Below the pieces are notes generated by a model. That model did no database searches and was not told where the DNA came from. It saw only the letters and a list, made by a program, of their open reading frames with translations. Below are positions 1 to 53,936 of a DNA stretch of 53,936 bases, one piece after another (positions within the stretch are counted from its first letter, which is position 1; the number at the start of each line of letters is the position of its first letter). The DNA comes from Patescibacteria group bacterium. Lineage in GTDB: Bacteria; Patescibacteriota; Patescibacteriia; GWA2-47-26. The position numbers were made by a program, and so were the translations under genes. The stretch is taken from the NCBI GenBank assembly GCA_038064355.1, contig JBBTTG010000019.1, forward strand, positions 1-53,936. The letters run 5' to 3'.

Positions 1-505
1 TGAAACAGTCATCCGTTATCTTCGATTTTTGACATGTCGCGCGCATGCGATTAAAGCAATCCACTTTAAAAAGGCAGGCCAGCACGGTTTCTTTGCGCAG
101 ATGGTAGAAGCCGACTGATTTTTGTCTTTCCCCTGTCTTCGGTTGAAGAAGATATACCGTATCCCTCACAGGTTTTACGCAGAATGCGGATAAATCCTTC
201 GGATCCATGGCGAGATGACTTGTCAAGGCGGCATTGGTATATCCAAATGGGGGATCCACATTCTCGGGTTTGGGACACGAAGCGCCCGTCATAACGCTTG
301 AATTACCAGCGGAGGTGGCGTAGTAGCTATCGCCGTCGCTCTCGATCCGGATTCGGTTCCCCACAGCATCCATGTATGTTTTCGACACCTGTTCTTCACA
401 GGCGTCGCGCGCGAGACGAAGGAAGGCGGGGTCTTTTTGAAAATTTTGCGCGGCGCAATTGGCCAAAAGAACAATGGTCGCTCCCGCGAGCAGTAAGTGT
501 TTCAC
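1..505 (-). CDS. Secreted Cys-rich lipoprotein, N-terminal 168 codons (gene runs off the left window edge)
   Basis: Absent from the ORF track because it is truncated by the window edge. The reverse frame from GTG at 505 stays open to position 2. GGAG lies 8 nt upstream. The N-terminus MKHLLLAGATIVLLANC is a signal peptide plus lipobox. Confidence 0.6.
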   Translation of the reverse strand, partial: MKHLLLAGATIVLLANCAAQNFQKDPAFLRLARDACEEQVSKTYMDAVGNRIRIESDGDSYYATSAGNSSVMTGASCPKPENVDPPFGYTNAALTSHLAMDPKDLSAFCVKPVRDTVYLLQPKTGERQKSVGFYHLRKETVLACLFKVDCFNRMRATCQKSKITDDCF

Positions 506-634
506 TTGTCTGATCTCCTCTGAGGGTGATAAGGGAAAAGGACTGTTTGTTTATTACATCATAAAAGATGTCCTGTCAAACACTTCATACCTCGCTGTGT
601 CATGCCGGCGGGTGAGAGTTTGGCTGTATAATGT

Positions 635-742
635 GAGACTGTAGAAAATACCTCTTTCTCTGTCATTGCGAGGAGTAAACGACGAGATTGCCGCGCCCAC
701 TCGATGAACTCGGGGCTCGCAATGACGAATTTTTACAGTCTC
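635..742. repeat. Composite palindromic element: family-D termini enclosing a family-C hairpin (661-727)
   Basis: Termini are GAGACTGTAGAAAA ... TTTTTACAGTCTC. The interior is TGTCATTGCGAGG ... CTCGCAATGAC. Confidence 0.8.
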
Positions 743-788
743 AATGTAATATTTTTGAATTCAAACGTTATTATTAAAGATATGTGAT

Positions 789-1364
789 ATGCCCAGTGAA
801 AAATGGCTTATAAGCCGAGCAAAAACAGATAAAGAAGCCTTTTTGGAGCTTTATAGGGGATATTATCCCAAGCTTTTTGCTTTTCTTTTGGTGCGAACAA
901 GAAATAAAGAGCTGACCGAGGATATAGTTCAGGAAACCTTCACAAAAGCCATTGTCGCCCTAAAGAATTTCCAGTATAAAGGATGCTCTTTTGGTGCTTG
1001 GCTTTTTAGAATCGCCCAGAATGAGCTTATCAGCCAGTGGCGAAAAGAAAGAAAAGTTGTTCAACGGTCGCCTGAGGAGATGGAAGCTGTCGGGCCGGGT
1101 GGATTTTCAGTTGAGGAGCAGTTTATAAGCCAAGAAGCATCGCTTGAAACAAAAGAGCGCGTGAAAAATTTATCCAAAGCCTTGGATGAATTGAGCAAAG
1201 AAGAAAGCCAGTTGGTTATTATGAAATATATTTCAGACCTTTCTTATAAAGACATCGCGGTTTTTCTCAAAAAACGCCCGGCCACTTTGGCCGTTGCGCT
1301 TCACCGAGCATTGAGAAAATTAAAAGATATTTTAGAAAAATATGACAGCAAAACAAATGTTTAA
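789..1364 (+). CDS. RNA polymerase sigma factor, sigma-70/ECF family
   Basis: 191 aa. Region 2 resembles LTEDIVQETFTKA. Region 4 HTH is LSYKDIAVFLKKRPATLAVALHRALRKLK. Confidence 0.85.
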   Translation: MPSEKWLISRAKTDKEAFLELYRGYYPKLFAFLLVRTRNKELTEDIVQETFTKAIVALKNFQYKGCSFGAWLFRIAQNELISQWRKERKVVQRSPEEMEAVGPGGFSVEEQFISQEASLETKERVKNLSKALDELSKEESQLVIMKYISDLSYKDIAVFLKKRPATLAVALHRALRKLKDILEKYDSKTNV

Positions 1365-2490
1365 AATTACACCCGAAGAAGAAAAAATCAAAAGCGGACT
1401 GAAGGATGTTGGCAAGTCATTAAGGGATAAATCGCGCGCCGCGGATGACCGCTTGGGCGAGATGCTTGAAAATGTTTATGAAACAAGCGAAGGCAAAGGG
1501 GAAATTGGCTATGTTTTAAGTTTTTTTAAAAAGCCGTTGTTTTTAGTTCCTGCCGGATTGGTAGTTATATTCTTTGCAGTTATCATTTACAACGTTTACA
1601 AAGAATTTACTTACAACCCGTCTTATAATTATCCTTCTTACGGTGGTAGCTGGGAAGGAGGCGGAGATAGGTATTTTGGAGGGGCATCCGAAATGTCTGT
1701 AGGCGCAAGCTATCAACCCCCAACTTTTAAGCAAAGATTTTTGAGTCGGCTCGGACAAAATGAAGCAAGTCCGTATGAAATAGCCAAACGAGGGCCGATT
1801 CTTGAAAAAGACTTGAATGTTGAAATAATGACCGATAAAAAAGATGAAGCGAGCGGAATGATTCAAAACGCTTTTACTTCGCTTGGCGGTTTTATCAGCA
1901 GTATAAATAACGATACGGCCAGCCAGAGACGCGGCAGAATTTATGCCTATGGTAAAATCCCGGCCAATAACATAGAAGCATTCCGCATTCTGATAAAAGA
2001 TTTTGCCGAAGAAGAAAAATATTATCGCGAGGGGATACAAGCCAAAAGCCGGACAGCCGATATGATTGAAATTGAGAAAAAAATTAAAGAAGTTGAGGAT
2101 AGCGTCAAGTATTTAGAAGATGCCATTAAAAAAGAGGCAGATCCAGTGAAAAAAGCCGGGCTTGAAAAGAAATTAGCTGACAATCAGGCTTATCTTGGCG
2201 AACGAGAAGAGACGAAAAAAGGAATAGAAGAGAGGGTGGAATTTGTTGATGTGAAGCTGACCGCAATTGTCTTTCCAAAATTTTGGCAAGCCTCCTCAAT
2301 TGATGATTTCAAATCAATTTATGTGGGATTTGAAGAGCCGACTTTGCTTGATAAATTTAAAATAAATGCCACTCGTGTGCTGGTTATTTTCCTGCAAATT
2401 TTCAGCTACACTTTCTGGCTGATACCGATCATTATCTTGGTTTGGTGGAGGAAAAGAAAAGAAAAAGGACTACTTGAAGAGTTAGAATAA
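1342..2490 (+). CDS. Two-TM membrane protein, DUF4349-like; possible anti-sigma partner
   Basis: Overlaps the end of the sigma gene (alternative ATG at 1357). It has a cytoplasmic N-terminus, a TM segment LFLVPAGLVVIFFAVIIY, a coiled-coil ectodomain and a C-terminal TM segment. The family call is from memory of the architecture only. Confidence 0.5.
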   Translation: MTAKQMFKITPEEEKIKSGLKDVGKSLRDKSRAADDRLGEMLENVYETSEGKGEIGYVLSFFKKPLFLVPAGLVVIFFAVIIYNVYKEFTYNPSYNYPSYGGSWEGGGDRYFGGASEMSVGASYQPPTFKQRFLSRLGQNEASPYEIAKRGPILEKDLNVEIMTDKKDEASGMIQNAFTSLGGFISSINNDTASQRRGRIYAYGKIPANNIEAFRILIKDFAEEEKYYREGIQAKSRTADMIEIEKKIKEVEDSVKYLEDAIKKEADPVKKAGLEKKLADNQAYLGEREETKKGIEERVEFVDVKLTAIVFPKFWQASSIDDFKSIYVGFEEPTLLDKFKINATRVLVIFLQIFSYTFWLIPIIILVWWRKRKEKGLLEELE

Positions 2491-2633
2491 TAGGATGCCA
2501 TCAAAAAATATTTTTAAAAACCATTATACATACAGAAAGAGTCCCCGCAAAAGAGATTCTTATCTGCGATACCCAGGAGAGAGCCGCGTGGTTGCACACA
2601 CAGTTCTAGTGTCTAACGAGAAATAACTAAAGT

Positions 2634-2754
2634 GAGACTGTAGAAAAACGCGATCTGCTTCGTTGAAATCTGCGGTACTCACTCGCCGCACCTCAAGTGC
2701 ACCTCGATTCGTTCCTCGATTCCGTCTCGCATCTCATCATTTTTTTACAGTCTC
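2634..2754. repeat. Family-D MITE-like element (121 bp), diverged copy
   Basis: Termini are GAGACTGTAGAAAAACGCGATCTGC ... CGCATCTCATCATTTTTTTACAGTCTC. It aligns with the copies at 8340-8460 and 19068-19188. Confidence 0.85.
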
Positions 2755-2788
2755 AAAATACTGTGAATTACGAACACCCCTTCTCTTG

Positions 2789-2835
2789 TGTCATCCCCGC
2801 GAAAGCGGGGATCGACAGGGGGGGGCGGGGAATGA
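2789..2835. repeat. Family-F palindromic element (GTCATCCCCGCGAAAGCGGGGAT type)
   Basis: TGTCATCCCCGCGAAAGCGGGGATCGAC...GCGGGGAATGA. Related copies lie at 26901-27000, 34281-34350, 40207-40267 and 42944-43004. Confidence 0.7.
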
Positions 2836-2929
2836 TAAACAGAGAGTTTCGTAATTCAAAGAAAATAGCATTTTCTGTGCAAGTTCAAGTCTTGTACTAT
2901 CAAGTCTTTGTGTGTTCGTGACTTGCCCA

Positions 2930-3033
2930 CATCGCCTTCCCCCTTTGAAAAAGGGGGATTGAGGGGGATTTTCTCCAACCTGTTGCATAAATCCCTCGGC
3001 CTTCGGCCACTCCCTTTTTCAAAGGGAGAGAAA
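2930..3033. repeat. Family-G element, inverted relative to the copy at 39788-39925
   Basis: CCCCCTTTGAAAAAGGGGGATTGAGGGGGATTTTCTCC...CCCTCGGCCTTCGGCCACTCCCTTTTTCAAAGGGAGAG is the reverse complement of the 39.8 kb copy. Confidence 0.8.
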
Positions 3034-3130
3034 AATCCGACTGCCCATTGCGCGGCAGTGTAAAAAAACCGCAAAACCGCAACTCTCCCCCCTGTGCATA
3101 CTGACAGAGTGAACGAGCGTGATATGATGA

Positions 3131-3307
3131 AAGCGTAAGGATTGCTTTACTCAAGGTAAAACCTTGGAAGAAGCCAAGGCGATGGCCAAAGACGCTATCG
3201 ATGCCCATTGTCAAAGTTTAATGAAAGACGGCGAATCTATCCCTGAAGAAAAAGTTTATGAAGGTGAGTTTGTTGGGCACATGAGTTTTGAATTTCAGTA
3301 TGCATGA
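3131..3307 (+). pseudogene. HicB-family antitoxin remnant (C-terminal part only)
   Basis: The frame reads CFTQGKTLEEAKAMAKDAIDAHCQSLMKDGESIPEEKVYEGEFVGHMSFEFQYA*. It is preceded by two stops and has no plausible N-terminus. It resembles the GCMTQGETFEQAQERVKDAIQGYIEVLREDGEEVP segment of the intact hicB at 52217. Confidence 0.5.
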
Positions 3308-3372
3308 AGCCAAGACTGCCAGCTTTAGCTCTAAGGTTTTTTCAATTTTTTATAGCTTTCAAAAATTCCGCT

Positions 3373-4314
3373 TCAGTGTGAGCGTTTAGTATCTATAATT
3401 GCCAACCGATTAAGACCTGCAAGGTCTTTTTTTATTTTGATTTTGCAGGAGGGGAAATAGTGGCGGGCGAGGGTTTGAATGTCGTCGGATTGGTGGGGGC
3501 AAATTTCAAAAATTAAGTAAGTAGCGTGTAGGGAGTAGCGTGTAGAAAATTCCTTGAGCTGTTTCAAGAGGGTGCGGTAGTAGGTGAGGCCGTCTGGGCC
3601 GCCGTCCAGGGCGAGGCGGGGTTCATAGTGGCGCACGTCAGGCGGGGATTGCCGCCATTCGGAAGTTGGAAGATAAGGGAGGTTGGCGGTGATAAATAGC
3701 GTGTAGGGAGTAGCGTGTAGGGAGTAGACACGCAGGAAAGGCTCAAGAAGGTTGATATACAGGAAGGTGATATTTTTTTCGACGCCATGGAGGCGGGCGT
3801 TTTTGCGGGCGACGGTGAGTGCGGAGCGGGAGGCGTCGGTGGCGAAAAATTCAATTCCCCTCACCTCCATCCTCTCCCCGGAGGGGAGAGGGAGGGGAGA
3901 GGGGGCGAGGAGTTTGGCAAGAGCAATAATAACACACCCGCTACCGGTGCCGATGTCGATGATAACAGTTGGTAGCTTGTAGCTGGTAGCGAGTAGGTTG
4001 AGGGATTCTTTCACCATCAGTTCCGTCTCGGGGCGGGGAATGAGGACGCGCTTGTCCACGCAAAAATCCAATCCGTAAAATTCTTTGTGGCCGGTGATGT
4101 AGGCCACCGGCTCGTGCTTGGCGCGCCGTTTGATCAGTTTGCCGTAGGTAGCCGACTGTGAGCGTTGGAGATTGTATTCAGGATGAGCAAACAGTGTCTC
4201 CTTCGTGATTTTGAGTGTATGCGCGAGCAGTATTTCCGCATCGAGCGAGGCGGATTTGATTTTCGCAGATTGAAGACGGCTAGTGCCCCAGAGGAGAGCC
4301 TCTCGCGAGGTCAT
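3373..4314 (-). CDS. prmC: Release-factor glutamine methyltransferase PrmC/HemK, carrying several repeat-derived segments
   Basis: SAM motif IDIGTGSGCV. Other motifs are PRPETE and NLPY (in the NPPY position). It sits directly downstream of prfA. At 313 aa it is about 35 aa longer than typical PrmC. Confidence 0.9.
   Translation of the reverse strand: MTSREALLWGTSRLQSAKIKSASLDAEILLAHTLKITKETLFAHPEYNLQRSQSATYGKLIKRRAKHEPVAYITGHKEFYGLDFCVDKRVLIPRPETELMVKESLNLLATSYKLPTVIIDIGTGSGCVIIALAKLLAPSPLPLPSGERMEVRGIEFFATDASRSALTVARKNARLHGVEKNITFLYINLLEPFLRVYSLHATPYTLFITANLPYLPTSEWRQSPPDVRHYEPRLALDGGPDGLTYYRTLLKQLKEFSTRYSLHATYLIFEICPHQSDDIQTLARHYFPSCKIKIKKDLAGLNRLAIIDTKRSH
3518..3545. repeat. Heptanucleotide NNNGTAG tract (4 units) inside prmC
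   Basis: TAAGTAG CGTGTAG GGAGTAG CGTGTAG, translated on the minus strand as RYSLHATY. Confidence 0.85.
3693..3727. repeat. Heptanucleotide NNNGTAG tract (5 units) inside prmC
   Basis: TAAATAG CGTGTAG GGAGTAG CGTGTAG GGAGTAG, translated as VYSLHATPYTLF. It ends four codons upstream of the NLPY motif. Confidence 0.85.
3857..3908. repeat. Family-B GC-rich palindrome inside prmC
   Basis: CCTCTCCCCGGAGGGGAGAGG core, translated as PSPLPLPSGERMEVRG. It is about 85 percent identical by eye to the eno copy. Confidence 0.85.
3969..3996. repeat. Heptanucleotide NNNGTAG tract (4 units) inside prmC
   Basis: TTGGTAG CTTGTAG CTGGTAG CGAGTAG, translated as LATSYKLP just before the SAM-binding motif. Confidence 0.8.
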
Positions 4315-4315
4315 A

Positions 4316-5383
4316 TTATTCCTCGTCCTCTATGTCAGTCTCGCCGCGTTGAAGCGAGGTGATGACATCGTTGATATCGCCATCAAGAATGCCAGGCAAG
4401 CCATGCCAGCTTTTCTTGATGCGGTGGTCCGTCAGGCGGTCCTGGGGGACGTTGTAGGTGCGGATTTTTTCCGAGCGCTCTCCCGTGCCGATCTGTGAAC
4501 GGCGCGCCTCGGACCGTTCGCGGTGGCGCTTTTCTTGTTCAAGCGCGTAGAGGCGCGAGCGCATGACCTGCATGGCCCGTACGCGGTTTTGCTGTTGGGA
4601 GCGTTCGTCTTGGCAGGAGACGACGAGCCCCGTGGGGATATGGGTGATGCGGATGGCGGAGTAGGTTGTATTGACCGATTGCCCGCCGTGCCCGCCGGCC
4701 GTGGATGTTTCGATTTTTAAATCTTTCGGATCCACCTTGAAATCCATTTCTTCCACTTCGGGGAGTACGGCAACGGTGGCAGTTGAGGTGTGCACGCGCC
4801 CCGCTTTTTCGGTTTCCGGGATGCGTTGGACGCGGTGCACGCCGCTTTCGTGTTTCAGCGCGCGATACGCGTTGCGGCCCTCAATGAGGAATACAACTTC
4901 TTTGAAACCGTCGATATCGGTGCGGTTGGAAGAGAGGAGCCGAGTCGACCATCCTTGGCGTTCGGCGAAACGGCTGTACATGCGAAAAAGATTGCCGGCA
5001 AAGAGCGCGGCCTCATCGCCTCCGGTGCCCGCGCGGATTTCCACAATGATATTCTTCTTATTCATCGGATCAGCCGGATGCAGGAGTTCGGCGAGTTCAG
5101 TTTGTAGTTTGTAGTTTGTAGTTTGTAGTGTTTTGATCTCCTCTTCGGCAAGGGAGCGCAATTCCGTATCTGTTGTTTCCCGGAGCGTTTTTTCTATATC
5201 CTCCACGACGCGGGTATTGGTATCTATCCGTTCCGCGAGATCGAGAATTTCTCTCAACTCGTCGTATTCCTTGGAAAGCGCGCGCAAACGCTCCGGATCC
5301 GCAAGGGTGTCCGGTTGGCTCATAAGCGTTTCAAGCTCTTGGGCGCGTTTTTGATTTTTTTGTATTTCCGGGAGGAAATTCAT
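4316..5383 (-). CDS. prfA: Peptide chain release factor 1
   Basis: GGQ motif ([11 protein letters not shown]), RF1-type PxT tripeptide (RIPETEK) and [11 protein letters not shown]. The start was chosen at MNFLPEIQ; the ORF-track start at 5407 is also possible. Confidence 0.93.
5101..5128. repeat. Perfect tandem heptamer (TTTGTAG)x4 inside prfA
   Basis: Four identical units, translated on the minus strand as [10 protein letters not shown]. Confidence 0.95.
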
Positions 5384-5443
5384 ACCAATAGAAAAAGCCA
5401 CAAACATTGTAACACGGCGAATGTTACTCTGTCTGTGGCTTTC

Positions 5444-5737
5444 TTATTTTTCGGCCTTGGTCGCTTTTTCTATCGATTTGGCTTTTTTGGCGGCATGCTT
5501 GACCGTGCGTCCTTTGCGGCTGGCGGCACTCGCCGTTTTTTTGCCGGCGCGTTCTTGGAATTTCTCCACGCGGCGAGCGGTGTCAACGAGTTTCTGCTTG
5601 CCAGTATAGAAAGGATGGCAATTGGAACAGACTTCCACATGGATTTCCGGCACCGTGGAGCCTGTGATGTATGTCTTGCCGCAGACGCAGATGATTTTGC
5701 CGCCTGTGTGGTATTTCGGATGGATTTCTTTTTTCAT
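5444..5737 (-). CDS. rpmE: 50S ribosomal protein L31 with a Lys-rich C-terminal extension
   Basis: [10 protein letters not shown]...[16 protein letters not shown]. The 15 codons upstream in the ORF track were judged non-coding. Confidence 0.9.
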
Positions 5738-5799
5738 ACTCAATAGTGAGAATACTGTAGCATGGGGGGTTGAAAATGGCAAGTGTACGCGGGGATTAA

Positions 5800-5834
5800 G
5801 GTATAGGGAGTAGGCGGTAGCGTGTAGACAGTAA
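5800..5834. repeat. Heptanucleotide NNNGTAG tract (5 units), intergenic
   Basis: GGTATAG GGAGTAG GCGGTAG CGTGTAG ACAGTAA, located between the terminator and rpmE. Confidence 0.8.
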
Positions 5835-5868
5835 AAAAACGGACCCGAGGGGAAACCCTAGGGTCCGT
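5833..5868 (-). terminator. Rho-independent terminator of the lipoprotein gene
   Basis: On the minus strand: ACGGACCC-TAGGGTTTCCCC-TCGGGTCCGT followed by TTTTTTT. Confidence 0.75.
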
Positions 5869-5896
5869 GGTGCCGCGATGCGCGGACAAGGAGCGA

Positions 5897-6653
5897 TTAG
5901 TCGACGCGGACGCAGTTGCCGACGTAGGCGGGGCTGGGATCCGTGTCTTGCGAGGTGTAGATGCCCTCGACTTCTTTGCCTCCGACGCATTTGTAGACAT
6001 GAAGTTCGCCATCGAGCCTGTTGCCGCTCGCCCAGACGTTGCATACCCATTTGCCCTGGCCGCGGTCGATCTGGAAACTATCACTCCCCGGCACGATGAT
6101 GTTTATGAAATTGTTGAACCCGGGAATCTCTTTCCGGAAAGAGCCGTCCAAGCTCCTGAGCGTCAAGGATTCCATAGCGCCACCGGGAGTCTTGTAGATC
6201 ACGCGCATCTTGCTCGAGTCGCAAGATAGTGTCGGCGGCGCCGGATTGTCATCGTCATCGTCATCGTCGTTTGATGGCGGGGGATTCTGTGTTGGCGGAG
6301 GATAGTAGTGGTTCGTGACGTGGCCACTTTTTTCCTCCACCTCGCCGCCAGAGCCGTCATCCTCTTCCTCGTCCGGAGGATTGCAGATGAATTGGACGAC
6401 TTCGCCGGTGGCGTTGTTGATGGCGTAGTCGCGCCATTGGTTTCGGTTGCCGCAGCCCTTGCGCGATGCCGGTGTAACAAGCTGTTGCACCCAGGGAATC
6501 GCTTGGGGTGCATGTCCATTGCCCGTCGGGGCGCATCGTCAAGAGGGTGATTTGGGTGGGCGTGCCACCGTCGCCCACGTCTTCCTCGAGACCACAGGCG
6601 GGGATGATGGCGCCCATGATGAGTACCATCAATGCAAGAGCGTTCGTTTTCAT
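5897..6653 (-). pseudogene. Lipoprotein gene split over two frames (+1 shift near 6440-6480), or an assembly indel
   Basis: AGGAGGGAG SD plus ATG at 6653. The N-terminus MKTNALALMVLIMGAIIPAC has a lipobox. That frame degenerates into an Arg-rich tail, while the +1 frame continues protein-like for 197 aa (poly-Asp/Pro linker, C-terminal Cys-containing domain). Confidence 0.5.
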
Positions 6654-6800
6654 TCTTTTCTCCCTCCTTGGGAGTTTGGGGGTTTGTGTTGAACAGAGCG
6701 AAAAACTGACACCATTAAAGCATTATCCTTGACTTTTGTCAATGTTTCATCTATCTTCCCAAGAGATCTTCGCACTTCGCGGAGATAAGGAGGAAAGACC

Positions 6801-8015
6801 TTGAAAACTGAACTTGGATGTCTTCCGACGAAGTATGGGGTGATTGAATTCCGTACACGGCGTATTTCCGGATCCAATGCACGGGTACTCATGGAGCGAT
6901 GCGTTATTCCCGCCGGCGCCATGGACCGAAAAGGAACCATCTCCCAAAAGGATAAATCCATTCCCGCCGGCACGGTGTTGGTGCCGCATTGGGATGACTA
7001 TGACGCCCCGGGCGCGGAAAAGCTTTTTCATCTTTTTCCCGGCGGTATCTTTGAAGCCCTGCGTTCAATGATGCACGCGCTTTTCGGATATGGGGCGCGC
7101 GGCAAGCATGGCGAGCTTCGGCAGATTGATGCCCTTGTCAAGCGGATTGACGCGGCGGTGGATACGCTCCTGCAACGCCATGAACTCATGCCATTTGCCG
7201 TGGAGAAGGCACAGCAAGAGCTTGCGTCTATCGCAACCGATCTTGATACTGTTCGCAACAGGCGGAAGGTGAATGCGAGGGATGCGCTCGTAAAATCTTC
7301 AGCGCTTACGATTTCGTATCGCAATGCACCCCGCCGCAACGTGCCCGCCACCATTCGACGCATTGACGGCGCCAAGAATCGATTGGGGGGCCGCAGTCGG
7401 GAAATCCATCATATTGTCCCTCACGTGGCGTTTTTCGAACAAGCGCTCGCTTCAGAGATTGGCAGGATGATCCGCGGATTGGAAAACGCGGTGGTCACAC
7501 TCTTAGTGGAATCTTCGCGTCTTGAGCGGCGCAAGACGCCCTATAGCGAGGGGGAGCGCAGGATTTTTTTTCGCCGATATCGTGATGTCGGCGCGGTGCT
7601 TGAGAATATTCGGTGTGTGCCGTTTCTCCGTGCCGCGCACCTTGCGCGCGCGGATATGGGTGAGGCGGCCAAGTTTCTCGATGCCGGAAATTACGGCAAG
7701 GCGGCGTTGTCTCTCAAGCGCGCGGCGCGCGGACTCAAATGCAAACTCGCGCAGGTTTATTTTGAGCGTACCATTGTCTTCCCGATGTCCTTGCGCATTG
7801 GACTGGGTGTGTTTTCGGCGGCGGATGCGGAAAGGTTTGCAAAGAAGCTCACAAAGATACGGATATCCGCGGATGCTCGTCTCGACGATGAGGGGTTTCG
7901 CGCCCCCGTGAAGATGAGATTCATCTCCGCCATCGGTGAAGCGATCATTTCCCTGGAAGCGGGGGAATATCGTGCCGCCAAAGATAAAGTGAAGCGCGCT
8001 TCTCGCGCGCTCTAA
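6801..8015 (+). CDS. Hypothetical protein (404 aa, Arg/Ala-rich, helical)
   Basis: TTG start 7 nt after a perfect AAGGAGG. It is a long open frame in a GC-rich island. An internal repeat is AGNYGKAALSLKRAARGL / AGEYRAAKDKVKRASRAL. No family was recognised. Confidence 0.6.
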   Translation: MKTELGCLPTKYGVIEFRTRRISGSNARVLMERCVIPAGAMDRKGTISQKDKSIPAGTVLVPHWDDYDAPGAEKLFHLFPGGIFEALRSMMHALFGYGARGKHGELRQIDALVKRIDAAVDTLLQRHELMPFAVEKAQQELASIATDLDTVRNRRKVNARDALVKSSALTISYRNAPRRNVPATIRRIDGAKNRLGGRSREIHHIVPHVAFFEQALASEIGRMIRGLENAVVTLLVESSRLERRKTPYSEGERRIFFRRYRDVGAVLENIRCVPFLRAAHLARADMGEAAKFLDAGNYGKAALSLKRAARGLKCKLAQVYFERTIVFPMSLRIGLGVFSAADAERFAKKLTKIRISADARLDDEGFRAPVKMRFISAIGEAIISLEAGEYRAAKDKVKRASRAL

Positions 8016-8339
8016 TCCCCGTCATGTTTTCGCGTTTCTCGCTCCGCTCTTGACAATTTTTCGTCCTCGTGATGATATATTGGTAAGAGTGTTCGTTCTG
8101 TCTGCATTGCATCTGGTTGGCGGCCTCTGAATATTCCCCATCCCCGCGACATCCCTCCCCTCCCCGCGTGGCGTGGTTCAGGAAGTTCATTGGTCGTCCA
8201 ACCGTTTTCTTGGCCGTATGGTCATAAGGTTTGTTTTTTCAACGAAAGCGTCGTAACCCCCCCCGCAAACGACATTCGCTGGAGAGACACTCACTGTGAC
8301 TATACTGGCCAACTTTTGTTTATAATCGAGTTGTAATTT

Positions 8340-8460
8340 GAGACCGTAGAAAAACGCGATCTGCTTTGTTGAAACCTGCGGTATTCGCTCACCGTACCTT
8401 TCAGTACGGCTCGCTCACTCCTCGGTTTCGCCTCGCATCTCATCGTTTTTCTACAGTCTC
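8340..8460. repeat. Family-D MITE-like element (121 bp)
   Basis: Identical by eye to 19068-19188. It has roughly 20 bp terminal inverted repeats AATTTGAGACCGTAGAAAAA / TTTTTCTACAGTCTCAA and a central hairpin CCGTAC-CTTTCA-GTACGG. Confidence 0.9.
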
Positions 8461-8941
8461 AATTTCGCGGTCATGATTTCGCAAAGTCCCTGTAGCCGGT
8501 TTTTTCGCTACCAGGATTTGCCCAAAATGTGGTGGACTGATACAACGATTTGACTTTCTCCGCCAGGTGTGGTTTACTGAGCTATAAGCTTCGTTCTGTT
8601 CGACAATCGATGAGGTTGGTGACCTGGCGGTTTCCGCAAAATCCCTCTCTCCTTTCTGTTCTACTCTGGCTCATGCTCTGGTTCATACATGGCAATTGCG
8701 GATCCGTCGGTCACCAACCTTTGCTCTTTTCGCTGGGCTGAAGCCTTGGAAAGAAAGATGAACCGAAAATTGATCCCCCCCTCGACATGCGGTTCGGTGA
8801 ATTCTTTCCCCAAGGTTTCGGCCTTTTTTATTTTTTGTCCAGAATACCCCATGGCTTGCCATGGGGATGAATGGAAACAAAAAATAAAACCCCGCCTTGG
8901 CGGGGTCATATTACCGCACCGCAAGCAGTGTGATAATTGAT

Positions 8942-8976
8942 TTTTCAAAAAAATCCCCCCGATCGGAATCGGGGGG
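8942..8976 (-). terminator. Rho-independent terminator downstream of the 9004-9549 gene
   Basis: On the minus strand: CCCCCCGAT-TCCG-ATCGGGGGG followed by ATTTTTTTG. Confidence 0.75.
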
Positions 8977-9003
8977 CTATAAGCCAGCGAAAGTTTTTGA
9001 CGG

Positions 9004-9549
9004 TTACCTGCGCCAGCGGGGCTTTGGGAGATCGCCGCCGAGGTCGCTCCACTGGGCGAAGACGTGAGCGACCGGCACCTCCAGGACGACATGGTCGATA
9101 CGGCTCGGCTGGTTGCCATGTTGGTAGCCCAAGGCGAGGTGGCCTCCCGGAAAGATTTTTTGCTCGAGCGTCGATGGACCTTCGGTCAGGGACATTGCCC
9201 AGCGAGTCGAATAGTTCAGGTGGCAACCGATGAGCAGGTTTGGCAGATTCGGCTGCGCCCACTCGGGCCAATTGCGGAGCTTTATATGCTTGATCCATGC
9301 GCCTTCCGCGTGGAAGTCGCTGAGTGTAACCTCGATTTCCCCGACTATGCTCGGTTGATTCGCCAAGCGGCCGTGTAGGATGATGCGCAGGATCCAGTAG
9401 GGCGTAAGCCATCCGGGCGCGAGATTGGGAGCGATGGAAAATTCATCCACCCGCCCCTCATGCGACAAATGCCGTTCGTCAAATTCGGGTATTTGTTTTC
9501 CTTGGCAGTAGGGGCAGTCTGGATGCGGGTGGGTTTGGGTGTTTCGCAT
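9004..9549 (-). CDS. Hypothetical protein (181 aa)
   Basis: The start was chosen at ATG 9549, with AGGAG 9 nt upstream (the ORF-track start at 9603 has no SD). The N-terminus carries a CPYC motif. No family was recognised. Confidence 0.55.
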   Translation of the reverse strand: MRNTQTHPHPDCPYCQGKQIPEFDERHLSHEGRVDEFSIAPNLAPGWLTPYWILRIILHGRLANQPSIVGEIEVTLSDFHAEGAWIKHIKLRNWPEWAQPNLPNLLIGCHLNYSTRWAMSLTEGPSTLEQKIFPGGHLALGYQHGNQPSRIDHVVLEVPVAHVFAQWSDLGGDLPKPRWRR

Positions 9550-9615
9550 GGCGCGCGTCTCCTGTGTGAAAAGGGCACTCTCACCGTAGCTTAAAAAAGG
9601 CATAAGGTCAAGCCA

Positions 9616-9662
9616 TTGACAAGGGGAGGGAAATTCTATATCATACTGTTCAAGTATGATAT
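9616..9662 (+). promoter_or_regulatory. suf operon promoter with an overlapping palindromic operator
   Basis: TTGACA (9616-9621), a 17 nt spacer, then TATCAT (9639-9644). A perfect 10 bp inverted repeat ATATCATACT-gttca-AGTATGATAT spans 9638-9662 and covers the -10 element. Confidence 0.65.
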
Positions 9663-9671
9663 CTTCGTTTT

Positions 9672-10061
9672 ATGGCCTATCTCAATAAAGAAATTGACTA
9701 CGCGCTTCAGTTGATGTCCGCACTGCGCGGACATGATGAAGGAGTGCCGCTCTCACTGAAAGCTTTTGCCAAAGATGCCGGTATTTCTTTTCTTTTTTTG
9801 CAAAGGATCGCAAGCAAGCTCAAAGAGGCGGGTCTTGTTCGGGCGCGATTGGGCGCCTCGGGTGGGTATTTTCTGTCATACTCTCCCGAAGGGGTGAGCT
9901 TGGCCAATGTCATTGCTGCCATCGATGGGAGTTTCGGGGTGGTGCCGTGCGTGGCGGGTTTTTGTCCGCAGGCGAAAATGTGTGGACACAAAAATTCTTT
10001 TCTTTCGCTCGATCAAGAGCTCAAAGTTTTTTTTGCCAGCAAGAAACTGTCACAGTTATGA
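9672..10061 (+). CDS. Rrf2-family transcriptional regulator (IscR/SufR-like)
   Basis: The N-terminal wHTH is YALQLMSALRG...LSLKAFAKDAGISFLFLQRIASKLKEAGLVRARLGASGGY, with a C-terminal Cys cluster. Its stop overlaps the sufB start (ATGA). Confidence 0.85.
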   Translation: MAYLNKEIDYALQLMSALRGHDEGVPLSLKAFAKDAGISFLFLQRIASKLKEAGLVRARLGASGGYFLSYSPEGVSLANVIAAIDGSFGVVPCVAGFCPQAKMCGHKNSFLSLDQELKVFFASKKLSQL

Positions 10062-11467
10062 AAGCGGAAATACCGATGCAGGATATAACCCGACGGGAAC
10101 TCTATGATCAGGCCGACGCTACTCGGTCTCGCTTTGTTTCGCCCCCCGGCTTGAACGAGGGGACCGTCCGTGAGATTTCACGGCAAAAAAATGAGCCTGC
10201 GTGGATGCTCGAGAAGCGCTTGTCCGCGTTCGCGCTCTATCAAAAGGCGTCCCTGCCAACCTGGGGTCCGGATTTGAGCGGACTGGACTTAAGTAAGATT
10301 GTTTACTTCGCGCGTCCGGAGGCTGATGAATCCAAGAGTTGGGAAGACGTGCCCGAGGAGATCAAAAAAACCTTTGACCGATTGGGGATTCCCGAAGCCG
10401 AGAAAAAGATACTGGGCGGCGTGGGCGCGCAATATGATTCGGATGTGGTGTATCACAATATCCGGGAGGACATTGCCAAGCAGGGCGTGATTTTTGAAAA
10501 TATGGACACGGCGCTCCGTGATCACGAGGAGCTCGTGCGGAAATATTTTATGACGAGTTGCGTGCCCATAAACGATCACAAGTTCGCCATGCTCCACGCC
10601 GCGGTCTGGAGCGGCGGCACTTTTATCTCTGTACCGCGGGGCGTCAAAGTTTCTATGCCCCTACAGGCCTATTTTCGGATGAACGCGAAAGCCGGCGGGC
10701 AGTTTGAACACACGCTGATTATCGTGGACAAGGGCGCGGAGCTTCATTATATTGAAGGATGCAGCGCACCGCGGTTTGACGTGAGCGCGTTGCATGCGGG
10801 GTGCGTGGAGATTTTTGTGCACGAGGGCGCGCGGACGCGTTACACGAGTATAGAAAATTGGAGCAAGAATACCTACAACCTCAACACCAAGCGCGCGCTC
10901 GTGGACAAAGATGGTACGATTGAATGGGTGAACGGAAATTTCGGCAGCGGGGTGACCATGCTCTATCCATGCAGTATCCTGCGCGGAGAAGGCGCGCGAG
11001 CCGACAGTCTCGGCATTGCATTTGCCGGTCCTGGTCAGCATCAGGATACCGGACTCAAGGTGATTCACGCGGCGCCGCGCACCACTTCGGTAATGAAATC
11101 AAAAAGCATCAGCCGCGGCGGCGGAGTTTCCACCTATCGCGGCTATGTGCGTATCGCCAAAAATGCCGCGCAGTCCAAAAACAGCGTGGTCTGCGACGCG
11201 CTGTTGGTGGGTGATACCTCGGTTTCAAATACTCATCCGTTTATGAAGATTGAGCGCGCGGACGCCACGGTGGCCCATGAAGCGACCGTTGGAAAAATTG
11301 GCGATGAAGAGATTTTTTATCTCATGAGTCGCGGTCTTACCGAAGAACAAGCCTTGCGGATGGTGGTGAGCGGTTTTGTGGAACCCATCGTGAAAAAATT
11401 GCCGCTTGAGTATGCGGTCGAGATGAATCGCCTCATCGAAATGGAGATGGAAGGAGCTGTCGGATAA
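10058..11467 (+). CDS. sufB: Fe-S cluster assembly protein SufB
   Basis: Typical SufB sequence (GAELHYIEGCSAP, TYNLNTKRA, HEATVGKI). The start was trimmed to ATG 10058. Confidence 0.95.
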   Translation: MKAEIPMQDITRRELYDQADATRSRFVSPPGLNEGTVREISRQKNEPAWMLEKRLSAFALYQKASLPTWGPDLSGLDLSKIVYFARPEADESKSWEDVPEEIKKTFDRLGIPEAEKKILGGVGAQYDSDVVYHNIREDIAKQGVIFENMDTALRDHEELVRKYFMTSCVPINDHKFAMLHAAVWSGGTFISVPRGVKVSMPLQAYFRMNAKAGGQFEHTLIIVDKGAELHYIEGCSAPRFDVSALHAGCVEIFVHEGARTRYTSIENWSKNTYNLNTKRALVDKDGTIEWVNGNFGSGVTMLYPCSILRGEGARADSLGIAFAGPGQHQDTGLKVIHAAPRTTSVMKSKSISRGGGVSTYRGYVRIAKNAAQSKNSVVCDALLVGDTSVSNTHPFMKIERADATVAHEATVGKIGDEEIFYLMSRGLTEEQALRMVVSGFVEPIVKKLPLEYAVEMNRLIEMEMEGAVG

Positions 11468-11482
11468 AGATGCAAGACTAAA

Positions 11483-12616
11483 ATGGAAAATCAATTATTG
11501 GAAAAACAGAAAGAGAGGGTGCGGGAAGTATTCGCTTCCTTGCCTCTGCCGAATTTCAAGCACGGACTCAATATTCACTCCGCGCCGGATTTTGTTTTTC
11601 CGTTTGAGCGATCTCTCACGCCGGAACGCGCGCCGTGGAAGCTCATGAAACAAAGCGGCTCGGTGGGGATTGAAGATCTCGCACTCGCAGTACGACGGTC
11701 GGAAGTGGCGCGCTTCATAGAGGATGGGAAATTTTTGGAAGCAAAAGACAAGATTGACGCCTGGAATGTGCTTTCGGCTTCTGCCGGACACTATGTGCGC
11801 TTGGAGGGGGAGTGTATGGTTTCCTTCAATGTGGATTGTTCGAAAGAGCGCCATGATCAAGTCATTTTTCATGCTTTGCCGGGGAGTCGCGCGCAGGTGG
11901 TGATTCGGTATCGCGGTAAGCCGCGACGGAGTGATGGTACGTTTCAGACAGAGCGCATCCTGGCCGCCTGTGAAGAGGGGGGCACACTTTCCATAGTCTC
12001 GCTTCACGAGGGTGGTCAGCCGATTGTTTTTCAAAATCGGCAGGCGAAGGTCGCGCGTGATGGTAAGATGGAGTGGAATGACTTCATGGGTGGTGCAGAG
12101 TTTTTTTCTTTGCGCGTGAATACGGAGCTTATTGGTGAGGGCGCGCGCGTCGGGCAGACGCTCGGATATGCGGGCGCGGGAAAAGCGATTGCGGATATTG
12201 ACGCGAGGATTCTTCATCGCGCGCCGCGCACGGATTCCGACATGCGCATGCGGCTTGCCGCGAGCGGACAATCGAGAATCGTCTGCCAGGGAACGGTGGT
12301 CATTGACCCCCGGGCTCGCGCGGCAAACGGCTTTCAGGATATCAAGGGTATAATTTTTGATACCGCCGAGATTGATCCGGTGCCGCATCTTGAAATTGGC
12401 AACGCCGATGTGAAGTGCGGGCATGCCGTGACCGTAAGCCCTTTTGATGAAGAGACGTTGTTTTATCTCTCTTCACGGGGTATCGGCGAAGCGGATGCGA
12501 GGAAGACTCTCTTGAAAAGTTTCTACCGTTCGCTTGTGGGTAAGAATATCGGGGCCGCGACGGTCAAAATATGTGCGCGTTTTATAAAAAAAGCCGTCGC
12601 TTCAATGGCATCGTAA
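11483..12616 (+). CDS. sufD: Fe-S cluster assembly protein SufD
   Basis: SufB/D beta-helix family (HRAPRTDSDM, GHAVTVSPFDEETLFYLSSRGI). Its position follows sufB. Confidence 0.85.
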   Translation: MENQLLEKQKERVREVFASLPLPNFKHGLNIHSAPDFVFPFERSLTPERAPWKLMKQSGSVGIEDLALAVRRSEVARFIEDGKFLEAKDKIDAWNVLSASAGHYVRLEGECMVSFNVDCSKERHDQVIFHALPGSRAQVVIRYRGKPRRSDGTFQTERILAACEEGGTLSIVSLHEGGQPIVFQNRQAKVARDGKMEWNDFMGGAEFFSLRVNTELIGEGARVGQTLGYAGAGKAIADIDARILHRAPRTDSDMRMRLAASGQSRIVCQGTVVIDPRARAANGFQDIKGIIFDTAEIDPVPHLEIGNADVKCGHAVTVSPFDEETLFYLSSRGIGEADARKTLLKSFYRSLVGKNIGAATVKICARFIKKAVASMAS

Positions 12617-12621
12617 ATCCT

Positions 12622-13854
12622 ATGAATACTGAACAGATTAAAAAAGATTTTTCCATATTTTCTCACGCGGCTCGGTCCGGGAAGCCTTTGGTGTATCTTG
12701 ATAACGCGGCTACCTCGCAGACGCCTGATGAGGTGTTGGAGGCGATGAACGCCTATTATCAAAAATACAGATCGAATATCCACCGCGGGGTGTATGCCAT
12801 CGCCGAGCGGGCGACCTCCGCTTATGAGGGCGCGCGTTTAGCGGTTGCGGAATTTATCGGTGCCGGCGATCCGGGGGAGATTATCTTCACCCGCGGCACC
12901 ACCGAGGGATTGAATATTTTGGCAAGCCGGTTGACCCTTGGGCTTTCCGCGGGCGACGAAGTGGCGGTGAGCGAAATGGAACATCACGCAAACCTCGTTC
13001 CATGGATGCAGGCCGTTAAAGCGCGAGGATTGACGCTGCGCTTTTTACCCGTGCGAAAAGACGGACGGTTGGACATTGAAGCCGCGCGCGCGATTATCGG
13101 CCCGCGCGTCAAAATCGTCTCGCTGTGCCACGCGAGCAATGCCCTGGGTCTTGTTAATCCCGTCCATGAGATCGCGGATATGGCGCACGCGCATGGCGCC
13201 GTCGTGGTGGTGGACGGAGCACAAAGCGTTCCGCACCTGCCGGTGAATGTCGAGGAGCTTGGCGCGGATTTTTTCGCTTTTTCCGGACACAAGATGTTTG
13301 GGCCAACGGGTATCGGCGTCCTGTGGGGGAAAAAAGCATTGCTGGAAAAGATGGAACCGTTTTTATACGGCGGCGACATGATTCAGGAAGTGACTCTTGA
13401 TGGCGCGACATGGACCGACGTGCCGTGGAAATTTGAAGGCGGTACCCCACCCATTGCCGAAGCGATCGGACTTGCCGCGGCCGTACGGTACCTCCGGCGT
13501 CTCGGGATGGAAAATGTGGTTCGTCATGAGCGCGAGCTGACTCGATACGCGCTGGAACGGATGTCCGCCCTCGGGGGAGTGATGCTCTATCCTGCGGGAG
13601 ACGCCCCCGACGCGCCGGATCGCATAGGAGTTATCGCGTTCAATATAGAAAAAGTGCATCCGCATGATGCGGCCTCCATTTTGGATCGCCATGGTATCGC
13701 GGTGCGCGCCGGTCATCACTGCGCCATGCCGCTTTTGCGCAAACTGGGGATTAATTTTTCTCTGCGGGCGAGTTTTTCGGCATATAACACGCGCGAGGAT
13801 GTTGACCTGCTTATTGCGGCGATCGCAGACGCCCAAAAAATTTTTCACGTGTAA
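12622..13854 (+). CDS. sufS: Cysteine desulfurase SufS (class V aminotransferase)
   Basis: YLDNAATSQ, the PLP-lysine motif FSGHKMFGPTGIG, and RAGHHCA. The start was trimmed to MNTEQIKK. Confidence 0.93.
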   Translation: MNTEQIKKDFSIFSHAARSGKPLVYLDNAATSQTPDEVLEAMNAYYQKYRSNIHRGVYAIAERATSAYEGARLAVAEFIGAGDPGEIIFTRGTTEGLNILASRLTLGLSAGDEVAVSEMEHHANLVPWMQAVKARGLTLRFLPVRKDGRLDIEAARAIIGPRVKIVSLCHASNALGLVNPVHEIADMAHAHGAVVVVDGAQSVPHLPVNVEELGADFFAFSGHKMFGPTGIGVLWGKKALLEKMEPFLYGGDMIQEVTLDGATWTDVPWKFEGGTPPIAEAIGLAAAVRYLRRLGMENVVRHERELTRYALERMSALGGVMLYPAGDAPDAPDRIGVIAFNIEKVHPHDAASILDRHGIAVRAGHHCAMPLLRKLGINFSLRASFSAYNTREDVDLLIAAIADAQKIFHV

Positions 13855-13856
13855 GT

Positions 13857-14243
13857 ATGGAAGATTTTCAGGGCGACGAGCTCTATCGGGAGAATATATT
13901 GGATCATTACCGACATCCGCATAACACCGGGGTGATGGAGCAGTGCACTCACCGCGCGCGCGAGGTCAATCCTTTATGCGGCGACGAGATCGAGATTTTT
14001 TTGCGGTTTGACGAAGTGGGGAAAGCCGCGAATGTTTCTTTTGTCGGACAGGGATGCGCCATCAGTCAGGCGGTGGTGTCTATGCTCACTGATTGGGTGA
14101 AAGGGAAAAGTCGTGAGGAGCTCGCAAGGGCGGATGAGACATATGTGCGGCAATGGCTCGGAGCGCCGGTGAGTGTCTCGCGGGAGAAGTGCGCATTTCT
14201 GGGTTTACGCGCTCTGCGGAGGGCCATTGATATCAATAATTGA
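13857..14243 (+). CDS. sufU: SufU/IscU-like Fe-S scaffold or sulfur acceptor
   Basis: LYRENILDHYRHPHN, NPLCGDEI, GQGCAISQA. Confidence 0.88.
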   Translation: MEDFQGDELYRENILDHYRHPHNTGVMEQCTHRAREVNPLCGDEIEIFLRFDEVGKAANVSFVGQGCAISQAVVSMLTDWVKGKSREELARADETYVRQWLGAPVSVSREKCAFLGLRALRRAIDINN

Positions 14244-14253
14244 ATCATACACT

Positions 14254-14976
14254 ATGCACACTTTAGAAATCAAAAATTTACACGTGGCCGTGGATGGAAA
14301 AGAAATCGTGAAAGGTGTAAATTTTTCCGTGCGCTCCGGGCAGGTGCACGCGCTCATGGGTCCAAACGGCTCGGGCAAGAGTACGCTTGCCAACGCTTTG
14401 CTCGGCCATCCGCGCTACACTATTACGGACGGGAAAATTTTCATGGACGAAAAAGATATAACGGCAGAGAAGACTCATCTTCGAGCGAAGGCGGGGGTAT
14501 TCCTTTCCATGCAGTATCCGCCGTCGGTGGCCGGACTCAATGTCGGGCAATTTTTACGCACGGCCTATCAAGAGCTTACAGGGTTAAAAGTTTCCGTGCA
14601 GGAGTTCCATAAAAAAATAAAGGCGGACATAGCACAGCTGGGCATGGACGCATCGTTGTTAAGACGCGGCTTAAGTGAAGGGTTTTCGGGTGGCGAGAAA
14701 AAGCGCATGGAGATTCTGCAGATGTTGGTACTTGAACCAAAGATTGCGATTCTTGACGAAACGGATTCAGGGCTCGATATCGATGCCCTCAAAGCCGTGG
14801 CAAAAGGCATCAGCGTCATGCGCGAGAAAGGCCTTGGGGTTTTACTGATTACGCACTACACGCGATTTCTTGAATATCTCATGCCGGATTTTGTTCATGT
14901 CATGAGCGATGGAAAGATTATCCGTGAAGGCGGACAGGAGGTGGCTCGCGAGATTGAAGAGCAGGGGTATGATTAA
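14254..14976 (+). CDS. sufC: Fe-S assembly ATPase SufC
   Basis: Walker A GPNGSGKST, signature FSGGEKKR, Walker B ILDETDSGLD. The start was trimmed to MHTLEIKNL. Confidence 0.95.
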   Translation: MHTLEIKNLHVAVDGKEIVKGVNFSVRSGQVHALMGPNGSGKSTLANALLGHPRYTITDGKIFMDEKDITAEKTHLRAKAGVFLSMQYPPSVAGLNVGQFLRTAYQELTGLKVSVQEFHKKIKADIAQLGMDASLLRRGLSEGFSGGEKKRMEILQMLVLEPKIAILDETDSGLDIDALKAVAKGISVMREKGLGVLLITHYTRFLEYLMPDFVHVMSDGKIIREGGQEVAREIEEQGYD

Positions 14977-14999
14977 AAAAAATTGAAGAAGGTTACAAT

Positions 15000-15302
15000 A
15001 TGTTACAAGAGAAAAAGCTCACAAAAGAAAATATAGAGGTTACGCTTCAGACGATTCTTGATCCGGAGGTTGAGGTCGACATCTGGACTATGGGTTTGAT
15101 TTATCGAGTGGGTATAAGGGGTGATACAGTGGACGTCGATATGACCTATACAACGCCTCTGTGTCCTTTTGGGCCGGAGATTGTTGGGCAGGTGAAGGCG
15201 AAGATTCTCGAGCTCGGAGCCAAAGAAGTAAGAGTGAACGTGGTGTTTGATCCGCCCTGGAAGCCGCCTGCAGAGCTCAAAGAAATACTGGGGATGGAAT
15301 AA
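15000..15302 (+). CDS. DUF59/SufT-like Fe-S assembly factor
   Basis: 100 aa with ILDPEVEVDIWTMGLIY...TTPLCPFG. Confidence 0.8.
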   Translation: MLQEKKLTKENIEVTLQTILDPEVEVDIWTMGLIYRVGIRGDTVDVDMTYTTPLCPFGPEIVGQVKAKILELGAKEVRVNVVFDPPWKPPAELKEILGME

Positions 15303-15332
15303 AAAAAGTCCCGACTAGCGTGAGCTGTCGGG
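15302..15332 (-). terminator. Hairpin terminator between convergent genes (T-run on the minus strand)
   Basis: On the minus strand: CCCGAC-AGCTCACGCTA-GTCGGG followed by ACTTTTTTT. The hairpin overlaps the stop codon of the 15315-15566 gene. Confidence 0.55.
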
Positions 15333-15566
15333 GGTGGGGAAAACCGGCTCGCGGATCTCGAGGATGTAACCGCCTTCGGCGAGGATTTCCATGAGACGTT
15401 CTTTTTTGACCGCGTGGTGGATTGGGTTGCCTTGCGCGCGCCACTGCACGAGCTCGCCGGTAAAGCCAAGAATTTTGATTCTTGGGCGCTGGGTGGTGCA
15501 GGGTTTGTCGCTTGCGGGCGCGCGCCAAATCTGTCCTTCGGCAAGTTGAATGCTTTTTGCATCCAT
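15315..15566 (-). CDS. Hypothetical small protein (83 aa)
   Basis: ATG at 15566 with GGAGG 10 nt upstream. No family was recognised. Confidence 0.5.
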   Translation of the reverse strand: MDAKSIQLAEGQIWRAPASDKPCTTQRPRIKILGFTGELVQWRAQGNPIHHAVKKERLMEILAEGGYILEIREPVFPTPDSSR

Positions 15567-15663
15567 CAAGATGTTCCTCCGTGGAAAGAGCATTGGTTTC
15601 TGAAAACACCATAGTATAAAAATAATTTTTTGTCAATACGCATACGCGAAACTTATTCATATT

Positions 15664-15948
15664 ATGAACGACAAAGAAAAGAAATATCACGTGCGCGTAT
15701 TGAGCGATACCTGTATCGGCGCAGGACCTTGTACGGTGATTGCGTCAAAAGTATTTGAGCTGACCGAAGAGGGGAAAGCGGTGATCTTAAAAAAGGATGG
15801 CACAAAAACAAGCGATAGCACCTCGTACGCGGAACTCTCGGAGGAGGATGCATCGATAATCCTTGAAGCCGCGAAATCATGCCCGGTATTTGCGGTGGTC
15901 ATAGAAGATGGCGAAGGGCGCCAGATTTGGCCGGAGGTAAGGCCTTGA
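15664..15948 (+). CDS. Small ferredoxin (single-cluster type)
   Basis: VRVLSDTCIGAGPCTVIA...AAKSCPVFAV. Confidence 0.75.
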   Translation: MNDKEKKYHVRVLSDTCIGAGPCTVIASKVFELTEEGKAVILKKDGTKTSDSTSYAELSEEDASIILEAAKSCPVFAVVIEDGEGRQIWPEVRP

Positions 15949-15973
15949 CAAAAAAATCATAATCATCTATAGT
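15945..15973 (+). promoter_or_regulatory. Consensus-like sigma-70 promoter for the 16028-17389 unit
   Basis: TTGACA (15945-15950), a 17 nt spacer, then TATAGT (15968-15973). Confidence 0.6.
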
Positions 15974-16027
15974 AGCCGCGCACATTGAAAGAGACAGAAA
16001 AACTACAACCTGCAGGGAGGGATAGCC

Positions 16028-16927
16028 ATGATTCCAGAGATTCTTCAGCGATCCCTGCTTGCCAAAGTGGGGTCAAACGTTACGAGGACATTGAGGAGCT
16101 TTCTTTTGAGTCCCGATGCCCGGCTGGTTGCCGCGGTGGGAGAAAAGACCCACTGGATCGACATCAACCCGTTTACCGGCATTCAGTTGTGCGAGGGTGT
16201 GGCGATCGTGGATCTCTTGCCACAGGTGCAGAAATCGCTGTGGCTGTTTTCGGAAACGTGCGGATTGCTCGTGACGCACGAACCGCATCCGGAGTTTCCG
16301 ACTGCAAGCGGCGTGTGCCGCGTGGTCATTCATTGGCGTGAGAAGCCCAGCTTCGTACGTGGTGGCGGATATCTGAAAGACGATCCGCTTCCCGCCTGTT
16401 GCAATGCCCTGGGTCAGCGCAACCGTGTCGGCGAGTGGATTGCTTCGATCCTGCTTGAAGGAGAGGATCTGCCGTTCACCGCTCTTGCCGGATTCGATGA
16501 GTTTACCGTTGAGTGTCCGGAGGAATTGCGAGAGGTTCCGCGAGATCTCGCGGAGTCCGTGGTGCGAGATTGGAATACCTTCCTTTCTCCGACTTCGGAT
16601 GGGCGACAGGCTTCTTGCAGGGTTTTCGTGCTTGAGCCGCAGGCCAGTCTGCCGCTGACGTTGCGGTTTCAGATTCTGCCGCCACCCATGGTGGTTGCGC
16701 CGATTGAGCCGCCTGCCGTGAACGCGCCGCCGCCTTTGGCGCCCGTCGCTCCGATCAAGCCGAGGCGTACGCCGGCGCCGTACTGTAATGGCTATTCACT
16801 TACCGATAGGCTTGCTCGTCTCATGCCGCCCAAGGTGAGCGTTACCGAGAGGACGGATGAGCCGCCGATCTATCCGCGGTATCACCCGAAATGGTTGTTT
16901 CGCAGGAGGTCAGGAGGTGATGAATAG
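16028..16927 (+). CDS. Hypothetical protein (299 aa) with a Pro-rich C-terminal region
   Basis: GGGAGGG SD 7 nt upstream of the ATG. The gene is GC-rich. No family was recognised. Confidence 0.6.
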   Translation: MIPEILQRSLLAKVGSNVTRTLRSFLLSPDARLVAAVGEKTHWIDINPFTGIQLCEGVAIVDLLPQVQKSLWLFSETCGLLVTHEPHPEFPTASGVCRVVIHWREKPSFVRGGGYLKDDPLPACCNALGQRNRVGEWIASILLEGEDLPFTALAGFDEFTVECPEELREVPRDLAESVVRDWNTFLSPTSDGRQASCRVFVLEPQASLPLTLRFQILPPPMVVAPIEPPAVNAPPPLAPVAPIKPRRTPAPYCNGYSLTDRLARLMPPKVSVTERTDEPPIYPRYHPKWLFRRRSGGDE

Positions 16928-17041
16928 GAGAATCGGTGGAGAGATTTCCAATTTCCCAAAGAATCCGAAGCTTCCAAGTGATTTTCAAGTGAGAAGCGGA
17001 GGTTTCCCATACCGTGCGCAAGCACACCAGGAGATACATCA

Positions 17042-17389
17042 ATGACGAATGCACAAGGTTACGCAGAACTGTTCGAGGCAGTGGAGGCGCGGAATCTCGA
17101 GGCGGTGCAGAAACGCACGATCGCGGCCGCGATCGTGCAGATGATCAATGAGCCGGAATTTATGGACCTTGCCGCTATGGGGCATTGGTGTTTCGCTTTC
17201 CAGGTTCCCGAGGTCATCGGCCTCACCGACGAGACGGTCGACGAGTTGATCAAGGCGCGGAAAGAGAAGGCCAACCAGTACGAGAACGTGCGCCTGGCGA
17301 CCAAGGCGGAGATCACCCAGGCGGAGGCGTGTGAGATTCCGGTCATCAAGACCGGACACAACGGGAAGTGGCTCATCTTCACGTATTAG
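17042..17389 (+). CDS. Hypothetical protein (115 aa)
   Basis: AGGAG SD upstream, followed by a strong terminator. No family was recognised. Confidence 0.55.
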   Translation: MTNAQGYAELFEAVEARNLEAVQKRTIAAAIVQMINEPEFMDLAAMGHWCFAFQVPEVIGLTDETVDELIKARKEKANQYENVRLATKAEITQAEACEIPVIKTGHNGKWLIFTY

Positions 17390-17411
17390 GTGCAACGGAG
17401 ACACCTGCACA

Positions 17412-17447
17412 AGCGGTTCGACCCTTTGGGTTGAGCCGCTCTTTTTT
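17412..17447 (+). terminator. Rho-independent terminator
   Basis: A 13 bp stem AGCGGTTCGACCC-TTT-GGGTTGAGCCGCT (two G-U pairs) followed by CTTTTTTG. Confidence 0.85.
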
Positions 17448-17482
17448 GTGAAAGAATGAAATTTTTGGGATAATAATATTCT

Positions 17483-18112
17483 ATGGACACGCGCACCCGA
17501 GCCGAGGAGGCATTGAAGCGCCTCAAAAAGGAATATCCCGAGCGCGGGCCGTTTGTGGAGTGGAAAAATTCGCTCGAGCTTGTTGTCGGCACCATGCTTT
17601 CGGCGCAGTGCACGGACGTGCGGGTGAATATGGTGACGAAGACTCTTTTTAAAAAATACAAAACAGCGAAGGATTACGCCCGCGCGGATCTGTGTACGCT
17701 GGAGAAGGAAATTTACAGCACGGGATTTTTTAAAAGCAAAGCGAAGTATTTGAAAGGGATAGGGGAGCGGATCGTAAAAGATTTCGGCGGCCGCGTGCCG
17801 GCAACGCTTGAGGATCTCTTGACTCTGCCGGGACTGTCGCACAAGAGCGCGCATTTGGTCATGGCCAAAGCGTTTGGAAAATTTACCGGTATTGCCGTTG
17901 ATACACATGTCTATCGCGTGGCGCCGCGGCTCGGGCTGACTCAATCAAAAGATCGCGACAAGGTGGCCGGCGATCTTGAGAAGCTCTATCCGCCGAAAGA
18001 GTATTTAAATGTCAACGAATACTGTATCATGCACGGCCGCGCGATCTGTAAACCGCGGCCTTTGTGCGGGGAGTGCGTCTTGCAGGATATTTGTCCATCG
18101 GCGGATATTTGA
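17483..18112 (+). CDS. nth: Endonuclease III
   Basis: HhH-GPD fold (LLTLPGLSHKSAHLVM, VDTHVYRV) and a 4Fe-4S loop CKPRPLCGECVLQDIC. Confidence 0.93.
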   Translation: MDTRTRAEEALKRLKKEYPERGPFVEWKNSLELVVGTMLSAQCTDVRVNMVTKTLFKKYKTAKDYARADLCTLEKEIYSTGFFKSKAKYLKGIGERIVKDFGGRVPATLEDLLTLPGLSHKSAHLVMAKAFGKFTGIAVDTHVYRVAPRLGLTQSKDRDKVAGDLEKLYPPKEYLNVNEYCIMHGRAICKPRPLCGECVLQDICPSADI

Positions 18113-18137
18113 CATAATCCCGGGCTTTTTGTATACT
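18109..18137 (+). promoter_or_regulatory. Promoter of rpsB-tsf
   Basis: TTGACA (18109-18114), a 17 nt spacer, then TATACT (18132-18137). Confidence 0.6.
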
Positions 18138-18295
18138 CTTTGCATTGTAAAGGACTTCCACTTTATACTTTTAATTATTTGCCGCCATGGGCGGCACCCC
18201 GCCAAAGGCGGTGGAACTTCACCCACATACTCTCAAGTATTTCCTGTCTTGCCCCCGGCAAGATTGAGAGGAGAGGCAAAGGAAATCGAATCTCT
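18138..18295 (+). promoter_or_regulatory. Long structured 5' leader of rpsB (candidate autoregulatory leader)
   Basis: About 150 nt between the promoter and the ATG. It holds three GC hairpins: TGCCGCC-ATG-GGCGGCA, CCGCC-AAA-GGCGG and TCTTGCC-CCCG-GCAAGA. Confidence 0.3.
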
Positions 18296-19057
18296 ATGAC
18301 TCAAATCCCGGAACTCGTGGATCTCTTGAAATCAGGTGCGCATTTTGGCCACCAGATTTCCAAATGGCACCCGAAGATGGCGGAGTATATTTTTACTTCG
18401 CGCAGCAGTATACACCTTATTAACCTTGAGATAACCCAGAAGAAGCTCGCGGAGGCGGCTGATTTTGCGCGTCAGCTTGGACGCGAGGGAAAAGTCTTGT
18501 TGTTTATTGGCACGAAGAAGCAGACACAGGAAATTATCAAAAAATACGCCAGTGAATGCGGCGCGCCCTATGTGTCCAATAAATGGCTTGGCGGGACTTT
18601 TACGAATTTCGCGGAAATCAGCAAGCTGATCCGGCGGTATATTGATCTCAGGGATCGAAGCGCTCGCGGACTTCTTTCCAAATACACCAAGAAGGAGCAG
18701 GTGGATTTTGCCAAGGAGATTGAAAAGACCGAGCATGCCATTGGCGGCATTACGGTGCTCACCAAACTTCCAGACGCGGTGTATATCGTTGATATCAAAC
18801 ATGAAAAGACGGCGCTCGTGGAGTCGCATCGCGTGCGTCTGCCGATTATCGCCATCTGCGATACCAATGTCGACCCGAGTCTTGTGGATTATATTATTCC
18901 CGCCAATGACGACGCGGTGAAATCCGTTGAGATGATTACGGCGGTGATTGCGGGTGCTTATCAGGAGGGGAAAGCCGAAGCAAAAGTGCAGGCCGCAAAA
19001 CCGAAAGAAGAGGTGAAGGAGGAAGTGAAGATGGAGGCGGTGGTGAGTAGCGTATAG
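18296..19057 (+). CDS. rpsB: 30S ribosomal protein S2
   Basis: LLKSGAHFGHQISKWHPKM, GGTFTNF, PDAVYIVD. The start was trimmed to MTQIPEL. The stop TAG lies inside a GTAG heptamer tract. Confidence 0.95.
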   Translation: MTQIPELVDLLKSGAHFGHQISKWHPKMAEYIFTSRSSIHLINLEITQKKLAEAADFARQLGREGKVLLFIGTKKQTQEIIKKYASECGAPYVSNKWLGGTFTNFAEISKLIRRYIDLRDRSARGLLSKYTKKEQVDFAKEIEKTEHAIGGITVLTKLPDAVYIVDIKHEKTALVESHRVRLPIIAICDTNVDPSLVDYIIPANDDAVKSVEMITAVIAGAYQEGKAEAKVQAAKPKEEVKEEVKMEAVVSSV

Positions 19058-19067
19058 TATGTAATTT

Positions 19068-19188
19068 GAGACCGTAGAAAAACGCGATCTGCTTTGTTGA
19101 AACCTGCGGTATTCGCTCACCGTACCTTTCAGTACGGCTCGCTCACTCCTCGGTTTCGCCTCGCATCTCATCGTTTTTCTACAGTCTC
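19068..19188. repeat. Family-D MITE-like element inserted between rpsB and tsf
   Basis: Identical by eye to 8340-8460. Confidence 0.9.
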
Positions 19189-19229
19189 AAATTGTTCCCC
19201 GCGAAATTTTTTTTGCAACATTTTTATAT

Positions 19230-19817
19230 ATGGCCGACGCAAAGCTTGTCATGCAATTACGCGAACAAACCGGTGCGGGTATCCTTGACGCCAAAAATGC
19301 GCTCGAAGAATCGGGGGATGATCTCATGAAGGCGGCTGAACTGTTGCGCAAGAAGGGCGCGGTAAAGGCGGCTTCAAAATCGGATCGCGAAACGCACGAA
19401 GGAGTGATCCATGCTTATATCCACGCGGGGGGGAAAGTGGGCGCCATGGTGGAGGTACTCTGCGAGACGGATTTTGTGGCCCGCAATGAGCAGTTCCAAG
19501 ATTTCGTTCATGGTATTGCCATGCATGTGGCGGCGGCCAATCCGCTCTACCTCAAGCCCGAAGATGTACCAGAAGAGGTGGTTGAAAAAGAGAAAGAGAT
19601 TATCAAAGAGCAGATGGCGGGGGAGAATAAACCCGCGAATGTGGTTGAAAAAATTGTTGAAGGCAAGATGAATAAGTATTTCCAGGAAACTTGCCTCTTG
19701 AAACAGGCCTTCGTTAAAGACGATTCCGTGACGATTGAGGAGTTGGTGAAGAGCCAGATTGCCAAGATCGGCGAGAATATCCAGGTCAAACGTTTCAGCC
19801 GATTCAGTTTGATGTAA
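19230..19817 (+). CDS. tsf: Elongation factor Ts (short form)
   Basis: LREQTGAGILDAKNALEESGDDLMKAAELLRKKG, CETDFVARNEQF. Confidence 0.93.
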   Translation: MADAKLVMQLREQTGAGILDAKNALEESGDDLMKAAELLRKKGAVKAASKSDRETHEGVIHAYIHAGGKVGAMVEVLCETDFVARNEQFQDFVHGIAMHVAAANPLYLKPEDVPEEVVEKEKEIIKEQMAGENKPANVVEKIVEGKMNKYFQETCLLKQAFVKDDSVTIEELVKSQIAKIGENIQVKRFSRFSLM

Positions 19818-19822
19818 CATAA

Positions 19823-19874
19823 AAAACACCAGCCCGTCCGGAGATGCGTTTTCCAGACGGGCTGGTGTTTTTTA
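19823..19874 (+). terminator. Rho-independent terminator after tsf
   Basis: A 16 bp stem AAAACACCAGCCCGTC ... GACGGGCTGGTGTTTT followed by a T-run. Confidence 0.85.
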
Positions 19875-19952
19875 ATTCCCGAGGACCATGGTATGCTTTC
19901 AGGAAAGCTTAACCTGCCTGCCGCAGGCAATAATTTAGGATTTAACACTACT

Positions 19953-20975
19953 ATGGCAAAAAAATTGAAAGTCGCAATCAATGGTTTCGGGCGTATCGGC
20001 CGCACGGCATTTAAGGCAGGATGGGGGCGCAAGGGGATTTCCTTTGTCGTGATCAATGATCTTACTTCGCCGGAGATTTTGGCGCATCTTTTAAAATATG
20101 ATTCCGTTTTTCGCACCTGGGACCATGATGTCTCGCACGATGAAAAACACGTCATTGTGGACGGAGTGAAGATTCCCGTGGTGGCCGAAAAAGAGCCGAT
20201 GAAATTGCCATGGAAGGAATATAAGGTGGATGTTGTGATGGAGTGTACCGGGCGATTCACCAAGATGGAGCTGGCCAAACAGCATATCGCCGCCGGGGCC
20301 AAACGCGTGGTGATCTCGTCGCCTGCCAAAGAGGTGCCGACGTATCTCATGGGCGTCAATCACGGGGCGGCAAAATCCGGTGATACTATCGTCAATAATG
20401 CTTCCTGCACCACCAATTCTATTGCGCCGGTAGCCGCCATTATAAATGACTGGTTTGGTATAGCCAAGGCGATGATGACGACCATCCATTCGGTGACCGC
20501 CGAGCAAAATCTTGTAGACGGACTTCCTCCCGCGCTGCATCCCGATCTGCGCCGCGCGCGTTCCGCTCTCATCAATATGGTACCCACTTCAACCGGCGCC
20601 GCCAAGGCCGCTGTGGAGGCGATTCCCTCGCTCCAAGGTTTATTCGACGGCATTGCCGTGCGCGTGCCGACGCTCGACGTTTCGCTTTCGGATTTTACTT
20701 TTTTATTGAAGCGCAAAACCACGGCGGATGAGGTGAATGGCGTGTTTAAAAAGGCGACCAAAGACAAACGATGGAAGGGGATCATTGGGGTAAGCGAGGT
20801 GCCGCTCGTGTCTTCCGACTTTATCGGGACGACGTATTCCACTGTCGTTGACCTTGAGATGACGCGTGTCGTGGACGGCGATCTCGTGAAAGTGATGGCG
20901 TGGTATGACAACGAGTGGGGATACAGCATGAGGTTGGTGGATATGGTTGAACATATAGGGGGTTTGATGAAGTAG
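19953..20975 (+). CDS. gap: Glyceraldehyde-3-phosphate dehydrogenase
   Basis: VAINGFGRIGR, active site ASCTTNS, WYDNEWGYS. The start was trimmed to MAKKLKV. Confidence 0.95.
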   Translation: MAKKLKVAINGFGRIGRTAFKAGWGRKGISFVVINDLTSPEILAHLLKYDSVFRTWDHDVSHDEKHVIVDGVKIPVVAEKEPMKLPWKEYKVDVVMECTGRFTKMELAKQHIAAGAKRVVISSPAKEVPTYLMGVNHGAAKSGDTIVNNASCTTNSIAPVAAIINDWFGIAKAMMTTIHSVTAEQNLVDGLPPALHPDLRRARSALINMVPTSTGAAKAAVEAIPSLQGLFDGIAVRVPTLDVSLSDFTFLLKRKTTADEVNGVFKKATKDKRWKGIIGVSEVPLVSSDFIGTTYSTVVDLEMTRVVDGDLVKVMAWYDNEWGYSMRLVDMVEHIGGLMK

Positions 20976-20984
20976 GGCAGTGTT

Positions 20985-21033
20985 TGTCATTGCGAGCCCA
21001 GAGCTTGTCGAGGGGCGTGGCAATCTCGTCTCT
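20985..21033. repeat. Family-C left arm only (solo half element)
   Basis: TGTCATTGCGAGCCCAGAGCTTGTCGAGGGGCGTGGCAATCTCG aligns with the left arm of the element at 21350-21398. Confidence 0.75.
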
Positions 21034-21072
21034 TAAGATAGGAAAGAAGAAAAAAGATATGGTGTTTATATA

Positions 21073-21333
21073 ATGACAAACCAGCGAAACACGACTCTTT
21101 ACACTGGCGTAACGGGCAATTTGGCGAAGCGGGTTTGGGAACATAAAAATAAAGGAGTCAAAGGGTTTACCGAAAAATACAATATCGGTAAACTCGTTTA
21201 TTTTGAGGTGTTTCCTTCGCCATACGAAGCGATACAAAGAGAAAAGCAGATCAAGGCTGGATCGAGGAAAAAAAAGCTGGATCTTATTGCAAAGATGAAT
21301 CCTGAATGGAAGGATTTAAGTGATTCATTGTAG
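21073..21333 (+). CDS. GIY-YIG nuclease family protein (86 aa, COG2827/UPF0213-like)
   Basis: LYTGVTGNLAKRVWEHK...YFEVF...AIQREKQIKAGSRKKK matches the GIY...YIG / R / E core. Confidence 0.85.
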   Translation: MTNQRNTTLYTGVTGNLAKRVWEHKNKGVKGFTEKYNIGKLVYFEVFPSPYEAIQREKQIKAGSRKKKLDLIAKMNPEWKDLSDSL

Positions 21334-21349
21334 GAATTCCTCTCCCCTT

Positions 21350-21436
21350 TTGTTATCGCGAGTCCCGACGCTTCAGTCGGAACGTGGCGATCTCGAATCT
21401 CGGCGGGATTGCTTCGCTCCGCTCGCAATGACAGTC
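21350..21436. repeat. Family-C palindromic element, complete, intergenic
   Basis: TGTTATCGCGAGTCCCGACGC...GATTGCTTCGCTCCGCTCGCAATGACA. Confidence 0.85.
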
Positions 21437-21441
21437 TTGAT

Positions 21442-22707
21442 ATGAACGAATTTTTTCTCAAAACGTCCGAATTTGATTACCCTTTACCCGAGCGGCTCAT
21501 TGCGCAGAAGCCGTTTTCGCCGCGCGATTGTTGCCGTCTGCTTGTTTTGCATCGCGAGAGCGGGAAGATGGAACACCGGAAATTCTTTGATATTACGGCA
21601 TATCTTCGCGCGGGTGATGTGCTTGTGCTCAACGACAGCCGTGTTTTTAAAGCGAGACTTTTTGGAAGATTGTCATTGCGAGGAGCGGGGCGACGAAGCA
21701 ATCCCGTCCAAGTACAAGATCGCCGCGCCTCGCCTGCGGTGAAGCTCGCGATGACAGAGAAAAAGATAGAGGTATTTTTGTTGAGGGAAGTTGATAAAAC
21801 GGGAACATGGGAAGCGTTGGGAAATCCCGGGAAAAAATTAAAAGACGGGGTGAAGGTTTCTTTTTCAAAAACCGTCGAGTGTGAAGTCATCGGGAAGCGT
21901 GAAGGGAAATATCTGGTGCGTTTTAATATCCGCGGCTTGGCTTTTCAAAAGTTTTTGGCGCGGTATGGCCATGTGCCCATTCCTCCTTATATAGGGAAGG
22001 AGCCAAAAGACGCCGGAGACTATCAAACCGTCTATGCGCGGCAGAGCGGGTCAGTCGCCGCTCCGACGGCCGGGTTTCATTTCACGAAACGCCTTTTAAA
22101 AAAGATTGAGCGCATGGGAGTGGAGGTGCGATATATCACTTTGCATGTCGGATATGGAACATTTAAGCTCGTGAAATCCGAAGAGGTGAGCGCGCATAAG
22201 ATGGAAGAAGAGTGGGTGGAAATTTCGGCAGAGACCGCACGAGCGATTTCGCGCGCCAAGAGCGAGGGCAGGAGAGTGGTTGCCGTTGGGACGACGACAG
22301 TCAGAGCGCTTGAGGGATACTCCCTGATTAGTCATCGCGAGGAGCCGAAGGCGACGCGGCGATCCCGTACTCGAAACGAGATTGCTTCTCCGCCAAAGGC
22401 GGATCGCAATGACATTCTTTCGGCCTACTCCGGTCCTGTAAATATATTCATCTACCCCCACACCAAAAATTTTGGTGTGGGGGTAAACCCGGGCTATAAG
22501 TTTCAAATCGTTGACGCGCTGGTGACCAATTTTCACCTGCCAAAATCCACTCTGCTCGTGCTCGTTTCCGCCTTCGCGAAATCCCCCCTCTCCCTTGATG
22601 GGAGAGGGCAGGGTGAGGGTGTCATTTTGATCAAAACCGCCTACCAAGAGGCAATCAAGAAAAAATATCGCGTTTATTCGTTTGGAGATGCGATGATAAT
22701 TGTGTAG
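21442..22707 (+). CDS. queA: S-adenosylmethionine:tRNA ribosyltransferase-isomerase, with four in-frame palindromic insertions
   Basis: FDYPLPERLIAQKP, PIPPYI, YQTVYA, AAPTAGFHFT, VGTTTVRALE, VDALVTNFHLPKSTLLVLVSAF, YRVYSFGDAM. The start was trimmed to MNEFFLK. Confidence 0.93.
   Translation: MNEFFLKTSEFDYPLPERLIAQKPFSPRDCCRLLVLHRESGKMEHRKFFDITAYLRAGDVLVLNDSRVFKARLFGRLSLRGAGRRSNPVQVQDRRASPAVKLAMTEKKIEVFLLREVDKTGTWEALGNPGKKLKDGVKVSFSKTVECEVIGKREGKYLVRFNIRGLAFQKFLARYGHVPIPPYIGKEPKDAGDYQTVYARQSGSVAAPTAGFHFTKRLLKKIERMGVEVRYITLHVGYGTFKLVKSEEVSAHKMEEEWVEISAETARAISRAKSEGRRVVAVGTTTVRALEGYSLISHREEPKATRRSRTRNEIASPPKADRNDILSAYSGPVNIFIYPHTKNFGVGVNPGYKFQIVDALVTNFHLPKSTLLVLVSAFAKSPLSLDGRGQGEGVILIKTAYQEAIKKKYRVYSFGDAMIIV
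21671..21756. repeat. Family-C element inside queA
   Basis: TGTCATTGCGAGG...CTCGCGATGACA, translated as LSLRGAGRRSNPVQVQDRRASPAVKLAMT between the conserved LFGR and KKIEVF. Confidence 0.9.
22330..22414. repeat. Family-C element inside queA, read in a different frame from the first copy
   Basis: AGTCATCGCGAGG...GGATCGCAATGACAT, translated as ISHREEPKATRRSRTRNEIASPPKADRNDI. Confidence 0.9.
22455..22483. repeat. Perfect 14 bp-arm palindrome inside queA
   Basis: CCCCCACACCAAAA-A-TTTTGGTGTGGGGG, translated as PHTKNFGVGV inside the conserved IYP-GYKF segment. Confidence 0.85.
22581..22621. repeat. Family-B GC-rich palindrome inside queA
   Basis: CCCTCTCCC-TTGAT-GGGAGAGGG followed by CAGGGTGAGGG, translated as PLSLDGRGQGEG. 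Confidence 0.8.
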
Positions 22708-22806
22708 TATTGCCGTTTTTGTTTGATTTTTTAGTGTGCTATACTATTGGTAACTGGGGTAACTGAATAATCGAATCATTCAACAACGAAAGAGTATGGG
22801 AATTCT

Positions 22807-22834
22807 ATTTGTCATTTGCCATTTGTAATTTTTA
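22807..22834. repeat. Heptanucleotide tract (ATTTNNN x4) just upstream of a start codon
   Basis: ATTTGTC ATTTGCC ATTTGTA ATTTTTA. Confidence 0.75.
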
Positions 22835-22840
22835 TCGCTT

Positions 22841-23029
22841 ATGTCCTACAAAATCGGCGACCGGGTGTCGAAAACCGGAAAATACCAATGCATCAACTGC
22901 GACACCGTTGAAACCTTCGAAGCGGAGGAGGAATTTCCGGACTGCGAGACGTGTTTTACGGGCGGCACACACACAGCCGACGATGAAATGGGCTGGGAGT
23001 TTGTGGCAGCCGATCCAACAATGGATTAG
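22841..23029 (+). CDS. Small zinc-ribbon protein (62 aa)
   Basis: The pairs CINC...CETC form a putative Zn ribbon. It abuts pgk. Confidence 0.55.
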   Translation: MSYKIGDRVSKTGKYQCINCDTVETFEAEEEFPDCETCFTGGTHTADDEMGWEFVAADPTMD

Positions 23030-23031
23030 TT

Positions 23032-24297
23032 ATGAAACTACACACCATTCGAGAAATAGACATGCGAGCACTTCGCGGGAAGCGGGTGCTTTTGCGTGTG
23101 GATTTTAACGTGCCAATGGGGGAAAAGGGCGTGTTTGACGATACGCGGATGCGCGCGGCATTGCCCACGATCAATTATCTTCGTCGCGCGGGAGCCAAGA
23201 TGATTCTTGTCTCGCATCTCGGGCGGCCGGCGCCCGCCTCGAGCTCGCGGCTCACCCCTGCCCAATTTCAGACCATTTGCAAAAAGAATAAGATGTTCAG
23301 TTTGAAACGTGTCGCGTCATACCTTGAGACGCTCACGCAGGGTGTGAGATTTGCCGACGATCCGATCGGGAGCGAGGCGCTTGCGCGGACGCTTGGAGCC
23401 GCAAAAGATGGGAGTGTCACACTTTTGGAAAATATCCGTTTCTATCCCGGGGAGGAGAAGAACGACGCGAAGTTTGTAGAGGCGCTGGCGGAGCTTGCGG
23501 ATTTTTTTGTCAACGACGCGTTTTCAGCCTCACACCGGGCGCATGCTTCTGTCGCGGGAGTGGCGAAATTACTCCCTTCGTATGCCGGTTTGCTCGTGGA
23601 AAAAGAAGTGGAGGCGCTTGGCGGACTTTTAGGCAAACCCAAGACGCCGTTTGTGGTGATGCTTGGCGGCGCAAAGATTGCCGACAAGGTGGGGGTGATT
23701 CGGAGTCTCTCAAAGCGTGCGGATAAGATTCTCCTTGGGGGCGCGCTCATCAATAGTTTTTACATGGCGATGGGGTGCGATGTTGGTGCGTCGATGGTGG
23801 AAGAGAAGGGGATACAGATAGTCAAACGCTTGCTCAAGAATAAAAAAATCGTTTTGCCGACGGATGTAGTGGTGGGTGATGTGCGGGATCCCGGGCGGAA
23901 TGGGTACGTGGTCAATCTGAATTTGCGTCGCGGCAACGGCAAGAAAGAAGTGGGGATTATCTGTTCGGCGCCGTATGCTATCTATGACATTGGCCCAAAA
24001 ACGATCTTGGAGTACGCGAAGGTGATTAAAAAGGCGAAGACCTTGGTGTGGAACGGTCCGCTCGGTATGTATGAGATTGAAAAATTCAGCCATGGCACCT
24101 TGGCATTGGGAAGACTCTTTGCCTCGCGTTCCTGCGGGCGTGCCTTTGGCATTGCGGGCGGCGGCGAGACGCTTCACGCGCTGAAACTCACAGGGATGGG
24201 TTCGTGCGTGGACTGGATTTCCACCGGCGGGGGTGCTATGCTTGAATTCTTGGAAGGAAAGACCTTGCCGGGATTAAAACTGTTGCTGAAGAAATAA
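23032..24297 (+). CDS. pgk: Phosphoglycerate kinase
   Basis: RVDFNVP, ILVSHLGRP, NDAFSASHRAHAS, LGGAKIADK, WNGPLGMYE, STGGGA. Confidence 0.95.
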   Translation: MKLHTIREIDMRALRGKRVLLRVDFNVPMGEKGVFDDTRMRAALPTINYLRRAGAKMILVSHLGRPAPASSSRLTPAQFQTICKKNKMFSLKRVASYLETLTQGVRFADDPIGSEALARTLGAAKDGSVTLLENIRFYPGEEKNDAKFVEALAELADFFVNDAFSASHRAHASVAGVAKLLPSYAGLLVEKEVEALGGLLGKPKTPFVVMLGGAKIADKVGVIRSLSKRADKILLGGALINSFYMAMGCDVGASMVEEKGIQIVKRLLKNKKIVLPTDVVVGDVRDPGRNGYVVNLNLRRGNGKKEVGIICSAPYAIYDIGPKTILEYAKVIKKAKTLVWNGPLGMYEIEKFSHGTLALGRLFASRSCGRAFGIAGGGETLHALKLTGMGSCVDWISTGGGAMLEFLEGKTLPGLKLLLKK

Positions 24298-24325
24298 TTT
24301 TGCATTTTTAACTTTTGACTTTTTA
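24298..24325. repeat. Heptanucleotide tract (YTTTTNA x4) forming the pgk-SIMPL spacer
   Basis: TTTTGCA TTTTTAA CTTTTGA CTTTTTA, then CCTAT and the ATG. Confidence 0.75.
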
Positions 24326-24330
24326 CCTAT

Positions 24331-25104
24331 ATGTTCTGGCCTACCTGGAGGGAAAATAAATTATTCACCGCGCTTCTTGGTCTTGTGGGCCTTGGGGTCG
24401 TGTTGCTCCTGGGGGTAAAGACCATGAATGGTTTCAAGGAGAATGCGTTTATCGGAAAACCCGAGATTCGCGACATGATTACGATTGAAGGAGAGGGGAA
24501 GGTCGCTGGCGTCCCGGAAATCGCGGTTATCGGTGTCGGGATTTCTACGGAGAATAAGGAGGTCGTGAAAGCGCAGACTGAAAATAATACAAAAATGACT
24601 ACGCTCATCGGCCGCGTCAAGGGATTCGGCGTGGACAGCAAGGATATTCAGACGACCAATTATTCCCTCTCTCCGCAGTATGAATGGCCGGATGGAAAGC
24701 GGGTGTTGCGCGGGTATCGGGTGACCCAAGAGGTGCAGGTAAAGATCAGGGATTTGGGAAAGATCGGCGCTATCCTTTCCTCGGTAGGCGAGTCGGGAGC
24801 CAATCAAGTATCGGGTGTTTCTTTCACTATCGACGATCCGGAAACGCTTCGCGAGCAGGCACGCGAGAAGGCGCTTGAGAATGCCAGAGCAAAAGCCAAA
24901 TCGGTGGCAGAGAAAGCGGGCGTGAAGCTCGGAAAGCTTGTGACTTTCAGCGAGTATTCCCCGAGCGGATCGACGTATTATAAAGGGTTTGATTCTTATG
25001 CAATGGGCCTCGGCGGTGCTACAGAAGCCGCGGCACCAGCACCGGTGGAGAGCGGAAGTTTGGATATCGTGGTCAATGTAAATGTCACATACGAAATCCT
25101 GTAG
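24331..25104 (+). CDS. SIMPL/DUF541 domain protein with an N-terminal TM anchor
   Basis: ITIEGEGKV...TTNYSLSPQYEW...GYRVTQEVQVKIRDL...SGSLDIVVNVNVTYEI. Confidence 0.8.
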   Translation: MFWPTWRENKLFTALLGLVGLGVVLLLGVKTMNGFKENAFIGKPEIRDMITIEGEGKVAGVPEIAVIGVGISTENKEVVKAQTENNTKMTTLIGRVKGFGVDSKDIQTTNYSLSPQYEWPDGKRVLRGYRVTQEVQVKIRDLGKIGAILSSVGESGANQVSGVSFTIDDPETLREQAREKALENARAKAKSVAEKAGVKLGKLVTFSEYSPSGSTYYKGFDSYAMGLGGATEAAAPAPVESGSLDIVVNVNVTYEIL

Positions 25105-25125
25105 TCAGTAGACGGTAGTCTGTAT
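25098..25125. repeat. Heptanucleotide NNNGTAG tract spanning the SIMPL stop and the eno start
   Basis: CCTGTAG TCAGTAG ACGGTAG TCTGTAT. The TAG at 25102-25104 is the SIMPL stop, and the eno ATG begins at 25124. Confidence 0.85.
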
Positions 25126-26425
25126 GCGTATTCAAAGTATTCATGCCTACGAAATATTGGACTCGCGCGGGAATCCGACCGTGCGGGTGAGGGTGCGCCT
25201 GAAAGATGGTTCCGAGGGAGTCGCCTCGGTGCCTTCGGGCGCCTCGACCGGCGTGCATGAAGCGCTCGAACTTCGCGATGGAGACAAAAAGCGCTATGGC
25301 GGCAAGGGGGTGCAAAAGGCGTGCCGATTTGTGAATAAAATCATGGCTCCAAGGATTGCCGGTATGGCGGTGGAGGATCAACGAGTCATAGATGGTTTGA
25401 TGTGCGAGCTCGATGGGACAAAGCACAAGTCGCATTTTGGAGCTAATGCTATTTTGGGTATATCGCTTGCCTGCGCGCACGCGGGTGCGGCATCGGCCAA
25501 GCTCCCGCTTTATCGCTACCTCCGCAAAATCTACTCTCTCCACGCTACTCCATACAGGTTGCCCCACCCAATGATGAACATCCTTAATGGCGGACGGCAC
25601 GCGGATTGGAGTTTGGATTTGCAGGAGTGCATGATCGTGCCCGGGCAGAAGAAGTTTTCCGATCGCCTGCGTTGCGGCGCGGAGGTTTTTCATGCGTTGT
25701 ATGATATCTTGAAGAAACGAGGGCTTACGGTCGGTGTGGGCGACGAAGGGGGATATGCGCCGCGTTTAAAAAGCAATGAAGAGGCTTTTCGTCTCATCGG
25801 CGAGGCGGTGCAAGCGGCGGGATATATGTATGGAAAACAAGTGAAGGTGGCGATTGATGCCGCGGCCTCGGAGTTCTATAACGGAAAAACAGGACGTTAT
25901 GAGATGAATGTGGATAAGAAAAAATTGAGCTCGGATGAGCTGGGAAAACTCTATAGACGATGGATGAAGCAGTATCCGCTGATTTCCCTTGAGGATCCAT
26001 TTGCCGAAGATGATTGGGACGCGTGGAAGAAGTTTACTCATCAACTTTCCTCACCCTTCCCTCTCCCCAGAGGGGAGAGGATTAAGGTGAGGGGGAAAGG
26101 CACCATGATCGTTGGAGATGATCTTTTCGTAACGAATGTTGAGCGTTTAAAGAAAGGGATAGAAATGGGAGTGGGGAATGCCATTCTTATCAAGGTCAAT
26201 CAGATAGGCACGCTCTCCGAGACCATGGATGCGATTGATCTGGCGCGAAAACATGATTACCGCGTGATCCTTTCTCACCGCTCGGGTGAGACCGCGGATA
26301 CGACGATCGCGGATTTGGCCGTGGCGGTGAATGCCGACTACATCAAGACCGGAAGCCTCTCGCGCAGCGAACGCGTGGAAAAATATAATCGATTGCTGGA
26401 GATTGAGTCGGAAGTGAGTTTGTGA
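25124..26425 (+). CDS. eno: Enolase, with two repeat-derived segments
   Basis: ILDSRGNPTV, SGASTG, PMMNILNGG, GDEGGYAP, VGDDLFVTN, IKVNQIGTLSET, SHRSGETAD. Confidence 0.96.
   Translation: MRIQSIHAYEILDSRGNPTVRVRVRLKDGSEGVASVPSGASTGVHEALELRDGDKKRYGGKGVQKACRFVNKIMAPRIAGMAVEDQRVIDGLMCELDGTKHKSHFGANAILGISLACAHAGAASAKLPLYRYLRKIYSLHATPYRLPHPMMNILNGGRHADWSLDLQECMIVPGQKKFSDRLRCGAEVFHALYDILKKRGLTVGVGDEGGYAPRLKSNEEAFRLIGEAVQAAGYMYGKQVKVAIDAAASEFYNGKTGRYEMNVDKKKLSSDELGKLYRRWMKQYPLISLEDPFAEDDWDAWKKFTHQLSSPFPLPRGERIKVRGKGTMIVGDDLFVTNVERLKKGIEMGVGNAILIKVNQIGTLSETMDAIDLARKHDYRVILSHRSGETADTTIADLAVAVNADYIKTGSLSRSERVEKYNRLLEIESEVSL
25531..25558. repeat. Heptanucleotide tract (CTACNNN orientation) inside eno
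   Basis: CTACTCT CTCCACG CTACTCC ATACAGG, translated as YSLHATPYR. prmC carries the same peptide. Confidence 0.85.
26048..26097. repeat. Family-B GC-rich palindrome inside eno
   Basis: CCTCACCC-TTC-CCTCTCCCC-AGA-GGGGAGAGG-ATTAA-GGTGAGGG, translated as SSPFPLPRGERIKVRG before VGDDLFVTN. Confidence 0.9.
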
Positions 26426-26469
26426 TAGAGTGGAATAAGGAAACTAAAGTTCAAGAGTTCAATTTTTTA

Positions 26470-26793
26470 ATGTATAGTATGTCCATGGACCATGAATCAA
26501 ACCAAGAGATTTTGGAAGCAATCCATGAATTTTCTACGCATGTTGACACGCGCTTTGAAGACGTGAACAAGCGCTTTGAAGACGTGACTCAAGAGATAGG
26601 CAAGGCTAAAATTGACATCCTTGACGCCGTAGACGACAAGTTGGTCAATCTCAAGGGTGATTTGATTTTACTTATGCGCAGTGAAGATAAAAAACTTTTG
26701 TATTTGGTGCAGGTATTGAAAAACAAAAAAATCTTGACTGAAGAAGAAACCCGCAATATCTTGAAACTGCAACCGTTCCCGCAGGCTCTTTAG
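26470..26793 (+). CDS. Small coiled-coil protein, paralog of 34425-34829
   Basis: EILEAIHEFSTHVDTRFEDVNKRFEDV...LQPFPQ aligns with the 34.4 kb gene. The start is uncertain (26422-26485). Confidence 0.6.
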   Translation: MYSMSMDHESNQEILEAIHEFSTHVDTRFEDVNKRFEDVTQEIGKAKIDILDAVDDKLVNLKGDLILLMRSEDKKLLYLVQVLKNKKILTEEETRNILKLQPFPQAL

Positions 26794-26873
26794 GTTTTCG
26801 GTAAAAATTTCGAAGGGCGGAAAAATCATATTACCGCATACCGCACTGCTTGCGGCGCGGTAATTGATTTACG

Positions 26874-27030
26874 ATAGGACTTACGCACTTGACCTCTTTC
26901 TGTCATCCTCGCGAATGCGGGGATCCAGTATCCAGGCTCCTTTCCGAGGCCTGGATTCCCGCTGGAGTTTACCCCGCACTGGTGCGGGGCGGGAATGACA
27001 CCCCTAAATGGGTTTTTGCGTAAGTTCTAT
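26874..27030. repeat. Composite element: family-E termini enclosing a family-F palindrome
   Basis: Termini are ATAGGACTTACGCACTTGACC ... TGCGTAAGTTCTAT. The interior is TGTCATCCTCGCGAATGCGGGGATCCAG...GCGGGGCGGGAATGACA. Confidence 0.8.
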
Positions 27031-27133
27031 ACGAGCTACATCGACGAACGCGTGGAAAAATATAATCGATTGCTCGTGTTTGTTGTTGTTTTGTTTTTTT
27101 GGGAAAACCTGATACAGTGGGCGTACTTATTTT

Positions 27134-28753
27134 ATGCCAAAAACACGTCAACCAAAGAATCAATCCACGCAAGAAGGCGGTAGAAAAGGGCCGGTGGTGC
27201 TCATAATTCTTGATGGATGGGGTATCGCTCCGGCCGGCGACGGGAATGCCGTGACTGGGGCTGAAACTCCGGTGATGAATCGGCTCATTCGAACCTATCC
27301 TGCTTTTCCGGTACGCGCTTCGGGCGATGAGGTCGGGCTTTCTTGGGGAGAGATGGGAAATTCCGAAGTGGGACATCTCACGATTGGCGCTGGCCGCGTA
27401 TTTTATCAATCTTTGCCGCGCATCAATAAAGCGATCTCCGATGGGAGTTTTTTTGAAAATGAGGCATTGCGCCAGGCGATGGATCACGCGAAGAAAAAAG
27501 GTTCTACGCTTCATTTGGTCGGCCTGGTTTCTCCGGGCGGCGTGCACTCTCATCAAGATCACCTCTACGCGCTTTTGGAACTTGCCAAAAAGCGGGGAGT
27601 GAAAAAAGTCGCCGTGCAGGCGATTTTAGATGGACGGGATACGATTTTCAACGTGGGGGTGGATTTTATCGTGAAACTTCAGGATAAAATGAAAGAGATC
27701 GGTGTGGGGGCGCTCGCATCGCTCTCCGGGCGTTTCTACGCGATGGATCGCGACAACCGCTGGGACCGCACGAGCAAAGCGTATGCCGCTCTGGTCGCGG
27801 GCGAGGGTGAGACAGCAGAGGATCCCATAGAGGCGCTCAAAGCATCCTACGAGAAGAAAGTGTACGACGAGGAATTTGTCCCGACGGTGATCACCAAAGG
27901 GGGTAAGGCCGTCACAACGGTGGCAGGAGATGATGCCGTCGTATTTTTTAATTTTCGCGAGGATCGCATGCGCCAGCTCGCGGAGGCGTTTACCTTGCCG
28001 ACGTTCGAGAAATTTGAGCGGAAGGATTTTTTGAAGGGCGTCTTTTTTGTCACCATGACCGAATATGAAAAAGATCTGCCGGTCAAAGTAGCTTTTTTAC
28101 CCGAGGTGGTTTCAACCTGTCTTGCCCGAGTCGTTTCTGACGGGGGGATGAAGCAGTTTCATATTGCCGAGACGGAGAAGTACGCGCACGTGACTTTCTT
28201 TTTGAATGGCATGACCGAAGAGCCGTTTAAGAATGAAGAACGCGAGATCATCCCGTCGCCGAAAGTGGCTTCGTATGATAAAAAACCGGAAATGTCTTCG
28301 GCGGAGATCGCCGATCGCGTGGTGAAAGAAGTGATGGGCGGGGCGTATGATTTTATCGCGTTGAATTTCGCGAATCCGGATATGGTGGGGCATACGGGAA
28401 GCAAGGAGGCGACCATCAAAGCGCTTGAAACGACCGACAAAGCGATGGGAAAGATTATTGACGCGGTGCTCCTGAAAGATGGAGTGGCGGTCATCACCGC
28501 TGATCATGGAAACGCGGAGGAGCTTGTGAATCTCCAGACGGGGAAGATGGATAAAGAGCACAGTACGAATCCGGTGCCGGTCGTTGTGGTTGGCAAGGCC
28601 TATGAAGGACAGGTGCGTCCGGAGCTTGAGGGGGTGGGTTGGGATATGTCGCTTCTGCCGCCGGTGGGGTCGCTCGCGGACGTGGCGCCTACGGTGCTCA
28701 CTATTTTAGGCCTTGAGAAACCGGAGGATATGACAGGGGTAAGTCTTTTGTAA
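27134..28753 (+). CDS. gpmI: 2,3-bisphosphoglycerate-independent phosphoglycerate mutase
   Basis: ILDGWG, NSEVGHLTIGAGR, SPGGVHSH, NFANPDMVGHTG, ITADHGNAE. Confidence 0.95.
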   Translation: MPKTRQPKNQSTQEGGRKGPVVLIILDGWGIAPAGDGNAVTGAETPVMNRLIRTYPAFPVRASGDEVGLSWGEMGNSEVGHLTIGAGRVFYQSLPRINKAISDGSFFENEALRQAMDHAKKKGSTLHLVGLVSPGGVHSHQDHLYALLELAKKRGVKKVAVQAILDGRDTIFNVGVDFIVKLQDKMKEIGVGALASLSGRFYAMDRDNRWDRTSKAYAALVAGEGETAEDPIEALKASYEKKVYDEEFVPTVITKGGKAVTTVAGDDAVVFFNFREDRMRQLAEAFTLPTFEKFERKDFLKGVFFVTMTEYEKDLPVKVAFLPEVVSTCLARVVSDGGMKQFHIAETEKYAHVTFFLNGMTEEPFKNEEREIIPSPKVASYDKKPEMSSAEIADRVVKEVMGGAYDFIALNFANPDMVGHTGSKEATIKALETTDKAMGKIIDAVLLKDGVAVITADHGNAEELVNLQTGKMDKEHSTNPVPVVVVGKAYEGQVRPELEGVGWDMSLLPPVGSLADVAPTVLTILGLEKPEDMTGVSLL

Positions 28754-28823
28754 GTGCAAAGTGATCAATGCAAAGTGAAAAGTCAGGGGTGAAAAATGAA
28801 GACTATGGTATACTACATCTACT
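28754..28823. repeat. Intergenic spacer of exactly ten heptamers (RTGNNNN periodicity)
   Basis: GTGCAAA GTGATCA ATGCAAA GTGAAAA GTCAGGG GTGAAAA ATGAAGA CTATGGT ATACTAC ATCTACT, followed by the ATG. Confidence 0.7.
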
Positions 28824-29372
28824 ATGAGCGTGGATGTTTTTTTGCTTCATGCGGTCAATGGACTGACGGGGAAAAGCGGAGCGCTTGATGCGTTTGGGAT
28901 TTTTTCGGCAGTCATCTTGCTCCCCGTGCTTTTCCTTCTTCTCTTGCCGGTGACTTTTTCCGCAAAATCCCCAAGCCATGACGATTGGTGGCAGTTTGTG
29001 CTCAAGGCGAGCACGGCGGCTCTCGTCGCCTATGGATTCGTTCGGCTTATCTGGTTATTCGTTTTTCGCGCGCGGCCATTTCTCGCGTTCTCGGATATAA
29101 AACAGCTCATCGCTTTCTCGCCGGAGCTGAATTCTTTTCCCTCCGGGCATGCTTCAGTCGCTTTTGCTCTTGCTTTTATGGTGTGGCGCGCCGATCGGAT
29201 CTGGGGTATTGTTTTTCTGATACTTGCGGCGTTGATTTCGCTTGGTAGGGTGTTTGTCGGTGTGCATTATCCGTTTGATATCGTGGGTGGGGTTTTGGTT
29301 GGATATCTCACGGCATTCACCGTGCGCTGGATCGACGAACGCGAGAACGGTACCACCAAGAGACGCATGTAG
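28824..29372 (+). CDS. PAP2-family phosphatase (undecaprenyl-diphosphatase-like)
   Basis: Motifs RARPF, PSGHAS and GRVFVGVHYPFD, with multiple TM segments. Confidence 0.8.
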   Translation: MSVDVFLLHAVNGLTGKSGALDAFGIFSAVILLPVLFLLLLPVTFSAKSPSHDDWWQFVLKASTAALVAYGFVRLIWLFVFRARPFLAFSDIKQLIAFSPELNSFPSGHASVAFALAFMVWRADRIWGIVFLILAALISLGRVFVGVHYPFDIVGGVLVGYLTAFTVRWIDERENGTTKRRM

Positions 29373-29381
29373 TTTGACGTT

Positions 29382-30500
29382 ATGGATTTTTTTCCAATCA
29401 TTATGGCCGGAGGCGCGGGTACAAGGCTCTGGCCGGTGTCCCGCCGCGGCAAGCCAAAGCAGGTATATCCGCTCATTGACAGTGATTCCTTGCTCCAAAA
29501 AACATGGAAACGACTCCGTGCGGCGTTTCCTGTGAAAAATATTTTTCTGGCGACGACCGAGGCGCTTGGGGGCGAGATCCAGCGGCAGTTGCCGGAATTT
29601 CGAGAGGAGAATGTCTCTCTTGAGCCTCTTCAACGCGGGACGGCCGCGGCATTCGGCGCAGCACTCCTCAAGGTGAGCGAAAAAAATCCGCGCGCTTTTT
29701 TTGTCTATGTAAACGCGGATAACTTTATCCGCGATGACCGCGAATTCGCGCGCGTGCTTTTGGCCGCAAGGCTCGCCGCTCTCAAAAAGCCTTCGCATGT
29801 GGTGCTCGTTGGCGTTAATCCCACATATCCCGAGACCGGATATGGCTATATCAAAATGGGAGAACAGGCTTTCAAGATTCAGGATACAAAATCCAAACCC
29901 CGCACGAGGAATGTCTATCCGGTGTTTCATGTGGAGCGTTTTGTTGAAAAGCCGGATCTCGCAACCGCCAAACAATATCTTGAATCGTGGGAATATCTGT
30001 GGAACCCGACTCTGATTGTCTCCCGCGTTGATTTTTTTCTTGGCCTCTATAAAAAACATCTGCCGGCCATGTGGAAAGAGCTTGAACGCATGCGCCGCGC
30101 ATCCGGCAAGCATGGAGAGGGTGGTATTCGGCGTGAAGCGTTCTCCAGGATGGATACCGTGAGCATAGACAACGGTATCCTGGAAAAAGAGGGCTCCATG
30201 CTCGTCCTTCCGGCGGATTTCGGCTGGACGGACGTTGGTCATTGGCGCGCGGTGAAGGATATTTTTTCAGCGAAGCCCGCCGAAAATACCATAAAGGGGA
30301 GAGGTCGGTATGTCGCCGTTGAAAGTTCTGGTAATCTTGTTTATAGTATGACAGGCAAGCTGGTAGCCACGGCGGGTTTGCACGATTGCATTATCATCGA
30401 AACCGAGGATGTCGTCATGGTTTGCCCAAAGGATCGGGCACAGGATGTGAAAAAGATTGTGGCGGAGCTTGAGAAAAAGAAACTGCATGCTTATCTTTAG
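29382..30500 (+). CDS. Mannose-1-phosphate guanylyltransferase-like nucleotidyltransferase
   Basis: IMAGGAGTRLWPVSRRGKPKQ, TGYGYI, VERFVEKP, WTDVGHW. Confidence 0.85.
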   Translation: MDFFPIIMAGGAGTRLWPVSRRGKPKQVYPLIDSDSLLQKTWKRLRAAFPVKNIFLATTEALGGEIQRQLPEFREENVSLEPLQRGTAAAFGAALLKVSEKNPRAFFVYVNADNFIRDDREFARVLLAARLAALKKPSHVVLVGVNPTYPETGYGYIKMGEQAFKIQDTKSKPRTRNVYPVFHVERFVEKPDLATAKQYLESWEYLWNPTLIVSRVDFFLGLYKKHLPAMWKELERMRRASGKHGEGGIRREAFSRMDTVSIDNGILEKEGSMLVLPADFGWTDVGHWRAVKDIFSAKPAENTIKGRGRYVAVESSGNLVYSMTGKLVATAGLHDCIIIETEDVVMVCPKDRAQDVKKIVAELEKKKLHAYL

Positions 30501-30506
30501 CGCGAT

Positions 30507-31526
30507 ATGAAGAAGCGGTATATTCTCCTTGCGGTTGTTGTTCTCGCTTGGATGTTTTCACGGGCGCTATTTGGCGTCCCTTCTTCCGTGCCGAAAAATC
30601 CGGCGGAGTTTTTCGTGATTGAACGAGGGTTGGGCGTCAAGCAAATCGCACAGCGGCTTGAAGACGGCGGATATATAAAATCCGTTACGGGTTTTCAGGT
30701 GTATGTGTGGCGGCATCGTCTGGGTGGCAGGCTCCAGGCGGGGGAGTATCGTCTTCCCGAAAAGGCCAAGCTTTCAGAAATCGCTCGTATTCTTTCTCAA
30801 GGCGTGGGCACGGTTACCGATCGAGAAGTGACCATTATTGAAGGGTGGACCAAGGAGGAAATTGCGGATTACCTGGAAAAAGAGGGGGTGGCGACGCGTG
30901 CCGAGTTTTTGAAAATAATCTCGTCATCTGCCAGTTTCGCCCGGGAGTTTGAGTTTTTGAGCGACCAGCCGGCAAAAGTGGGCATGCCTACCGGACAGGC
31001 AGGGCTTGAGGGCTATCTTTTTCCGGACACCTATCGAATACCCAAAGGGGCATCCGCGCGTGATGTGGTTGTAAAGATGCTTGAGAATTTTGATCGCAAA
31101 TTCACCCCCGATCTTCGCGCGGAGGTGCGGCGACAAGGAAAAACCGTGTTTGATATCGCGCGTATGGCTTCGATAATCGAGGCGGAGGTTCCGTATACCA
31201 AGGATCGTCCCGTTGTGTCGGATATTTTATGGAAACGGCTCAAGGTCGGGATGGCGCTTCAGGTGGATTCGAGCGTCAATTATGTTACCGGCCGCGGGAG
31301 CCGCGCGCTTTCCTCGGCGGAGCTTGAGACAGATTCCCCCTATAATACCTATAAACATAAGGGTTTTCCGCCTACACCCATCGGAAATCCGGGTCTTGAT
31401 GCGATCCGCGCCGCCATTTCCCCGATCCCCTCGCCCTACTGGTATTTTTTGTCGGATAAGCAGGGGAATACTATTTTTTCAAAAACGTATGAAGACCATC
31501 TTACGGCAAAAAGGAAATACCTATAG
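30507..31526 (+). CDS. mltG: Endolytic murein transglycosylase MltG (YceG-like)
   Basis: N-terminal TM segment, LEGYLFPDTY, ASIIEAE, DSPYNTYKHKGFPPTPIGNPG. Confidence 0.9.
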   Translation: MKKRYILLAVVVLAWMFSRALFGVPSSVPKNPAEFFVIERGLGVKQIAQRLEDGGYIKSVTGFQVYVWRHRLGGRLQAGEYRLPEKAKLSEIARILSQGVGTVTDREVTIIEGWTKEEIADYLEKEGVATRAEFLKIISSSASFAREFEFLSDQPAKVGMPTGQAGLEGYLFPDTYRIPKGASARDVVVKMLENFDRKFTPDLRAEVRRQGKTVFDIARMASIIEAEVPYTKDRPVVSDILWKRLKVGMALQVDSSVNYVTGRGSRALSSAELETDSPYNTYKHKGFPPTPIGNPGLDAIRAAISPIPSPYWYFLSDKQGNTIFSKTYEDHLTAKRKYL

Positions 31527-31653
31527 GCGCTTTTGTTGTAAAAATAGTGAGCGGATATGGAAAGAATCCTTCTGTGTATAACTCCCATTTCAAGTGAGCT
31601 TTTTTTCTGATAAAATAAATGGGTGTAATTTTTAGTGATGTTTGTGTTTTTTT

Positions 31654-34230
31654 ATGGAAAAAGAAATACTTGAAGCGCTTGCAACGCGCACACGCCGGAC
31701 TCCCTATACGAAGCGGCGATCGGTAACGGCGGAATTTTCGGAGGATATGGCGTTTCAGTCTCCTCCGCCGTCTTCTCCACGGCAGACATCAGGGTCGGGG
31801 AGTGTATTGGGAAAATGGGCGACTGCTCTATCGCGCTTTACCCTGTACGCGCTTCTTTTTCTTTCTCCATTCTTCTTTTTGCCCTGGGTGAGTAATTCCG
31901 TCTATTTGGGCAAGCAATTCCTGGCGGCGTGTCTTCTTTCCCTTGCGGCTCTGCTTTTTACAGTCAAGGTACTCGCGGGCGGCGAGTCGTTTACCTACGC
32001 CAAGATGAGCGGAGGATTCCTTTTGTTCCTCCTCGGGGTGGTATCGGCGGTGAGCGCGTACCTTTCGGGCGCCAGGAGTTTGAGTTTTTGGGGGTTCGGC
32101 GGCAGTGAGCCGTTTGCCGGTATCTCCATTATTCTCATCATGCTGTTTTATTTTCTCTCCCTCATCTATTTTCACGATACGCGAGTTCGGGAGAAGGTGG
32201 TGGTTCTTTTTGGATATGGCTCTCTGGTGCTTTTCTTGGGAAGCTTGGTCGCGATTCTTGGAGCGGGATTATTTCACCTTGAGTTTTTTGTGCGGTTATT
32301 CGGGAGCGCGGGATGGAATCCGTTTGGCACGCCCAACGCCTTGGCGCTGTTTGCCGCTACTGTTTTTTCCTATGCAGCCGGATATCTCTTGATGGGGGGC
32401 GGGCGTTCAGGCCGTGAGAGTACGGTATGGGTTCTTAATGTTATTCTGGGAACTCTCCTCATGCTGGTGATCGGATTTCGTCTCGCCTATCTCGTGGCCG
32501 CCATCTCCATGGTTGTTTTACTGGGGCTTTCCTTTGCCCGGTTTCGCGGAGAATTCGTCAGGCGTTCCAACCTGGTTCTTTTGGGAACGGTTTTTTTTCT
32601 CGCGCTTTTCCTATTCAAAATATCACTTGCCTCGCTCGTTGCTTTCCCTGCCGAGGTTGGACCCAATGTCAGGTTATCATTTCAGATTGGCGTGAGCTCC
32701 ATGACGGAGAGTGTGAAGAATTTGATCATCGGGTCCGGTCCGTCTACGTTTGCCTATGACTATGCGCGGTATCGGCCCGAAGAGCTCAATCAAACGGCTC
32801 TGTGGAATGTGCGGTTCACTTCCGGATATGCCGCGCTCCCGACCCTCATGGCGGAACTTGGTTTCCTTGGGGTGCTTTCGCTGGCAATATTCCTGGTTTT
32901 CCAAGGAGTACGATTTTTGAAGGGCGTACTCGCCGCGGATGACAAAGGGGCGGCCTCTATCACTGCGGCGTTTTTGGGAACACTCGCGGGGATTGTTTCT
33001 CTCGGTGCTTACCCGATCAGTTTTGTTTCTTTCCTCTATCTGATGTTCTTTGTTGCGCTTGGAGTTACATCGCTTGCGCGAGCGCAAGGACTTGAGCGTA
33101 CTTTTTCTTTTGCTATTTTGTCCCACAAAGCGCTCTTGGTTTCTTTGGCCATTATCTGTCTTTTCCTGGGATCACTTTTCCTGCTTCTTACGACTACGCG
33201 TCATTTGGTTGCTGAGGTGTATTACAGTTCTGCCGTGCGTGCCTATCTCAAACAGGATACCGACAAGGGTTTTGATCGTTTCAACAAAGCAGTTCAGTGG
33301 TATAATGATGATGAGTATTCTCGTACCTATGCGGTTGCGCTGACGGAGACGACCTTGAATCAGTCTCAAGATGAAAAAGCAGATCCGGCGTTGTTGCAGG
33401 CGGGGTTTCAGAATGCGATTGGACTCGCGCAGAGAGCAACGGTGATTAATCCAAAGGATCGTGAAAACTGGCTGGTTCTCGGTTCGGTGTACGAACGCTT
33501 GATCGGGGTGATGAGCGGTGCCGAAACCGCGGCGCAGGATGCCTATCGAAAAATAGAGGAGCTTGAGCCGGCAAGTCCACTTTCGCATTTAGCGCTGGGT
33601 CGTGTCTCGCTCACGGCCGCAAAGGCGATTCAGGGCGCTATCACTTCCGCGCAGGGGAGGCAGGGTACCGATCAAAAGGCGATAGGTGAGGCTACCAAGC
33701 GGAAGGATGCGCTCGTGGCGCAGGCTCGCGAGGAGCTTCAAAAAGCGCAGGAGAAGAAACCGAATTTTGAGGCGGTGTATCTCTTGTGGGCGCAGCTTGA
33801 AGAATTTTTGGGAGACAAGCAAAAAGCTCTTGAGAAGATCATTGAAGCGCGAAAATTGAACGCACCCAATTTGGATTCATTGTTTACTTTGGGGAGATTG
33901 TACTACGAAACCGCCCAATATGAGAATGCGCGCGCCGCGTTTGAGAATATCGTCAAGGCATCGCCCGAGCACCGCAATGGTTTGCTGTATCTTACCCTGG
34001 CTTACGATAAGACAGGGATGAAAAACAAGGGGATTGAGACGATAAGGAAGCTTGCCGTGCTTGAGCCGGAGAATACGCTCGTCAAGGAAATTCAGAGGAA
34101 TCTGGAAGCCGGGCGCGATGCGTTGTCTGGAGCCGGCTTGGAATCTTCGGTGACTCAAACTGAGAAGGAAGGTGAGCCTATTCCGAGTGAGCAGGGAAGT
34201 GGTGTGACGGGAGTCAGAAAGGAAAAGTAG
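31654..34230 (+). CDS. Polytopic membrane protein (O-antigen ligase/polymerase-like) with a C-terminal TPR domain
   Basis: More than 10 hydrophobic segments followed by TPR-like repeats (LVLGSVYERL, LGRLYYETAQYENA, LTLAYDKTG). The start was chosen at MEKEIL. Confidence 0.6.
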   Translation: MEKEILEALATRTRRTPYTKRRSVTAEFSEDMAFQSPPPSSPRQTSGSGSVLGKWATALSRFTLYALLFLSPFFFLPWVSNSVYLGKQFLAACLLSLAALLFTVKVLAGGESFTYAKMSGGFLLFLLGVVSAVSAYLSGARSLSFWGFGGSEPFAGISIILIMLFYFLSLIYFHDTRVREKVVVLFGYGSLVLFLGSLVAILGAGLFHLEFFVRLFGSAGWNPFGTPNALALFAATVFSYAAGYLLMGGGRSGRESTVWVLNVILGTLLMLVIGFRLAYLVAAISMVVLLGLSFARFRGEFVRRSNLVLLGTVFFLALFLFKISLASLVAFPAEVGPNVRLSFQIGVSSMTESVKNLIIGSGPSTFAYDYARYRPEELNQTALWNVRFTSGYAALPTLMAELGFLGVLSLAIFLVFQGVRFLKGVLAADDKGAASITAAFLGTLAGIVSLGAYPISFVSFLYLMFFVALGVTSLARAQGLERTFSFAILSHKALLVSLAIICLFLGSLFLLLTTTRHLVAEVYYSSAVRAYLKQDTDKGFDRFNKAVQWYNDDEYSRTYAVALTETTLNQSQDEKADPALLQAGFQNAIGLAQRATVINPKDRENWLVLGSVYERLIGVMSGAETAAQDAYRKIEELEPASPLSHLALGRVSLTAAKAIQGAITSAQGRQGTDQKAIGEATKRKDALVAQAREELQKAQEKKPNFEAVYLLWAQLEEFLGDKQKALEKIIEARKLNAPNLDSLFTLGRLYYETAQYENARAAFENIVKASPEHRNGLLYLTLAYDKTGMKNKGIETIRKLAVLEPENTLVKEIQRNLEAGRDALSGAGLESSVTQTEKEGEPIPSEQGSGVTGVRKEK

Positions 34231-34244
34231 AATTTTTTGCTCTC

Positions 34245-34377
34245 GAGACTGTAGAAAAACTCTTAAAAATCACTTCCTTCTGTCATTCCCGCGAAAGCGG
34301 GAATCCAGAAACCACTTCAAACCTGGATCCCCGCTTTCGCGAGGATGACAGAAAGAGGTCAAGTGCGAAGTCCTATA
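34245..34377. repeat. Chimeric element: D-type left end, family-F core, E-type right end
   Basis: GAGACTGTAGAAAAA..., then TGTCATTCCCGCGAAAGCGGGAATCCAG...GAGGATGACA, then ...GGTCAAGTGCGAAGTCCTATA. Confidence 0.8.
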
Positions 34378-34424
34378 AGTTACTACAAGGATGTGATATA
34401 CTGTAAGAGACCTCTGCAAAATAT

Positions 34425-34829
34425 ATGACGGAAAATACGCCGCCGACCAGCCAGGAAATTTTGCCGACCATTCAGGATGTTCTTGAGGCCGTAAACGAGT
34501 TTGCCAGTCATGTAGACAAGCGGTTTTCGGATATAGACAAGCGGTTTTCGGATATAGACAAACAGTTTTCGGGTATAGACAAACAGTTTTCGGGTATTCG
34601 CGAAGAGATGGCGACAAAGAGTGATCTCAACCGTTTTAAGCTAGACTTGATTGATGTCATAGATGAGAAGAACGCCGATCTCAAGGCTGATCTTACTATC
34701 CTTATGAGAAAAGAAGATAAGAAGGTGGTGAGTTTGATTGATCTTTTGCGAAAAAAATCCGTCATTGATAATACAGAGGCGGCAAAGATTCTTGGTATGG
34801 ATCCGTTTCCGCAGGATGTGGTTATATAA
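34425..34829 (+). CDS. Small coiled-coil protein, paralog of 26470-26793
   Basis: EILPTIQDVLEAVNEFASHVDKRFSDIDKRFSDIDKQFSGIDKQFSG...MDPFPQ. Confidence 0.65.
   Translation: MTENTPPTSQEILPTIQDVLEAVNEFASHVDKRFSDIDKRFSDIDKQFSGIDKQFSGIREEMATKSDLNRFKLDLIDVIDEKNADLKADLTILMRKEDKKVVSLIDLLRKKSVIDNTEAAKILGMDPFPQDVVI
34512..34595. repeat. 21 bp tandem repeat x4 inside the coiled-coil gene
   Basis: GTAGACAAGCGGTTTTCGGAT / ATAGACAAGCGGTTTTCGGAT / ATAGACAAACAGTTTTCGGGT x2, encoding the heptad DKRFSDI / DKQFSGI. Confidence 0.95.
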
Positions 34830-34851
34830 CGAAAGCTAAGGAGGAGCTTTT

Positions 34852-37800
34852 ATGCGAAAAGGAGTCATTATAGCAAAAAGTCTGCTCTGGGCGGCATCTT
34901 TTGTGTTTTTTGTCGGTATACTCGGTGCGCGTGCCGGTGTACTCACTCCATCTGCCGCTCCCGGAGCCACCATGCGCACCTTAACCGAGATTTTTGACGC
35001 GCTTGCCGGCACCTATGATGCTACGTCGCAATCCGCATCGGCAAATGGCAATGTGGTGCAACAGCTCAAATATATCGCCACTCTTGGCATTCAGAATATC
35101 TACACGAATTCCTCATCGGCCACCATCACGACCGCCAGTGGCAAGGATGTAACTTTTAGTTTGGCGGATACCGCCACGGATTCAGACATCATCGTGGATA
35201 TTTTGGGCACGGGTAACACCTTTGAGGTGCGCGACACCGGCACCGCCGTATTCACTGTTGCCGATGGCGGAATAAGTACCGTTACCGGATCGCTTGGGCT
35301 TGCTCCAAACGGTGCGGGAGCCGGGGCGACCAGCCCCGTGCGGTTTTATGAGCTTGCCGCCGGTGGGTCCAATTACATTGCCTTCAAGGCTCCCGATGCC
35401 ATTGCCGCAAATGTAACTTGGATATTGCCCGATGCCGATGGCGCGAGCGGACAATCGCTCTCGACGAATGGCAGCGGAACATTGAGCTGGACTACTCCAT
35501 CGGGAGCGGGCGATATTACCGCCGTTGGTTCCATGATTACCTCCGCCGTTTTTGCCGATACCACCGCTGACGATGATTGGCTCGGCTTGGGCGCCGCGGC
35601 CGGACGCATTGAGTTTGACGATCAGGCGACTGATGAAGTGAATATTTTGAATGCCAGCGTGGGTATCGGCACCAGCACCCCGGGTTCAACGCTTGACGTA
35701 ACCGGTACGGTCAATATCAGTTCAACGCTTACGGTTGGCGGAACGACTACGTTTGACGGAGTGCAGATTATAGATAATACGGGTGTGGAAGCGTTTCTCG
35801 TCCGTCAAAATGCTGACGCGGGCGATGTATTTACAGTAAACACCACCGCTCCCTCTGTAACGCTTGGGACGAGTGTTTCCCTCACCACCACCGGCGGCGG
35901 TTCTCTCACGGGAACATGGACCGACCTTGGTTCCGTAACCACCGTAGACATCAACGGAGGCACGATTGACGGTGTAACGATCGGAGGATCATCCGCCGGC
36001 GCCGGTACATTTACAACCCTTCAGAGCACGCCCTCAAAGACCGTCGCCTCGGCAACCGGCGCTGTCTATGACGGCTTCACCATTCCCGCCGCCACAATGA
36101 CGGCTTCGGGAAGCACGGCCATCACCACGGCAACCGGATTTAATCTGATGAATGTATCCATCCCGAACATCGCCACCGCGGCCAATGTAACCAATTCGTC
36201 TACGGTGTACATCGCGGGCGCTCCGACCATTTCCGGAGGCGGGGCGATTACCAATGCCTACGCCCTCTGGGTGGACGCGGGAGAATCCCGTTTTGACGGG
36301 AATCTTGAGTTTGGAACCGGTGTAGCCATCACGGCCGGTGATTATATGATTGGCCGCGATGCCGATGGCACAAACCAGCTTCATTTCAATGTGCCAACCG
36401 GAGCGTCAATGGAATGGAGCATCAACGATGTTTCAAGAATGGTGATGAATAGCTCCGGGCAATTGGAACTGCGTCAATTTTCTACTGACGCGGTTGCCAA
36501 TCAACTCACTGTACGAAAAGCGCGTGGAACGGAAGGATCCCAAACGATTGTCGCAAATAATGATAACCTCGGTCTCGTTGAATTTCAAGGTTATGATGGA
36601 GCAGGCACTCATCAGCCAGCCGCTAGGATTCTTGCAAGAGTGAATGGAACTCCCGGAGCGGGAGATATGCCCGGAATCTTATCCTTGCAGACAACCCTAG
36701 ACGGCGCGGCTGCTCCAACGGAAAGGATGACCATTGATAACGGTGGAAACTTCGTCTTTACGCAGGGAGCGCAAGCATCCGGCTCGCCCACCGGCCTCAC
36801 CTTCACCGGCGGAGCGCATACCACGCTTGCCGCATCAACTGAAGCAACTGATATCAACTTCAATTTAGCCAGAACAGTCCAATTTGCCACAGGAGCTCTT
36901 GCGAGCCAGAGAGCAATGTTAATTCAAGCTCCCACCTATGCTTTTGCGGGCGCATCCACACTCGCAAGCGCGTCAACATTGGTGCTTACCGGCGCTCCCC
37001 AAGCAGGAACCAACGCGACTATCACAGCGACCTATGGATTGGTTGTCAATTCAAATACGTACGCGAGTAGCGAGGCTTATCAGGCAAACATCGGAATGCC
37101 GGGAATTTCTAACGGAATTGGAGCCGTGGCAAACCGTTTTGGGTTATCAATTACCGGCTCTAATACTTCGCTCGGGAACCAAACTGCCGCCTTAAGTTCT
37201 CTTATAGGGTTGTTTATCGATCCGGGAACATACGTATCCACCACAAATACAAGAACGGTAACGCAAGCCACTGGTTTAGTGGTCGGTCCTCCCTCGGCGG
37301 GAGCGAATGTTGCGATGACCACGGTGGCGTCTGGAGCGTTCGGAGACAATGCAACCCATGTCAGCGCCGCCGGGTTTAATTATTCGGATATCATCACTGG
37401 CGGCAATACCTTAACGCTTACCGGCACCACCAATGTTACCAGCACACCCGGCGTATCCAGCGTCAATGTCGGGCAGATTACGGTTACAGATTCTTCCGCC
37501 GTGACGGTGAATAATTCCGCGAGTGTTTATATCGCCGACGCTCCCATTGCGGCTGGTTCAGTAACCCTAACAAATGCGTATTCCTTATGGGTGGATGCGG
37601 GAGCGGCGAGATTGGATGGCACGCTGGCCTTGAATGATGCGGCAACTCTTACAAAAGACGGTATCGCCGCCACATCAACCGATGGTTTCGTACTCCAGAA
37701 TACGACCGATTCCACCGTAGGCGTTCCAAACCAATGGTCGCCTCGCGCGAGACAACACGCCGAGGTTTGGGATACCGACGGGAGCAACGATACATTTGAT

Positions 37801-39786
37801 TTCATACAGGAGGTAAAGGGCACCAGCGCGGCAACGACTTTGGCCGACTTCACCTTGTCCATGTCGAAAAACGGAGGGGCGTATAACGATTTGATTTCTG
37901 TTGATGAAGCGGGAAACCTGGCGATTCTGAACCAGCCGGCACAAATCCAATTCGCCAATGGCCAGTATTTTCAGGATAATAACAACGGAGGATTGAATAT
38001 TTATTCCCCGGCGGCATTGAATTTCTCTCTTGGGGCAAGCTATCCGAATACGAGTCCAATTTGGGGAGTCACGGGCGGCACAAGGACGGCCGGCGCGGCG
38101 GACGACAAAGGTTTCAGCTTTACCAATACGCTTAATGATTCCTCCACCGCCGGTGGAGAATCCTATACGGCGTTCTTTGTAAACATCACCGAAACCAACA
38201 AGACGGGCTGGCCAACGGTAAACCTGATGGATTTGCAGGTTGGCGCGGTGAGCAAGTTTCTTGTGAATGACGCGGGAGGTATAACAAGCGCAGGCGGACA
38301 AACATCAATCACACCCACTTTTTCCGTTGCTTCCGCCGCCGGGGCGGTCTATAACGGCCTCACTATTCCCGCCACAACGATGACATTGTCGGGTTCAACT
38401 GGTGTTACCACCGCAACAGGATTCAATCTGATAAACATTGCAATTCCCAATATCGCCACGACTGATGCGAACGCCGATGTTACCAATACGGCAACGGTTT
38501 ACATTGCCGGCGCTCCGACCATTTCCGGAGGCGGGGCGATTACGAATTCCTACTCTTTGTGGGTTGATGCGGGAACGGTGAGGTTTGATGGAGCGGTTAT
38601 TATGGGCGGACTTGCTTCGGGCACGGGCGGCGGCACCTATGATGCTATTTGTTTGAATACCGCCGACAATGCGCTTACCGTGAATACCAACGGAGACGAT
38701 TGTGTTGTTTCTTCGCGACGGTTTAAAGAGAATATTGCGAATCTTGATCTTGGTCTCTCGTTCATTAACGCTTTGACTCCAAGGCAGTTTAATTACATCG
38801 GAGAAGGCGATTCGCGCGTCGGATTCATCGCTGAAGAAGTGGCGGCAATTGATTCACGTCTCATGTTTTATGAAAATGATGGAGTTACCGCGCGCGGTGT
38901 CAGGTATCAGGATATGACAGCCGTGCTTACAAAAGCGGTGCAGGAACAGCAGGCGCAGATACAGAAGTTAACGTTAGATTTACAGGGGTTATTGAATGGA
39001 GGCGGGTCATCCTCGTCAGGCGGGTCGGCCTATACCGCCGGATATTGGTCGCTTGACGACAAGGGGAACCTGGTCGCGGATAAGGCGATTGGATTGAAGG
39101 TTTCCACGAGCAAGGGTGAGCGGACGCTGATGGCGCTTCTTGGCGCCAAAGCGGAGCTTATGCTTTCCGGAAGCTCGGAGCTGGTGGGCGGAGAGAGGAG
39201 GATTTATTTTCAAGAGTTTGATGAGACCTTCGCCGAGCTCGTTTCCGCGACTACACCGTTTAAGGTCTTACTTACACCCACTTCGTCCACACAAGGTCTC
39301 TATATTGCCGAAAAAATCAAAGAACTGGTTGAGGGTCGGGAGCGTTATGTTGGTTTTCGTGTAAAGGAGCAGGGAAGCGGCACATCTTCCGGTACATTTG
39401 ATTGGGTGGTGGTGGCGGTGCGCGAGGGTTTTGAAGGGGATGCGCCGGTGGTGCCGGCAGTGGCGGCGCCGATAGCAAACCCCTCACCCCAACCCTTTCC
39501 CACAGGGGGAGAGGGAGACGCGACAGAACAATCGCCAGTTGAACCAGTCGCGCCCGTAGCTCCGGTTGAGCAGGCGGCTCCTGTTGTTCCCGTTGAACCG
39601 GTAGCGCCCATTGAGCCGATAACTCCGGTTGAACCCGCACCTGTTGCTCCGTCTGCTCCCGTTGCACCACCGATTGTTCCCGAAGTGCCAGTCGAGCCCA
39701 TAGCACCAGTGGAACCGGCGGCTCCTATTGAAGAACCTGTCGCTCCGATTGAACCACCGGCAACCGCTGAACCCCCAGCGACTTAA
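34852..39786 (+). CDS. Giant secreted/anchored tail-fibre-like surface protein (1644 aa) with an internal peptidase-S74 intramolecular-chaperone domain
   Basis: - AAGGAGG SD upstream.
- N-terminal TM/signal segment.
- Tail-fibre-like motif [39 protein letters not shown].
- Three roughly 90-aa modules ending in [27 protein letters not shown].
- S74-like segment [12 protein letters not shown]...VGFIAEEV...[24 protein letters not shown] at about 38710-38975.
- Pro-rich PVEPxAP tail. Confidence 0.8.
39478..39520. repeat. Family-B-like GC-rich palindrome inside the giant gene
   Basis: CCCTCACCCCAACCCTTTCCCACAGGGGGAGAGGGAG, translated as [14 protein letters not shown]. Confidence 0.6.
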
Positions 39787-39787
39787 A

Positions 39788-39925
39788 CGGTTCTCTCCCT
39801 TTGGAAAAGGGAGTGGCCGAAGGCCGAGGGATTTGCGTCAATGGTTTTGGGAAAATCCCCCTTAATCCCCCTTGTTTCTCCGCCAGAGGCGGATCCGCCT
39901 CTGGCGGAGAAGGGGGAAGTCAAAA
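39788..39925. repeat. Family-G element with a nested perfect palindrome (39868-39909)
   Basis: CTCTCCCTTTGGAAAAGGGAGTGGCCGAAGGCCGAGGG...AAAATCCCCCTTAATCCCCCTT, interrupted by CTCCGCCAGAGGCGG-AT-CCGCCTCTGGCGGAG. Confidence 0.8.
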
Positions 39926-39934
39926 GGGAATTCT

Positions 39935-40171
39935 ATGACACGATGGATGATCTATCTAACAGCGGCCATACTCATCATCGGCATGATGCAATTTTTTGCC
40001 GTGCGTGCCGGCAGTCTCAATCCATCGGCAACTCCGGTTGGCACCATGAAAACCACCGAGGAGTCATACAATGTCATTGTGGGTACTAACGATGCTTCGG
40101 GTGTGAGCGCGAATATCAACGGCGATATCCTGCAACAGCTCAAAGCGGTGAGGAATGGATTTGGACTTTAG
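39935..40171 (+). CDS. Small membrane-anchored protein sharing the N-terminal module of the giant protein
   Basis: It has a TM segment, then AGSLNPSATPVGTMKTTEESYNVIVG...SANINGDILQQLK. The giant protein has [26 protein letters not shown]...[11 protein letters not shown]. Confidence 0.6.
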   Translation: MTRWMIYLTAAILIIGMMQFFAVRAGSLNPSATPVGTMKTTEESYNVIVGTNDASGVSANINGDILQQLKAVRNGFGL

Positions 40172-40206
40172 GGGAAATGACGAAAGGCAAATGTCGAATA
40201 AAATGG

Positions 40207-40267
40207 TTGTCATTCCAGCGGAAGCGGGAATCCAGGCCTGGACCCCGCATCAAGTGCGGGGTGACAA
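40207..40267. repeat. Family-F palindromic element
   Basis: TTGTCATTCCAGCGGAAGCGGGAATCCAGGCCTGGACCCCGCATCAAGTGCGGGGTGACAA. Confidence 0.8.
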
Positions 40268-40278
40268 GAAGGGCAAGG

Positions 40279-42522
40279 GTGAAAAATTTAAAAAGCAATG
40301 TGACACATTTTAAAAGGCATTGGATATTAGATATTCGTTATTTTGGTAAGGCGGCTTTTTTCGTTTTTGCCCTATTTTTCGCCTTGCCGGTTCTCGCCGT
40401 CGACACATCCACCGGCGGGATTGATTCCACGAACAAATACGCATGGGGAGAAAACATCGGATGGTTGAATTTTGGCACGAGCGAGGGCGCGGTGTCCGTG
40501 AGTGACTCCGCTCTCTCCGGTTATGCCTGGGGCGAAAATATCGGTTGGATCAGTCTCAATTGCTCCAATACAAGCTCATGCGCGACCGTGAATTATAAAG
40601 TGGCAAATAATGGCGCAGGTACTCTTTCCGGCTATGGATGGGGTGAGAATATCGGATGGGTGAATTTTAGTCCGACATACGGCGGCGTGACTATCGACGG
40701 AAACGGGAATTTTTTCGGCTATGCCTGGGGAGAAAATATCGGGTGGATTGTTTTTAACTGCTCGACGACAAGCTCGTGCGGCACGGTAAGCTATAAAGTG
40801 AATACGGCGTATCGCACGGGAGGCGAGCGATCACAATGCAACAACGCGGCGGATGATGATGGAGATGGCGCCATAGATTATCCGGCGGATACGGGATGCG
40901 AATCTCTTGATGATACATTGGAATTGAATCCCGGTGGCGGTGGGGTTTTTGTTTCCACCGGCGGGGGAGGGATATCCCCGGTTGCGCCCGCGGAAATTTT
41001 ACCTCCTCCGTCCGCAGTTCCACCGGCATCGGAAGTGACAGCCCCGCCTCAACCCGCAGCGCCTCCGGCTGTTTCGCCTCCCGCGCCGCCATTTGAGGTT
41101 CAACCGTTGTTCCCGCCGGCTCTTCCAGAGGCGTCGCCATTTTCCATTTTTGATCGGATCGGGGAGATTATTCGCAAGGCTCTACCTTTCTCCAAAAAAG
41201 AAGAGCCGTCTCTTTTTACCCCCCTCTTGCCGCGGGAATTGCCGGTAGCGCCTCCGGATTCGCTTGCATTACAATGGCCATTAATCCGTAAAGATTCAAT
41301 AAACAGTTTGGTATTTTTGCCGCCGCTAAAGGTGTTGATCTACGCGCCGAGTTTCAAATTCATTGATCCGCGGCCGGTGTCCAAGCTTGCCGATCTTCCC
41401 TTGCCGCCGGAGGTGCAAGTGCTCGCGGAGAAATTTCCGGCCGTGCGTGAAACATTCAAAAAAGTCGGCATCGCGCGTTTTAATGATTTGGAGAAATTGC
41501 AATCAGCGCGTCTCGTTCTTCCCGGATTGAACGATCTCTTGGGGGTTGCCCCCATCGGAGATTTTGGGAAAAGCTTGCCCATAAACGCGCTCACCCCGTC
41601 GCTCAAAATGCAACTGCCCTCGGAGGTGGTGTTTGCCAAGACCGCCGAGCAGGCGATTGATTTTAGAATCGGTCTTCGCGTGACGGATCAAGGAGAAGTG
41701 CGCCAGCGCATTGTGACGATTGTCAATAAACCCCTGAATCTATCCATAAAACCGGATGGTAGCGCAAAGACAGTGAGGGGATATTTGGTGTTTCGGTCCA
41801 AAAATCCGGTGCCAATGAGCACAATGGATTTGCATCTCGCCTCGCTGATGGGACGGTTAATGTTCGCGCGTCCGGTGTTCGCGCAAGCGCAGGATGTGCC
41901 GGTGCGAGTGGAGGAGCAATTGGTGCTTTTGGAGTTTGAATACACGGATTTGGACGGGGACGGTATTTATACGGCGACCATAGAGACGCCCGGGGTGGAT
42001 GGTGAATATGAAATTATTACGGTGATTGATTATACTTCGCCGGCAAAAGGCATCAAAGCGGTGCGTCTCATCACCGTCATAGATCCGGAGGGATATGTGT
42101 ATGAGGAGATTGTTGGAGGCAAGGAAGCGCGCATCCCGGATGCCCGGGCGAGTCTTTTTTGGAAAAATCCAGGAACAGATGCCTATGAGCTCTGGCCGGC
42201 GTATGAGTTTGTGCAGGAAAATCCGCAGACCACCGATACCAGCGGGCGATATTCTTTTCTTGTGCCGAAAGGCGTCTATATTCTTGGGGTTCAAGCAAAT
42301 GGGTATAAGGCATACCGCAGTGAACCGTTTGCTGTCGTGGAGGGAAGGGGTGTGCATATCAATGTGCGTTTGAAGCCGGAATATTGGTTGGAGCGCTTGC
42401 CGGATGCGAAAATACTCCTTCTTGTTGCTTTGATTATTCTGATTGTCTATAATTTTTATCGTGATCGTATGAGGGAAAAGCGAGCGAAAAAAATGCCGCC
42501 GTCCATCACTGGCGAGTTGTAA
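40279..42522 (+). CDS. Surface protein with five YAWGENIGW repeats, a Pro-rich linker, a CarboxypepD_reg-like domain and a C-terminal TM anchor
   Basis: The start was moved to the in-frame GTG at 40279, because the ORF-track N-terminus is a translated family-F repeat. The signal-like segment is FFVFALFFALPVLA. The repeat motif Y[AG]WGENIGW[ILV].[FL] occurs 5 times. Also present: SGRYSFLVPKGVYILGVQANGYKAY and a C-terminal TM segment. Confidence 0.7.
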   Translation: MKNLKSNVTHFKRHWILDIRYFGKAAFFVFALFFALPVLAVDTSTGGIDSTNKYAWGENIGWLNFGTSEGAVSVSDSALSGYAWGENIGWISLNCSNTSSCATVNYKVANNGAGTLSGYGWGENIGWVNFSPTYGGVTIDGNGNFFGYAWGENIGWIVFNCSTTSSCGTVSYKVNTAYRTGGERSQCNNAADDDGDGAIDYPADTGCESLDDTLELNPGGGGVFVSTGGGGISPVAPAEILPPPSAVPPASEVTAPPQPAAPPAVSPPAPPFEVQPLFPPALPEASPFSIFDRIGEIIRKALPFSKKEEPSLFTPLLPRELPVAPPDSLALQWPLIRKDSINSLVFLPPLKVLIYAPSFKFIDPRPVSKLADLPLPPEVQVLAEKFPAVRETFKKVGIARFNDLEKLQSARLVLPGLNDLLGVAPIGDFGKSLPINALTPSLKMQLPSEVVFAKTAEQAIDFRIGLRVTDQGEVRQRIVTIVNKPLNLSIKPDGSAKTVRGYLVFRSKNPVPMSTMDLHLASLMGRLMFARPVFAQAQDVPVRVEEQLVLLEFEYTDLDGDGIYTATIETPGVDGEYEIITVIDYTSPAKGIKAVRLITVIDPEGYVYEEIVGGKEARIPDARASLFWKNPGTDAYELWPAYEFVQENPQTTDTSGRYSFLVPKGVYILGVQANGYKAYRSEPFAVVEGRGVHINVRLKPEYWLERLPDAKILLLVALIILIVYNFYRDRMREKRAKKMPPSITGEL

Positions 42523-42561
42523 TTCCATAAAACAGTTTAATCATAAAGTCTCATCGAAAAT

Positions 42562-42918
42562 ATGAAAACAAAGTTGATCGTGTTCATCATCGTAATTCTT
42601 TTTTCCGGAAATATCGCGCTCGGCTCGCAATATTTTTGGAATATGCAGGAGCTCGTTCGCACTCGCGCCCTCGTGCGCGATCAGCGTTTCAATGATGCCG
42701 CTTTGCAATTTGCCAAGCTTTTTATCAATGAGGTCATCAATACGGAGCAGACGGTGGATTTTGAAACCCGCCTGCGATTGGAGAATGCCGTTCGCGCTCT
42801 CAAAGATGAAGAGGTGTTGGCGCAGTGGCTTGCTTTCGTGAACAGCGCCGATGAAGGCGCGGCACAGCGAGAAGTGCGCGCTCTCCTTCAGCTTTTGATG
42901 AAAAAGATACGGGTGTAG
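42562..42918 (+). CDS. Hypothetical membrane-anchored protein (118 aa)
   Basis: N-terminal TM segment KLIVFIIVILFSGNIALG followed by a helical remainder. Confidence 0.5.
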   Translation: MKTKLIVFIIVILFSGNIALGSQYFWNMQELVRTRALVRDQRFNDAALQFAKLFINEVINTEQTVDFETRLRLENAVRALKDEEVLAQWLAFVNSADEGAAQREVRALLQLLMKKIRV

Positions 42919-42919
42919 T

Positions 42920-43004
42920 AATCCCGTCATTCTCCCCACCAATCCCGTCATTCCCGCGCAGGCGGGAATCCAGGCATAGACCCCCGCTTTCGCGAGGGTG
43001 ACAG
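42920..43004. repeat. Family-F element with a partial duplication of its left end
   Basis: AATCCCGTCATTCTCCCC, then AATCCCGTCATTCCCGCGCAGGCGGGAATCCAGG...CGCGAGGGTGACAG. Confidence 0.8.
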
Positions 43005-43013
43005 ATTAACTTC

Positions 43014-43194
43014 TATAGGACTTACGCGCTTCCGCCCGGGAGTCCTGTAATTGTGGAACTTCCCATGGCGGAAGCCACAGGGGTTTGACCAATCTCTTCG
43101 TTAAAAGGCTCTGCTCTTGCTCGCCGTAGCTCTACTACGCCTCGCAACATCCTCGCCTTTTGCCTCGACCTTGGTCAAACGCGTAAGTCCTATT
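43014..43194. repeat. Family-E MITE-like element (about 180 bp) with perfect 14 bp terminal inverted repeats
   Basis: ATAGGACTTACGCG ... CGCGTAAGTCCTAT. Its first 66 bp recur at 53871-53936 with two mismatches. Confidence 0.9.
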
Positions 43195-43237
43195 CTAGTT
43201 GACAGAGGGGTCAAGCGTCAGTTCAAGTGTCAATGCC

Positions 43238-43266
43238 TTGACAGTTTTTTTGATATCAGTTATTCT
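43238..43266 (+). promoter_or_regulatory. Candidate promoter of rplJL
   Basis: TTGACA (43238-43243), a 17 nt spacer, then TATTCT (43261-43266). Confidence 0.45.
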
Positions 43267-43408
43267 ATACCCAGTGCCATAGACCATAGGTAGCCTGTGC
43301 TGAACGGGCATAAAACCTATGCAGGCGAGCTCATCATGCGAGCATCGTTTTATATGTCGTCTGTGGCCATAAAGGTCGCAGATTATTTATTTGTGCGCGA
43401 AAACATCT
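43267..43408 (+). promoter_or_regulatory. Candidate L10 (rplJ) leader
   Basis: A 140 nt untranslated leader with hairpins (CCATAGGT...ACCTATG) in the position where L10 leaders occur in other bacteria. No consensus match was verified. Confidence 0.3.
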
Positions 43409-43930
43409 ATGGCGAAAACAAAAGAGCAAAAAGAGGGCGCCTTTAGTGATCTCTTGGAGAGGCTTGAGCATATGAAGTCTGCCGTCATCGTGAGCTTTTC
43501 GGGCCTCAAAGTAAAAGACGCGCAGAAATTGCGCGAGAAGTCCTGGAAGAGCGGTGTCGAATACGCGGTGGTGAAGAAAACCCTGCTCGGGATCGCGCTC
43601 AAGAAAGCGGGTCTCGCGGAGGTCGATATTAAATCGTTCACAGGGAATGTGGCAGTGGCCTTTGGTCTCGAAGATGAGACGAGCGCCCCAAAATTGATTG
43701 CCGAATTCGCGAAGGAGAATGAAGCGATGAAGATACTCGGCGGGTTATTGGGAAAACAATATATCCCCGTCGCCGGCGTAAAATCCCTGGCGAGTCTTCC
43801 CGGAAAACAGGAGTTGCTTGGACAGTTGGTCGGCACCATTGCGGCGCCCATGTCCGGAATGCTCAATGTCCTTCAGGGAAATATTCGAGGGCTTGTACAG
43901 GTGCTTCATGCGATCAGTAAGAAATCCTAA
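43409..43930 (+). CDS. rplJ: 50S ribosomal protein L10
   Basis: [22 protein letters not shown]...YAVVKKTLL. The start was trimmed to MAKTKEQK. Confidence 0.92.
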
Positions 43931-43943
43931 TCCCTAATCCCTA
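43923..43943. repeat. Heptanucleotide tract (AATCCTA ATCCCTA ATCCCTA) spanning the rplJ stop
   Basis: Three units; the TAA at 43928-43930 is the rplJ stop. Confidence 0.75.
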
Positions 43944-43947
43944 CTTT

Positions 43948-44358
43948 ATGTCAGACGAAAAAAAGATCGTAGAGGTTCCCGAGAAGTTCAAGGCTCTCGT
44001 GGAGCAGATTGAGAAGCTTTCCGTCTTGGATTTGTCCGAGCTCGTGAAAGTGCTCGAGGAGAAATTTGGTGTATCAGCCGCCGCTCCGGTTATGGCGATG
44101 GCCATGGCTCCGGGCGTCGCGGCGGGTGCCGCCCCGGCAGAGGAGCAGACCTCCTTTACGGTGGAGCTCACCGAGACAGGTGCCAATAAGATCAATGTCA
44201 TTAAGGCTCTTCGCGAGATCACTCAGCTTGGTCTCAAAGAAGCCAAGGATATAACAGATACCGCGCCGAAAGTGGTGAAGGAAGGCGTGAGTAAGGAAGA
44301 GGCCGCCACCATGAAGAAGAAACTCGAAGAGGCGGGCGCCAAAGTAACACTCAAGTAA
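43948..44358 (+). CDS. rplL: 50S ribosomal protein L7/L12
   Basis: Ala-rich hinge, then [21 protein letters not shown]...[10 protein letters not shown]...[10 protein letters not shown]. Confidence 0.95.
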
Positions 44359-44373
44359 CTTTTGTCGTTACTC

Positions 44374-44408
44374 AAAAAGACCCCGACGATTTCGTCGGGG
44401 TCTTTTTT
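44374..44408. terminator. Bidirectional rho-independent terminator between convergent genes
   Basis: AAAAAGACCCCGACG-ATTT-CGTCGGGGTCTTTTTT. Confidence 0.85.
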
Positions 44409-44417
44409 ATCTCTTTG

Positions 44418-46484
44418 CTATTTGAGATGCGTGATAGGAGCTTCAAAGACCCCCGAGTCGCTCAGGAGGAGTATTGTTTTTGATCCCTCGTCAACGATAA
44501 AATCATAAATGCTCCCGACGCCCGGGGCAAGATATTGGGTGATTAATTTCCCTTTCTTATTGTAGACAAGGATACGGTCCCCCTTATTTTCAAGGATGTA
44601 GATGAGGTCGCTTTCCGTGGTGGTGAAAATTTTTCGACCGGAACTCACGGGAGGATCAATAGTGTCTAAAGTAAAGTTTTTTGCCGCGCCTCCGGAGAAT
44701 TTTTGAACACCGCCACCGTCTCGGAGCGCGTAGATTTCCCCGTCAATGGCAAGACTTACGGTATCGGAAAGATCCGCCGGTTTCGTGAGCCATTTGTTTG
44801 AAACGAGTTTATTATTGACCCGCGTGAGACGATAGATGCTCTTTGGCGTTTCGCCCACCGCGTAGAGCCTCTTTCCATAGGACGCGAAGACACTCGCCTC
44901 ACGTACCGGAATGGCGTCTTGCGTGCTCATGTTTTTTTGCGGGGAGAAGTCAATGAGGGTGCCTTTATTTTTATCAATGAGCAGGAGTGATCGAGTTTCC
45001 TCATTGACGAGGATTTTTGTCAGAGTGAGATTGAGATTTTGATAGATGACGCCGGCCGTTTTTTTGCTGGTATCCAATTTCAAAAGAGAGTTGTCTCCGG
45101 CAAGGTAGAGTGTGCCGTCCAGCCGTGCCATGGAGGTCGGGCGTTTTTGATCGCCAAACGTATAGAGAGAGGAGGAAGTGAGCTTGCTCTCATGGCGAAG
45201 GGTGCTTTTCGCGCGGTCCAAGTCTTGGAGAATGCTGTCCCGTGTTTCTTGCTTAAGCGTGCGTTCTCCCGCGAGCGCGGCAAAGAGGGTTTCTGTTTCC
45301 GCGAGGACAGTTTTTCCTTTGGCTTCATCTCCATACAGGAGCGCGGCGCGGATTTCGTTGAGATTGTTTTGGATTTTTTCCACATGGGTATTCAGTTGCG
45401 CTTGGGCGGCGCGGCTCCCTGAGGTGAGTTTGAGGTAGGCAAGGCTTTGCAGGAAGATAACGAGGGCAATCGCGCAAAAAATAGACAGAGTCTTTGCGCC
45501 CGTGGGCAATTTTTTGAAATACCGCGCGGCCCGGTCAAAATTTATTTCCGGTATCCGGAAATCGGGCAGTTTTGGAACACGGAACTTTGGTATCATGCGG
45601 CGCATGTCTGCCGCGGTTGGCGTTTTGATGCGATTGCGCCGTGCGTTTATTTTTTGGACGAATTCCCTCACTTGTTCGCCCAATTCCGGCAAACGGTCTT
45701 GAGCTTGTTTCAAGAGAGCTTTCAGTTGAGTGATTCCCGATAATGTCGTTTTTGAGACCGCGCTTCGGATATCCGGCAGGAGCGGCGGGGTGAGAATTTT
45801 ATCGGTGGCGCTTTCGGTTGCCGTAAGGCCTTTCATGGAAGTCATGGGCGCCATGGCGTCGCGTCTCGTTGGGAGGATGTGGATGGCGCCGAAGGGGAGT
45901 GAGGCATCGTATCCGGTGAGGGCTTCTTTGAGTTGCCAGAGTCCATTGGGAGAGGAAAGGAGTGTCGTGGCGACGCGTAGGGGGGTGAAGTAGGTGTTCA
46001 TTTCTCTCGTGGAAAAAAAGAGAGACTGATTGGTCTCAATGGCGCCATTGGCAAAACGGCCAAAGAACGGTCCGTCCGCCGCTTCCTCGATGAGTTCATG
46101 GAGCGCGGAGACGGCGACATCCCCCTGCTCGCGTTTTTCGATGAAGATGGCCATAATATCTCCAAAGGCGGAGAAGAGAATGTGGTTGTGGTATTTAAGG
46201 CCAAAAATGAGCTGAAGATTTTTCTTCTGCGCGGCAAAAGGGGAGAGGAGCGCGTTGAGTTTTTGGAGTGCGCCTTCGAAAATCGGCTCCGCCGCCGATA
46301 GGTTTTTTCCGGTGTTTCCCTGCGCCACTTCTTGGTAGAGGTGGAGTATTTCTTTCGGCGCGGCTTCATTCTGCGCGCGGATAAGGCCGAAAAATTCGGC
46401 GTCAGGAATCGTGGGCAAGCGCTTCGCAAAAAGCTTAATGTTTCCACGCTTATCATCGGTCATGCACATGATATCGGTAGCCAT
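44418..46484 (-). CDS. Single-pass membrane protein with an unknown cytoplasmic domain and an extracellular beta-propeller-like domain (688 aa)
   Basis: The start was trimmed to MATDIM, because the upstream part of the ORF is a translated repeat. The TM segment is TLSIFCAIALVIFLQSLAYL. The C-terminal part shows repetitive beta-strand motifs. Confidence 0.6.
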   Translation of the reverse strand: MATDIMCMTDDKRGNIKLFAKRLPTIPDAEFFGLIRAQNEAAPKEILHLYQEVAQGNTGKNLSAAEPIFEGALQKLNALLSPFAAQKKNLQLIFGLKYHNHILFSAFGDIMAIFIEKREQGDVAVSALHELIEEAADGPFFGRFANGAIETNQSLFFSTREMNTYFTPLRVATTLLSSPNGLWQLKEALTGYDASLPFGAIHILPTRRDAMAPMTSMKGLTATESATDKILTPPLLPDIRSAVSKTTLSGITQLKALLKQAQDRLPELGEQVREFVQKINARRNRIKTPTAADMRRMIPKFRVPKLPDFRIPEINFDRAARYFKKLPTGAKTLSIFCAIALVIFLQSLAYLKLTSGSRAAQAQLNTHVEKIQNNLNEIRAALLYGDEAKGKTVLAETETLFAALAGERTLKQETRDSILQDLDRAKSTLRHESKLTSSSLYTFGDQKRPTSMARLDGTLYLAGDNSLLKLDTSKKTAGVIYQNLNLTLTKILVNEETRSLLLIDKNKGTLIDFSPQKNMSTQDAIPVREASVFASYGKRLYAVGETPKSIYRLTRVNNKLVSNKWLTKPADLSDTVSLAIDGEIYALRDGGGVQKFSGGAAKNFTLDTIDPPVSSGRKIFTTTESDLIYILENKGDRILVYNKKGKLITQYLAPGVGSIYDFIVDEGSKTILLLSDSGVFEAPITHLK

Positions 46485-46552
46485 ATGGGTTTTTTGACGG
46501 GGGACTCTTTTAAGGTATAATATACGATAGTGTGAGCGTTGGCAATAAGGAT

Positions 46553-46676
46553 GAAACCGTAGAAATTCCTCAATCTGCTTTGTTGCGGGGCGCCCTGAAG
46601 CTCGTCGCTGTACACTGCAGGTACACCTCCTCGCTTCTCTCCCCGCGCCTCGCATCTTGAGTTTTTCTCCGGTTTC
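46553..46676. repeat. Family-D-related element (variant termini GAAACCGTAGAAA / TTTCTCCGGTTTC)
   Basis: It shares the internal blocks ATCTGCTTTGTTG and CCTCGCATCT with family D. Confidence 0.7.
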
Positions 46677-46700
46677 GGGGTTTATTCACTGACTTCCTTT

Positions 46701-47306
46701 ATGCCGAGTCGCGGACGATCCAGCCTTGAACAATTATTTGGTTCAAAAGTGCGCGTACGCCTTTTGCGGCTTTTCCTGGAGAATCCGCAGGACCGTTTTT
46801 ATGTGCGCGAGATTACGCGTCGTATCGGCGCCCATATCCACTCCGTTCGGCGAGAAATTTCGAATTTGCAGAAGCTCGGCCTCATTGCCGCCCGCGAAGA
46901 CGGAGTGAAGACTCCGCAAACCAATCGCCGTTACTATGAAGTACGCCCGGATTTTCTCCTGTTTGAGGAGTTGCGGAGTTTTATTTTGAAATCCCACACC
47001 CTCTTGCAATCGGATTTCGCGCGCGCCCTGCAGGAGAGCGGGGATGTGAAATACCTCGCTTTCACCGGCCACTTTGTCGGAGCCAAGGATATGCCAACGG
47101 ATATGTTGATCGTGGGCCGCGTCAAGCGTGAGGATTGCCGACGCTGGGTGCGTCTCTTGGAACAGGAGCTCGGACGTCTTATAAATTATACCCTGATGAC
47201 GCCCGAGGAGTATGAGCATCGCAAGAAGATGACGGACCGTTTTATCTATCAGGTGCTCGAGAGTCCGAAAATCGCCCTCGTGGATAAGCTGAATATACTT
47301 CCATGA
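46701..47306 (+). CDS. Winged-helix (ArsR-like) DNA-binding protein with an extra C-terminal domain
   Basis: VRVRLLRLFLENPQDRFYVREITRRIGAHIHSVRREISNLQKLGLI. Confidence 0.6.
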   Translation: MPSRGRSSLEQLFGSKVRVRLLRLFLENPQDRFYVREITRRIGAHIHSVRREISNLQKLGLIAAREDGVKTPQTNRRYYEVRPDFLLFEELRSFILKSHTLLQSDFARALQESGDVKYLAFTGHFVGAKDMPTDMLIVGRVKREDCRRWVRLLEQELGRLINYTLMTPEEYEHRKKMTDRFIYQVLESPKIALVDKLNILP

Positions 47307-47710
47307 TCCTCGTCGTTCATATTGGCGAACAGATTATGATGCGTCTCTCTGGGAAACGCGGAGAAAAAGGGGAGAGCGTTGTGCTCGACTCCCGTTCTTT
47401 TCTTCGAGAGTGCCTCGCCTATCTGCGTTCCCAGAGACAAGATCCCACAAGGCTCGATGGCATACTCCTTCTTTCCGGTGAAGCGAAGTTCAGTCTTTCG
47501 CGGCAGGTGACCACAGCGCTCAACACCCTTGCGTTCGCTTATGGAATAAAAATTGCCGGTATCCGTGCTTCTTTTTTGGATGAGGCGTCGATGTTGCAGG
47601 GTTTGCGCGCGCTGCACCGCGTTTCCCCCGGCGTACCCACGCTTCCATGGTATGCAGGAGCCCCGCATATTACCAAGCCCAAGAAAAGGCAATGGCACGA
47701 GAAAGTATGA
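47303..47710 (+). CDS. Short TsaB/YeaZ-like protein (135 aa)
   Basis: MILVV..., LDGILLLSGEAKFSLSRQVTTALNTLAFAYGIKIAGI resembles the TsaB N-terminal core but lacks the GPGSFTG motif. ATGA overlaps occur at both ends. Confidence 0.35.
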   Translation: MILVVHIGEQIMMRLSGKRGEKGESVVLDSRSFLRECLAYLRSQRQDPTRLDGILLLSGEAKFSLSRQVTTALNTLAFAYGIKIAGIRASFLDEASMLQGLRALHRVSPGVPTLPWYAGAPHITKPKKRQWHEKV

Positions 47711-49212
47711 GGATACCAATACTCTATCGTTTCTATGAGATTCTTCCCGGGGCGCTGGTTTGGGCAGCGCTTCTTGGGTCAGTGGCGCTCTCGTTTATTC
47801 GCCCGCTGTGGGTGATTTATTTTATTCTGGTATTTGATCTCTATTGGCTGTTCCGCGTTGCCTATTTTGTTTTTTATATATTGCTCTCTTGGCGGCGGTT
47901 TCGCGAGGCGGTTTCGATTGACTGGCTTTCCAGGGTGCAAGAGAAGTCCGACTGGAAACGGATTCGTCATCTGGTTTTTCTTCCGATCTGCGGGGAGGAC
48001 GAGGCCGTCGTGCGCTCGACACTGGAAGGGCTCTTGCGGGCGCATTATCCCAAAGAGAGCATGTTCGTTGTTCTGGCGGGGGAGGAGAGAAAGAAAGAGG
48101 CTTTCCTCCGGGTTGCCCAATCCATGACGCGCGAATTTGAACACCGTTTCGGCCAGCTGTGGATTACCATACACCCGAAGAATCTTCCGGATGAAATCCC
48201 GGGCAAGGGTTCAAATCTCAATTATTCCGGACACATGGCGCAGGCGCTCATTGATGGATTAAAGATTCCCTATGATGATATTATTGTTTCGGCGTTTGAT
48301 GTTGACACGATGGTTCATCCGCAGTATTTCGCCTATCTTTCGCATCGCTATCTGACCGTGCCGAATCCCACCCGTGCTTCCTATCAGCCGATCGTTCTTT
48401 ATAACAATAATATCTGGGATGCCACGGCTCCGGTCCGCGTTGCGGCGCTGGGGACGACTTTTTGGCTCATGACCGAGCTCTCTCGGCCGGAGCGCCTTTT
48501 CACTTTTTCTTCGCACAGCATGCCGTTCCGCGCGCTTGTGGATGCCGGTTTTTGGCAAAAGGATATCGTCTCCGAGGATTCGCGTATTTTTTTACAGTGT
48601 TTTTTGCGCTATCATGGAGAGTATCGGGTGGAGCCGCTTTTTATTCCGGTGTCTATGGATGCGGTTTTTGGGAACAATTACCGGCAGGCGCTCGTAAACC
48701 TCTATAAACAGCAGCGCCGCTGGGCATGGGGGGTGGAGAATACTCCTTTCATGTTGTGGAATTTTAGCCGCGACGCGCTCATTCCGCTCCGCAAGCGCAT
48801 CAAGTATCTTTGGAATCAGCTTGAGGGGATGTTTTCGTGGGCCACGGCGCCGATTCTCATTTTTCTCCTCGGGCGATTGCCATTTTGGGTGAGCCGAGAG
48901 GCGCCGGGCGCGTCCCTGTTGTACTATCAAACTCCGGTCATACTGCAGTGGCTCATGCGTCTCTCGATGGTCGGACTTTTAGTGTCTGTATTTTTGATGA
49001 TATTTCTCTTGCCGCCAAAACCGCAGACCGCGCCGTCGCATAAGAAATTTTTTCTTCTGCTTCAGTGGGCCATACTGCCGGTGACTCTCGTGCTTTTTGG
49101 AGCGCTTCCCGCCATCGACGCGCAAACTCGTTTGATGTTCGGCCGTTATTTAGGGTTTAATGTGACCGAAAAAAAACGTACAGGTTCACAATTATCCTAT
49201 GTCAGAAATTGA
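47707..49212 (+). CDS. Membrane-embedded processive family-2 glycosyltransferase
   Basis: There are several TM segments. Motifs are the DxD-type FDVDT and QxxRW (QQRRWAWG). Confidence 0.75.
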   Translation: MRIPILYRFYEILPGALVWAALLGSVALSFIRPLWVIYFILVFDLYWLFRVAYFVFYILLSWRRFREAVSIDWLSRVQEKSDWKRIRHLVFLPICGEDEAVVRSTLEGLLRAHYPKESMFVVLAGEERKKEAFLRVAQSMTREFEHRFGQLWITIHPKNLPDEIPGKGSNLNYSGHMAQALIDGLKIPYDDIIVSAFDVDTMVHPQYFAYLSHRYLTVPNPTRASYQPIVLYNNNIWDATAPVRVAALGTTFWLMTELSRPERLFTFSSHSMPFRALVDAGFWQKDIVSEDSRIFLQCFLRYHGEYRVEPLFIPVSMDAVFGNNYRQALVNLYKQQRRWAWGVENTPFMLWNFSRDALIPLRKRIKYLWNQLEGMFSWATAPILIFLLGRLPFWVSREAPGASLLYYQTPVILQWLMRLSMVGLLVSVFLMIFLLPPKPQTAPSHKKFFLLLQWAILPVTLVLFGALPAIDAQTRLMFGRYLGFNVTEKKRTGSQLSYVRN

Positions 49213-51103
49213 GAAAGTATCTCCCAAGAAAAAAGGATGGGTGCTTGGAGCCGCGGGTGTAATTGTTGTTATTGGTATTTTTGGCGGGGCAACCCTTGTC
49301 CGGGCACTCGCGTCTCCTGTCTCTGACGCGCGCTCGGGTTACGATTTTCTCGCGGCGGGCATCCGTTCTCTCCGGCGCGCCGAATTCACGGACGCCACCG
49401 GATTTTTTGATCAAAGCTCCGCGCTTTTTTTCTCCGCCCAAAAAAAGGTGGAGGATCGTTCTTTCGCCAAACGGATGCCGATTATCGGGCGCGAACTTCA
49501 AAGCGCCTCGCAGTTGTTTTCGGTTGGCGGCATACTGGCGCAAACGGCCTCCGAGGCGGCGGGTCTCGCGGCACAGGCGGTCGCCCCGTTTAGACGCGAG
49601 CAAGCGGCGGATATTTCCTCGCTGACGCCCGAGATGCGCAGGGTTTTCCTTGAAACCGTTTATCAATCTCCGCCGGTGTTGCGCGGGCTTCGCGCGGAGG
49701 TCGGCCTTGCCGAGCACACCATTGATTCTTTGCCGCGTGGGGTGATCACTTTTTTCTTGCGTCGTGAGATGAGCGATCTTCAGGGCGCCCTAGCGCTTGC
49801 CGGAACCACCTTGGATGACGCCATTCCTCTCATTGAACTCTTCCCGAAACTCGCGGGGTACCCATCCGAGCGTACCTATCTGTTTTTACTGCAGAATAAT
49901 ACCGAGTTGCGTCCCTCGGGTGGATTCATAGGGACATACGGCATCGTAAAAGTGGAGAATGGCCATCTCACGCAGTTCTTCACCGATGACAGCTATAATC
50001 TTGATCGTTTCGTTGATGCAAAAAAACGGCCGCCCACTCCCGCGCCGCTTCTCAAGTATCTGGGTCAAAAGCAATGGTATTTCCGTGATGCCAACTGGTC
50101 TCCAGATTTTGAGGTGTCCGCGCAAACGGCTTTGCGTTTCTATAAAGAAGAAGGAGGAACGGAAAATCCGCACGGCGTTATTGCCGTCACTCCGGACGTG
50201 GTCATTCCCTTTGTGCGCGCCATGGGGCCGATCACGGTTGAAGGGCAGACATTCACCGCTGAAAATTTTGTGGACCTGCTTGAATATCAAGTGGAAGTGG
50301 CTTTTGCCGAATCCGGTATTCCACGCCCCCAACGCAAGGCGATTATCAGCGTCCTCGCGCATGAACTTTTGGGGCGATTCTACCGGATACCGCTTGAGCG
50401 CATTCCTTCGCTGGTGAGTGATCTGCGCCGCGCGCTGGATGAAAAGCATTTTCTGGTTTATTCCGATGATGCGGATTTGCAGGGGTTTGTGGAATCCATG
50501 GGTTGGGCTGGACGAGTGTTGCCATCAGAAGGGGATGCGCTTTTGGTGGTTGACGCGAATCTGGCGAGTCTCAAAAGCGATCCCGTCGTTGATCGCACGG
50601 TGGAGTATACAGTAGCGCCCGAAGCAGGTGAATTTGTGGGCCGCGTGAAAATTACCTATACTAACAAGGGCGAATTTTCTTGGAAGACGACCCGGTATCG
50701 AACCTATACCCGTGTTTATGTTCCATTGGGGAGCGTTTTGCGCGAGGTGCGCGGAGCCATGGTCAAAGAAAAAGACGCAACGCCGGGAATGGTTGATGTG
50801 ACCCAAGAGCTTGGGAAGACGGTGTTCGGCGCTTTTATTTCCATTGAGCCGGGCGAGAGTCGGGCTTTGGAATTCACCTACACCCTGCCGCAGAGCGTGC
50901 GCCAGGATATTGAGCAAAAAAAGTATCAGCTTTTGATTCAGAAACAGGCCGGCGTGCCGGATCGCGACTTGACCGTGCGGCTTGATTTTGGTACAAAAGT
51001 GCGTGTATGGAGTCCAACCGGATTGAGCGCGAAACGCGTCCAAAACGGTGTGGAGTGGAGGACTCCATTGCGCCGAGATCAGATATTTGAAGTTGGGCTG
51101 TAA
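49199..51103 (+). CDS. DUF4012 domain protein (membrane-anchored)
   Basis: N-terminal TM segment. LLQNNTELRPSGGFIGTYG is characteristic of DUF4012 as I recall it. Confidence 0.7.
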   Translation: MSEIEKVSPKKKGWVLGAAGVIVVIGIFGGATLVRALASPVSDARSGYDFLAAGIRSLRRAEFTDATGFFDQSSALFFSAQKKVEDRSFAKRMPIIGRELQSASQLFSVGGILAQTASEAAGLAAQAVAPFRREQAADISSLTPEMRRVFLETVYQSPPVLRGLRAEVGLAEHTIDSLPRGVITFFLRREMSDLQGALALAGTTLDDAIPLIELFPKLAGYPSERTYLFLLQNNTELRPSGGFIGTYGIVKVENGHLTQFFTDDSYNLDRFVDAKKRPPTPAPLLKYLGQKQWYFRDANWSPDFEVSAQTALRFYKEEGGTENPHGVIAVTPDVVIPFVRAMGPITVEGQTFTAENFVDLLEYQVEVAFAESGIPRPQRKAIISVLAHELLGRFYRIPLERIPSLVSDLRRALDEKHFLVYSDDADLQGFVESMGWAGRVLPSEGDALLVVDANLASLKSDPVVDRTVEYTVAPEAGEFVGRVKITYTNKGEFSWKTTRYRTYTRVYVPLGSVLREVRGAMVKEKDATPGMVDVTQELGKTVFGAFISIEPGESRALEFTYTLPQSVRQDIEQKKYQLLIQKQAGVPDRDLTVRLDFGTKVRVWSPTGLSAKRVQNGVEWRTPLRRDQIFEVGL

Positions 51104-51114
51104 TTTTCTCGATT

Positions 51115-52122
51115 ATGTTGTTCAGAAAAATCGGCATTGATCTTGGTACCACCACCGTGCGCGTATATGTTCCGCGCCGCGGCATCATTATCAATGAGCC
51201 GTCGGTCGTGGCTGTGTCTTTGAGCGACAAAAAGATTCTCGCGGTCGGGAAAGAGGCCAAGGAGATGATCGGCCGCACGCCCGAAAGCGTGGTGGCTATA
51301 CGCCCGATGCGCGACGGTGTTATTGCTGATTACAAAACCACGGAGCGCATGTTGCGTTATTTTATCAATAAAGCCGTTGGCGGTTTCAGGTTGTTTCGTC
51401 CCGAGGTGATGGTCGCTGTTCCCGGCGGTATCACCTCCACCGAACGTCGTGCCGTCATTGATGCCACACTTGCCGCCGGCGCCAAAGCGGCTTTTATCAT
51501 CAAAGAGCCGATCTGCGCCGCGATCGGCGCGCAGATTCCGATCGGGAGCGCCTCCGGGCACATGATCGTGGATATCGGGGGTGGAACGATGGAAGCGGCG
51601 GTTATCTCACTCGGCGGCATTGTCTCGTCGGCTTCGGTGCGCATCGGCGGCAACAAGCTCGACGCGGCAATCAGCGAGCACATTCGCCGCAGATATAATC
51701 TCGCGATCGGCGAGCGGACATCGGAAGATATTAAAATCCATGTCGGTTCGGCTCTGTATCTTTCCGATAAGCTCGTCAAAGAGGTGAAGGGGCGCGATAT
51801 GGTGACAGGTCTGCCGCGCATGGTGAGCGTGAATTCCGATGATGTTACTGACGCCATCCAGAATGAGCTCGAGGGGATGATCAACACGATAAAAGAAGTC
51901 CTCTATAACACGCCACCGGAGCTTTCGGCTGATGTGATGGAGTGCGGAATGGTGCTCTCGGGCGGTACTTCCCAACTTCGGCATCTGGCGGATCTTTTTT
52001 CGCAGGCGACCGGAGTCCCCGCCCAGCTCGCGGACGAGTCGGCGCTCTGCGTGGCAAAAGGAACCGGTATCGCGCTCGAAAATTTGGAGTCCTACAAGCG
52101 CAGTATATTCGCGTCGAAATAG
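51115..52122 (+). CDS. mreB: Rod-shape-determining protein MreB
   Basis: IGIDLGTT, RPMRDGVIAD, DIGGGT, GIVLSGG-like VLSGGTSQL. Confidence 0.95.
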   Translation: MLFRKIGIDLGTTTVRVYVPRRGIIINEPSVVAVSLSDKKILAVGKEAKEMIGRTPESVVAIRPMRDGVIADYKTTERMLRYFINKAVGGFRLFRPEVMVAVPGGITSTERRAVIDATLAAGAKAAFIIKEPICAAIGAQIPIGSASGHMIVDIGGGTMEAAVISLGGIVSSASVRIGGNKLDAAISEHIRRRYNLAIGERTSEDIKIHVGSALYLSDKLVKEVKGRDMVTGLPRMVSVNSDDVTDAIQNELEGMINTIKEVLYNTPPELSADVMECGMVLSGGTSQLRHLADLFSQATGVPAQLADESALCVAKGTGIALENLESYKRSIFASK

Positions 52123-52216
52123 ACCCGCACACCCTTATAATCTCTGTAATGATTTATGCGGCTCATGAATGGTGGAGGTTGACATTAGTCGTGTTTATGG
52201 TTACAATAGGGTTATT

Positions 52217-52462
52217 ATGGAGTCCACAAAAATATTAACCTACACTGTGATTTTTGAGAAAGCGCCGGAGGGCGGCTATGTTGCTCTTGTACCCGCGCTT
52301 CCCGGATGCATGACGCAGGGCGAAACGTTTGAACAGGCGCAGGAGCGCGTGAAAGATGCGATTCAGGGCTATATTGAGGTACTGCGGGAAGATGGTGAAG
52401 AAGTGCCGGTGGAACAAGGCGAACACATCGCCGCAACCGTCGCGGTGCCGGTAAGTATATAA
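52217..52462 (+). CDS. hicB: HicB-family antitoxin
   Basis: YTVIFEKAPEGGYVALVPALPGCMTQGETFEQAQERVKDAIQGYIE. Confidence 0.85.
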   Translation: MESTKILTYTVIFEKAPEGGYVALVPALPGCMTQGETFEQAQERVKDAIQGYIEVLREDGEEVPVEQGEHIAATVAVPVSI

Positions 52463-52468
52463 GATTTT

Positions 52469-52696
52469 GTGCCTCAACGTTTGCCGCAATTGAAGCCGAT
52501 GGAATTGATCCGAGCGCTTGAGCGGCTCGGATTTGTCGTTCGACGCCAAACGGGAGGTCATGCCGTTCTGCGGCATCCGATGACAAAACGGATCGCGACG
52601 GTACCGGTTCATGCGGGGGATATCAAGCGAGGCCTTCTTTTTGGAATCTTGAAACAAGCGGGTATTTCACAGGATCAGCTCTCGACCGTGTTATGA
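52469..52696 (+). CDS. hicA: HicA-family mRNA interferase toxin
   Basis: GTG start. MELIRALERLGFVVRRQTGGHAVLRHP...VPVHAGDIKRGLLFGILKQAGI. Confidence 0.85.
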   Translation: MPQRLPQLKPMELIRALERLGFVVRRQTGGHAVLRHPMTKRIATVPVHAGDIKRGLLFGILKQAGISQDQLSTVL

Positions 52697-53823
52697 TGAT
52701 GACACTGGGCATTGACGCTTCGCGGGCGAACGCGGAACAAAAAACCGGCGTGGGCTGGTATGCCTACGAACTCATCGAAGCCCTCAAAAAAGTTATACCC
52801 GCAGACAACTGTCGGGTTGTTTTATATACGGATATGTCCCTGCGCGGAGAGTTCGCCAAACTTCCGTCGCATTGGCGCGCAAAAGAGCTTTGGTGGCCGA
52901 CGCGCTTTTTCTGGGCAGAGGGACGTTTGTCGTTTGAGATGTTGGCGCATGCGCCGGATGTTCTTTTCATGCCGGCGTCGCCCCTACCGATCATCTGTCC
53001 CAAGCGCACGGTCAATACTATCCATGATATCGGATTCGCACGCAGGAGCGAGTACTATCCGCCCTTCAAACGGCTGTATCTTGACTGGAGTACGCGCCGC
53101 GCGCTCGCCCGCGCCACGGCAATTTTGGCGCCATCGGAATTCACGAAAAAAGAACTTTCCGAATGTTATCCCGAGGGGCGCCGCGAGGGGATTACGGTTA
53201 CCCCGATCGCGCTCACGCGGGCCAATGTCGCCTCGCCGGATAAAGATTTTGCGATTCCCGAGGGGAGATATTTTATTTTTATCGGCCGCCTTATACAAAA
53301 GAAAAATATTACGCGTCTCATCGAAGCATTTCGCATGGTGCGGGGGCGTCCCGGATTTGAGGATGTAAAACTGGCGCTTGTCGGCCCCGTGGAGGATATT
53401 CCACCGCGCGCGTATTTTGAAAGTTTGCCGGAGCGGGGGACCAGTATTTTACAATATTCCTGGCTTGCGCCGGAAAAAGTTTCAGCACTTTTACATGGAG
53501 CGGCGGGTATGGTTCTCCCTTCGCTGTATGAAGGATTCGGGATGCCGATACTCGAGGGGTTCGCGGCGGGTGTGCCAGTGATTACATCAAAAGAGGGTGC
53601 CACCGAAGAAGTGGCAGGCGGCGCGGCACTGCTTGTTGACCCTCATAATACCGCTGATATCGCGGACGCCCTGGAGTGGATTTTGCAGGATACTATTTTC
53701 CGCGAAAATCTCGTCGTGCTGGGTCGTGAGCGGCTCAAGGAGTTCTCATGGGAAAAATGCGCGAGGCTTACCTGGGAGGCGATTAAGGGCCCCCTCGGAT
53801 CTTCCGCACCGCCTAAGGCGTGA
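52693..53823 (+). CDS. GT4 (GT-B fold) glycosyltransferase
   Basis: PSLYEGFGMPILEGFAAGVPVITS, the E(x7)E-type motif. Confidence 0.85.
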   Translation: MMMTLGIDASRANAEQKTGVGWYAYELIEALKKVIPADNCRVVLYTDMSLRGEFAKLPSHWRAKELWWPTRFFWAEGRLSFEMLAHAPDVLFMPASPLPIICPKRTVNTIHDIGFARRSEYYPPFKRLYLDWSTRRALARATAILAPSEFTKKELSECYPEGRREGITVTPIALTRANVASPDKDFAIPEGRYFIFIGRLIQKKNITRLIEAFRMVRGRPGFEDVKLALVGPVEDIPPRAYFESLPERGTSILQYSWLAPEKVSALLHGAAGMVLPSLYEGFGMPILEGFAAGVPVITSKEGATEEVAGGAALLVDPHNTADIADALEWILQDTIFRENLVVLGRERLKEFSWEKCARLTWEAIKGPLGSSAPPKA

Positions 53824-53870
53824 ATTTGAGGCTTCCTATGGATGCTTCGCCGACCGATCCGCCGGGCTCG

Positions 53871-53936
53871 TATAGGACTTCCGCGCTTCCGCCCAGGAGT
53901 CCTGTAATTGTGGAACTTCCCATGGCGGAAGCCACA
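53871..53936. repeat. Family-E element, left part (cut by the window end)
   Basis: TATAGGACTTCCGCGCTTCCGCCCAGGAGTCCTGTAATTGTGGAACTTCCCATGGCGGAAGCCACA matches 43014-43079 with two mismatches. Confidence 0.9.

Follow-up and report, generated by a model that had tools for sequence, protein, structure and literature searches.

The peptide shared by PrmC and enolase of a Patescibacterium is probably a translated heptanucleotide repeat

The peptide YSLHAT(PY), which recurs in the release-factor glutamine methyltransferase PrmC and the enolase of a Patescibacterium, is probably a translated heptanucleotide tandem repeat that occupies old linker sites, where slippage or conversion may have turned over the repeat units. 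We assign the tracts to a known kind, the heptanucleotide simple-sequence repeats of the STRR/TAACTGA-like type, here in a coding setting that is unusual and apparently not described before. Cyanobacterial STRR are intergenic heptanucleotide tandem repeats. The phenomenon is wider than a preliminary description of this DNA had stated: it is a genome-wide class of heptanucleotide repeats and is present also in other phyla.

Period-7 arrays in the window

The window, meaning the whole stretch of DNA that was analysed, is a complete contig of 53,936 bp from a metagenome-assembled genome of Patescibacteria (CPR). Its PrmC is a 100% match to a Patescibacteria PrmC at NCBI, and its enolase likewise matches an NCBI protein at 100%. 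Exact copies of the 14-nt unit CGTGTAGGGAGTAG start at 3525, 3700 and 3714 on the plus strand, all three within prmC, and copies with two mismatches start at 5800 on the plus strand and at 25531 and 25545 on the minus strand. These six matches compare with 0.08 expected from dinucleotide shuffles, and none of 100 shuffles reached six. The translated repeat gives STRYSLHATYLIF and RVYSLHATPYTLF in PrmC and KIYSLHATPYRLP in enolase. Both the copies and their translations thus confirm the initial claim that a 14-nt unit is repeated in prmC and eno.

The contig holds about ten period-7 arrays, five of them translated (three in prmC, one in prfA and one in eno) and five intergenic (Table 1). The third prmC array, the prfA array, the array ahead of eno and three arrays of other units upstream of start codons were absent from the preliminary description. 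At a match threshold of 66%, 13 overlapping period-7 calls, corresponding to about ten arrays, were obtained in the window versus 1.5 in shuffles, and at 72% there were four versus 0.3. Across 574 kb of related metagenome loci, period 7 was found 57 times versus 4 in shuffles, and periods 5, 8, 10 and 11 gave 11–17. The tetranucleotide GTAG is rare on the contig, with 96 occurrences versus about 210 expected; nonetheless, it forms six runs of 3–4 copies each at an exact spacing of 7 nt. As in other heptanucleotide repeats, three or more 7-nt copies are joined head to tail, with a period of 7 or 14 reported by TRF (for prmC tract B, period 14, 2.2 copies and 100% matches), and period 7 is over-represented against both shuffles and other periods that are not multiples of three. 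The mainly intergenic location of that class is not seen here, with five of about ten arrays lying in coding regions.

Table 1. Genes and heptanucleotide arrays in the window
Feature	Position	Strand	Description
prmC	3373..4314	-	ORF for release-factor glutamine methyltransferase; HemK/PrmC matches in PDB; three heptamer tracts inside
prmC tract C	3521..3545	-	sense CTACACG CTACTCC CTACACG CTAC; encodes (T)RYSLHAT(Y)
prmC tract B	3696..3727	-	sense (CTACTCC CTACACG)x2 + CTA; encodes VYSLHATPYTL
prmC tract A	3969..3996	-	plus strand TTGGTAG CTTGTAG CTGGTAG CGAGTAG; encodes LLATSYKLPT
prfA (RF1)	4316..5407	-	ORF; RF-1/PCRF genes syntenic in relatives; one perfect heptamer tract
prfA tract	5099..5129	-	plus strand (AGTTTGT)4.4, perfect; sense (CTACAAA)n / (ACAAACT)4.4; encodes QTTNYKLQT
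Degenerate copy, intergenic	5800..5827	+	GGTATAG GGAGTAG GCGGTAG CGTGTAG; 71% to reference copy
Array, other unit	22803..22836	+	ATTTGTC/ATTTGCC; ends 4 nt ahead of ATG of 62-aa ORF
Array, other unit	24295..24331	+	TTTTGCA/CTTTTGA-like; occupies whole pgk-SIMPL spacer to ATG
Pre-eno GTAG array, forward	25098..25125	+	CCTGTAG TCAGTAG ACGGTAG TCTGTAT
eno (enolase)	25124..26425	+	host of one degenerate tract
eno tract	25531..25558	+	CTACTCT CTCCACG CTACTCC ATACAGG; encodes (I)YSLHATPYR
Array, other unit	43922..43946	+	AATCCCT/CCTAATC; occupies whole rplJ-rplL spacer to rplL ATG

PrmC and RF1 are found at 99% identity on a separate 3-kb ENA contig. Because this independent contig has the same tract lengths, misassembly of the prmC and prfA tracts is unlikely; the unit number of the four prmC and prfA tracts is unchanged between the two 99%-identical assemblies.

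Four of the five intergenic arrays in the window adjoin start codons. The pre-eno array holds the stop codon of SIMPL, presents TAG in all three frames and reaches into the eno ATG. Its 18-nt core, GTAGTCAGTAGACGGTAG, is identical in the relative L033, where extra units occur as slippage would produce. The degenerate copy at 5800–5827 is flanked by a hairpin with a T-run and by a promoter-like site of rpmE, and because it lies between these two signals it is very probably untranslated, as had been proposed for 5800–5834. The hairpin and T-run at 5836–5866 are visible in the sequence, though the terminator scan did not flag them.

Reading frame and the shared peptide

Since neither 7 nor 14 is divisible by 3, every reading frame of the repeat gives a single periodic peptide: the three frames of (CTACTCCCTACACG)n yield cyclic permutations of one 14-aa peptide, LLPTRYSLHATPYT, so unrelated proteins that carry the unit share peptide words automatically. 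The complementary GTAG strand contains TAG in every frame, and the sense strand of coding copies must therefore be CTAC, as it is in 5/5 coding copies. It had been pointed out previously that the three copies in prmC and eno are read in the same frame. They do share one register, but with frames that are cyclic permutations and an opposite strand closed by TAG, such agreement has a chance of about 1 in 9, and the argument from the frame is weak. A protein-database search with the cyclic peptide (TRYSLHATPYTL..., three times) returned 69 candidates and two short ORFs and was uninformative.

Location of the tracts in protein structures

AlphaFold models of PrmC and enolase, with mean pLDDT of 88.8 and 89.4, place the tracts at linkers, in agreement with the initial suggestion that they lie in tolerant loops. 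In the PrmC model, the three tracts correspond to helix ends and loops leading into the beta-strands 116–121, 204–210 and 262–270. Tract A, 75% identical to the reference copy, covers a helix end and the loop ahead of the GTGSG strand, and tract B forms the loop preceding the strand with the NPPY-type motif (NLPY), where the protein has 5 aa more than HemK and the pLDDT falls to 73 at residues 191–200. Tract C spans the end of helix 244–259, the two-residue loop 260–261 and the start of strand 262–270, in a region 7 aa longer than in Thermotoga maritima HemK. Presumably, all of them lie on the face of the Rossmann fold away from the cofactor site. The enolase tract is modelled as the coil 137–147, between helix 129–136 of the N-terminal domain and the first barrel strand, and its region is 5 aa longer than in solved enolase structures. 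Intein-like removal of the tracts was considered and rejected because tracts of this size are too small and the model of the enolase linker is confident. A slippery heptamer for -1 frameshifting was likewise rejected, the tracts being without the X XXY YYZ pattern.

Same sites with other units in orthologues

Aligned CPR PrmC proteins have other low-complexity peptides at all three tract positions, and the DNA of prmC orthologues has heptamer units at these sites, namely CAATTCT and CGTTACY in L001, AAATACA and AAATTGA in L002, and CTACTCA/CTACTAC arrays in L003. Further prmC arrays with other units occur in L039, L043, L051, L068 and L109. In a set of 83 prmC genes, comprising 80 metagenome loci and L001–L003, 14 of the 19 period-7 arrays fall inside the segments defined by the three tract sites of the contig; the corresponding count in the independent set is 8/13 (binomial P = 6e-4).

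Similar relations hold for the other two genes. Among about 50 CPR orthologues of eno, most have a tract as long as that of the contig, which is therefore no fresh insertion; the array unit is CCTACGC in L033, whose enolase is 82% identical, and CTACAAC/CTACAAG in L034. The prfA segment is equally long in six genomes, four of which have arrays (CTACAAA in two, AAATTAA in one and AAATCTA in one) and two of which have ordinary codons. The two with ordinary codons are L001 and L002, and the tract of the contig matches these in length. GTAG-type arrays, among the Patescibacteria-type loci, were seen only in the nearest relatives, L003/L034, L033 and L115.

Because the orthologues of prmC, eno and prfA have arrays at the same sites, the tracts are not recent insertions in the contig's genome. 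The array positions are old and common to orthologues; the units that fill them turn over and are specific to the lineage. The tracts have taken the place of older arrays and do not invade repeat-free loops.

Similarity between arrays of one genome

The eno tract is identical to the prmC 28-mer (tract B) of its own genome at 24/28 positions, including 10/12 of the variable positions (P about 4e-5), but to its L033 orthologue at only 16/28 in the core and 18/30 over the wider tract. The latter value, 60%, is near the baseline given by the shared CTAC core, and the flanks of the tract, 150 nt on each side, are 79–81% identical between the contig and L033. That the eno unit is closer to prmC of its own genome than to its orthologue points to turnover of units or to conversion between arrays. 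Each array is uniform in its variable trinucleotides, with GCC throughout in that of L033, AAC/AAG alternating in L034 and TCC/ACG alternating in the contig, and one unit is common to two prmC sites in L001 (CAATTCT) and in L043 (GATTCAA/GATACAA). Judging from such sequence patterns, units may have been homogenised within arrays and exchanged between them, and we infer that exchange of units between loci is the best reading. Sharing of 9–10-mers between arrays is 3–4x higher within genomes than between genomes (p about 1e-7), a difference that is confounded by base composition and AT-rich units and is weakly suggestive of within-genome unit sharing. The earlier proposal that the repeat spread by insertion, slippage or conversion therefore stands in its between-locus part (24/28 versus 16/28), but the tracts are not insertions into loops that had been free of repeats.

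Occurrence in other phyla

The 18-mer GTAGGGAGTAGCGTGTAG has 31 occurrences at 29 loci among GTDB-representative genomes, a set that does not include the source genome. By the organism names in the record titles, the carriers are three Nitrospirota MAGs (one of them with 11 loci), several MAGs labelled Gammaproteobacteria, a Gemmatimonadaceae MAG with 71–72% GC, a Saccharibacteria MAG and Crocosphaera chwakensis. The occurrences sit within longer SGNGTAG arrays except in L020 (Rudanella), where the repeat does not continue into the flanks. In many cases, an inverted CTACNNN array comes after the SGNGTAG array, and for some arrays the flanks are shared within a genome. In L017, L025 and L028, the arrays lie just upstream of start codons, and others are translated in frame, giving ATRYSLHATPPP in the barrel of a pyruvate kinase, MSYSLHATPYTLN in a LepA-like GTPase domain and TTLHATPYMLHAS in a protein resembling class II tRNA synthetases. 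The 18-mer had no match in viral contigs, where there was thus no sign of a phage vector, and Rfam matched no family in the window or in 13 array-bearing loci. A literature search found no paper linking heptamer repeats with Patescibacteria or CPR.

A possible mechanism and its alternatives

The repeat unit is NNNGTAG, with CTACNNN as its sense form, and in the contig's genome it is mostly found as the 14-nt double unit CTACTCC-CTACACG. Slipped-strand or transient-misalignment copying might create and homogenise the arrays, and short-patch conversion might contribute between arrays of the same genome that have the CTAC core in common. Selection would then retain only stop-free, frame-preserving versions at linkers where nearly any sequence is tolerated. 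Slippage by a single unit would shift the frame of an essential gene, and homogenisation at constant length therefore needs conversion, misalignment patches or steps of +/-21 nt. Arrays of 25–35 nt are short for conversion of the RecA type.

The identical 18-mer across phyla and the recurring vocabulary of units, such as AATTACC, are not predicted by neutral slippage, and they hint at a sequence-specific factor or horizontal spread. Instead of being passive products of slippage, the arrays could be maintained by an active, sequence-specific process, be it conversion from master arrays, a 'repeat writer' that works from a template or an SGNGTAG family that spreads horizontally, but we regard this as rather unlikely. 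If it were true, an active process would again and again write cassettes that are genome-specific and have 7-aa periodicity over the same linkers of essential proteins, and would put the same units ahead of start codons.

It is also possible, though doubtful, that the arrays are functional nucleic-acid elements, either triplet binding sites of the HutP kind or unstructured leaders that replace the SD, with the coding copies as by-products or extra sites. The four of five intergenic arrays abutting starts have no obvious SD, arrays lie at start codons in other phyla (L017, L025 and L028) and in the case of TAACTGA repeats (PMC4679880), one unit recurs across phyla, and HutP reads (NAG-N4)x3, that is, NAG triplets with 4-nt spacers (PMC2425495). 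In compact genomes, however, any array in a spacer of 20–40 nt necessarily adjoins a start codon, and both orientations are found upstream of starts. Period-7 UAG spacing as for HutP is present only in the forward pre-eno array at 25098–25125; the mRNA of the coding copies shows CUAC instead of UAG, and Rfam gave no match.

Recent landing of a small mobile element in frame, in the manner of an RPE or MITE, independently in prmC (twice) and eno, is improbable. It would account for the same nucleotide unit in unrelated genes and one intergenic site and for tracts that exceed their counterparts in solved structures by 5 to 7 aa, and the contig's genome does have such insertions of another repeat, the GER palindrome. 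Elements of that class are palindromic or bounded by terminal inverted repeats and leave an empty site in orthologues, whereas the tracts are pure direct 7-nt repeats of 25–32 nt with neither terminal inverted repeats nor target duplications. Heptamer arrays already stand at the same positions in orthologues, and the eno and prfA tracts are as long as those of relatives.

It is very improbable that we are dealing with phase-variable contingency repeats or with artefacts of assembly. Tandem units whose length is not divisible by 3 are well-known frameshift switches and well-known trouble spots of assembly, but contingency loci switch the frame of dispensable genes, whereas prfA, prmC and eno are single-copy housekeeping genes with intact frames, the tract lengths are identical in an independent assembly, and orthologues from many assemblies have arrays at the same sites. 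We reject, as scarcely credible, YSLHATPY as a selected protein motif for binding or modification that arose convergently in PrmC and enolase. At least five unrelated enzymes have the same peptide, but the nucleotides themselves are identical, synonymous positions included, untranslated copies exist, and orthologues have quite different peptides at the same sites.

Implications

As a rule, heptanucleotide repeats are handled as intergenic elements; in the reduced-genome Patescibacteria studied here, essential enzymes contain them in translated form. Translated heptamers, as the reading that we prefer for YSLHAT(PY), explain why CPR proteins share odd peptides and vary in length, and they call for caution, as peptide matches arising in this way are neither homology nor motifs. 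The same linkers with lineage-specific units offer a natural system for distinguishing slippage alone from exchange between loci. Why particular heptamers spread becomes a more pointed question now that one unit is seen to recur in distant phyla.

Comparison with known repeat systems

In most genomes, heptanucleotide repeats outnumber every other class of long simple-sequence repeat, and polymerase slippage has been proposed as their source (Mrazek et al. 2007, as cited in PMC4679880), and GGGAATC repeats are over-represented in non-coding regions (Rehm et al., PMC4692102). The contig resembles the cyanobacterial STRR, the GGGAATC repeats and the long simple-sequence repeats, as far as these are summarised in the citing literature, in that heptamers are over-represented relative to other unit lengths and slippage is the proposed cause. 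Unlike the STRR and GGGAATC repeats, which are described as intergenic and under-represented in coding regions, the arrays of the contig are read through in prmC, prfA and eno, and the host, unlike theirs, is a small-genome Patescibacterium.

The Rickettsia palindromic elements (RPEs) are selfish DNA inserted in frame in protein-coding genes (PMC10969869). Here too, one nucleotide repeat is translated in frame in unrelated metabolic genes at sites compatible with the fold. The RPEs, however, are mobile palindromes of about 150 bp that are polymorphic for presence and absence, in contrast to the direct heptamer arrays of 25–32 nt without any palindrome. The GER palindrome, which is located in the same two genes as the tracts, is the better analogue of the RPEs.

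There is a close likeness in detail with the TAACTGA repeats (MacGregor 2015, PMC4679880), which occur in marine Beggiatoaceae, cyanobacteria and Bacteroidetes in a cross-phylum distribution that is unexplained; they stand directly upstream of starts, their forward strand has stops in all frames and their reverse copies are translated. Both systems consist of 7-nt tandem units in short arrays of 2–6 copies, mostly directly before starts without an SD, with a forward strand that stops in three frames and reverse copies that give a peptide of 7-aa periodicity, and in both one unit is found in unrelated phyla with no known vector. TAACTGA, however, is one fixed heptamer, whereas the unit of the contig, NNNGTAG, has a variable half. 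The translated TAACTGA repeats are situated at protein termini or in hypothetical ORFs, whereas half of the arrays of the contig lie at internal linkers of conserved housekeeping enzymes, at positions that, unlike those of TAACTGA, are common to orthologues and filled with lineage-specific units.

A palindrome shared by prmC and eno

Besides the heptamers, prmC and eno have a second repeat in common, a GC-rich palindrome with the sequence CCCCTCACC...CTCTCCCC-GGGGAGAG...GGTGAGGGG, which is translated as PSPLPLPSGERMEVRG and SPFPLPRGERIKVRG. The resulting inserts of 15-16 residues in PrmC and enolase are missing in the PDB homologues and in the 82%-identical enolase P0126, and the structure models assign them a pLDDT below 50. 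The palindrome looks like a recent in-frame insertion resembling the Rickettsia palindromic element (RPE).

We noticed short palindromic inserts also in prmC of relatives, where they replace the heptamers at identical PrmC loops: at site A (the loop of the tract at 3969-3996) in locus L003, and at both site A and site B (the loop of the tract at 3696-3727) in loci L115 and L116, an example from L115 being GGGTTCCCGATACCC...GGGTATCGGGAACCC. Because some relatives carry palindromes instead of heptamers there, these loops accept several kinds of small repeats.

Heptamer arrays in other genomes

Arrays of the AATTACC heptamer were found in four different Patescibacteria-type contigs (loci L001, L002, L113 and L034). 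Those of L001 and L002 lie in the orthologous tsf-rpsB spacer and adjoin a GTAACGN array. GATTCAA, TTTTGAC and ATTGCGG are other heptamer units found in more than one genome, and this recurrence suggests a limited heptamer vocabulary.

In the closest relative (L033), a gene with a 23S_rRNA_IVP domain (782-1150) is located between the upstream gene and eno, yet even with this intervening gene L033 still has the GTAG array immediately in front of eno. GTAG arrays sharing flanking sequence within one genome were observed in the Nitrospirota MAG CAZEYP01 (L005, L015, L016, L021 and L029), with AAAAAGACAGGGT on the 5' side and AATTCTA-type heptamers on the 3' side, and likewise in a Gemmatimonadaceae MAG (L013 and L014), with GAACGGCAAC on the 5' side and a GC-rich hairpin on the 3' side. 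Since the flanks are common within each MAG, these arrays look like pieces of larger dispersed elements.

Other repeats in the window

Coordinates of the repeats (window positions unless a locus is named)
Feature	Position	Copies and similarity
GC-rich palindrome	3857-3902 (prmC), 26049-26094 (eno), 39480-39517, 22573-22610	
AATTACC arrays	L001 3216-3260; L002 5179-5211; L113 5216-5261; L034 17220-17266	
21-nt tandem repeat, unit TAGACAAACAGTTTTCGGATA	34513-34597	4.0 copies, 95% matches
21-nt tandem repeat, second unit	26546-26587, within ORF 26422..26793	2 copies
Hairpin repeat family GTCATTCCCGCGAAAGCGGGAATCCAG	2786-2827, 26884-26928, 34272-34367, 40209-40246, 42947-43005	both orientations
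83-nt inverted pair	2948-3032 and 39791-39876	77% complementary
66-nt direct repeat	43014-43079 and 53871-53936	2 copies, 97% identical
134-nt dispersed repeat	2626-2759, 8332-8465, 19060-19193	3 copies, 74-99% identical

Some copies of the hairpin family are adjacent inverted pairs. The 83-nt inverted pair, which contains a tandem AGGGGGATTG / AATCCCCCTT, is a further dispersed repeat family. The second copy of the 66-nt direct repeat runs to the very last base of the contig (53936). The 134-nt dispersed repeat is bounded by terminal inverted repeats of 22 nt (AATTTGAGACCGTAGAAAAACG / CGTTTTTCTACAGTCTCAAATT) and looks like a MITE.

Follow-up and report, generated by a model that had tools for sequence, protein, structure and literature searches.

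Two nearly exclusive classes of translation start signal in a Patescibacteria genome, probably sampled locally by a GC-richer region of uncharacterised genes

Between positions 5833 and 9603 of the window analysed here (a stretch of 53,936 nucleotides), uncharacterised genes with strong Shine-Dalgarno (SD) sites stand among core genes that lack them. A preliminary description proposed that this region is a GC-richer island which could be either cargo acquired laterally from an SD-using donor or a separately regulated translation class. The question is which of the two the locus represents. The genome has 795 kb and 671 called genes and belongs to an ultra-small bacterium of the Patescibacteria (CPR), a group in which the start of translation has been little studied.

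All eight SD sites that had been named (at 505, 6653, 6801, 9549, 15566, 16028, 17042 and 34852) were present, and the core genes were indeed devoid of them, since none of the window's other genes (suf, eno, pgk, gpmI, mreB, rpsB, rplJ/L, nth and the rest) showed a duplex below -7.0 kcal/mol. T occupied position -1 in 41 of the 50 window genes. The genes and elements relevant to the question are the following:

2..505, minus strand: lipoprotein-like ORF (MKHLLLAGATIVLLANC) extending beyond the window, with GAGGAG 9 nt before GTG 505
5738..18295: lineage-specific block of 12.5 kb between rpmE and rpsB, defined by synteny
5897..6653, minus strand: SD-led lipoprotein gene with signal peptide and IIPAC lipobox
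6660..6668, minus strand: SD AGGAGGGAG, 6 nt before ATG 6653, -1 base A
6729..6757, plus strand: promoter-like TTGACT-17-TATCTT of the 404-aa gene, kept in a 68%-identical homologue
6787..6793, plus strand: SD AAGGAGG, 7 nt before TTG 6801, duplex -11.1 kcal/mol, kept in L031 and 10 more distant homologues
6801..8015, plus strand: gene of a 404-aa protein, GC 56%, uncharacterised family with 846 clusters at 50% identity
8016..9003: non-coding stretch, 48.9% GC, no credible ORF and no Rfam family
8332..8465: MITE-like repeat of 134 nt with 22-nt terminal inverted repeats and dispersed copies
about 8816..8958: second dispersed repeat, with matching copies on C35, C26, C8, C28 and C9
9004..9603, minus strand: orphan ORF, GC 58%, low coding score, two possible starts
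15315..15566, minus strand: 83-aa SD-led orphan, GGAGG, -1 base G, GC 58%
16028..16927, plus strand: 299-aa SD-led orphan, GGGAGGG, -1 base C, GC 58%
17042..17389, plus strand: 115-aa orphan with a weaker SD, AGGAG (-7.4 kcal/mol), -1 base A, GC 58%
34852..39786, plus strand: giant 1644-aa surface protein with both AAGGAGG and T at -1

A frameshift near 6480-6530 divides the lipoprotein gene (frame 1: 6653-6357; frame 2: 6532-5897); in L031 an intact homologue with GGGAGGA 6 nt before its ATG adjoins the homologue of the 404-aa protein. The latter protein, which combines an N-terminal beta domain with a long helical bundle, gave no match in Pfam, PADLOC, PHROG or the PDB, and its gene fits host codon usage well. 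The roughly 1 kb of non-coding DNA was found as described, with two repeat copies that are its only parts matching DNA elsewhere. The first shares 99% identity with 19060-19193 and 82% with 2633-2756, and related copies are present in other genomes of the class, while the second overlaps the minus-strand positions 8976-8955 and 8907-8888, where the 9004-9603 gene has its two intrinsic terminators. For this last ORF, for which no homologue was found, the start is either TATG 9603 (199 aa) or ATG 9549 preceded by AGGAG at 9559-9563 (181 aa, as in the public protein record). The sole other copy found of the 299-aa orphan is 99% identical.

Gene starts across the genome were taken from a simple gene finder followed by a refinement step that favours T at -1, and the unrefined set gave the same picture. 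After refinement, 529 of the 671 genes (79%) had T at -1; at longest-ORF ATG starts the count was 371 of 491, compared with 30% of internal ATGs (76-79% versus 30% overall), and operon-internal genes reached 86%. Neither TAATG or TGATG overlaps nor zero spacing between genes were found genome-wide, and in gene pairs with a spacing of 1 nt the spacer base was always T. The upstream context was A-rich, with A at -13. SD motifs before T(-1) genes did not exceed background, and the genome-wide GGAG/GAGG peak at -13 to -9 was only about twice background. The T at -1 serves as a signal for translation. All highly expressed housekeeping genes examined belong to this U(-1)AUG class and lack an SD; EF-Tu, EF-G, GroEL, RpoB/C, AtpD and the ribosomal-protein cluster all start with TATG.

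The initiator tRNA has the anticodon loop CUCAUAA and therefore A37, and judging from these sequences U(-1) probably acts via pairing with A37. Such extended (quadruplet) codon-anticodon pairing has been described (Hollerer & Jeschek 2023, PMC10018350, and earlier work cited there), and the U directly 5' of AUG and the CUCAUAA loop with A37 are common to both systems. In E. coli, however, the effect is modest and modulatory (PMC10018350), whereas here U(-1) is near-obligatory genome-wide in SD-less genes and relaxed where an SD is present.

The 16S rRNA retains a canonical anti-SD (3' end GGATCACCTCCTTTCT; tail CACCTCCTTTCT). When an SD was defined as a match of at least 5 nt at an aligned spacing of 3-12, and an identical test moved by 15-90 nt in either direction served as control, 47 genes genome-wide were SD-led, against 11-31 (about 19) at shifted positions. 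The excess is thus about 28; as chance would yield about 19 of the 47 calls, the membership of single genes such as recA, ksgA or ATG 9549 is uncertain. SDs preceded 29 of 142 genes without T(-1) (20%) but only 18 of 529 with it (3%; odds ratio 7.3, p=4e-10). In the top GC quintile, 23 of 131 genes had an SD versus 2-8 at shifted positions, which corresponds to 17% of these genes in comparison with 3-6% in the other quintiles, and long motifs such as AAGGAGGTGA were found at 5-9 nt spacing. This excess over the shifted controls, together with the exclusivity of SD and T(-1), indicates that the SD class is real: two near-exclusive classes of start signal exist genome-wide.

SD genes were GC-richer (median 54.6% versus 52.2%, p=7e-6), slightly atypical in codon use and less often matched by Pfam (11 of 31 versus 15 of 20 length-matched controls, p=0.009). 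Most of them are accessory and uncharacterised, for instance the divergent lipoprotein/404-aa pair and the orphans between 15.3 and 17.4 kb. A few conserved genes also belong to the class, namely rpsU (bS21), HU, the major type IV pilin and giant surface proteins. They were mildly clustered (16 pairs within 3 genes versus 8.3 expected, p=0.011), and their non-SD neighbours had normal GC and T(-1) rates.

We therefore consider it probable that the region exemplifies locally a split in translation start that runs through the whole genome, and that its SD class is maintained. The majority of genes (about 79%), lacking an SD, would start at U(-1)AUG, while some 30-47 genes (4-7%) would rely on a classical or extended SD placed 5-9 nt upstream and complementary to the intact 16S 3' tail, mostly without U(-1). 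The latter mRNAs would be recruited by SD-anti-SD pairing.

Conservation within gene families bears on this reading. The family of the 404-aa protein is patchy: of 150 genomes of the class, 13 contain it, none of them from the organism's own family. All 11 homologues checked were SD-led. The 68%-identical homologue (L031) has kept promoter, SD and TTG start; seven homologues of the class with 22-33% identity showed SD duplexes of -7.7 to -14.2 kcal/mol, and three further metagenomic ones were SD-led as well. One of the metagenomic homologues, with a GC of 0.588, lies amid SD-less recO, ruvX, map and adk genes at 0.34-0.44. Homologues located in genomes belong to the same class, while the 846 metagenomic clusters carry no taxonomy. 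At 10 of 12 loci, family members exceeded their flanks in GC, by as much as 17 points, and their GC, which lay between 0.405 and 0.733, partly followed that of the host. Ongoing horizontal exchange could also account for the GC excess of SD genes over very different host backgrounds.

Among conserved genes, HU was SD-led in about 20 of 30 genomes, switching between SD and TATG from one genome to another, while the control rpmE had an SD in 0 of 30 and T(-1) in 26 of 30. For rpsU, the extended SD AGAAAG-N-GAGGTG, typically with one bulged nucleotide, was found in 26 of 30 genomes of the class (duplex at or below -10, median -17.3 kcal/mol). In G133 and G018, of family f14, the 16S tail reads CAUCUCC and the rpsU SD contains GGAGAU; G085, of the same family, also has GGAGAU, the tail comparison being that of G133 and G018. 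This one co-varying lineage supports a pairing between the 16S tail and the SD of rpsU. The tails of 14 of 15 relatives were intact or a compensated variant, and the remaining one (G004) gave an ambiguous read-out. The rpsU product is homologous to bS21 (Pfam 20.8 bits, under the cut-off; 21 PDB bS21 chains at E of about 1e-3), and bS21 of this class has its own conserved C-terminal motif, EYLKKIGKLPEE.

Part of these data could be accommodated differently. SD-led genes might form a mobile accessory pool among CPR bacteria with a GC-rich, SD-led style of its own, in which the SD ensures portable, context-independent expression on fully SD-competent ribosomes; the SDs of rpsU and HU would then be unrelated, and no special ribosome state would be needed. 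The patchy distribution and the GC step at most loci of the 404-aa family agree with such a pool, as do the self-contained units (own promoter, SD and terminator) and the alternation of HU between SD and TATG, from which both modes evidently work for the same protein. However, if the SD works well, its lack in core genes is left unexplained, and so is the long bulged rpsU SD in 26 of 30 genomes; mobility genes are absent beside the units, and the partial tracking of host GC argues for residence rather than constant re-import. On balance we regard this explanation as somewhat unlikely.

Capture from an SD-using donor requires a closer look at the chromosomal context. The borders 5833-9603 proved too narrow, since the region belongs to the block at 5.74-18.3 kb. 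In the same-family genome G002, rpmE-prfA directly adjoins rpsB-tsf-gap and the whole block is missing, and in G005, of the same family, only an unrelated 2.2-kb spacer occupies the locus. SufB was found in none of five family relatives and in 65 of 150 genomes of the class. That the island is GC-richer was borne out at 54.6%, versus a genome window mean of 51.9% (sd 2.3; 94th percentile), with its three genes at 56-58% (93rd-98th percentile of genes). The excess is nevertheless modest: the neighbouring prmC-prfA-rpmE (53.6%) and suf (53.1%) stretches are little below it, the non-coding kilobase is at 48.9%, and in tetranucleotide distance from the genome the island ranks at the 54th percentile. 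The block mixes annotated TATG-type genes (Rrf2, sufBDSUC, FeS_assembly_P, ferredoxin, nth) with SD-led orphans, and only individual orphan genes in it show the elevated GC. Both SD status and GC excess go with the gene family and not with the chromosomal block. No tRNA was present in the window, and no integrase, phage or defence matches were obtained among the genes scanned with Pfam, PHROGs and PADLOC, each of which covered part of the block; MITE-like repeats are the only mobile-type features, and no mobility genes flank the SD units. The locus thus resembles horizontally acquired genomic islands in its lineage-specific 12.5-kb block, patchy families, orphans and slight GC excess, but differs from them in lacking mobility genes and a tRNA target, in a near-native tetranucleotide signature, and in that GC excess and SD are single-gene traits interleaved with native-style genes.

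A recent gain from an SD-using, GC-richer donor outside the lineage, with SD and GC as unameliorated traits of no role in the host, would account for the block missing in same-family genomes, the scattered 404-aa family, the orphan 199-aa and 299-aa genes, the higher GC and slightly atypical codon use of SD genes and their mild clustering. The accessory nature of the region therefore stands as part of the original proposal, while the foreign donor is highly improbable. Against it speak the TATG starts of suf, ferredoxin and nth in the same block, the SD kept at 22-33% identity in genomic homologues located in the same class, the near-native tetranucleotide composition of the island and the good codon fit of the 404-aa gene, the absence of integrase, tRNA, phage and defence matches in the genes scanned, the ordinary neighbours of SD genes, and the SD-led starts of the vertically inherited rpsU and HU. 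Since SDs are kept within families and TATG genes occur in the same block, the evidence speaks for a gene class that is maintained and initiated separately, rather than for capture from such a donor. The other half of the original proposal, a separately regulated translation class, fits both the near-exclusivity of SD and T(-1) and the SD conservation in the 404-aa family, rpsU and HU. Finally, we give almost no credence to an artefact of chance G-rich strings before GC-rich or mis-called ORFs: although about 19 of 47 matches are expected by chance, some SD-led ORFs are short and score low for coding, and 9004-9603 has an ambiguous start, it is contradicted by the shifted-window controls (2-8 versus 23 in the top GC quintile), the occurrence of long motifs like AAGGAGGTGA at 5-9 nt, SD conservation in orthologues and the co-variation of the rpsU SD with the 16S tail.

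The SD class recalls the 'SD-blind' ribosomes of Bacteroidia and the autoregulation of bS21 (rpsU) in Flavobacterium johnsoniae (Jha et al. 2021, PMC7797042; McNutt et al. 2023, PMC9976891; PMC13000453; PMC13000457). Common to both are a canonical anti-SD kept though nearly all genes lack an SD, an A-rich upstream context and an rpsU with an unusually long, lineage-wide SD complementary to the 16S 3' tail. In contrast to Bacteroidia, the present genome belongs to another phylum, its dominant signal is U at -1, the rpsU SD typically has a bulge, and SDs precede some 30-47 genes, among which are HU, pilin, giant surface proteins and numerous GC-rich orphans, where rpsU is there nearly the sole one. 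In the Bacteroidia-type scheme the 16S tail lies in a bS21/bS18/bS6 pocket and bS21-free ribosomes favour SD mRNAs; in the present class the conserved C-terminal motif of its bS21 is the sole hint of a similar sequestration. By analogy, the anti-SD may be exposed only in a sub-population or state of ribosomes, for example without bS21, in which case the SD class could be a co-regulated set with rpsU autoregulated; however, the abundant HU is SD-led, which is hard to square with a minor sub-population only. This CPR bacterium shares with the Parcubacteria that lack an anti-SD (Tsurumaki et al. 2022, PMC9297842) a mode of initiation that does not, in general, depend on SD-anti-SD pairing, but this genome and 14 of 15 relatives keep the tail, intact or compensated, and a minority of SD-led genes. 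In the literature searched, those Parcubacteria (PMC9297842) were the only case on CPR initiation, and no study linked Patescibacteria, bS21 and SD.

A bolder version, in which two recruitment regimes act as a global switch, with housekeeping mRNAs using U(-1)AUG without the anti-SD and an 'SD regulon' translated only when the 16S 3' tail is exposed, as on bS21-free ribosomes, is speculative and, in our view, unlikely. If true, this regulon would comprise bS21, HU, pilin, surface proteins and the GC-rich accessory gene pool, and ribosome composition would set the balance of core versus accessory and surface programmes. Gene callers that assume a single RBS model misplace starts; in public protein records, 6801-8015 begins thirty codons late and ATG 9549 was chosen for the 199-aa ORF. 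The combination of an SD, no U at -1 and GC excess would be a sequence marker by which the pool of accessory and surface genes in these symbionts could be recognised. With an intact anti-SD used for about 5% of genes, the Flavobacterium bS21 paradigm would reach a second, very distant lineage and widen from one gene to a gene class.

The genome (795 kb in 50 contigs, 51.6% GC, 97.6% complete), of which the window is contig C19, belongs to a Patescibacteria/CPR-type organism. Genes were called with a simple dicodon gene finder of our own (672 genes, 87.6% of the DNA), and starts were refined for the 671 genes with sufficient upstream sequence; all starts are our own predictions. The 3' end of the 16S rRNA, found on contig C21, reads ...GGATCACCTCCTTTCT, which is the canonical anti-Shine-Dalgarno. 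A T directly before the start codon, T(-1), was present at 371 of the 491 longest-ORF ATG starts (76%) versus 30% at internal ATGs. After refinement, T(-1) was counted at 529 of 671 starts, with T or C at this position in 620, and it peaked at 86% in operon-internal genes. Throughout the genome there were neither TAATG/TGATG overlaps nor zero spacings, and the base at a 1-nt spacer was T in every case. Since T(-1) is at its maximum in operon-internal genes and TAATG/TGATG overlaps do not occur, it is a translation signal and not a transcription-start signal; on the former ground, leaderless mRNAs were ruled out as its cause. In the initiator tRNA, the loop is the usual CUCAUAA, which includes A37. 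Quadruplet pairing of U(-1) with A37, a known phenomenon (PMC10018350), is the obvious candidate mechanism for such starts.

In the window, T(-1) precedes 41 of 50 genes. The preliminary description had listed Shine-Dalgarno (SD) sites before several unknown genes and had seen none before the named core genes. Every listed string was found in its place, and no other window gene, the named core genes included, had an SD-anti-SD duplex energy below -7.0 kcal/mol. It had also set the unknown genes at 5833-9603 apart as a GC-richer island with about 1 kb of non-coding DNA and a repeat copy. The GC content is indeed raised (54.6%, the 94th percentile of equal-sized genome windows with a mean of 51.9% and sd of 2.3%), but the island is only mildly distinct, its tetranucleotide distance to the genome being average (54th percentile). 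The three genes have 56-58% GC and the non-coding kilobase, which is real and contains two repeats, has 48.9%. The features of the island are as follows.

5897-6653, minus strand: SD-led lipoprotein gene
6801-8015, plus strand: gene for a 404-aa protein
8332-8465: MITE-like repeat of 134 nt with 22-nt terminal inverted repeats, 99% identical to 19060-19193
about 8816-8958: second dispersed repeat, inside the non-coding kilobase
9004-9603, minus strand: orphan ORF for a 199-aa protein, with an ambiguous start (TATG at 9603 or SD-led ATG at 9549)

The non-coding kilobase also holds two terminators of the 9004-9603 gene. Out of its whole length, only the repeats had matches in other genomes of the class, and its unique parts were not conserved in 150 class genomes; therefore, it is not a conserved ncRNA, a candidate that we ruled out on this basis. 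Rfam searches gave no family, either at the gathering threshold on the window or in E-value mode on 7900-9100. The MITE-like element has a third window copy at 2633-2756, and related copies are present in several other families of the class.

SD sites were called genome-wide as at least 5 nt of AAGGAGGTGA at an aligned spacing of 3-12. Forty-seven genes had an SD at the true position versus 11-31 when the test was shifted by 15-90 nt, and chance would account for about 19 of the 47 calls. The motifs are scarcely enriched over all genes, but they mark a distinct minority: 29 of 142 genes without T(-1) carried one versus 18 of 529 with T(-1) (odds ratio 7.3, p=4e-10). SD genes had a higher median GC (0.546 versus 0.522, p=7e-6) and GC3 (0.602 versus 0.581), their codon usage was slightly atypical, and the SD-led share was 17% in the top GC quintile versus 3-6% in the remaining quintiles. 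They were mildly clustered, with non-SD neighbours normal in GC and T(-1) rate. Pfam matches were obtained for 11 of 31 SD-class proteins versus 15 of 20 length-matched TATG controls, i.e. genes with T(-1) (p=0.009); no enrichment in signal peptides was found in the class. Besides orphans, it includes bS21, HU, the major type IV pilin and giant surface proteins, while RecA, KsgA and a PurF-like protein belong to it at weaker or chance-level confidence. That SD marks highly expressed genes was ruled out, as EF-Tu, EF-G, GroEL, RpoB/C, AtpD and the whole ribosomal-protein cluster have TATG starts and no SD. GC is highest in the genome (57-61%) in stretches of contigs C35 (17-29 kb), C3 (24-31 kb) and C48 (4-7 kb). 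Several SD-led orphan genes lie in those of C35 and C3, which may be larger islands of this kind; C48 has two SD-led genes farther along, at 10.0 and 15.3 kb.

A single close homologue of the 404-aa protein (68% identity) was found, encoded on a metagenomic contig (locus L031). The gene there retains the TTGACT-17-TATCTT promoter, the AAGGAGG and the TTG start, and the SD-led lipoprotein gene again lies divergently beside it. The window copy of the lipoprotein gene occupies two frames, with the break near 6480-6530, where the L031 homologue is intact; possible explanations are a pseudogene, an error in the assembly and programmed frameshifting. A profile search returned 846 clusters for the 404-aa family, and whole genomes with a member amounted to 13 of 150 in the class, none of them in the organism's own family. 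Class homologues (22-33% identity) had an SD in 7 of 7 cases examined, with -7.7 to -14.2 kcal/mol and a TTG start in three, and three further members examined were all SD-led. A serious rival to a separate translation class is a CPR-internal pool of mobile accessory genes with a GC-rich, SD-led style of its own. Members of the 404-aa family were GC-richer than their flanks at 10 of 12 loci, and one of the three further members, in an AT-rich genome, had a GC of 0.588 versus 0.34-0.44 for recO, ruvX, map and adk, which lack an SD; GC nevertheless partly tracks the host. On one metagenomic contig (L116, Logan SRR22387922) the homologue stands in a run of SD-led genes, beside a UvrD-type helicase gene without SD and an SD-led NUDIX gene. 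As the gene context differs among loci, no hint of function follows from it so far. The AlphaFold model of the 404-aa protein is confident (pLDDT 87) and shows a beta domain that leads into a long helical bundle; Foldseek gave no match to the model in the PDB (best E 0.05, TM <0.3). The island proteins had no matches in Pfam, PADLOC or PHROGs, and homologue searches with the 199-aa protein and the 299-aa protein (16028-16927, plus strand) returned only themselves.

Synteny was anchored on prfA, SufB being unsuitable as the family lacks it. In a genome of the same family (G002), rpmE-prfA directly adjoins rpsB-tsf-gap, and in another (G005) this site merely has a 2.2-kb unrelated spacer. Therefore, the entire stretch at 5.74-18.3 kb is lineage-specific. 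Its SD-led orphans all have 56-58% GC, and it also contains the following TATG-type genes.

9672-15302: Rrf2-sufBDSUC-FeS_assembly_P (DUF59) operon
15664-15948: ferredoxin gene
17483-18112: nth

SufB was detected in none of 5 family relatives and in 65 of 150 class genomes, with the best match (74% identity) in another family. The operon, the ferredoxin gene and nth look like an Fe-S 'module' gained or lost as a unit. TATG- and SD-type genes alternate gene by gene inside this one block; therefore, 'acquired' status does not determine the initiation type. Cargo from an SD-using donor, the first of two readings in the preliminary description, is disfavoured in its plain form. A tRNA scan of the window found nothing, and Pfam, PADLOC and PHROGs gave no sign of an integrase, phage or defence system among the genes scanned. 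Within the window, the segment at 500-3000 stands out most in composition: its GC is low (39-42% versus 52% in the genome), and it has two TATG-type genes.

789-1364: ECF-type sigma factor
1342-2490: DUF4349 protein

Of 30 genomes from many families of the class, 26 have AGAAAG-N-GAGGTG(A) ahead of the rpsU start; except for one bulged base, this motif is complementary to the 16S tail (median duplex energy -17.3 kcal/mol). In the alignment of these loci (A2, L001-L030), the SD appears as two half-sites, AGAAAG and GAGGTG, with one variable bulged nucleotide between them, and one genome (G004, L004) has a palindromic insert of about 30 nt between SD and ATG. In family f14, the 16S tail is changed to ...CCAUCUCCUUU in both genomes read (G133 and G018; variant tail ACCAUCUCCUUU, loci L119 and L123), and the rpsU SD reads GGAGAU in these two and in G085. 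The change is compensatory, albeit in one lineage only. In all three genomes, HU has a TATG start and lacks an SD. Overall, HU has GAAAGGAGGTGA 4-7 nt upstream in about 20 of 30 genomes, and nearly all HU genes without SD have T(-1). The control rpmE, sampled from the same class, had an SD in 0 of 30 and T(-1) in 26 of 30. In the 404-aa family, rpsU and HU versus the control rpmE, SD status follows the gene family. Near the C-terminus, the bS21 proteins of L001-L030 have a conserved motif in common, (R/K)EYLKK(I)GKLPEE, with a basic tail after it; E. coli bS21 is not known to have this motif, which could be the part contacting the 16S tail.

No paper that connects Patescibacteria with bS21 and with SD usage was found in the searchable literature. 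Among known systems, the nearest is that of Bacteroidia, whose ribosomes have the anti-SD sequestered by bS21/bS18/bS6 and where only rpsU retains an extended SD, for autoregulation (PMC7797042, PMC9976891). As in Bacteroidia, an intact anti-SD is found here together with SD-less genes, and rpsU has a conserved extended SD; unlike in Bacteroidia, rpsU is far from being the sole SD gene. Because two of these features are shared and one is not, we do not file the organism under the Bacteroidia mechanism, but only as one that would work in a similar way. A separate translation class, the second reading of the preliminary description, fits the SD-led genes best.

Follow-up and report, generated by a model that had tools for sequence, protein, structure and literature searches.

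The stretch of DNA analysed here (the window: 53,936 nucleotides, positions 1 to 53,936 of contig JBBTTG010000019.1, Patescibacteria group bacterium, assembly GCA_038064355.1) carries in the spacer between gap and queA a small GIY-YIG nuclease gene flanked by arms of a palindromic repeat, family C. The preliminary description had divided this spacer into a solo left arm, an 86-amino-acid GIY-YIG gene and a complete palindromic element, and all three were found where it had placed them. The features recognised in the spacer, as well as the other copies of the repeat in the window, were as follows:

20985-21029, plus strand: left arm, made up of T, the outer block GTCATTGCGAG (20986-20996), a degenerate apical hairpin, the inner block GTGGCAATC (21017-21025) and TCTCG
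21040-21042, plus strand: ancestral start-codon position, now AGG (ATG at the equivalent site in the ortholog L206)
21040-21333, plus strand: GIY-YIG (Slx1/UPF0213-type) coding region, TAG stop codon included
21334-21403, plus strand: about 70 nt between the GIY-YIG stop codon and the right arm, missing in L206
21351-21392 (arm to 21395), inside 21334-21403: degenerate second left arm, TGTTATCGCGAG ... GTGGCGATC
21404-21433, minus strand: canonical right arm, minus-strand reading GTCATTGCGAG CGGAGC GAAGCAATC, both blocks perfect
661-727: intergenic ORF-less doublet of 67 nt
21671-21756: ORF-less doublet in frame within queA, translated as SLRGAGRRSNPVQVQDRRASPAVKLAMT
22330-22414: second ORF-less doublet in frame within queA

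The left arm begins 10 nt past the gap stop codon and is also kept in L206, and a perfect 13-nt inverted repeat (20985-20997 and 21421-21433) flanks the GIY-YIG gene on both sides. The apex of the right arm is short and of the GCGNAGC type. As had been claimed, the left arm of the downstream element repeats the solo arm in direct orientation, at about 72% identity, and both have an unusual inner block in common, CGTGGC(A/G)ATCTCG. The complete element described at 21350-21436 is real sequence, but it is better read as the right arm of the gene (21404-21433) plus about 70 extra nt (21334-21403); the degenerate second left arm in these extra nucleotides shows a compensated change in its base stem, ATCGC/GCGAT.

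The non-coding copies reported elsewhere in the window, two of them in queA, are real, and correspond to the three doublets listed above. When up to two mismatches were allowed, TGTCATTGCGAG occurred 11 times in the window as against 4.7 ± 1.9 times in shuffled sequences, none of 100 shuffles reaching 11. At the places of the two queA doublets the QueA protein of T. maritima has 2 and 8 residues, and the family-C elements in queA and in the uvrC gene of locus L138 were true insertions. No empty site was found for queA: its closest relative (77% identity) has the same insertion and more distant ones carry other repeats in the same loops, so that the exact boundaries of the elements cannot be fixed there. 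Among 13 candidate long ORFs spanning elements most were high-GC artefacts, and only queA and the uvrC of L138 were convincing. The repeats also create spurious ORFs and N-terminal extensions in annotation.

No target-site duplication of 1-8 nt was detected, flanking direct repeats being at chance level, and a promoter and terminator scan gave no signal beyond chance. Rfam 15 gave no match at the gathering score in the whole window and none at E ≤ 1 between 20900 and 21800. A hammerhead was considered, its core being superficially similar to the GAG-hairpin-CGAA arrangement, and was discarded, the core sequence being different and none of the hammerhead models matching. Folding energies of the window copies were close to those of shuffled sequences (z between 0.1 and -2.7); since thermodynamic support for the hairpins was weak, covariation was used instead.

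The ORF at 21073-21333 matched the Pfam GIY-YIG family (PF01541) with an E value of 8.7e-13 (48.8 bits, cut-off 22.6), confirming the 86-amino-acid gene of the preliminary description as a GIY-YIG gene but not its start, because homologous coding begins upstream of the called ATG. The homologous frame is open from 21037, after an in-frame TAA at 21034-21036, and reads DRKEEKRYGVYIMTN, which takes in strand beta-1 along with the first Tyr of the GIY motif. Where relatives have Met, the window has AGG (21040-21042), and the ATG at 21073 is the only canonical start, giving a product of 86 aa that lacks strand beta-1 and the first catalytic Tyr. In the window the reading frame keeps the conserved residues Y11, Y22, R32, H36 and E69; with AGG in place of the ancestral ATG, Y11 and beta-1 fall upstream of the only start codon. 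The relatives have the full catalytic core (the Tyr residues of GIY and YIG, Arg and Glu). AGG is present in place of ATG in four independent assemblies, that of the window and three others, which rejects an assembly error. A frameshift at the 5'-end was also rejected, because translation in all three frames places the GIY strand in frame, with only the start codon absent. Loss of the start codon has probably left the local gene inactive or impaired.

Comparison with the ortholog L206, which occupies the same tsf-gap locus as a plain arm-ORF-arm unit, gave a dN/dS of about 0.05, synonymous sites being close to saturation. Between the window and the ortholog the arm blocks were identical, and the adjoining spacer had diverged. 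As judged from these sequences, the window copy is an old, vertically inherited insertion and not a recent one, and purifying selection acts on both the gene and the arms.

Each arm is a hairpin of 26-45 nt. It opens with GTC and the base stem ATTGC, continues with a purine-rich internal loop (GAG) and a variable mini-hairpin at the apex, and closes with GAA, the partner stem GCAAT and C. Two inverted arms make up an ORF-less, MITE/REPIN-like doublet of 60-120 nt, and the gene-bearing form has the ORF in the loop between the arms. The base stem covaries (ATTGC/GCAAT 285, ATCGC/GCGAT 13 and ATTAC/GTAAT 4 times; Fisher test, 7e-20) and so do positions of the apical stem (G-C 30, A-T 15 and C-G 5), so that both stems of the stem-loop formed by each arm show compensatory changes. 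The apical mini-hairpin is often GCGNAGC, a known and very stable DNA mini-hairpin (PMC13037366). Of 363 unique arms 148 had a mini-hairpin motif, whereas shuffles gave 18 ± 4. The variable parts of the two arms showed no complementarity, the asymmetry of the arms, with apices of 6 nt and 12 nt, being systematic.

In order to compare loci, 80 unrelated genomes were fetched by protein similarity only, and 82 genes were counted, including that of the window. Co-occurrence of such genes with arms had been proposed as a check, and a lack of association at other GIY-YIG paralogs as a refutation. The link withstood this refutation: a family-C arm was present within 150 nt of 80 of the 82 genes, in many phyla, and those loci among the 80 that seemed to lack arms had ones of the ATTCT/ATCCT type. 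With at most one mismatch, the 11-mer arm block occurred 415 times in 686 kb, where by our own arithmetic about 11 would be expected in random sequence; 271 of these 415 blocks were within 250 nt of a GIY-YIG gene, and arm density near the gene was about 30-fold over the flanking background. The association of gene and arms is systematic and not coincidental, and a full-text literature search found no description of it.

The commonest layout was an inward-facing arm, the ORF and an inverted arm (42 loci), and in 21 of 81 genes the stop codon abutted the inner right arm (TGA-GATTGC or TAG-ATTGC). Outward-facing arms were found in 11 loci and same-direction arms in 17, layouts that fit poorly with a single transposon-like unit. 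Whole arm-ORF-arm units were tandemly duplicated in L038, and in Azospirillum there was a solitary insertion in the sufB-sufC operon spacer. No other ORF and no second enzyme recurred in the units or near the repeats. The elements fell into two size classes, 44-200 nt and 355-450 nt, and only 4 of 120 metagenome loci sampled by their arms bore the ORF, ORF-less copies being about 30 times commoner. This excess agrees with the earlier view that the other loci are non-autonomous, as does L085, an internal-deletion derivative in which 32 codons remain between the left arm and the right terminus, which is what would be expected of a non-autonomous element. In L026 an ORF-bearing unit and the adjoining ORF-less one have the same arms and loop ends and differ in the ORF module.

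The repeats also cluster and form tandem arrays (L008; L179, 121 nt x 8.8). Integron attC sites and CRISPR-like arrays were rejected, since the repeats follow another consensus and their arrays are tandemly duplicated units whose spacers are identical. The second refutation put forward in the preliminary description, genomes rich in the repeats but without the nuclease, was tried at replicon level: a 1.76-Mb Novosphingobium replicon (PLSDB) carried at least 40 canonical doublets, and no relative of the GIY-YIG protein was found on it at E ≤ 1e-3. The comparison covers that replicon alone, and the enzyme could be supplied in trans from another replicon.

The protein is a minimal GIY-YIG domain of the Slx1/UPF0213 type, of about 95 aa. 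Its profile matched 1ZG2 (1.3e-5) and 1YWL, and with an AlphaFold2 model (pLDDT 89) Foldseek returned 1ZG2 first and then the Slx1 entries 4XLG, 4XM5, 7CQ2 and 6SEH, ahead of UvrC. Slx1 is a structure-specific endonuclease that acts on branched and stem-loop DNA. Domain searches of the protein found GIY-YIG only, with no HUH Y1 or other transposase domain, and there was no extra DNA-binding domain or NUMOD in its whole length of about 95 aa; the homing-endonuclease model TIGR01453 matched weakly (20.5 bits, cut-off 56). PADLOC gave no match to defence-system models, and neither NCBIfam nor PADLOC has a curated model for this family, which comprises at least 12,000 clusters at 50% identity. Identity across phyla is nearly flat, at 60-70%, and a single relative was found in 2.9 million IMG/VR viral contigs. 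Prokaryotic Slx1-like proteins were treated as vertically inherited repair enzymes in the 2006 survey of Dunin-Horkawicz et al., which reported no repeat association (PMC1564403).

More distant relatives, with 39-61% identity, were found in Planktothrix, Neisseria, Aeromonas, Photobacterium, Azospirillum, Sinorhizobium, Rhizobium, Shinella, Neorhizobium and Spirosoma. All of them were flanked by [G/C]TC-AT...AT-C hairpins with differing, lineage-specific stems, and 52 hairpins matching this frame were counted in 12 of their loci, as against 0.8 ± 0.8 in shuffles. In the compared sequences protein clade and hairpin stem co-vary across lineages. The yhbQ gene of E. coli, whose product is 25% identical, had no flanking hairpins.

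The gonococcal relative (48% identity) lies within an array of GTC-ATTCCCGC-N4-GCGGGAAT-C hairpins and has no canonical start; it may be a pseudogene. The hairpins of the array match dRS3, a 20-bp inverted repeat with the consensus ATTCCC-N8-GGGAAT that Bentley et al. proposed as binding sites promoting recombination (PMC1797815). Only the hairpins beside the Neisseria, Aeromonas and Photobacterium relatives fitted that consensus; the window arms depart from it in their ATTGC/GCAAT stem and internal loop. Hairpins of the dRS3 type are hugely abundant in Neisseria, so that proximity there is weak evidence by itself.

These results make it probable that the locus is an old, decaying, gene-bearing member of a very widespread system composed of a minimal Slx1-type GIY-YIG nuclease and its cognate stem-loops. 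From this arrangement we infer a partnership like that of REP and RAYT, in which a structure-specific nuclease would bind and cut its cognate hairpins and the ORF-less doublets would be MITE-like. The idea of the preliminary description that the small nuclease mobilises or targets the hairpins in trans is partly supported, by a systematic and co-evolving link (80 of 82 genes; clade-specific stems); its label of autonomous copy is doubtful here, because the ATG is now AGG and the copy is an old vertical resident. The nuclease would recognise the folded arm, whether in single-stranded DNA or in a cruciform, by the conserved GTC-AT...AT-C frame together with the stem of its lineage, and would nick at or near it. 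GIY-YIG enzymes only hydrolyse DNA and are not known to perform strand transfer, which weighs against this reading where dispersal to new sites is concerned. Repeats could thus be copied, spread and homogenised by host repair or recombination templated by other copies (cut-and-copy), and no classical transposition would be expected.

More tentatively, and with somewhat less than even confidence, we suggest that a whole [G/C]TC-AT(stem)...(stem')AT-C superfamily may be generated, spread or maintained by cognate minimal Slx1-like nucleases. It might include family C of candidate phyla radiation (CPR) bacteria, Chloroflexi, Cyanobacteria and others, the rhizobial and Aeromonas-type hairpins and Neisseria dRS3/NIME, and it would be a second, independently evolved REP/RAYT-like system that relies on a purely hydrolytic, structure-specific nuclease and on host repair in place of a transposase.

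In the majority layout the inner arm blocks bracket the ORF exactly, the L026 neighbours differ by the ORF module, ORF-less copies are some 30 times commoner and GIY-YIG is a classical homing-endonuclease fold, with a weak TIGR01453 match in this case. All this would also be seen if the gene were a homing-endonuclease-like parasite that cuts the loop of a doublet and is copied into it by repair, with the arms as homology, another enzyme dispersing the doublets. We consider this unlikely, because the gene is not always inside a doublet (11 outward-facing and 17 same-direction loci), the protein has no DNA-binding domain and scored far under the TIGR01453 cut-off (20.5 against 56 bits), the gene is nearly absent from viral contigs, the window copy is fixed at one locus under strong purifying selection, and no second enzyme recurs near the repeats.

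That fixed locus, inherited vertically with a dN/dS of 0.05, would suit a domesticated host enzyme that manages hairpin or cruciform repeats, by resolving replication blocks or by local recombination, and does not copy them; the repeats would arise otherwise and the gene would stay linked to its substrates. Structural similarity to Slx1, the annotation of the distant relative YhbQ of E. coli as a DNA damage response nuclease and the proposal of dRS3 as recombination-promoting binding sites (PMC1797815) are in keeping with such a role. However, the tight arm-ORF-arm geometry with tandem whole units (L038), the internal-deletion derivatives (L085), the solitary operon-spacer insertions (sufB-sufC in Azospirillum) and the nearly flat identity of 60-70% across phyla are more typical of selfish elements, and we regard this role as less probable still than a homing parasite. 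Less probable than either, and strongly disfavoured, is an incidental co-location of repeats that gather in permissive intergenic spots, or a role of the arms only as RNA stem-loops stabilising or processing the nuclease mRNA. Repeats do cluster in tandem arrays (L008; L179), they are everywhere in Neisseria and the arms would fold in the transcript too. But arms accompany 80 of 82 genes across phyla at about 30-fold the flanking density, the stop codon is fused to an arm in 21 of 81 genes, stems differ with protein clade, the control gene yhbQ has no hairpins, Rfam gave no match even at E ≤ 1, and GNA/GCGNAGC-type apices are a hallmark of DNA hairpins (PMC13037366, PMC3201870).

The partnership between nuclease and hairpins, which we prefer, looks like a repeat-and-enzyme system comparable to REP/RAYT and apparently undescribed. 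It would give a functional role to a GIY-YIG family of at least 12,000 clusters whose relatives have been filed under DNA repair (PMC1564403), and a candidate partner enzyme to the orphan palindromic elements of environmental genomes, those of CPR bacteria included; some of these elements sit in frame in essential genes. The same might apply to the dRS3/NIME arrays of Neisseria, which have lacked an explained origin ever since the first meningococcal genomes. If true, a nuclease of about 95 aa alone would suffice for dispersed repeats to spread, and the 355-450-nt unit would be among the smallest gene-bearing mobile units. A tiny nuclease recognising a defined DNA hairpin could also serve as a tool.

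Among known systems, the GIY-YIG homing endonucleases (I-TevI, Seg proteins) have the same catalytic fold, and their genes too act as small selfish insertions in intergenic spacers; in contrast, the protein described here has no DNA-binding domain or NUMOD and no intron or phage association, and its sequence and fold place it in the Slx1/UPF0213 lineage (PMC1564403). In that lineage Slx1, BH0048 (1ZG2), EF2693 (1YWL) and E. coli YhbQ are the closest solved structures and sequences and, like it, minimal stand-alone domains, although YhbQ is only 25% identical and yhbQ lacks flanking hairpins. Neisseria dRS3/NIME and family C have the GTC-AT...AT-C frame in common, and the hairpins of the gonococcal relative fit the dRS3 consensus (PMC1797815). 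The dRS3/NIME stem differs from that of family C and has no internal loop, and these repeats have been described as Neisseria-specific; the one enzyme to which they have been linked is a phage recombinase, and no GIY-YIG gene has been connected with them. The Rickettsia palindromic elements are likewise palindromic repeats tolerated in frame in conserved genes, in our case queA and the uvrC of L138, and are not known to have a partner enzyme. As with MITEs and their autonomous insertion sequences, gene-bearing and far more numerous gene-less forms have the same terminal inverted repeats, and internal deletions occur; unlike them, family C has no transposase of a known family and no detected target-site duplication, and its unit of 355-450 nt is far below the size of any insertion sequence. 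The closest parallel is REP/REPIN-RAYT, in which short stem-loops, whose head is conserved and whose stem varies from lineage to lineage, are dispersed as inverted doublets, the enzyme gene is flanked by its own repeats, the repeat class co-varies with the enzyme clade and vertical inheritance at a fixed locus is possible (PMC3116915, PMC3337134, PMC5581495). The enzyme differs, being a hydrolytic GIY-YIG protein of about 95 aa, whereas RAYT is an HUH/Y1 transposase, and hence it has no covalent-intermediate chemistry. The head is GTC-AT and not GTAG, and a single repeat family is common to many phyla, with several gene copies per genome possible.

The layout of the gap-queA spacer given in the preliminary description was confirmed, namely a left arm of the family-C palindromic repeat, a GIY-YIG frame, and then a second left arm and a right arm, as was the presence of further family-C copies across the window. 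The features are listed below (forward-strand coordinates).

Family-C features of the window
20985-21029, left arm, TGTCATTGCGAG + variable segment + CGTGGCAATCTCG, beginning 10 nt past the gap stop codon
21040-21333, GIY-YIG frame
3' of the GIY-YIG frame, second left arm, degenerate, TGTTATCGCGAG...CGTGGCGATCTCG
21404-21433, right arm, 3' of the degenerate second left arm, GGGATTGCTTCG CTCCG CTCGCAATGACA
661-727, 21671-21756 and 22330-22414, additional family-C copies, the last two within the queA reading frame

The outermost 13 nt of the locus (20985-20997 and 21421-21433) were perfectly complementary, and the 12-mer arm block (<=2 mismatches) occurred 11 times in the window versus 4.7 +/- 1.9 times in shuffles. 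The degenerate arms belonged to the ATCGC/GCGAT base-stem type, and the nearest-neighbour folding energies of the window's copies were unremarkable. The two copies in queA were genuine in-frame insertions, because T. maritima QueA (1VKY) has only 2 and 8 residues at these sites and several orthologs have nothing. A third in-frame queA insertion (22582-22623, SPLSLDGRGQGEGV), missing from T. maritima QueA and most orthologs, came from a different palindromic repeat, CCTCTCCC-TTGAT-GGGAGAGG. When distant QueA orthologs (P0271, P0272 and P0273) were aligned, repeat-derived peptides were found in the same two surface loops: a family-C-like CHCERPQGAWQS...PRNDN at site 2 of P0272, and PPLSKGERGG and PPFKKGDEGG, from another repeat family, at site 1 of P0272 and P0273. 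This leaves two readings: the loops are hot spots for insertion, or very old insertions have been retained in them. A family-C doublet (two inverted arms without an ORF) was also found in frame within uvrC, itself encoding a GIY-YIG protein, at about residues 343-381 (L138, 879-993).

The 86-aa gene placed at 21073-21333 was upheld in part: its reading frame matched Pfam GIY-YIG (E 8.7e-13), but the homologous coding frame begins upstream of the called ATG. On translation of all three frames, that of the called ORF proved open from 21037, reading DRKEEKRYGVYIMTN, and it aligned with the M-x-x-K-x-Y-x-V-Y-I-M-T-N with which full-length relatives begin, so that the coding sequence for the first beta-strand and for the first Tyr of GIY is present but precedes the only ATG. 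Beta-1 comprised residues 8-14 of the 98-residue frame in the AlphaFold2 model, the called Met being residue 13. An ATG or GTG was located 2-9 codons (mostly 3-6) before the first Tyr in 80 of 81 related genes from 80 other genomes, the single exception being cut off by a contig end. At the ortholog locus of a related genome (L206; same tsf-gap-GIY-YIG order, 81% protein identity), an ATG occupied the exact position of the window's AGG (21040-21042). Three further assemblies, each from another sample, also had the AGG, showing that it is a real mutation.

The insertion site was common to the window and L206. The element described as complete downstream of the gene did contain a second left arm and a right arm, but L206 carried a plain arm-ORF-arm unit, whereas in the window about 70 extra nt (21334-21403), including the second left arm, separated the stop codon from the right arm. 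Both GIY-YIG genes differed with a pN of 0.12 and a pS of 0.73 (dN/dS ~0.05, synonymous sites near saturation), and the arm blocks were identical while the short spacer 5' of the arm had diverged. The dN/dS and the identical arm blocks indicated that gene and arms have long been kept at a fixed locus by selection, or by conversion from other copies. The window locus, proposed as an autonomous copy, does hold the gene between arms, but the lost start codon, the degenerate apical hairpin of the left arm and the rearranged right side point to decay in this lineage.

Within the PDB the family profile matched no structures other than 1ZG2 and 1YWL, both UPF0213, and the AlphaFold2 model (pLDDT 89) matched, in order, 1ZG2, the Slx1 nuclease domain (including branched-DNA complexes) and UvrC. 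The protein therefore belongs to the stand-alone Slx1-like cluster of Dunin-Horkawicz et al., regarded there as vertically inherited repair enzymes, with repeats unmentioned (PMC1564403). No family covering it was found in NCBIfam, PADLOC or informative PHROG. The family comprised 12,064 clusters at 50% identity with E <= 1e-3 (3,981 with E <= 1e-10) and was nearly absent from viral contigs. Protein identity was nearly flat across phyla (0.64 within groups, 0.615 between), and the nearest neighbour came from the own group for 31 of 60 proteins versus ~10 expected, suggesting a mix of vertical descent and transfer in a sample biased to close relatives of the query. Annotated lengths are unreliable (P0121, P0126 and P0134 are among the entries concerned), since gene callers extend the ORF upstream through the left arm in many entries (130-170 aa), giving peptides such as VIASIAKQS or SLRGA..KQS, and choose an internal Met in others (86-87 aa).

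In order to evaluate the gene-arm association, 80 loci were picked from one-genome-per-species contigs by protein patterns only, so that the choice was blind to repeats. Their hosts included Atribacterota, Cyanobacteria, Nitrospirota, several proteobacterial classes, Patescibacteria, Chloroflexi, Bacteroidota/Ignavibacteria, Elusimicrobia, Planctomycetes, Omnitrophota and others. The 11-mer GTCATTGCGAG (<=1 mismatch) occurred 415 times in 686 kb, against ~11 expected in random sequence; 271 occurrences were within 250 nt of the gene, and elsewhere each 250-nt bin held 0-9. For 82 genes, the window's own included, the closest arm on either side was then recorded up to 150 nt away (<=2 mismatches): the arms pointed inward in 42, outward in 11 and in the same direction in 17, with arms on one side only in 10 and none in 2. 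Co-location of gene and arms, left open in the preliminary description as possible coincidence, thus went beyond it, with arms near 80 of the 82 genes. The arms beside the gene pointed outward in Nostocales loci (L002, L006, L007, L022 and L046), where the arm variants differed (GTCATTGCGA[T/C] with CGNAGG) and within-group protein identity was higher (0.77).

Arm-to-arm units were of two sizes, 44-200 nt when they lacked an ORF and 355-450 nt when they had one, and no target-site duplication was found at them. Of 81 genes, 21 had a stop codon that abutted the right arm's inner block (TGA-GATTGC or TAG-ATTGC), and in 40 this block began within 20 nt of the stop. When 120 metagenome stretches were picked by arm pattern instead, only 4 contained the gene, which implies about 30 gene-less doublets for each gene-bearing unit. 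In one of the four (L085, 6270-6404) the right terminus followed immediately on the left arm and the first 32 GIY-YIG codons, which makes it an internal-deletion derivative, intermediate between the two forms. Canonical doublets occurred about once per 10 kb on Novosphingobium resinovorum pSA1 (NZ_CP017076.1, 1.76 Mb; at least 40), and no relative of the gene was found on that replicon at E <= 1e-3, nor any GIY-YIG relative by profile search of a 40-kb stretch of it (L220, 970141-1010221). A whole arm-ORF-arm unit was tandemly duplicated in L038 (4936-5735; 426-nt period, identical copies). Doublet plus spacer formed 121-nt tandem arrays in L179 (3908-4975; 8.8 copies, 97% identity) and L008 (1042-1536), a satellite-like expansion rather than independent insertions.

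The arm consisted of Y (T or C in 113/127 cases), GTCATTGCGAG, a variable apex and GAAGCAATC, often followed by TC or CAG, and every arm is itself a stem-loop. Compensated changes were seen in the base stem, from ATTGC/GCAAT to ATCGC/GCGAT (13), ATTAC/GTAAT (4) and ATGGC/GCCAT (2), with a 2x2 Fisher value of 7e-20 for related, hence not independent, copies. In the 12-nt apex class (n=54) positions 3/9 were G-C (30), A-T (15) or C-G (5), and the next two pairs were tandem A.G/G.A or Watson-Crick. Doublets were usually asymmetric, with a 6-nt apex in one arm and a 12-nt apex in the other, and their loop ends (CAG...CTG or TC...GA) lengthened the long stem. The apex NCG-N(1-2)-AGN' was present in 148 of 363 unique arms versus 18 +/- 4 after shuffling. 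GCGNAGC and GCGNNAGC are exceptionally stable DNA mini-hairpins (PMC13037366), and GNA triloops are also described (PMC3201870); such apices favour, without proving, a role of the arm as folded DNA.

Relatives of 39-61% identity were obtained by tblastn against complete plasmid-collection records, some of them mislabelled chromosomes. Hairpins with the frame [G/C]TC-AT(stem)-loop-(stem')AT-C flanked the gene in 11 of 12 loci, with 52 hairpins in the 12 loci versus 0.8 +/- 0.8 in shuffles, and their stems were lineage-specific.

Stems of hairpins beside distant relatives
Planktothrix: ATTCT / ATCCT
N. gonorrhoeae, Aeromonas, Photobacterium: ATTCCCGC
Azospirillum: ATCCCCGC
S. meliloti, R. tumorigenes: ATTCCTGTG / ATCCCTGTG
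Neorhizobium, Shinella: ATCCTCGGG
Rhizobium CIAT894: ATCCCAGGG
Spirosoma: ATCCC

The layout was cleanly inward in several (Aeromonas, Neorhizobium, Shinella and Rhizobium), and the few 'arm-less' loci of the first 80 proved to carry ATTCT/ATCCT-type arms. The flanks of E. coli yhbQ (25% identity) were without such hairpins. In Azospirillum lipoferum (L212, NC_016623.1, 254006-257290) the gene and hairpin doublets stood alone between sufB and sufC of the suf operon, a placement typical of a small selfish insertion in an operon spacer. The Neisseria-type hairpin fitted the dRS3 consensus ATTCCC-N8-GGGAAT of NIME arrays, which Bentley et al. described as restricted to Neisseria and possibly bound by a recombinase, their origin being unknown, with GIY-YIG unmentioned (PMC1797815). 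The gonococcal relative lay within an array of 11 dRS3-type hairpins (L209, NZ_CP119142.1, 1880219-1883473, a 2.17-Mb chromosome labelled plasmid in PLSDB), and its frame, like that of the window's gene, was open through the GIY strand with no ATG, GTG or TTG start. Because dRS3 is very abundant there and this gene lacks a canonical start, the Neisseria link is only a lead.

Different protein clades adjoining different stems in one conserved frame is the pattern that would be expected of an enzyme and its recognition structure, and it is what most strongly disfavours coincidence; a role at the RNA level only is likewise disfavoured. The association of gene and hairpin is systematic and co-varying, the hairpin structure is conserved, both partners are constrained, gene-less derivatives exist, and doublets have genuinely inserted into genes. 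The proposal that the small protein mobilises or targets the hairpins in trans was thus supported as regards the link between gene and repeat, which very probably form a cognate system; recognition, nicking and spread are steps that we infer. The Slx1-like nuclease would recognise the folded arm and nick it, and the repeats would be copied and spread through host repair or recombination, since the enzyme can only hydrolyse DNA. That the nuclease drives this spread has about an even chance of being right.

The chief alternative takes the gene for a homing-type parasite of the doublet loop. This would account for the majority layout, but it leaves the outward and same-direction layouts unexplained and requires an unseen second enzyme. 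A domesticated nuclease serving the host is possible. Overall, we lean towards a nuclease-hairpin partnership comparable to that of REP repeats and their RAYT transposases. No description of the gene-hairpin association was found in the full-text literature, of which coverage was incomplete, so that it may have been described elsewhere. It would be a REP/RAYT-like partnership built from an enzyme and repeats that are both unrelated to those of REP/RAYT. Long kept at a fixed locus, the window's gene resembles RAYTs more than a fast-turnover transposon.

Follow-up and report, generated by a model that had tools for sequence, protein, structure and literature searches.

In-frame palindromic repeats of three families in the queA gene of a Patescibacteria group bacterium

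REP elements are extragenic by definition, and MITEs are usually 50–500 bp in size. Among intragenic MITEs, in-frame fusions have been called "not unusual" (review PMC10969869), and Rickettsia palindromic elements (RPEs) were described by Ogata et al. in 2000 (as summarised in PMC10969869). A pairing between Ssn nucleases and the hairpin repeats NTS and SRM was published in 2025 (Chenal et al., PMC11893778). There, Ssn is reported to cleave single strands upstream of the hairpin, NTS are rarely intragenic (2%), Ssn/NTS modulates transformation in Neisseria, the NTS-gene-NTS arrangement is proposed to control recombination or DNA uptake in that genus, and Rickettsia is listed with the genomes in which Ssn-related motifs are most abundant (PMC11893778).

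The stretch of DNA analysed here (the window) comprises 53,936 nt of the forward strand of contig JBBTTG010000019.1 (GCA_038064355.1) from a Patescibacteria group bacterium. The host is an uncultured ultra-small bacterium (Patescibacteria), and the contig was drawn from a metagenome-assembled genome. QueA is a housekeeping tRNA-modification enzyme. The queA coding sequence (21442..22707, plus strand) was recognised by its matches to Pfam PF02547 (E 1.7e-114, with all 322 profile positions matched over 421 aa) and to QueA structures in the PDB, of which 1VKY, 1YY3 and 1WDI were the top sequence matches; a protein identical to its product (P0001) carries the NCBI name QueA. At 421 aa, the product is longer than canonical QueA (~340 aa). 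The earlier note had proposed that four palindromic segments are inserted in frame in this gene, and the open reading frame, the palindromes and the gaps in the structure alignments all agreed with this proposal. HMMER alignments of the product to 1VKY and 1YY3 break or contain gaps exactly at the four inserts, the boundaries of which were also delimited by comparison with 119 QueA relatives. Each insert spans a whole number of codons (11–29) with no stop in the frame used, and all of the insert peptides quoted in that note could be found in the translation, where the insert-derived stretches read LSLRGAGRRSNP, SHREEPKATRR, YPHTKNFGVGV and SPLSLDGRGQGEG. A predicted structure of the product (mean pLDDT 83.5, pTM 0.85) matched the QueA fold with an E value of 1e-30; model confidence falls only at residues 81–105, 301–328, 339–350 and 381–392, and the four inserts appear as low-pLDDT coil inside an otherwise confident QueA model. 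A search of Rfam, ribozymes and introns included, gave zero matches at gathering thresholds and zero at E ≤ 1. A QueA-protein search of genome contigs retrieved mainly normal-length QueA from non-Patescibacteria and added little.

As had been suggested from their sequences, inserts (i) and (ii) proved to belong to one repeat family, here called GTCAT, read in two different frames; they were further found to be oppositely oriented, as judged by the internal asymmetry of the element. Insert (i) (21670..21756, minus strand, 29 codons, LSLRGAGRRSNPVQVQDRRASPAVKLAMT) has 12-nt inverted ends, a predicted RNA fold of −37.3 kcal/mol (z −2.5) and pLDDT values of 48–65 in the QueA model. Insert (ii) (22330..22414, plus strand, SHREEPKATRRSRTRNEIASPPKADRND), recognised by its inverted ends and its fold (−38.6 kcal/mol, z −3.6), has pLDDT values of 58–59. 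The former is read as TTG TCA TTG... and the latter as AGT CAT CGC.... The element to which both correspond is a hairpin of ~85 nt with ends GTCATYGCGAG, built from two mutually inverted GTCAT...AATC units, and it is the pairing of these two units that forms the hairpin, a single consensus unit being unstable as a stand-alone hairpin (−1.6 kcal/mol, z +1.0). Stems are conserved across the family, and 7 of the 24 pairs show compensatory changes. The end motif GTCATYGCGAG, with up to one mismatch, occurs 10 times in the window, where 2.4 occurrences would be expected, and shuffled sequences never reached this count. The two intergenic copies that had been noted were both recovered, namely a short element at 661..727 (plus strand), nested in a second inverted repeat at 634–743, and a complete short element at 21350..21436 (plus strand; −38.5 kcal/mol, z −3.3), which lies between the stop codon of a GIY-YIG gene and the start of queA. 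A left arm alone is found at 20985..21030 (plus strand), directly 5′ of the same GIY-YIG gene. In viral contigs, 103 stretches of the family were found, and two phage portal genes, confirmed by Pfam, hold GTCAT elements in frame. An estimate that placed ~42% of the GTCAT elements within ORFs was discarded because it was inflated by shadow ORFs of GC-rich contigs. No target-site duplication of the family was seen at offsets 0–3.

The remaining inserts are also palindromic repeats, but the earlier treatment of all four as one kind of element did not hold, since they fall into three unrelated families, each of them widespread, with further copies between genes and within unrelated genes. Insert (iii) (22453..22485, no strand assigned, 11 codons, YPHTKNFGVGV) is a perfect 33-nt palindrome with 16-nt arms about one base (fold z −6.1) and has pLDDT values below 50. 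Its core is a 29-bp element, CCCCCACACCAAAA-A-TTTTGGTGTGGGGG, for which more than 120 stretches were found in metagenomes and none in viral contigs. Of 60 copies, 30 have a core bordered directly by exact 4-bp direct repeats, compared with 8.9 expected by permutation (maximum 17 in 2000 permutations), and 14 further copies have 4-bp repeats with one mismatch; repeats of 3 or 5 bp gave no signal. The window copy, flanked by TCTA and TAAA, shows two mismatches and no clean duplication, and none is visible at the diverged empty site (ATC|AAA) of the nearest relative. These data show what appears to be a minimal MITE, a 29-bp palindrome that duplicates 4 bp of its target site. As core and duplication together add 33 bp, or 11 codons, insertions are typically frame-neutral; the element is also free of stops in all frames. 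Long ORFs contain 13 of 70 copies, and all 10 of the ORFs tested were genuine housekeeping genes. In another QueA, a MITE of 104 nt that shares these termini lies in frame, accompanied by a TAAA duplication; this ORF-less element is the only longer relative with the same ends that was found. The family thus resembles bacterial MITEs such as Correia, ERIC, RUP and Nezha in its terminal inverted repeats, duplication of fixed length, absence of an ORF, many dispersed copies and longer relative, and differs from them in a core of only 29 bp, in effect two abutted ends and one base, and in its frame-preserving insertion.

Insert (iv) (22582..22620, plus strand, 13 codons, SPLSLDGRGQGEG) has the form CCCCTCTCCC-TTGAT-GGGAGAGGG-CA-GGGTGAGGG, a hairpin at 22586–22608 with perfect 9-nt arms and a 5-nt loop, followed by a tail. 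Alignment with 1VKY and 1YY3 leaves a 13-residue gap at this position, and the corresponding region of the model has a pLDDT of ~55. This family is cosmopolitan, with more than 120 stretches found in viral contigs. All four copies in the window lie within coding sequence: besides queA, they occur in frame in enolase (26046..26095, plus strand, SSPFPLPRGERIKVRGKG), which has 11 residues more than enolase 1IYX, in a PrmC/HemK-like methyltransferase with a PrmC_N domain (3857..3905, minus strand, APSPLPLPSGERMEVRG) and, as 13 residues, in a protein of 1644 aa encoded at 34852–39786 (39480..39517, plus strand).

Had the extra segments been ordinary lineage-specific peptides, related genomes without the repeats would be expected to encode them as well, and this was not observed. 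The closest relative (L001), with ~75–80% nucleotide identity and the same queA-pgk synteny, was the only close relative available, as a 3.4-kb contig from an independent sample with a 1-nt frameshift in queA. In its queA, inserts (iii) and (iv) are missing, each as a clean in-frame gap (33 and 39 nt, respectively), site (ii) is filled by another sequence, and insert (i) is present at the same site with an in-frame indel of 9 nt; the right end of the element at 21350..21436 is also found upstream of its queA. The ends of insert (i) are 93% and 80% identical between the two sequences, compared with 66% for the middle and ~75% for the gene core. In QueA of other lineages, a GTCAT copy with perfect ends occupies site (ii) in L002 in the same frame as in the window, GTCAT elements occur in another frame at site (ii) of P0064 and in a third frame at site (i) of P0102, and palindromes of other families are found at sites (i) and (ii) in L002 and L003. 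Peptide signatures of the GTCAT family were seen in ~10–15 of the 120 closest QueA homologues. These comparisons show that the same QueA loops were hit independently in other lineages, that the inserts differ in age, (i) being common to the nearest relative and (iii) and (iv) absent there, and that they are DNA repeats, not lineage-specific peptides.

The GTCAT copies upstream of queA border a small single-domain GIY-YIG (Ssn-like) nuclease gene (21073..21333, plus strand; PF01541, E 8.7e-13) that ends ~110 nt upstream of queA. Its frame is open from 21037, for a product of 86–98 aa with PF01541 as the sole domain, and the window copy may be inactive, because the conserved first strand lacks a canonical start codon. 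The nearest PDB sequence was 1ZG2 (UPF0213, E 3.4e-5), and a search of NCBIfam gave nothing above cut-offs. At least 7908 homologues of 86–122 aa were found at E ≤ 1e-10. Many of these homologues are located on very short contigs. Across 715 kb of loci on viral contigs where short GTCAT elements abound, no GIY-YIG homologue was found, and a further 3 Mb contained only one, so the link between family and nuclease rests on the reverse test, which started from nuclease genes. In this test, which drew on independent genomes, a GIY-YIG gene was found between or beside GTCAT-type arms in L429, L439, L449, L450, L455, L456 and L457 as well as in the window, with arms on both sides in L429, L439, L450 and L455 and, at a contig end, the upstream arm alone in L449. 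In the window, the left arm is at 20985, a placement matching that in L429, L439, L449, L450 and L455, and a full element is at 21350. Longer relatives of the GTCAT element hold the small GIY-YIG gene between their arms, and NTS-like repeat pairs flank such a gene in L459 and L461. Rejection of the link on the basis of the viral loci was overturned by this reverse test and is explained by the published system (PMC11893778).

The pairing of repeat and nuclease is therefore already known, because the GTCAT family is a kind of Ssn/hairpin-repeat system as described in PMC11893778. Likenesses include a single-domain GIY-YIG protein of ~90 aa, hairpin repeats that start with GTCAT and end with AATCYRG, a repeat-gene-repeat layout resembling an insertion sequence, the pairing of each nuclease subfamily with its own repeat variant, and exact copies of the Neisseria NTS consensus in the window at 34282 and 42947. 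The published degenerate SRM pattern, HGTCWYN(0-2)YYVSBRHN(0-5)WNVSBRGN(0-2)RNCYNB, matched 6 sites in the window compared with 0.3 in shuffles, and none of the 6 is a GTCATTGCGAG unit (of the form GTCATTGCGAG...GCAATC); the two share the 5′ GTCAT and 3′ AATCCAG only. Because these units miss the pattern, and because a single unit needs an inverted partner to form a stable hairpin, they are not strictly SRMs, and the elements of inserts (i) and (ii) are termed here Ssn-associated repeats of a variant type. Unlike NTS, two of the five GTCAT copies in the window lie inside a gene, in frame, and PMC11893778 mentions neither Patescibacteria nor in-frame insertion. Many dispersed hairpins and a nuclease gene with its own repeats on either side are also features of REP/BIME-RAYT systems and of IS200/IS605-derived palindromes, and the lack of a target-site duplication is like single-strand "peel and paste" transposition; in contrast to REP/RAYT, the enzyme is a GIY-YIG nuclease and not a Y1 (HUH) transposase.

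The resemblance to RPEs that had been suggested holds in the sense that these repeats work like them. As in Rickettsia, short palindromic repeats of several families are found in frame in unrelated housekeeping genes of a reduced-genome, host-dependent bacterium, are compatible with the protein fold and also have intergenic copies. The phylum is different and the sequences probably are too; the elements measure 33–87 nt against ~100–150 bp for RPEs, one gene holds four elements from three families, family (iii) has a 4-bp target-site duplication, and a GIY-YIG gene is tied to the GTCAT family. The queA inserts were not filed as RPEs because of the differences in length and host phylum. They were nonetheless judged a genuine RPE-like colonisation of genes. 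In the literature searched, no report was found of these repeat sequences, or of palindromic repeats or MITEs within Patescibacteria coding sequence, which fits the claim that Rickettsia-like in-frame palindromes have so far not been described for this group.

The data are most probably explained by queA having been hit four times by short non-autonomous palindromes of three families, which are read through as disordered loops. That the hairpins are instead kept for a function, as Ssn recognition sites controlling the recombination or uptake of DNA that bears essential genes, or as pause sites for transcription or translation, is unlikely. An Ssn-like gene does adjoin queA, Ssn/NTS has an effect on transformation in Neisseria (PMC11893778), GTCAT stems covary, and insert (i) is more strongly conserved at its ends than is the surrounding gene; this could equally be due to a recent origin of the element or to gene conversion between its copies. 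Against a function, inserts (iii) and (iv) are missing in L001, the same elements are found between genes and within many unrelated ones, and loop occupancy varies among close lineages, with unrelated families swapping at one site, a pattern more in keeping with tolerance than with a conserved role.

Removal of the segments before or during protein maturation, in the manner of introns or inteins, would make the frame irrelevant; the idea arises only from the hairpins of −37 to −39 kcal/mol, which look costly in a coding sequence. Nothing found supports it, and it is highly improbable given that the inserts and their copies in other genes are all whole-codon and stop-free, which splicing would make needless, that the indel in insert (i) between relatives is 9 nt, that Rfam offered no ribozyme or intron even at E ≤ 1, and that 11–29 codons is far under intein size. 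There is similarly very little to favour artefacts of assembly or amplification, or loops that are palindromic by accident. In their favour, the sequence belongs to a metagenome-assembled genome, repeats do break or mis-join assemblies, and many GIY-YIG homologues are on very short contigs; yet a stretch of 1466 nt recurs identically in a second public assembly (GCA_964365935.1), an independent sample yielded insert (i) at the matching position, genes with in-frame members of these families were found on hundreds of contigs of unrelated projects, and preservation of frame at four sites would be rare for a chimera. Accidental loops are further countered by the membership of these palindromes in DNA repeat families, which makes them other than peptide-level features.

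Under repeated insertion of mobile palindromes, a gene would stay functional where the insertion adds whole codons, is stop-free in the frame used and falls in a surface loop, and purifying selection would leave only such copies. The inserts would then be translated as additional loops, as the kept frame and lack of stop codons suggest. The three families, with their different anatomies, probably differ in how they are mobilised. An Ssn-type GIY-YIG single-strand nuclease may mobilise or maintain the GTCAT family through single-stranded hairpin DNA, in a role analogous to that of RAYT on REP elements, and family (iii) may be moved by a putative transposase making 4-bp staggered cuts. A broader reading, offered only tentatively, is that frame-neutral hairpin families feed loops into essential proteins of Patescibacteria and possibly other host-dependent bacteria. 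The GTCAT family would be an ORF-less derivative of an insertion-sequence-like unit with an Ssn-type gene between its arms as the sole gene, and Ssn would represent a novel type of transposase. No MITE smaller than the 29-bp element would be known, and the 33 bp added per insertion would explain why this element persists in genes. Rickettsia RPEs would belong to the same system, a link between RPEs and Ssn being possible.

The entry of palindromic mobile DNA into essential genes with the frame kept would no longer be particular to Rickettsia; it recurs in the Candidate Phyla Radiation, here with several families together and up to four copies per gene. Protein lengths and "lineage-specific insertions" in such genomes are in part repeat-derived, and short "hypothetical proteins" across these repeats are probably spurious, because the element peptides match many such ORFs. 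The locus offers a concrete system for the origin of new surface loops, gives Ssn nucleases a candidate role in driving a mobile element, and provides, in 29 bp with a 4-bp duplication, a testable minimal substrate for transposition. Across the window, the coding sequence contains 11 perfect hairpins (perfect arm ≥9, loop ≤12), compared with 2.6 in codon shuffles, in which the maximum was 6.

The window, 53,936 nt long, is one contig of a metagenome-assembled genome from Patescibacteria. The ORF at 21442-22707 on the forward strand was identified as QueA (Pfam PF02547, E 1.7e-114), with all 322 profile positions matched over 421 residues; the median length among the 120 closest homologues is 371 aa. 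The exact protein is present in NCBI under the name QueA. Alignments with the solved QueA structures 1VKY and 1YY3 fall into three blocks, with one break past residue 77-81, another past ~292-301, and a 13-residue gap near the C-terminus. These breaks and the gap are the four segments that an earlier note, made from sequence alone, had described as in-frame palindromes and proposed to delimit against orthologues. All four were confirmed as DNA palindromes where the note had placed them, and inserts (i)-(iv) are delimited here as 21670-21756, 22330-22414, 22453-22485, and 22582-22620; the peptides that the note listed were found in the queA translation. All alignment-invariant QueA residues are retained. 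Among the 120 closest homologues, roughly 10-15 carry peptide signatures of the GTCAT family, to which inserts (i) and (ii) belong. In an AlphaFold2 model built with 119 relatives as input (mean pLDDT 83.5, pTM 0.85), low-confidence coil was confined to the four inserts (residues 81-105, 301-328, 339-350, and 381-392), in agreement with the loop locations that the note had proposed to check by structure prediction. A Foldseek search with this model returned the three QueA structures (E 1e-30 to 1e-23).

The nearest relative, L001, is a Logan contig (SRR22388050) that shares the queA-pgk synteny and has ~75-80% nucleotide identity. In a DNA alignment, L001 has insert (i) at the identical site, with conserved ends (93 and 80% identical), a diverged middle (66%, versus ~75% for the gene core), and a 9-nt indel. 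Its filler at site (ii) is different and AT-rich, and inserts (iii) and (iv) are absent, leaving clean gaps of 33 and 39 nt. The earlier note had allowed that relatives free of these repeats might encode the same peptides as ordinary loops; only insert (i) is shared with L001, and the four segments are insertions rather than native loops. The L001 gene also has a 1-nt indel at ~nt 830 (alignment A3 column 799) that cuts the called protein short (P0002, 304 aa) and may reflect a pseudogene or an assembly error in this low-coverage contig. In a more distant relative, L002, site (i) is occupied by a TCCCCCTTT/AAAGGGGGA palindrome, site (ii) by a GTCAT element with perfect ends, and another QueA loop by a palindrome with 13-nt arms, and queA of L003, likewise more distant, contains two additional small palindromes. 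Two homologous proteins have GTCAT elements in other frames, P0064 at site (ii) (101 nt, another frame) and P0102 at site (i) (a third frame). The same loops have thus received insertions on several independent occasions.

Copies of family (iii), the 29-bp palindrome, were sought using the pattern CCCACACCAAAA-N(0-5)-TTTTGGTGTGGG, which was not found in the viral contigs scanned and was found in at least 120 metagenome stretches, mostly from groundwater and sediment samples. Of 60 non-redundant copies, 48 have a core ([C/T]CCCCACACCAAAA-N-TTTTGGTGTGGGG[G/A]) of 29 bp, and 30 have an exact 4-bp direct repeat immediately next to the core (permutation expectation 8.9, maximum 17 in 2000), namely TAAA (11), TTTA (9), CAGG, TTAA, TGAA, and TCAA (2 each), and CGAG and TTGA (1 each), and one-mismatch repeats flank 14 further copies; no direct-repeat signal was seen at 3 or 5 bp around these 60 cores. 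The exact repeat is a target-site duplication, so family (iii) is a transposed element, the one family of the three with such a signature. The window copy is flanked by TCTA/TAAA, and its duplication is therefore not clean. Core plus duplication amounts to 11 codons (33 bp), and the core is stop-free in every frame. Of 70 copies, 13 lie inside ORFs that stay open for 80 aa or more to either side, and all 10 ORFs tested are real genes; the hosts encode Der GTPase, a nucleotidyltransferase/kinase, NAD(P)HX dehydratase, a MinD/ParA-ferredoxin protein, Pol IV, DprA, a DegT aminotransferase, a Mur ligase, an AAA ATPase, and PNPase. The QueA homologue P0008 (locus L428, nt 417-522) carries in frame, in a third QueA loop, a 104-nt ORF-less element (TCCCCACACCTTC...GAAGGTGTGGGGA) with 29-bp family (iii) termini, which with its TAAA duplication spans 108 nt, or 36 codons.

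Family (i)/(ii) has the consensus GTCATTGCGAGG-AGCGAAGCGA-CGAAGCAATCCAG, a variable 15-25 nt, and CTGGATTGCTTCG-CT-TCG-CTCGCAATGAC, and its strict pattern was matched by 103 stretches in viral contigs, with two copies in frame in phage portal genes. The RNAalifold structure comprises outer and inner stems plus a small side hairpin, and 7 of its 24 pairs show compensatory changes. The bases adjoining the ends are Y...R and mostly complementary; neither a target motif nor a duplication was found at the insertion sites. Peptides encoded by the family match short "hypothetical proteins" of a Spirochaetaceae MAG, Rhodopseudomonas, and Bradyrhizobium.

A small GIY-YIG gene (21073-21333) has a left GTCAT arm upstream at 20985 and a full short element downstream at 21350. 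Its open frame extends back to 21037 and covers the conserved first strand (YGVYI), with no ATG, GTG, or TTG before 21073 (21037-21075), so the gene may be N-terminally truncated or start in an unusual way; an annotated length of 86 aa is also seen for many database homologues. At least 7908 homologues (65-81% identity) occur in Patescibacteria, Atribacterota, and KSB1. Starting from element-rich viral loci, no GIY-YIG homologue was found in 715 kb and only one in a further 3 Mb, whereas starting from the nuclease gave the opposite result, with GTCAT arms at GIY-YIG genes. In locus L429 the left arm runs up to the ATG and the right arm begins at the stop codon; the gene lies between arms in L439, L450, and L455, the left arm is at the ATG in L449, and arms plus full elements stand beside the gene in L456 and L457. 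Inverted pairs of a related GTCAT...GGGAC unit are found on both sides in L459 and L461 and on the upstream side only in L460. Tandem arrays of 26-28-nt units, each beginning GTCATTGCGAG, were also noted in L439-L448 (~330-500 and 1329-1400), where they run into the full left arm upstream of the gene and recur ~430 nt downstream.

This arrangement is explained by a pairing that is already known: Ssn proteins, which consist of a single GIY-YIG domain, cut single-stranded DNA site-specifically, binding hairpin repeats (NTS, more generally SRM) and cleaving upstream of them, with repeats near 71% of ssn genes, a repeat-gene-repeat layout likened to insertion sequences and REP/RAYT, and Rickettsia and Wolbachia among the repeat-rich genomes (Chenal et al. 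2025, PMC11893778). That paper mentions neither Patescibacteria nor in-frame insertion. The exact Neisseria NTS consensus is present in the window at 34282 and 42947 (zero mismatches), and all six window sites matching the published SRM pattern are outside genuine coding sequence, as are the Neisseria-type NTS or Ssn-related motifs (GTCATTCCCGCGMAVGCGGGAATCYRG) at 34281-34350, 42946-43003, 40209-40266, and 26901-26928. Several of these motifs form head-to-head inverted pairs, and the GTCATTCCCGCGMAVGCGGGAATCYRG consensus is common to Neisseria and a Patescibacteria genome. The GTCATTGCGAG units fall outside the published SRM pattern, sharing with it only the GTCAT start and AATCCAG end, and a single unit is not a stable hairpin; family (i)/(ii) was therefore regarded as an Ssn-associated repeat of variant type whose units form inverted pairs.

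Family (iv), with the consensus CCCTCTCCC-loop-GGGAGAGGG-yyr-GGGTGAGGG, was found in at least 120 viral-contig stretches. All four window copies are in coding sequence (PrmC, QueA, enolase, and a 1644-aa protein), the enolase copy adding 11 residues relative to 1IYX. In locus L212 (~1910-1975) a GTCATTGCGAGCGAAGCGAAGCAATCT arm directly abuts a family (iv) unit, and two of the repeat families occur nested or adjacent outside the window genome too.

Three mobile repeat families have inserted repeatedly and independently, one bearing a 4-bp duplication and another having a cognate nuclease gene, and in queA the inserts are located in loops with the frame preserved. Insertion would take place at many sites, with selection purging frame shifts, added stops, and hits in structured regions, and the survivors would be translated as disordered loops. 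The 29-bp element was probably moved by a transposase making 4-bp staggered cuts, and Ssn-type nucleases may act on single-stranded GTCAT arms, leading to their spread or maintenance. An origin of the inserts in artefact or chance is highly improbable: a second assembly (GCA_964365935.1) includes the identical 1466 nt, the window contains 10 GTCATYGCGAG end motifs versus 2.4 expected, and coding sequence contains 11 perfect hairpins versus 2.6 in codon shuffles. Removal of the inserts before translation is scarcely credible, and a selected function for hairpins in genes is considered unlikely.

In-frame palindromic elements are already known, Rickettsia palindromic elements being the extreme case. 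Intragenic MITE fusions have been called "not unusual" (review PMC10969869). As far as the searchable literature shows, the earlier note was right that in-frame palindromes are undescribed for this host group, and the density (one gene with four inserts of three families, and further inserts in its neighbours), the intragenic use of Ssn-type repeats, and a frame-neutral 29+4 bp element are likewise new.

Other repeats were also noted in the window. An intergenic element of ~131-134 nt with inverted AATTTGAGACCGTAGAAAAACG ends is found at 2626-2759, 8332-8465, and 19060-19193 (two copies 99% identical), with related sites at 634-743 and 34245-34260; the same ends enclose the GTCAT element at 661-727, one repeat nested within another. 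The non-palindromic repeat CTACTCCCTACACGCTAC (25535 in enolase; 3723, 3534, and 3969 in a PrmC-like gene; 5800) encodes YSLHATPY in frame in enolase and, two to three times, in the PrmC-like gene; at the enolase site L002 and L003 have an equally long loop, so the repeat there may be old. The final ~38 nt of enolase (26368-26405) recur 677 nt downstream (27045-27082, 92% identity), which suggests a partial duplication or second-copy remnant. A perfect 36-nt palindrome, TTCTCCGCCAGAGGCGGA|TCCGCCTCTGGCGGAGAA, lies at 39876-39911; its CTCCGCCAAAGGCGG module is also seen within insert (ii) (~22385-22403) and the L001 copy of insert (i), and a longer version forms direct repeats around a distant GIY-YIG gene in L325 (8000-8600). 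The second copy of a 66-nt repeat (43014-43079 and 53871-53936, 97% identical) reaches the contig end, so the assembly may have stopped there because of a repeat. The gene-poor stretch 2490-3373 is packed with repeats, including a TCCCCCTTTGAAAAAGGGGGA palindrome (2938-2958, partner 3012-3029), a GTCATCCCCGCGAAAGCGGGGATC unit (2790), and a copy of the 134-nt element; members of the same TCCCCCTTT palindrome family occupy QueA site (i), in frame, in L002 and L003.
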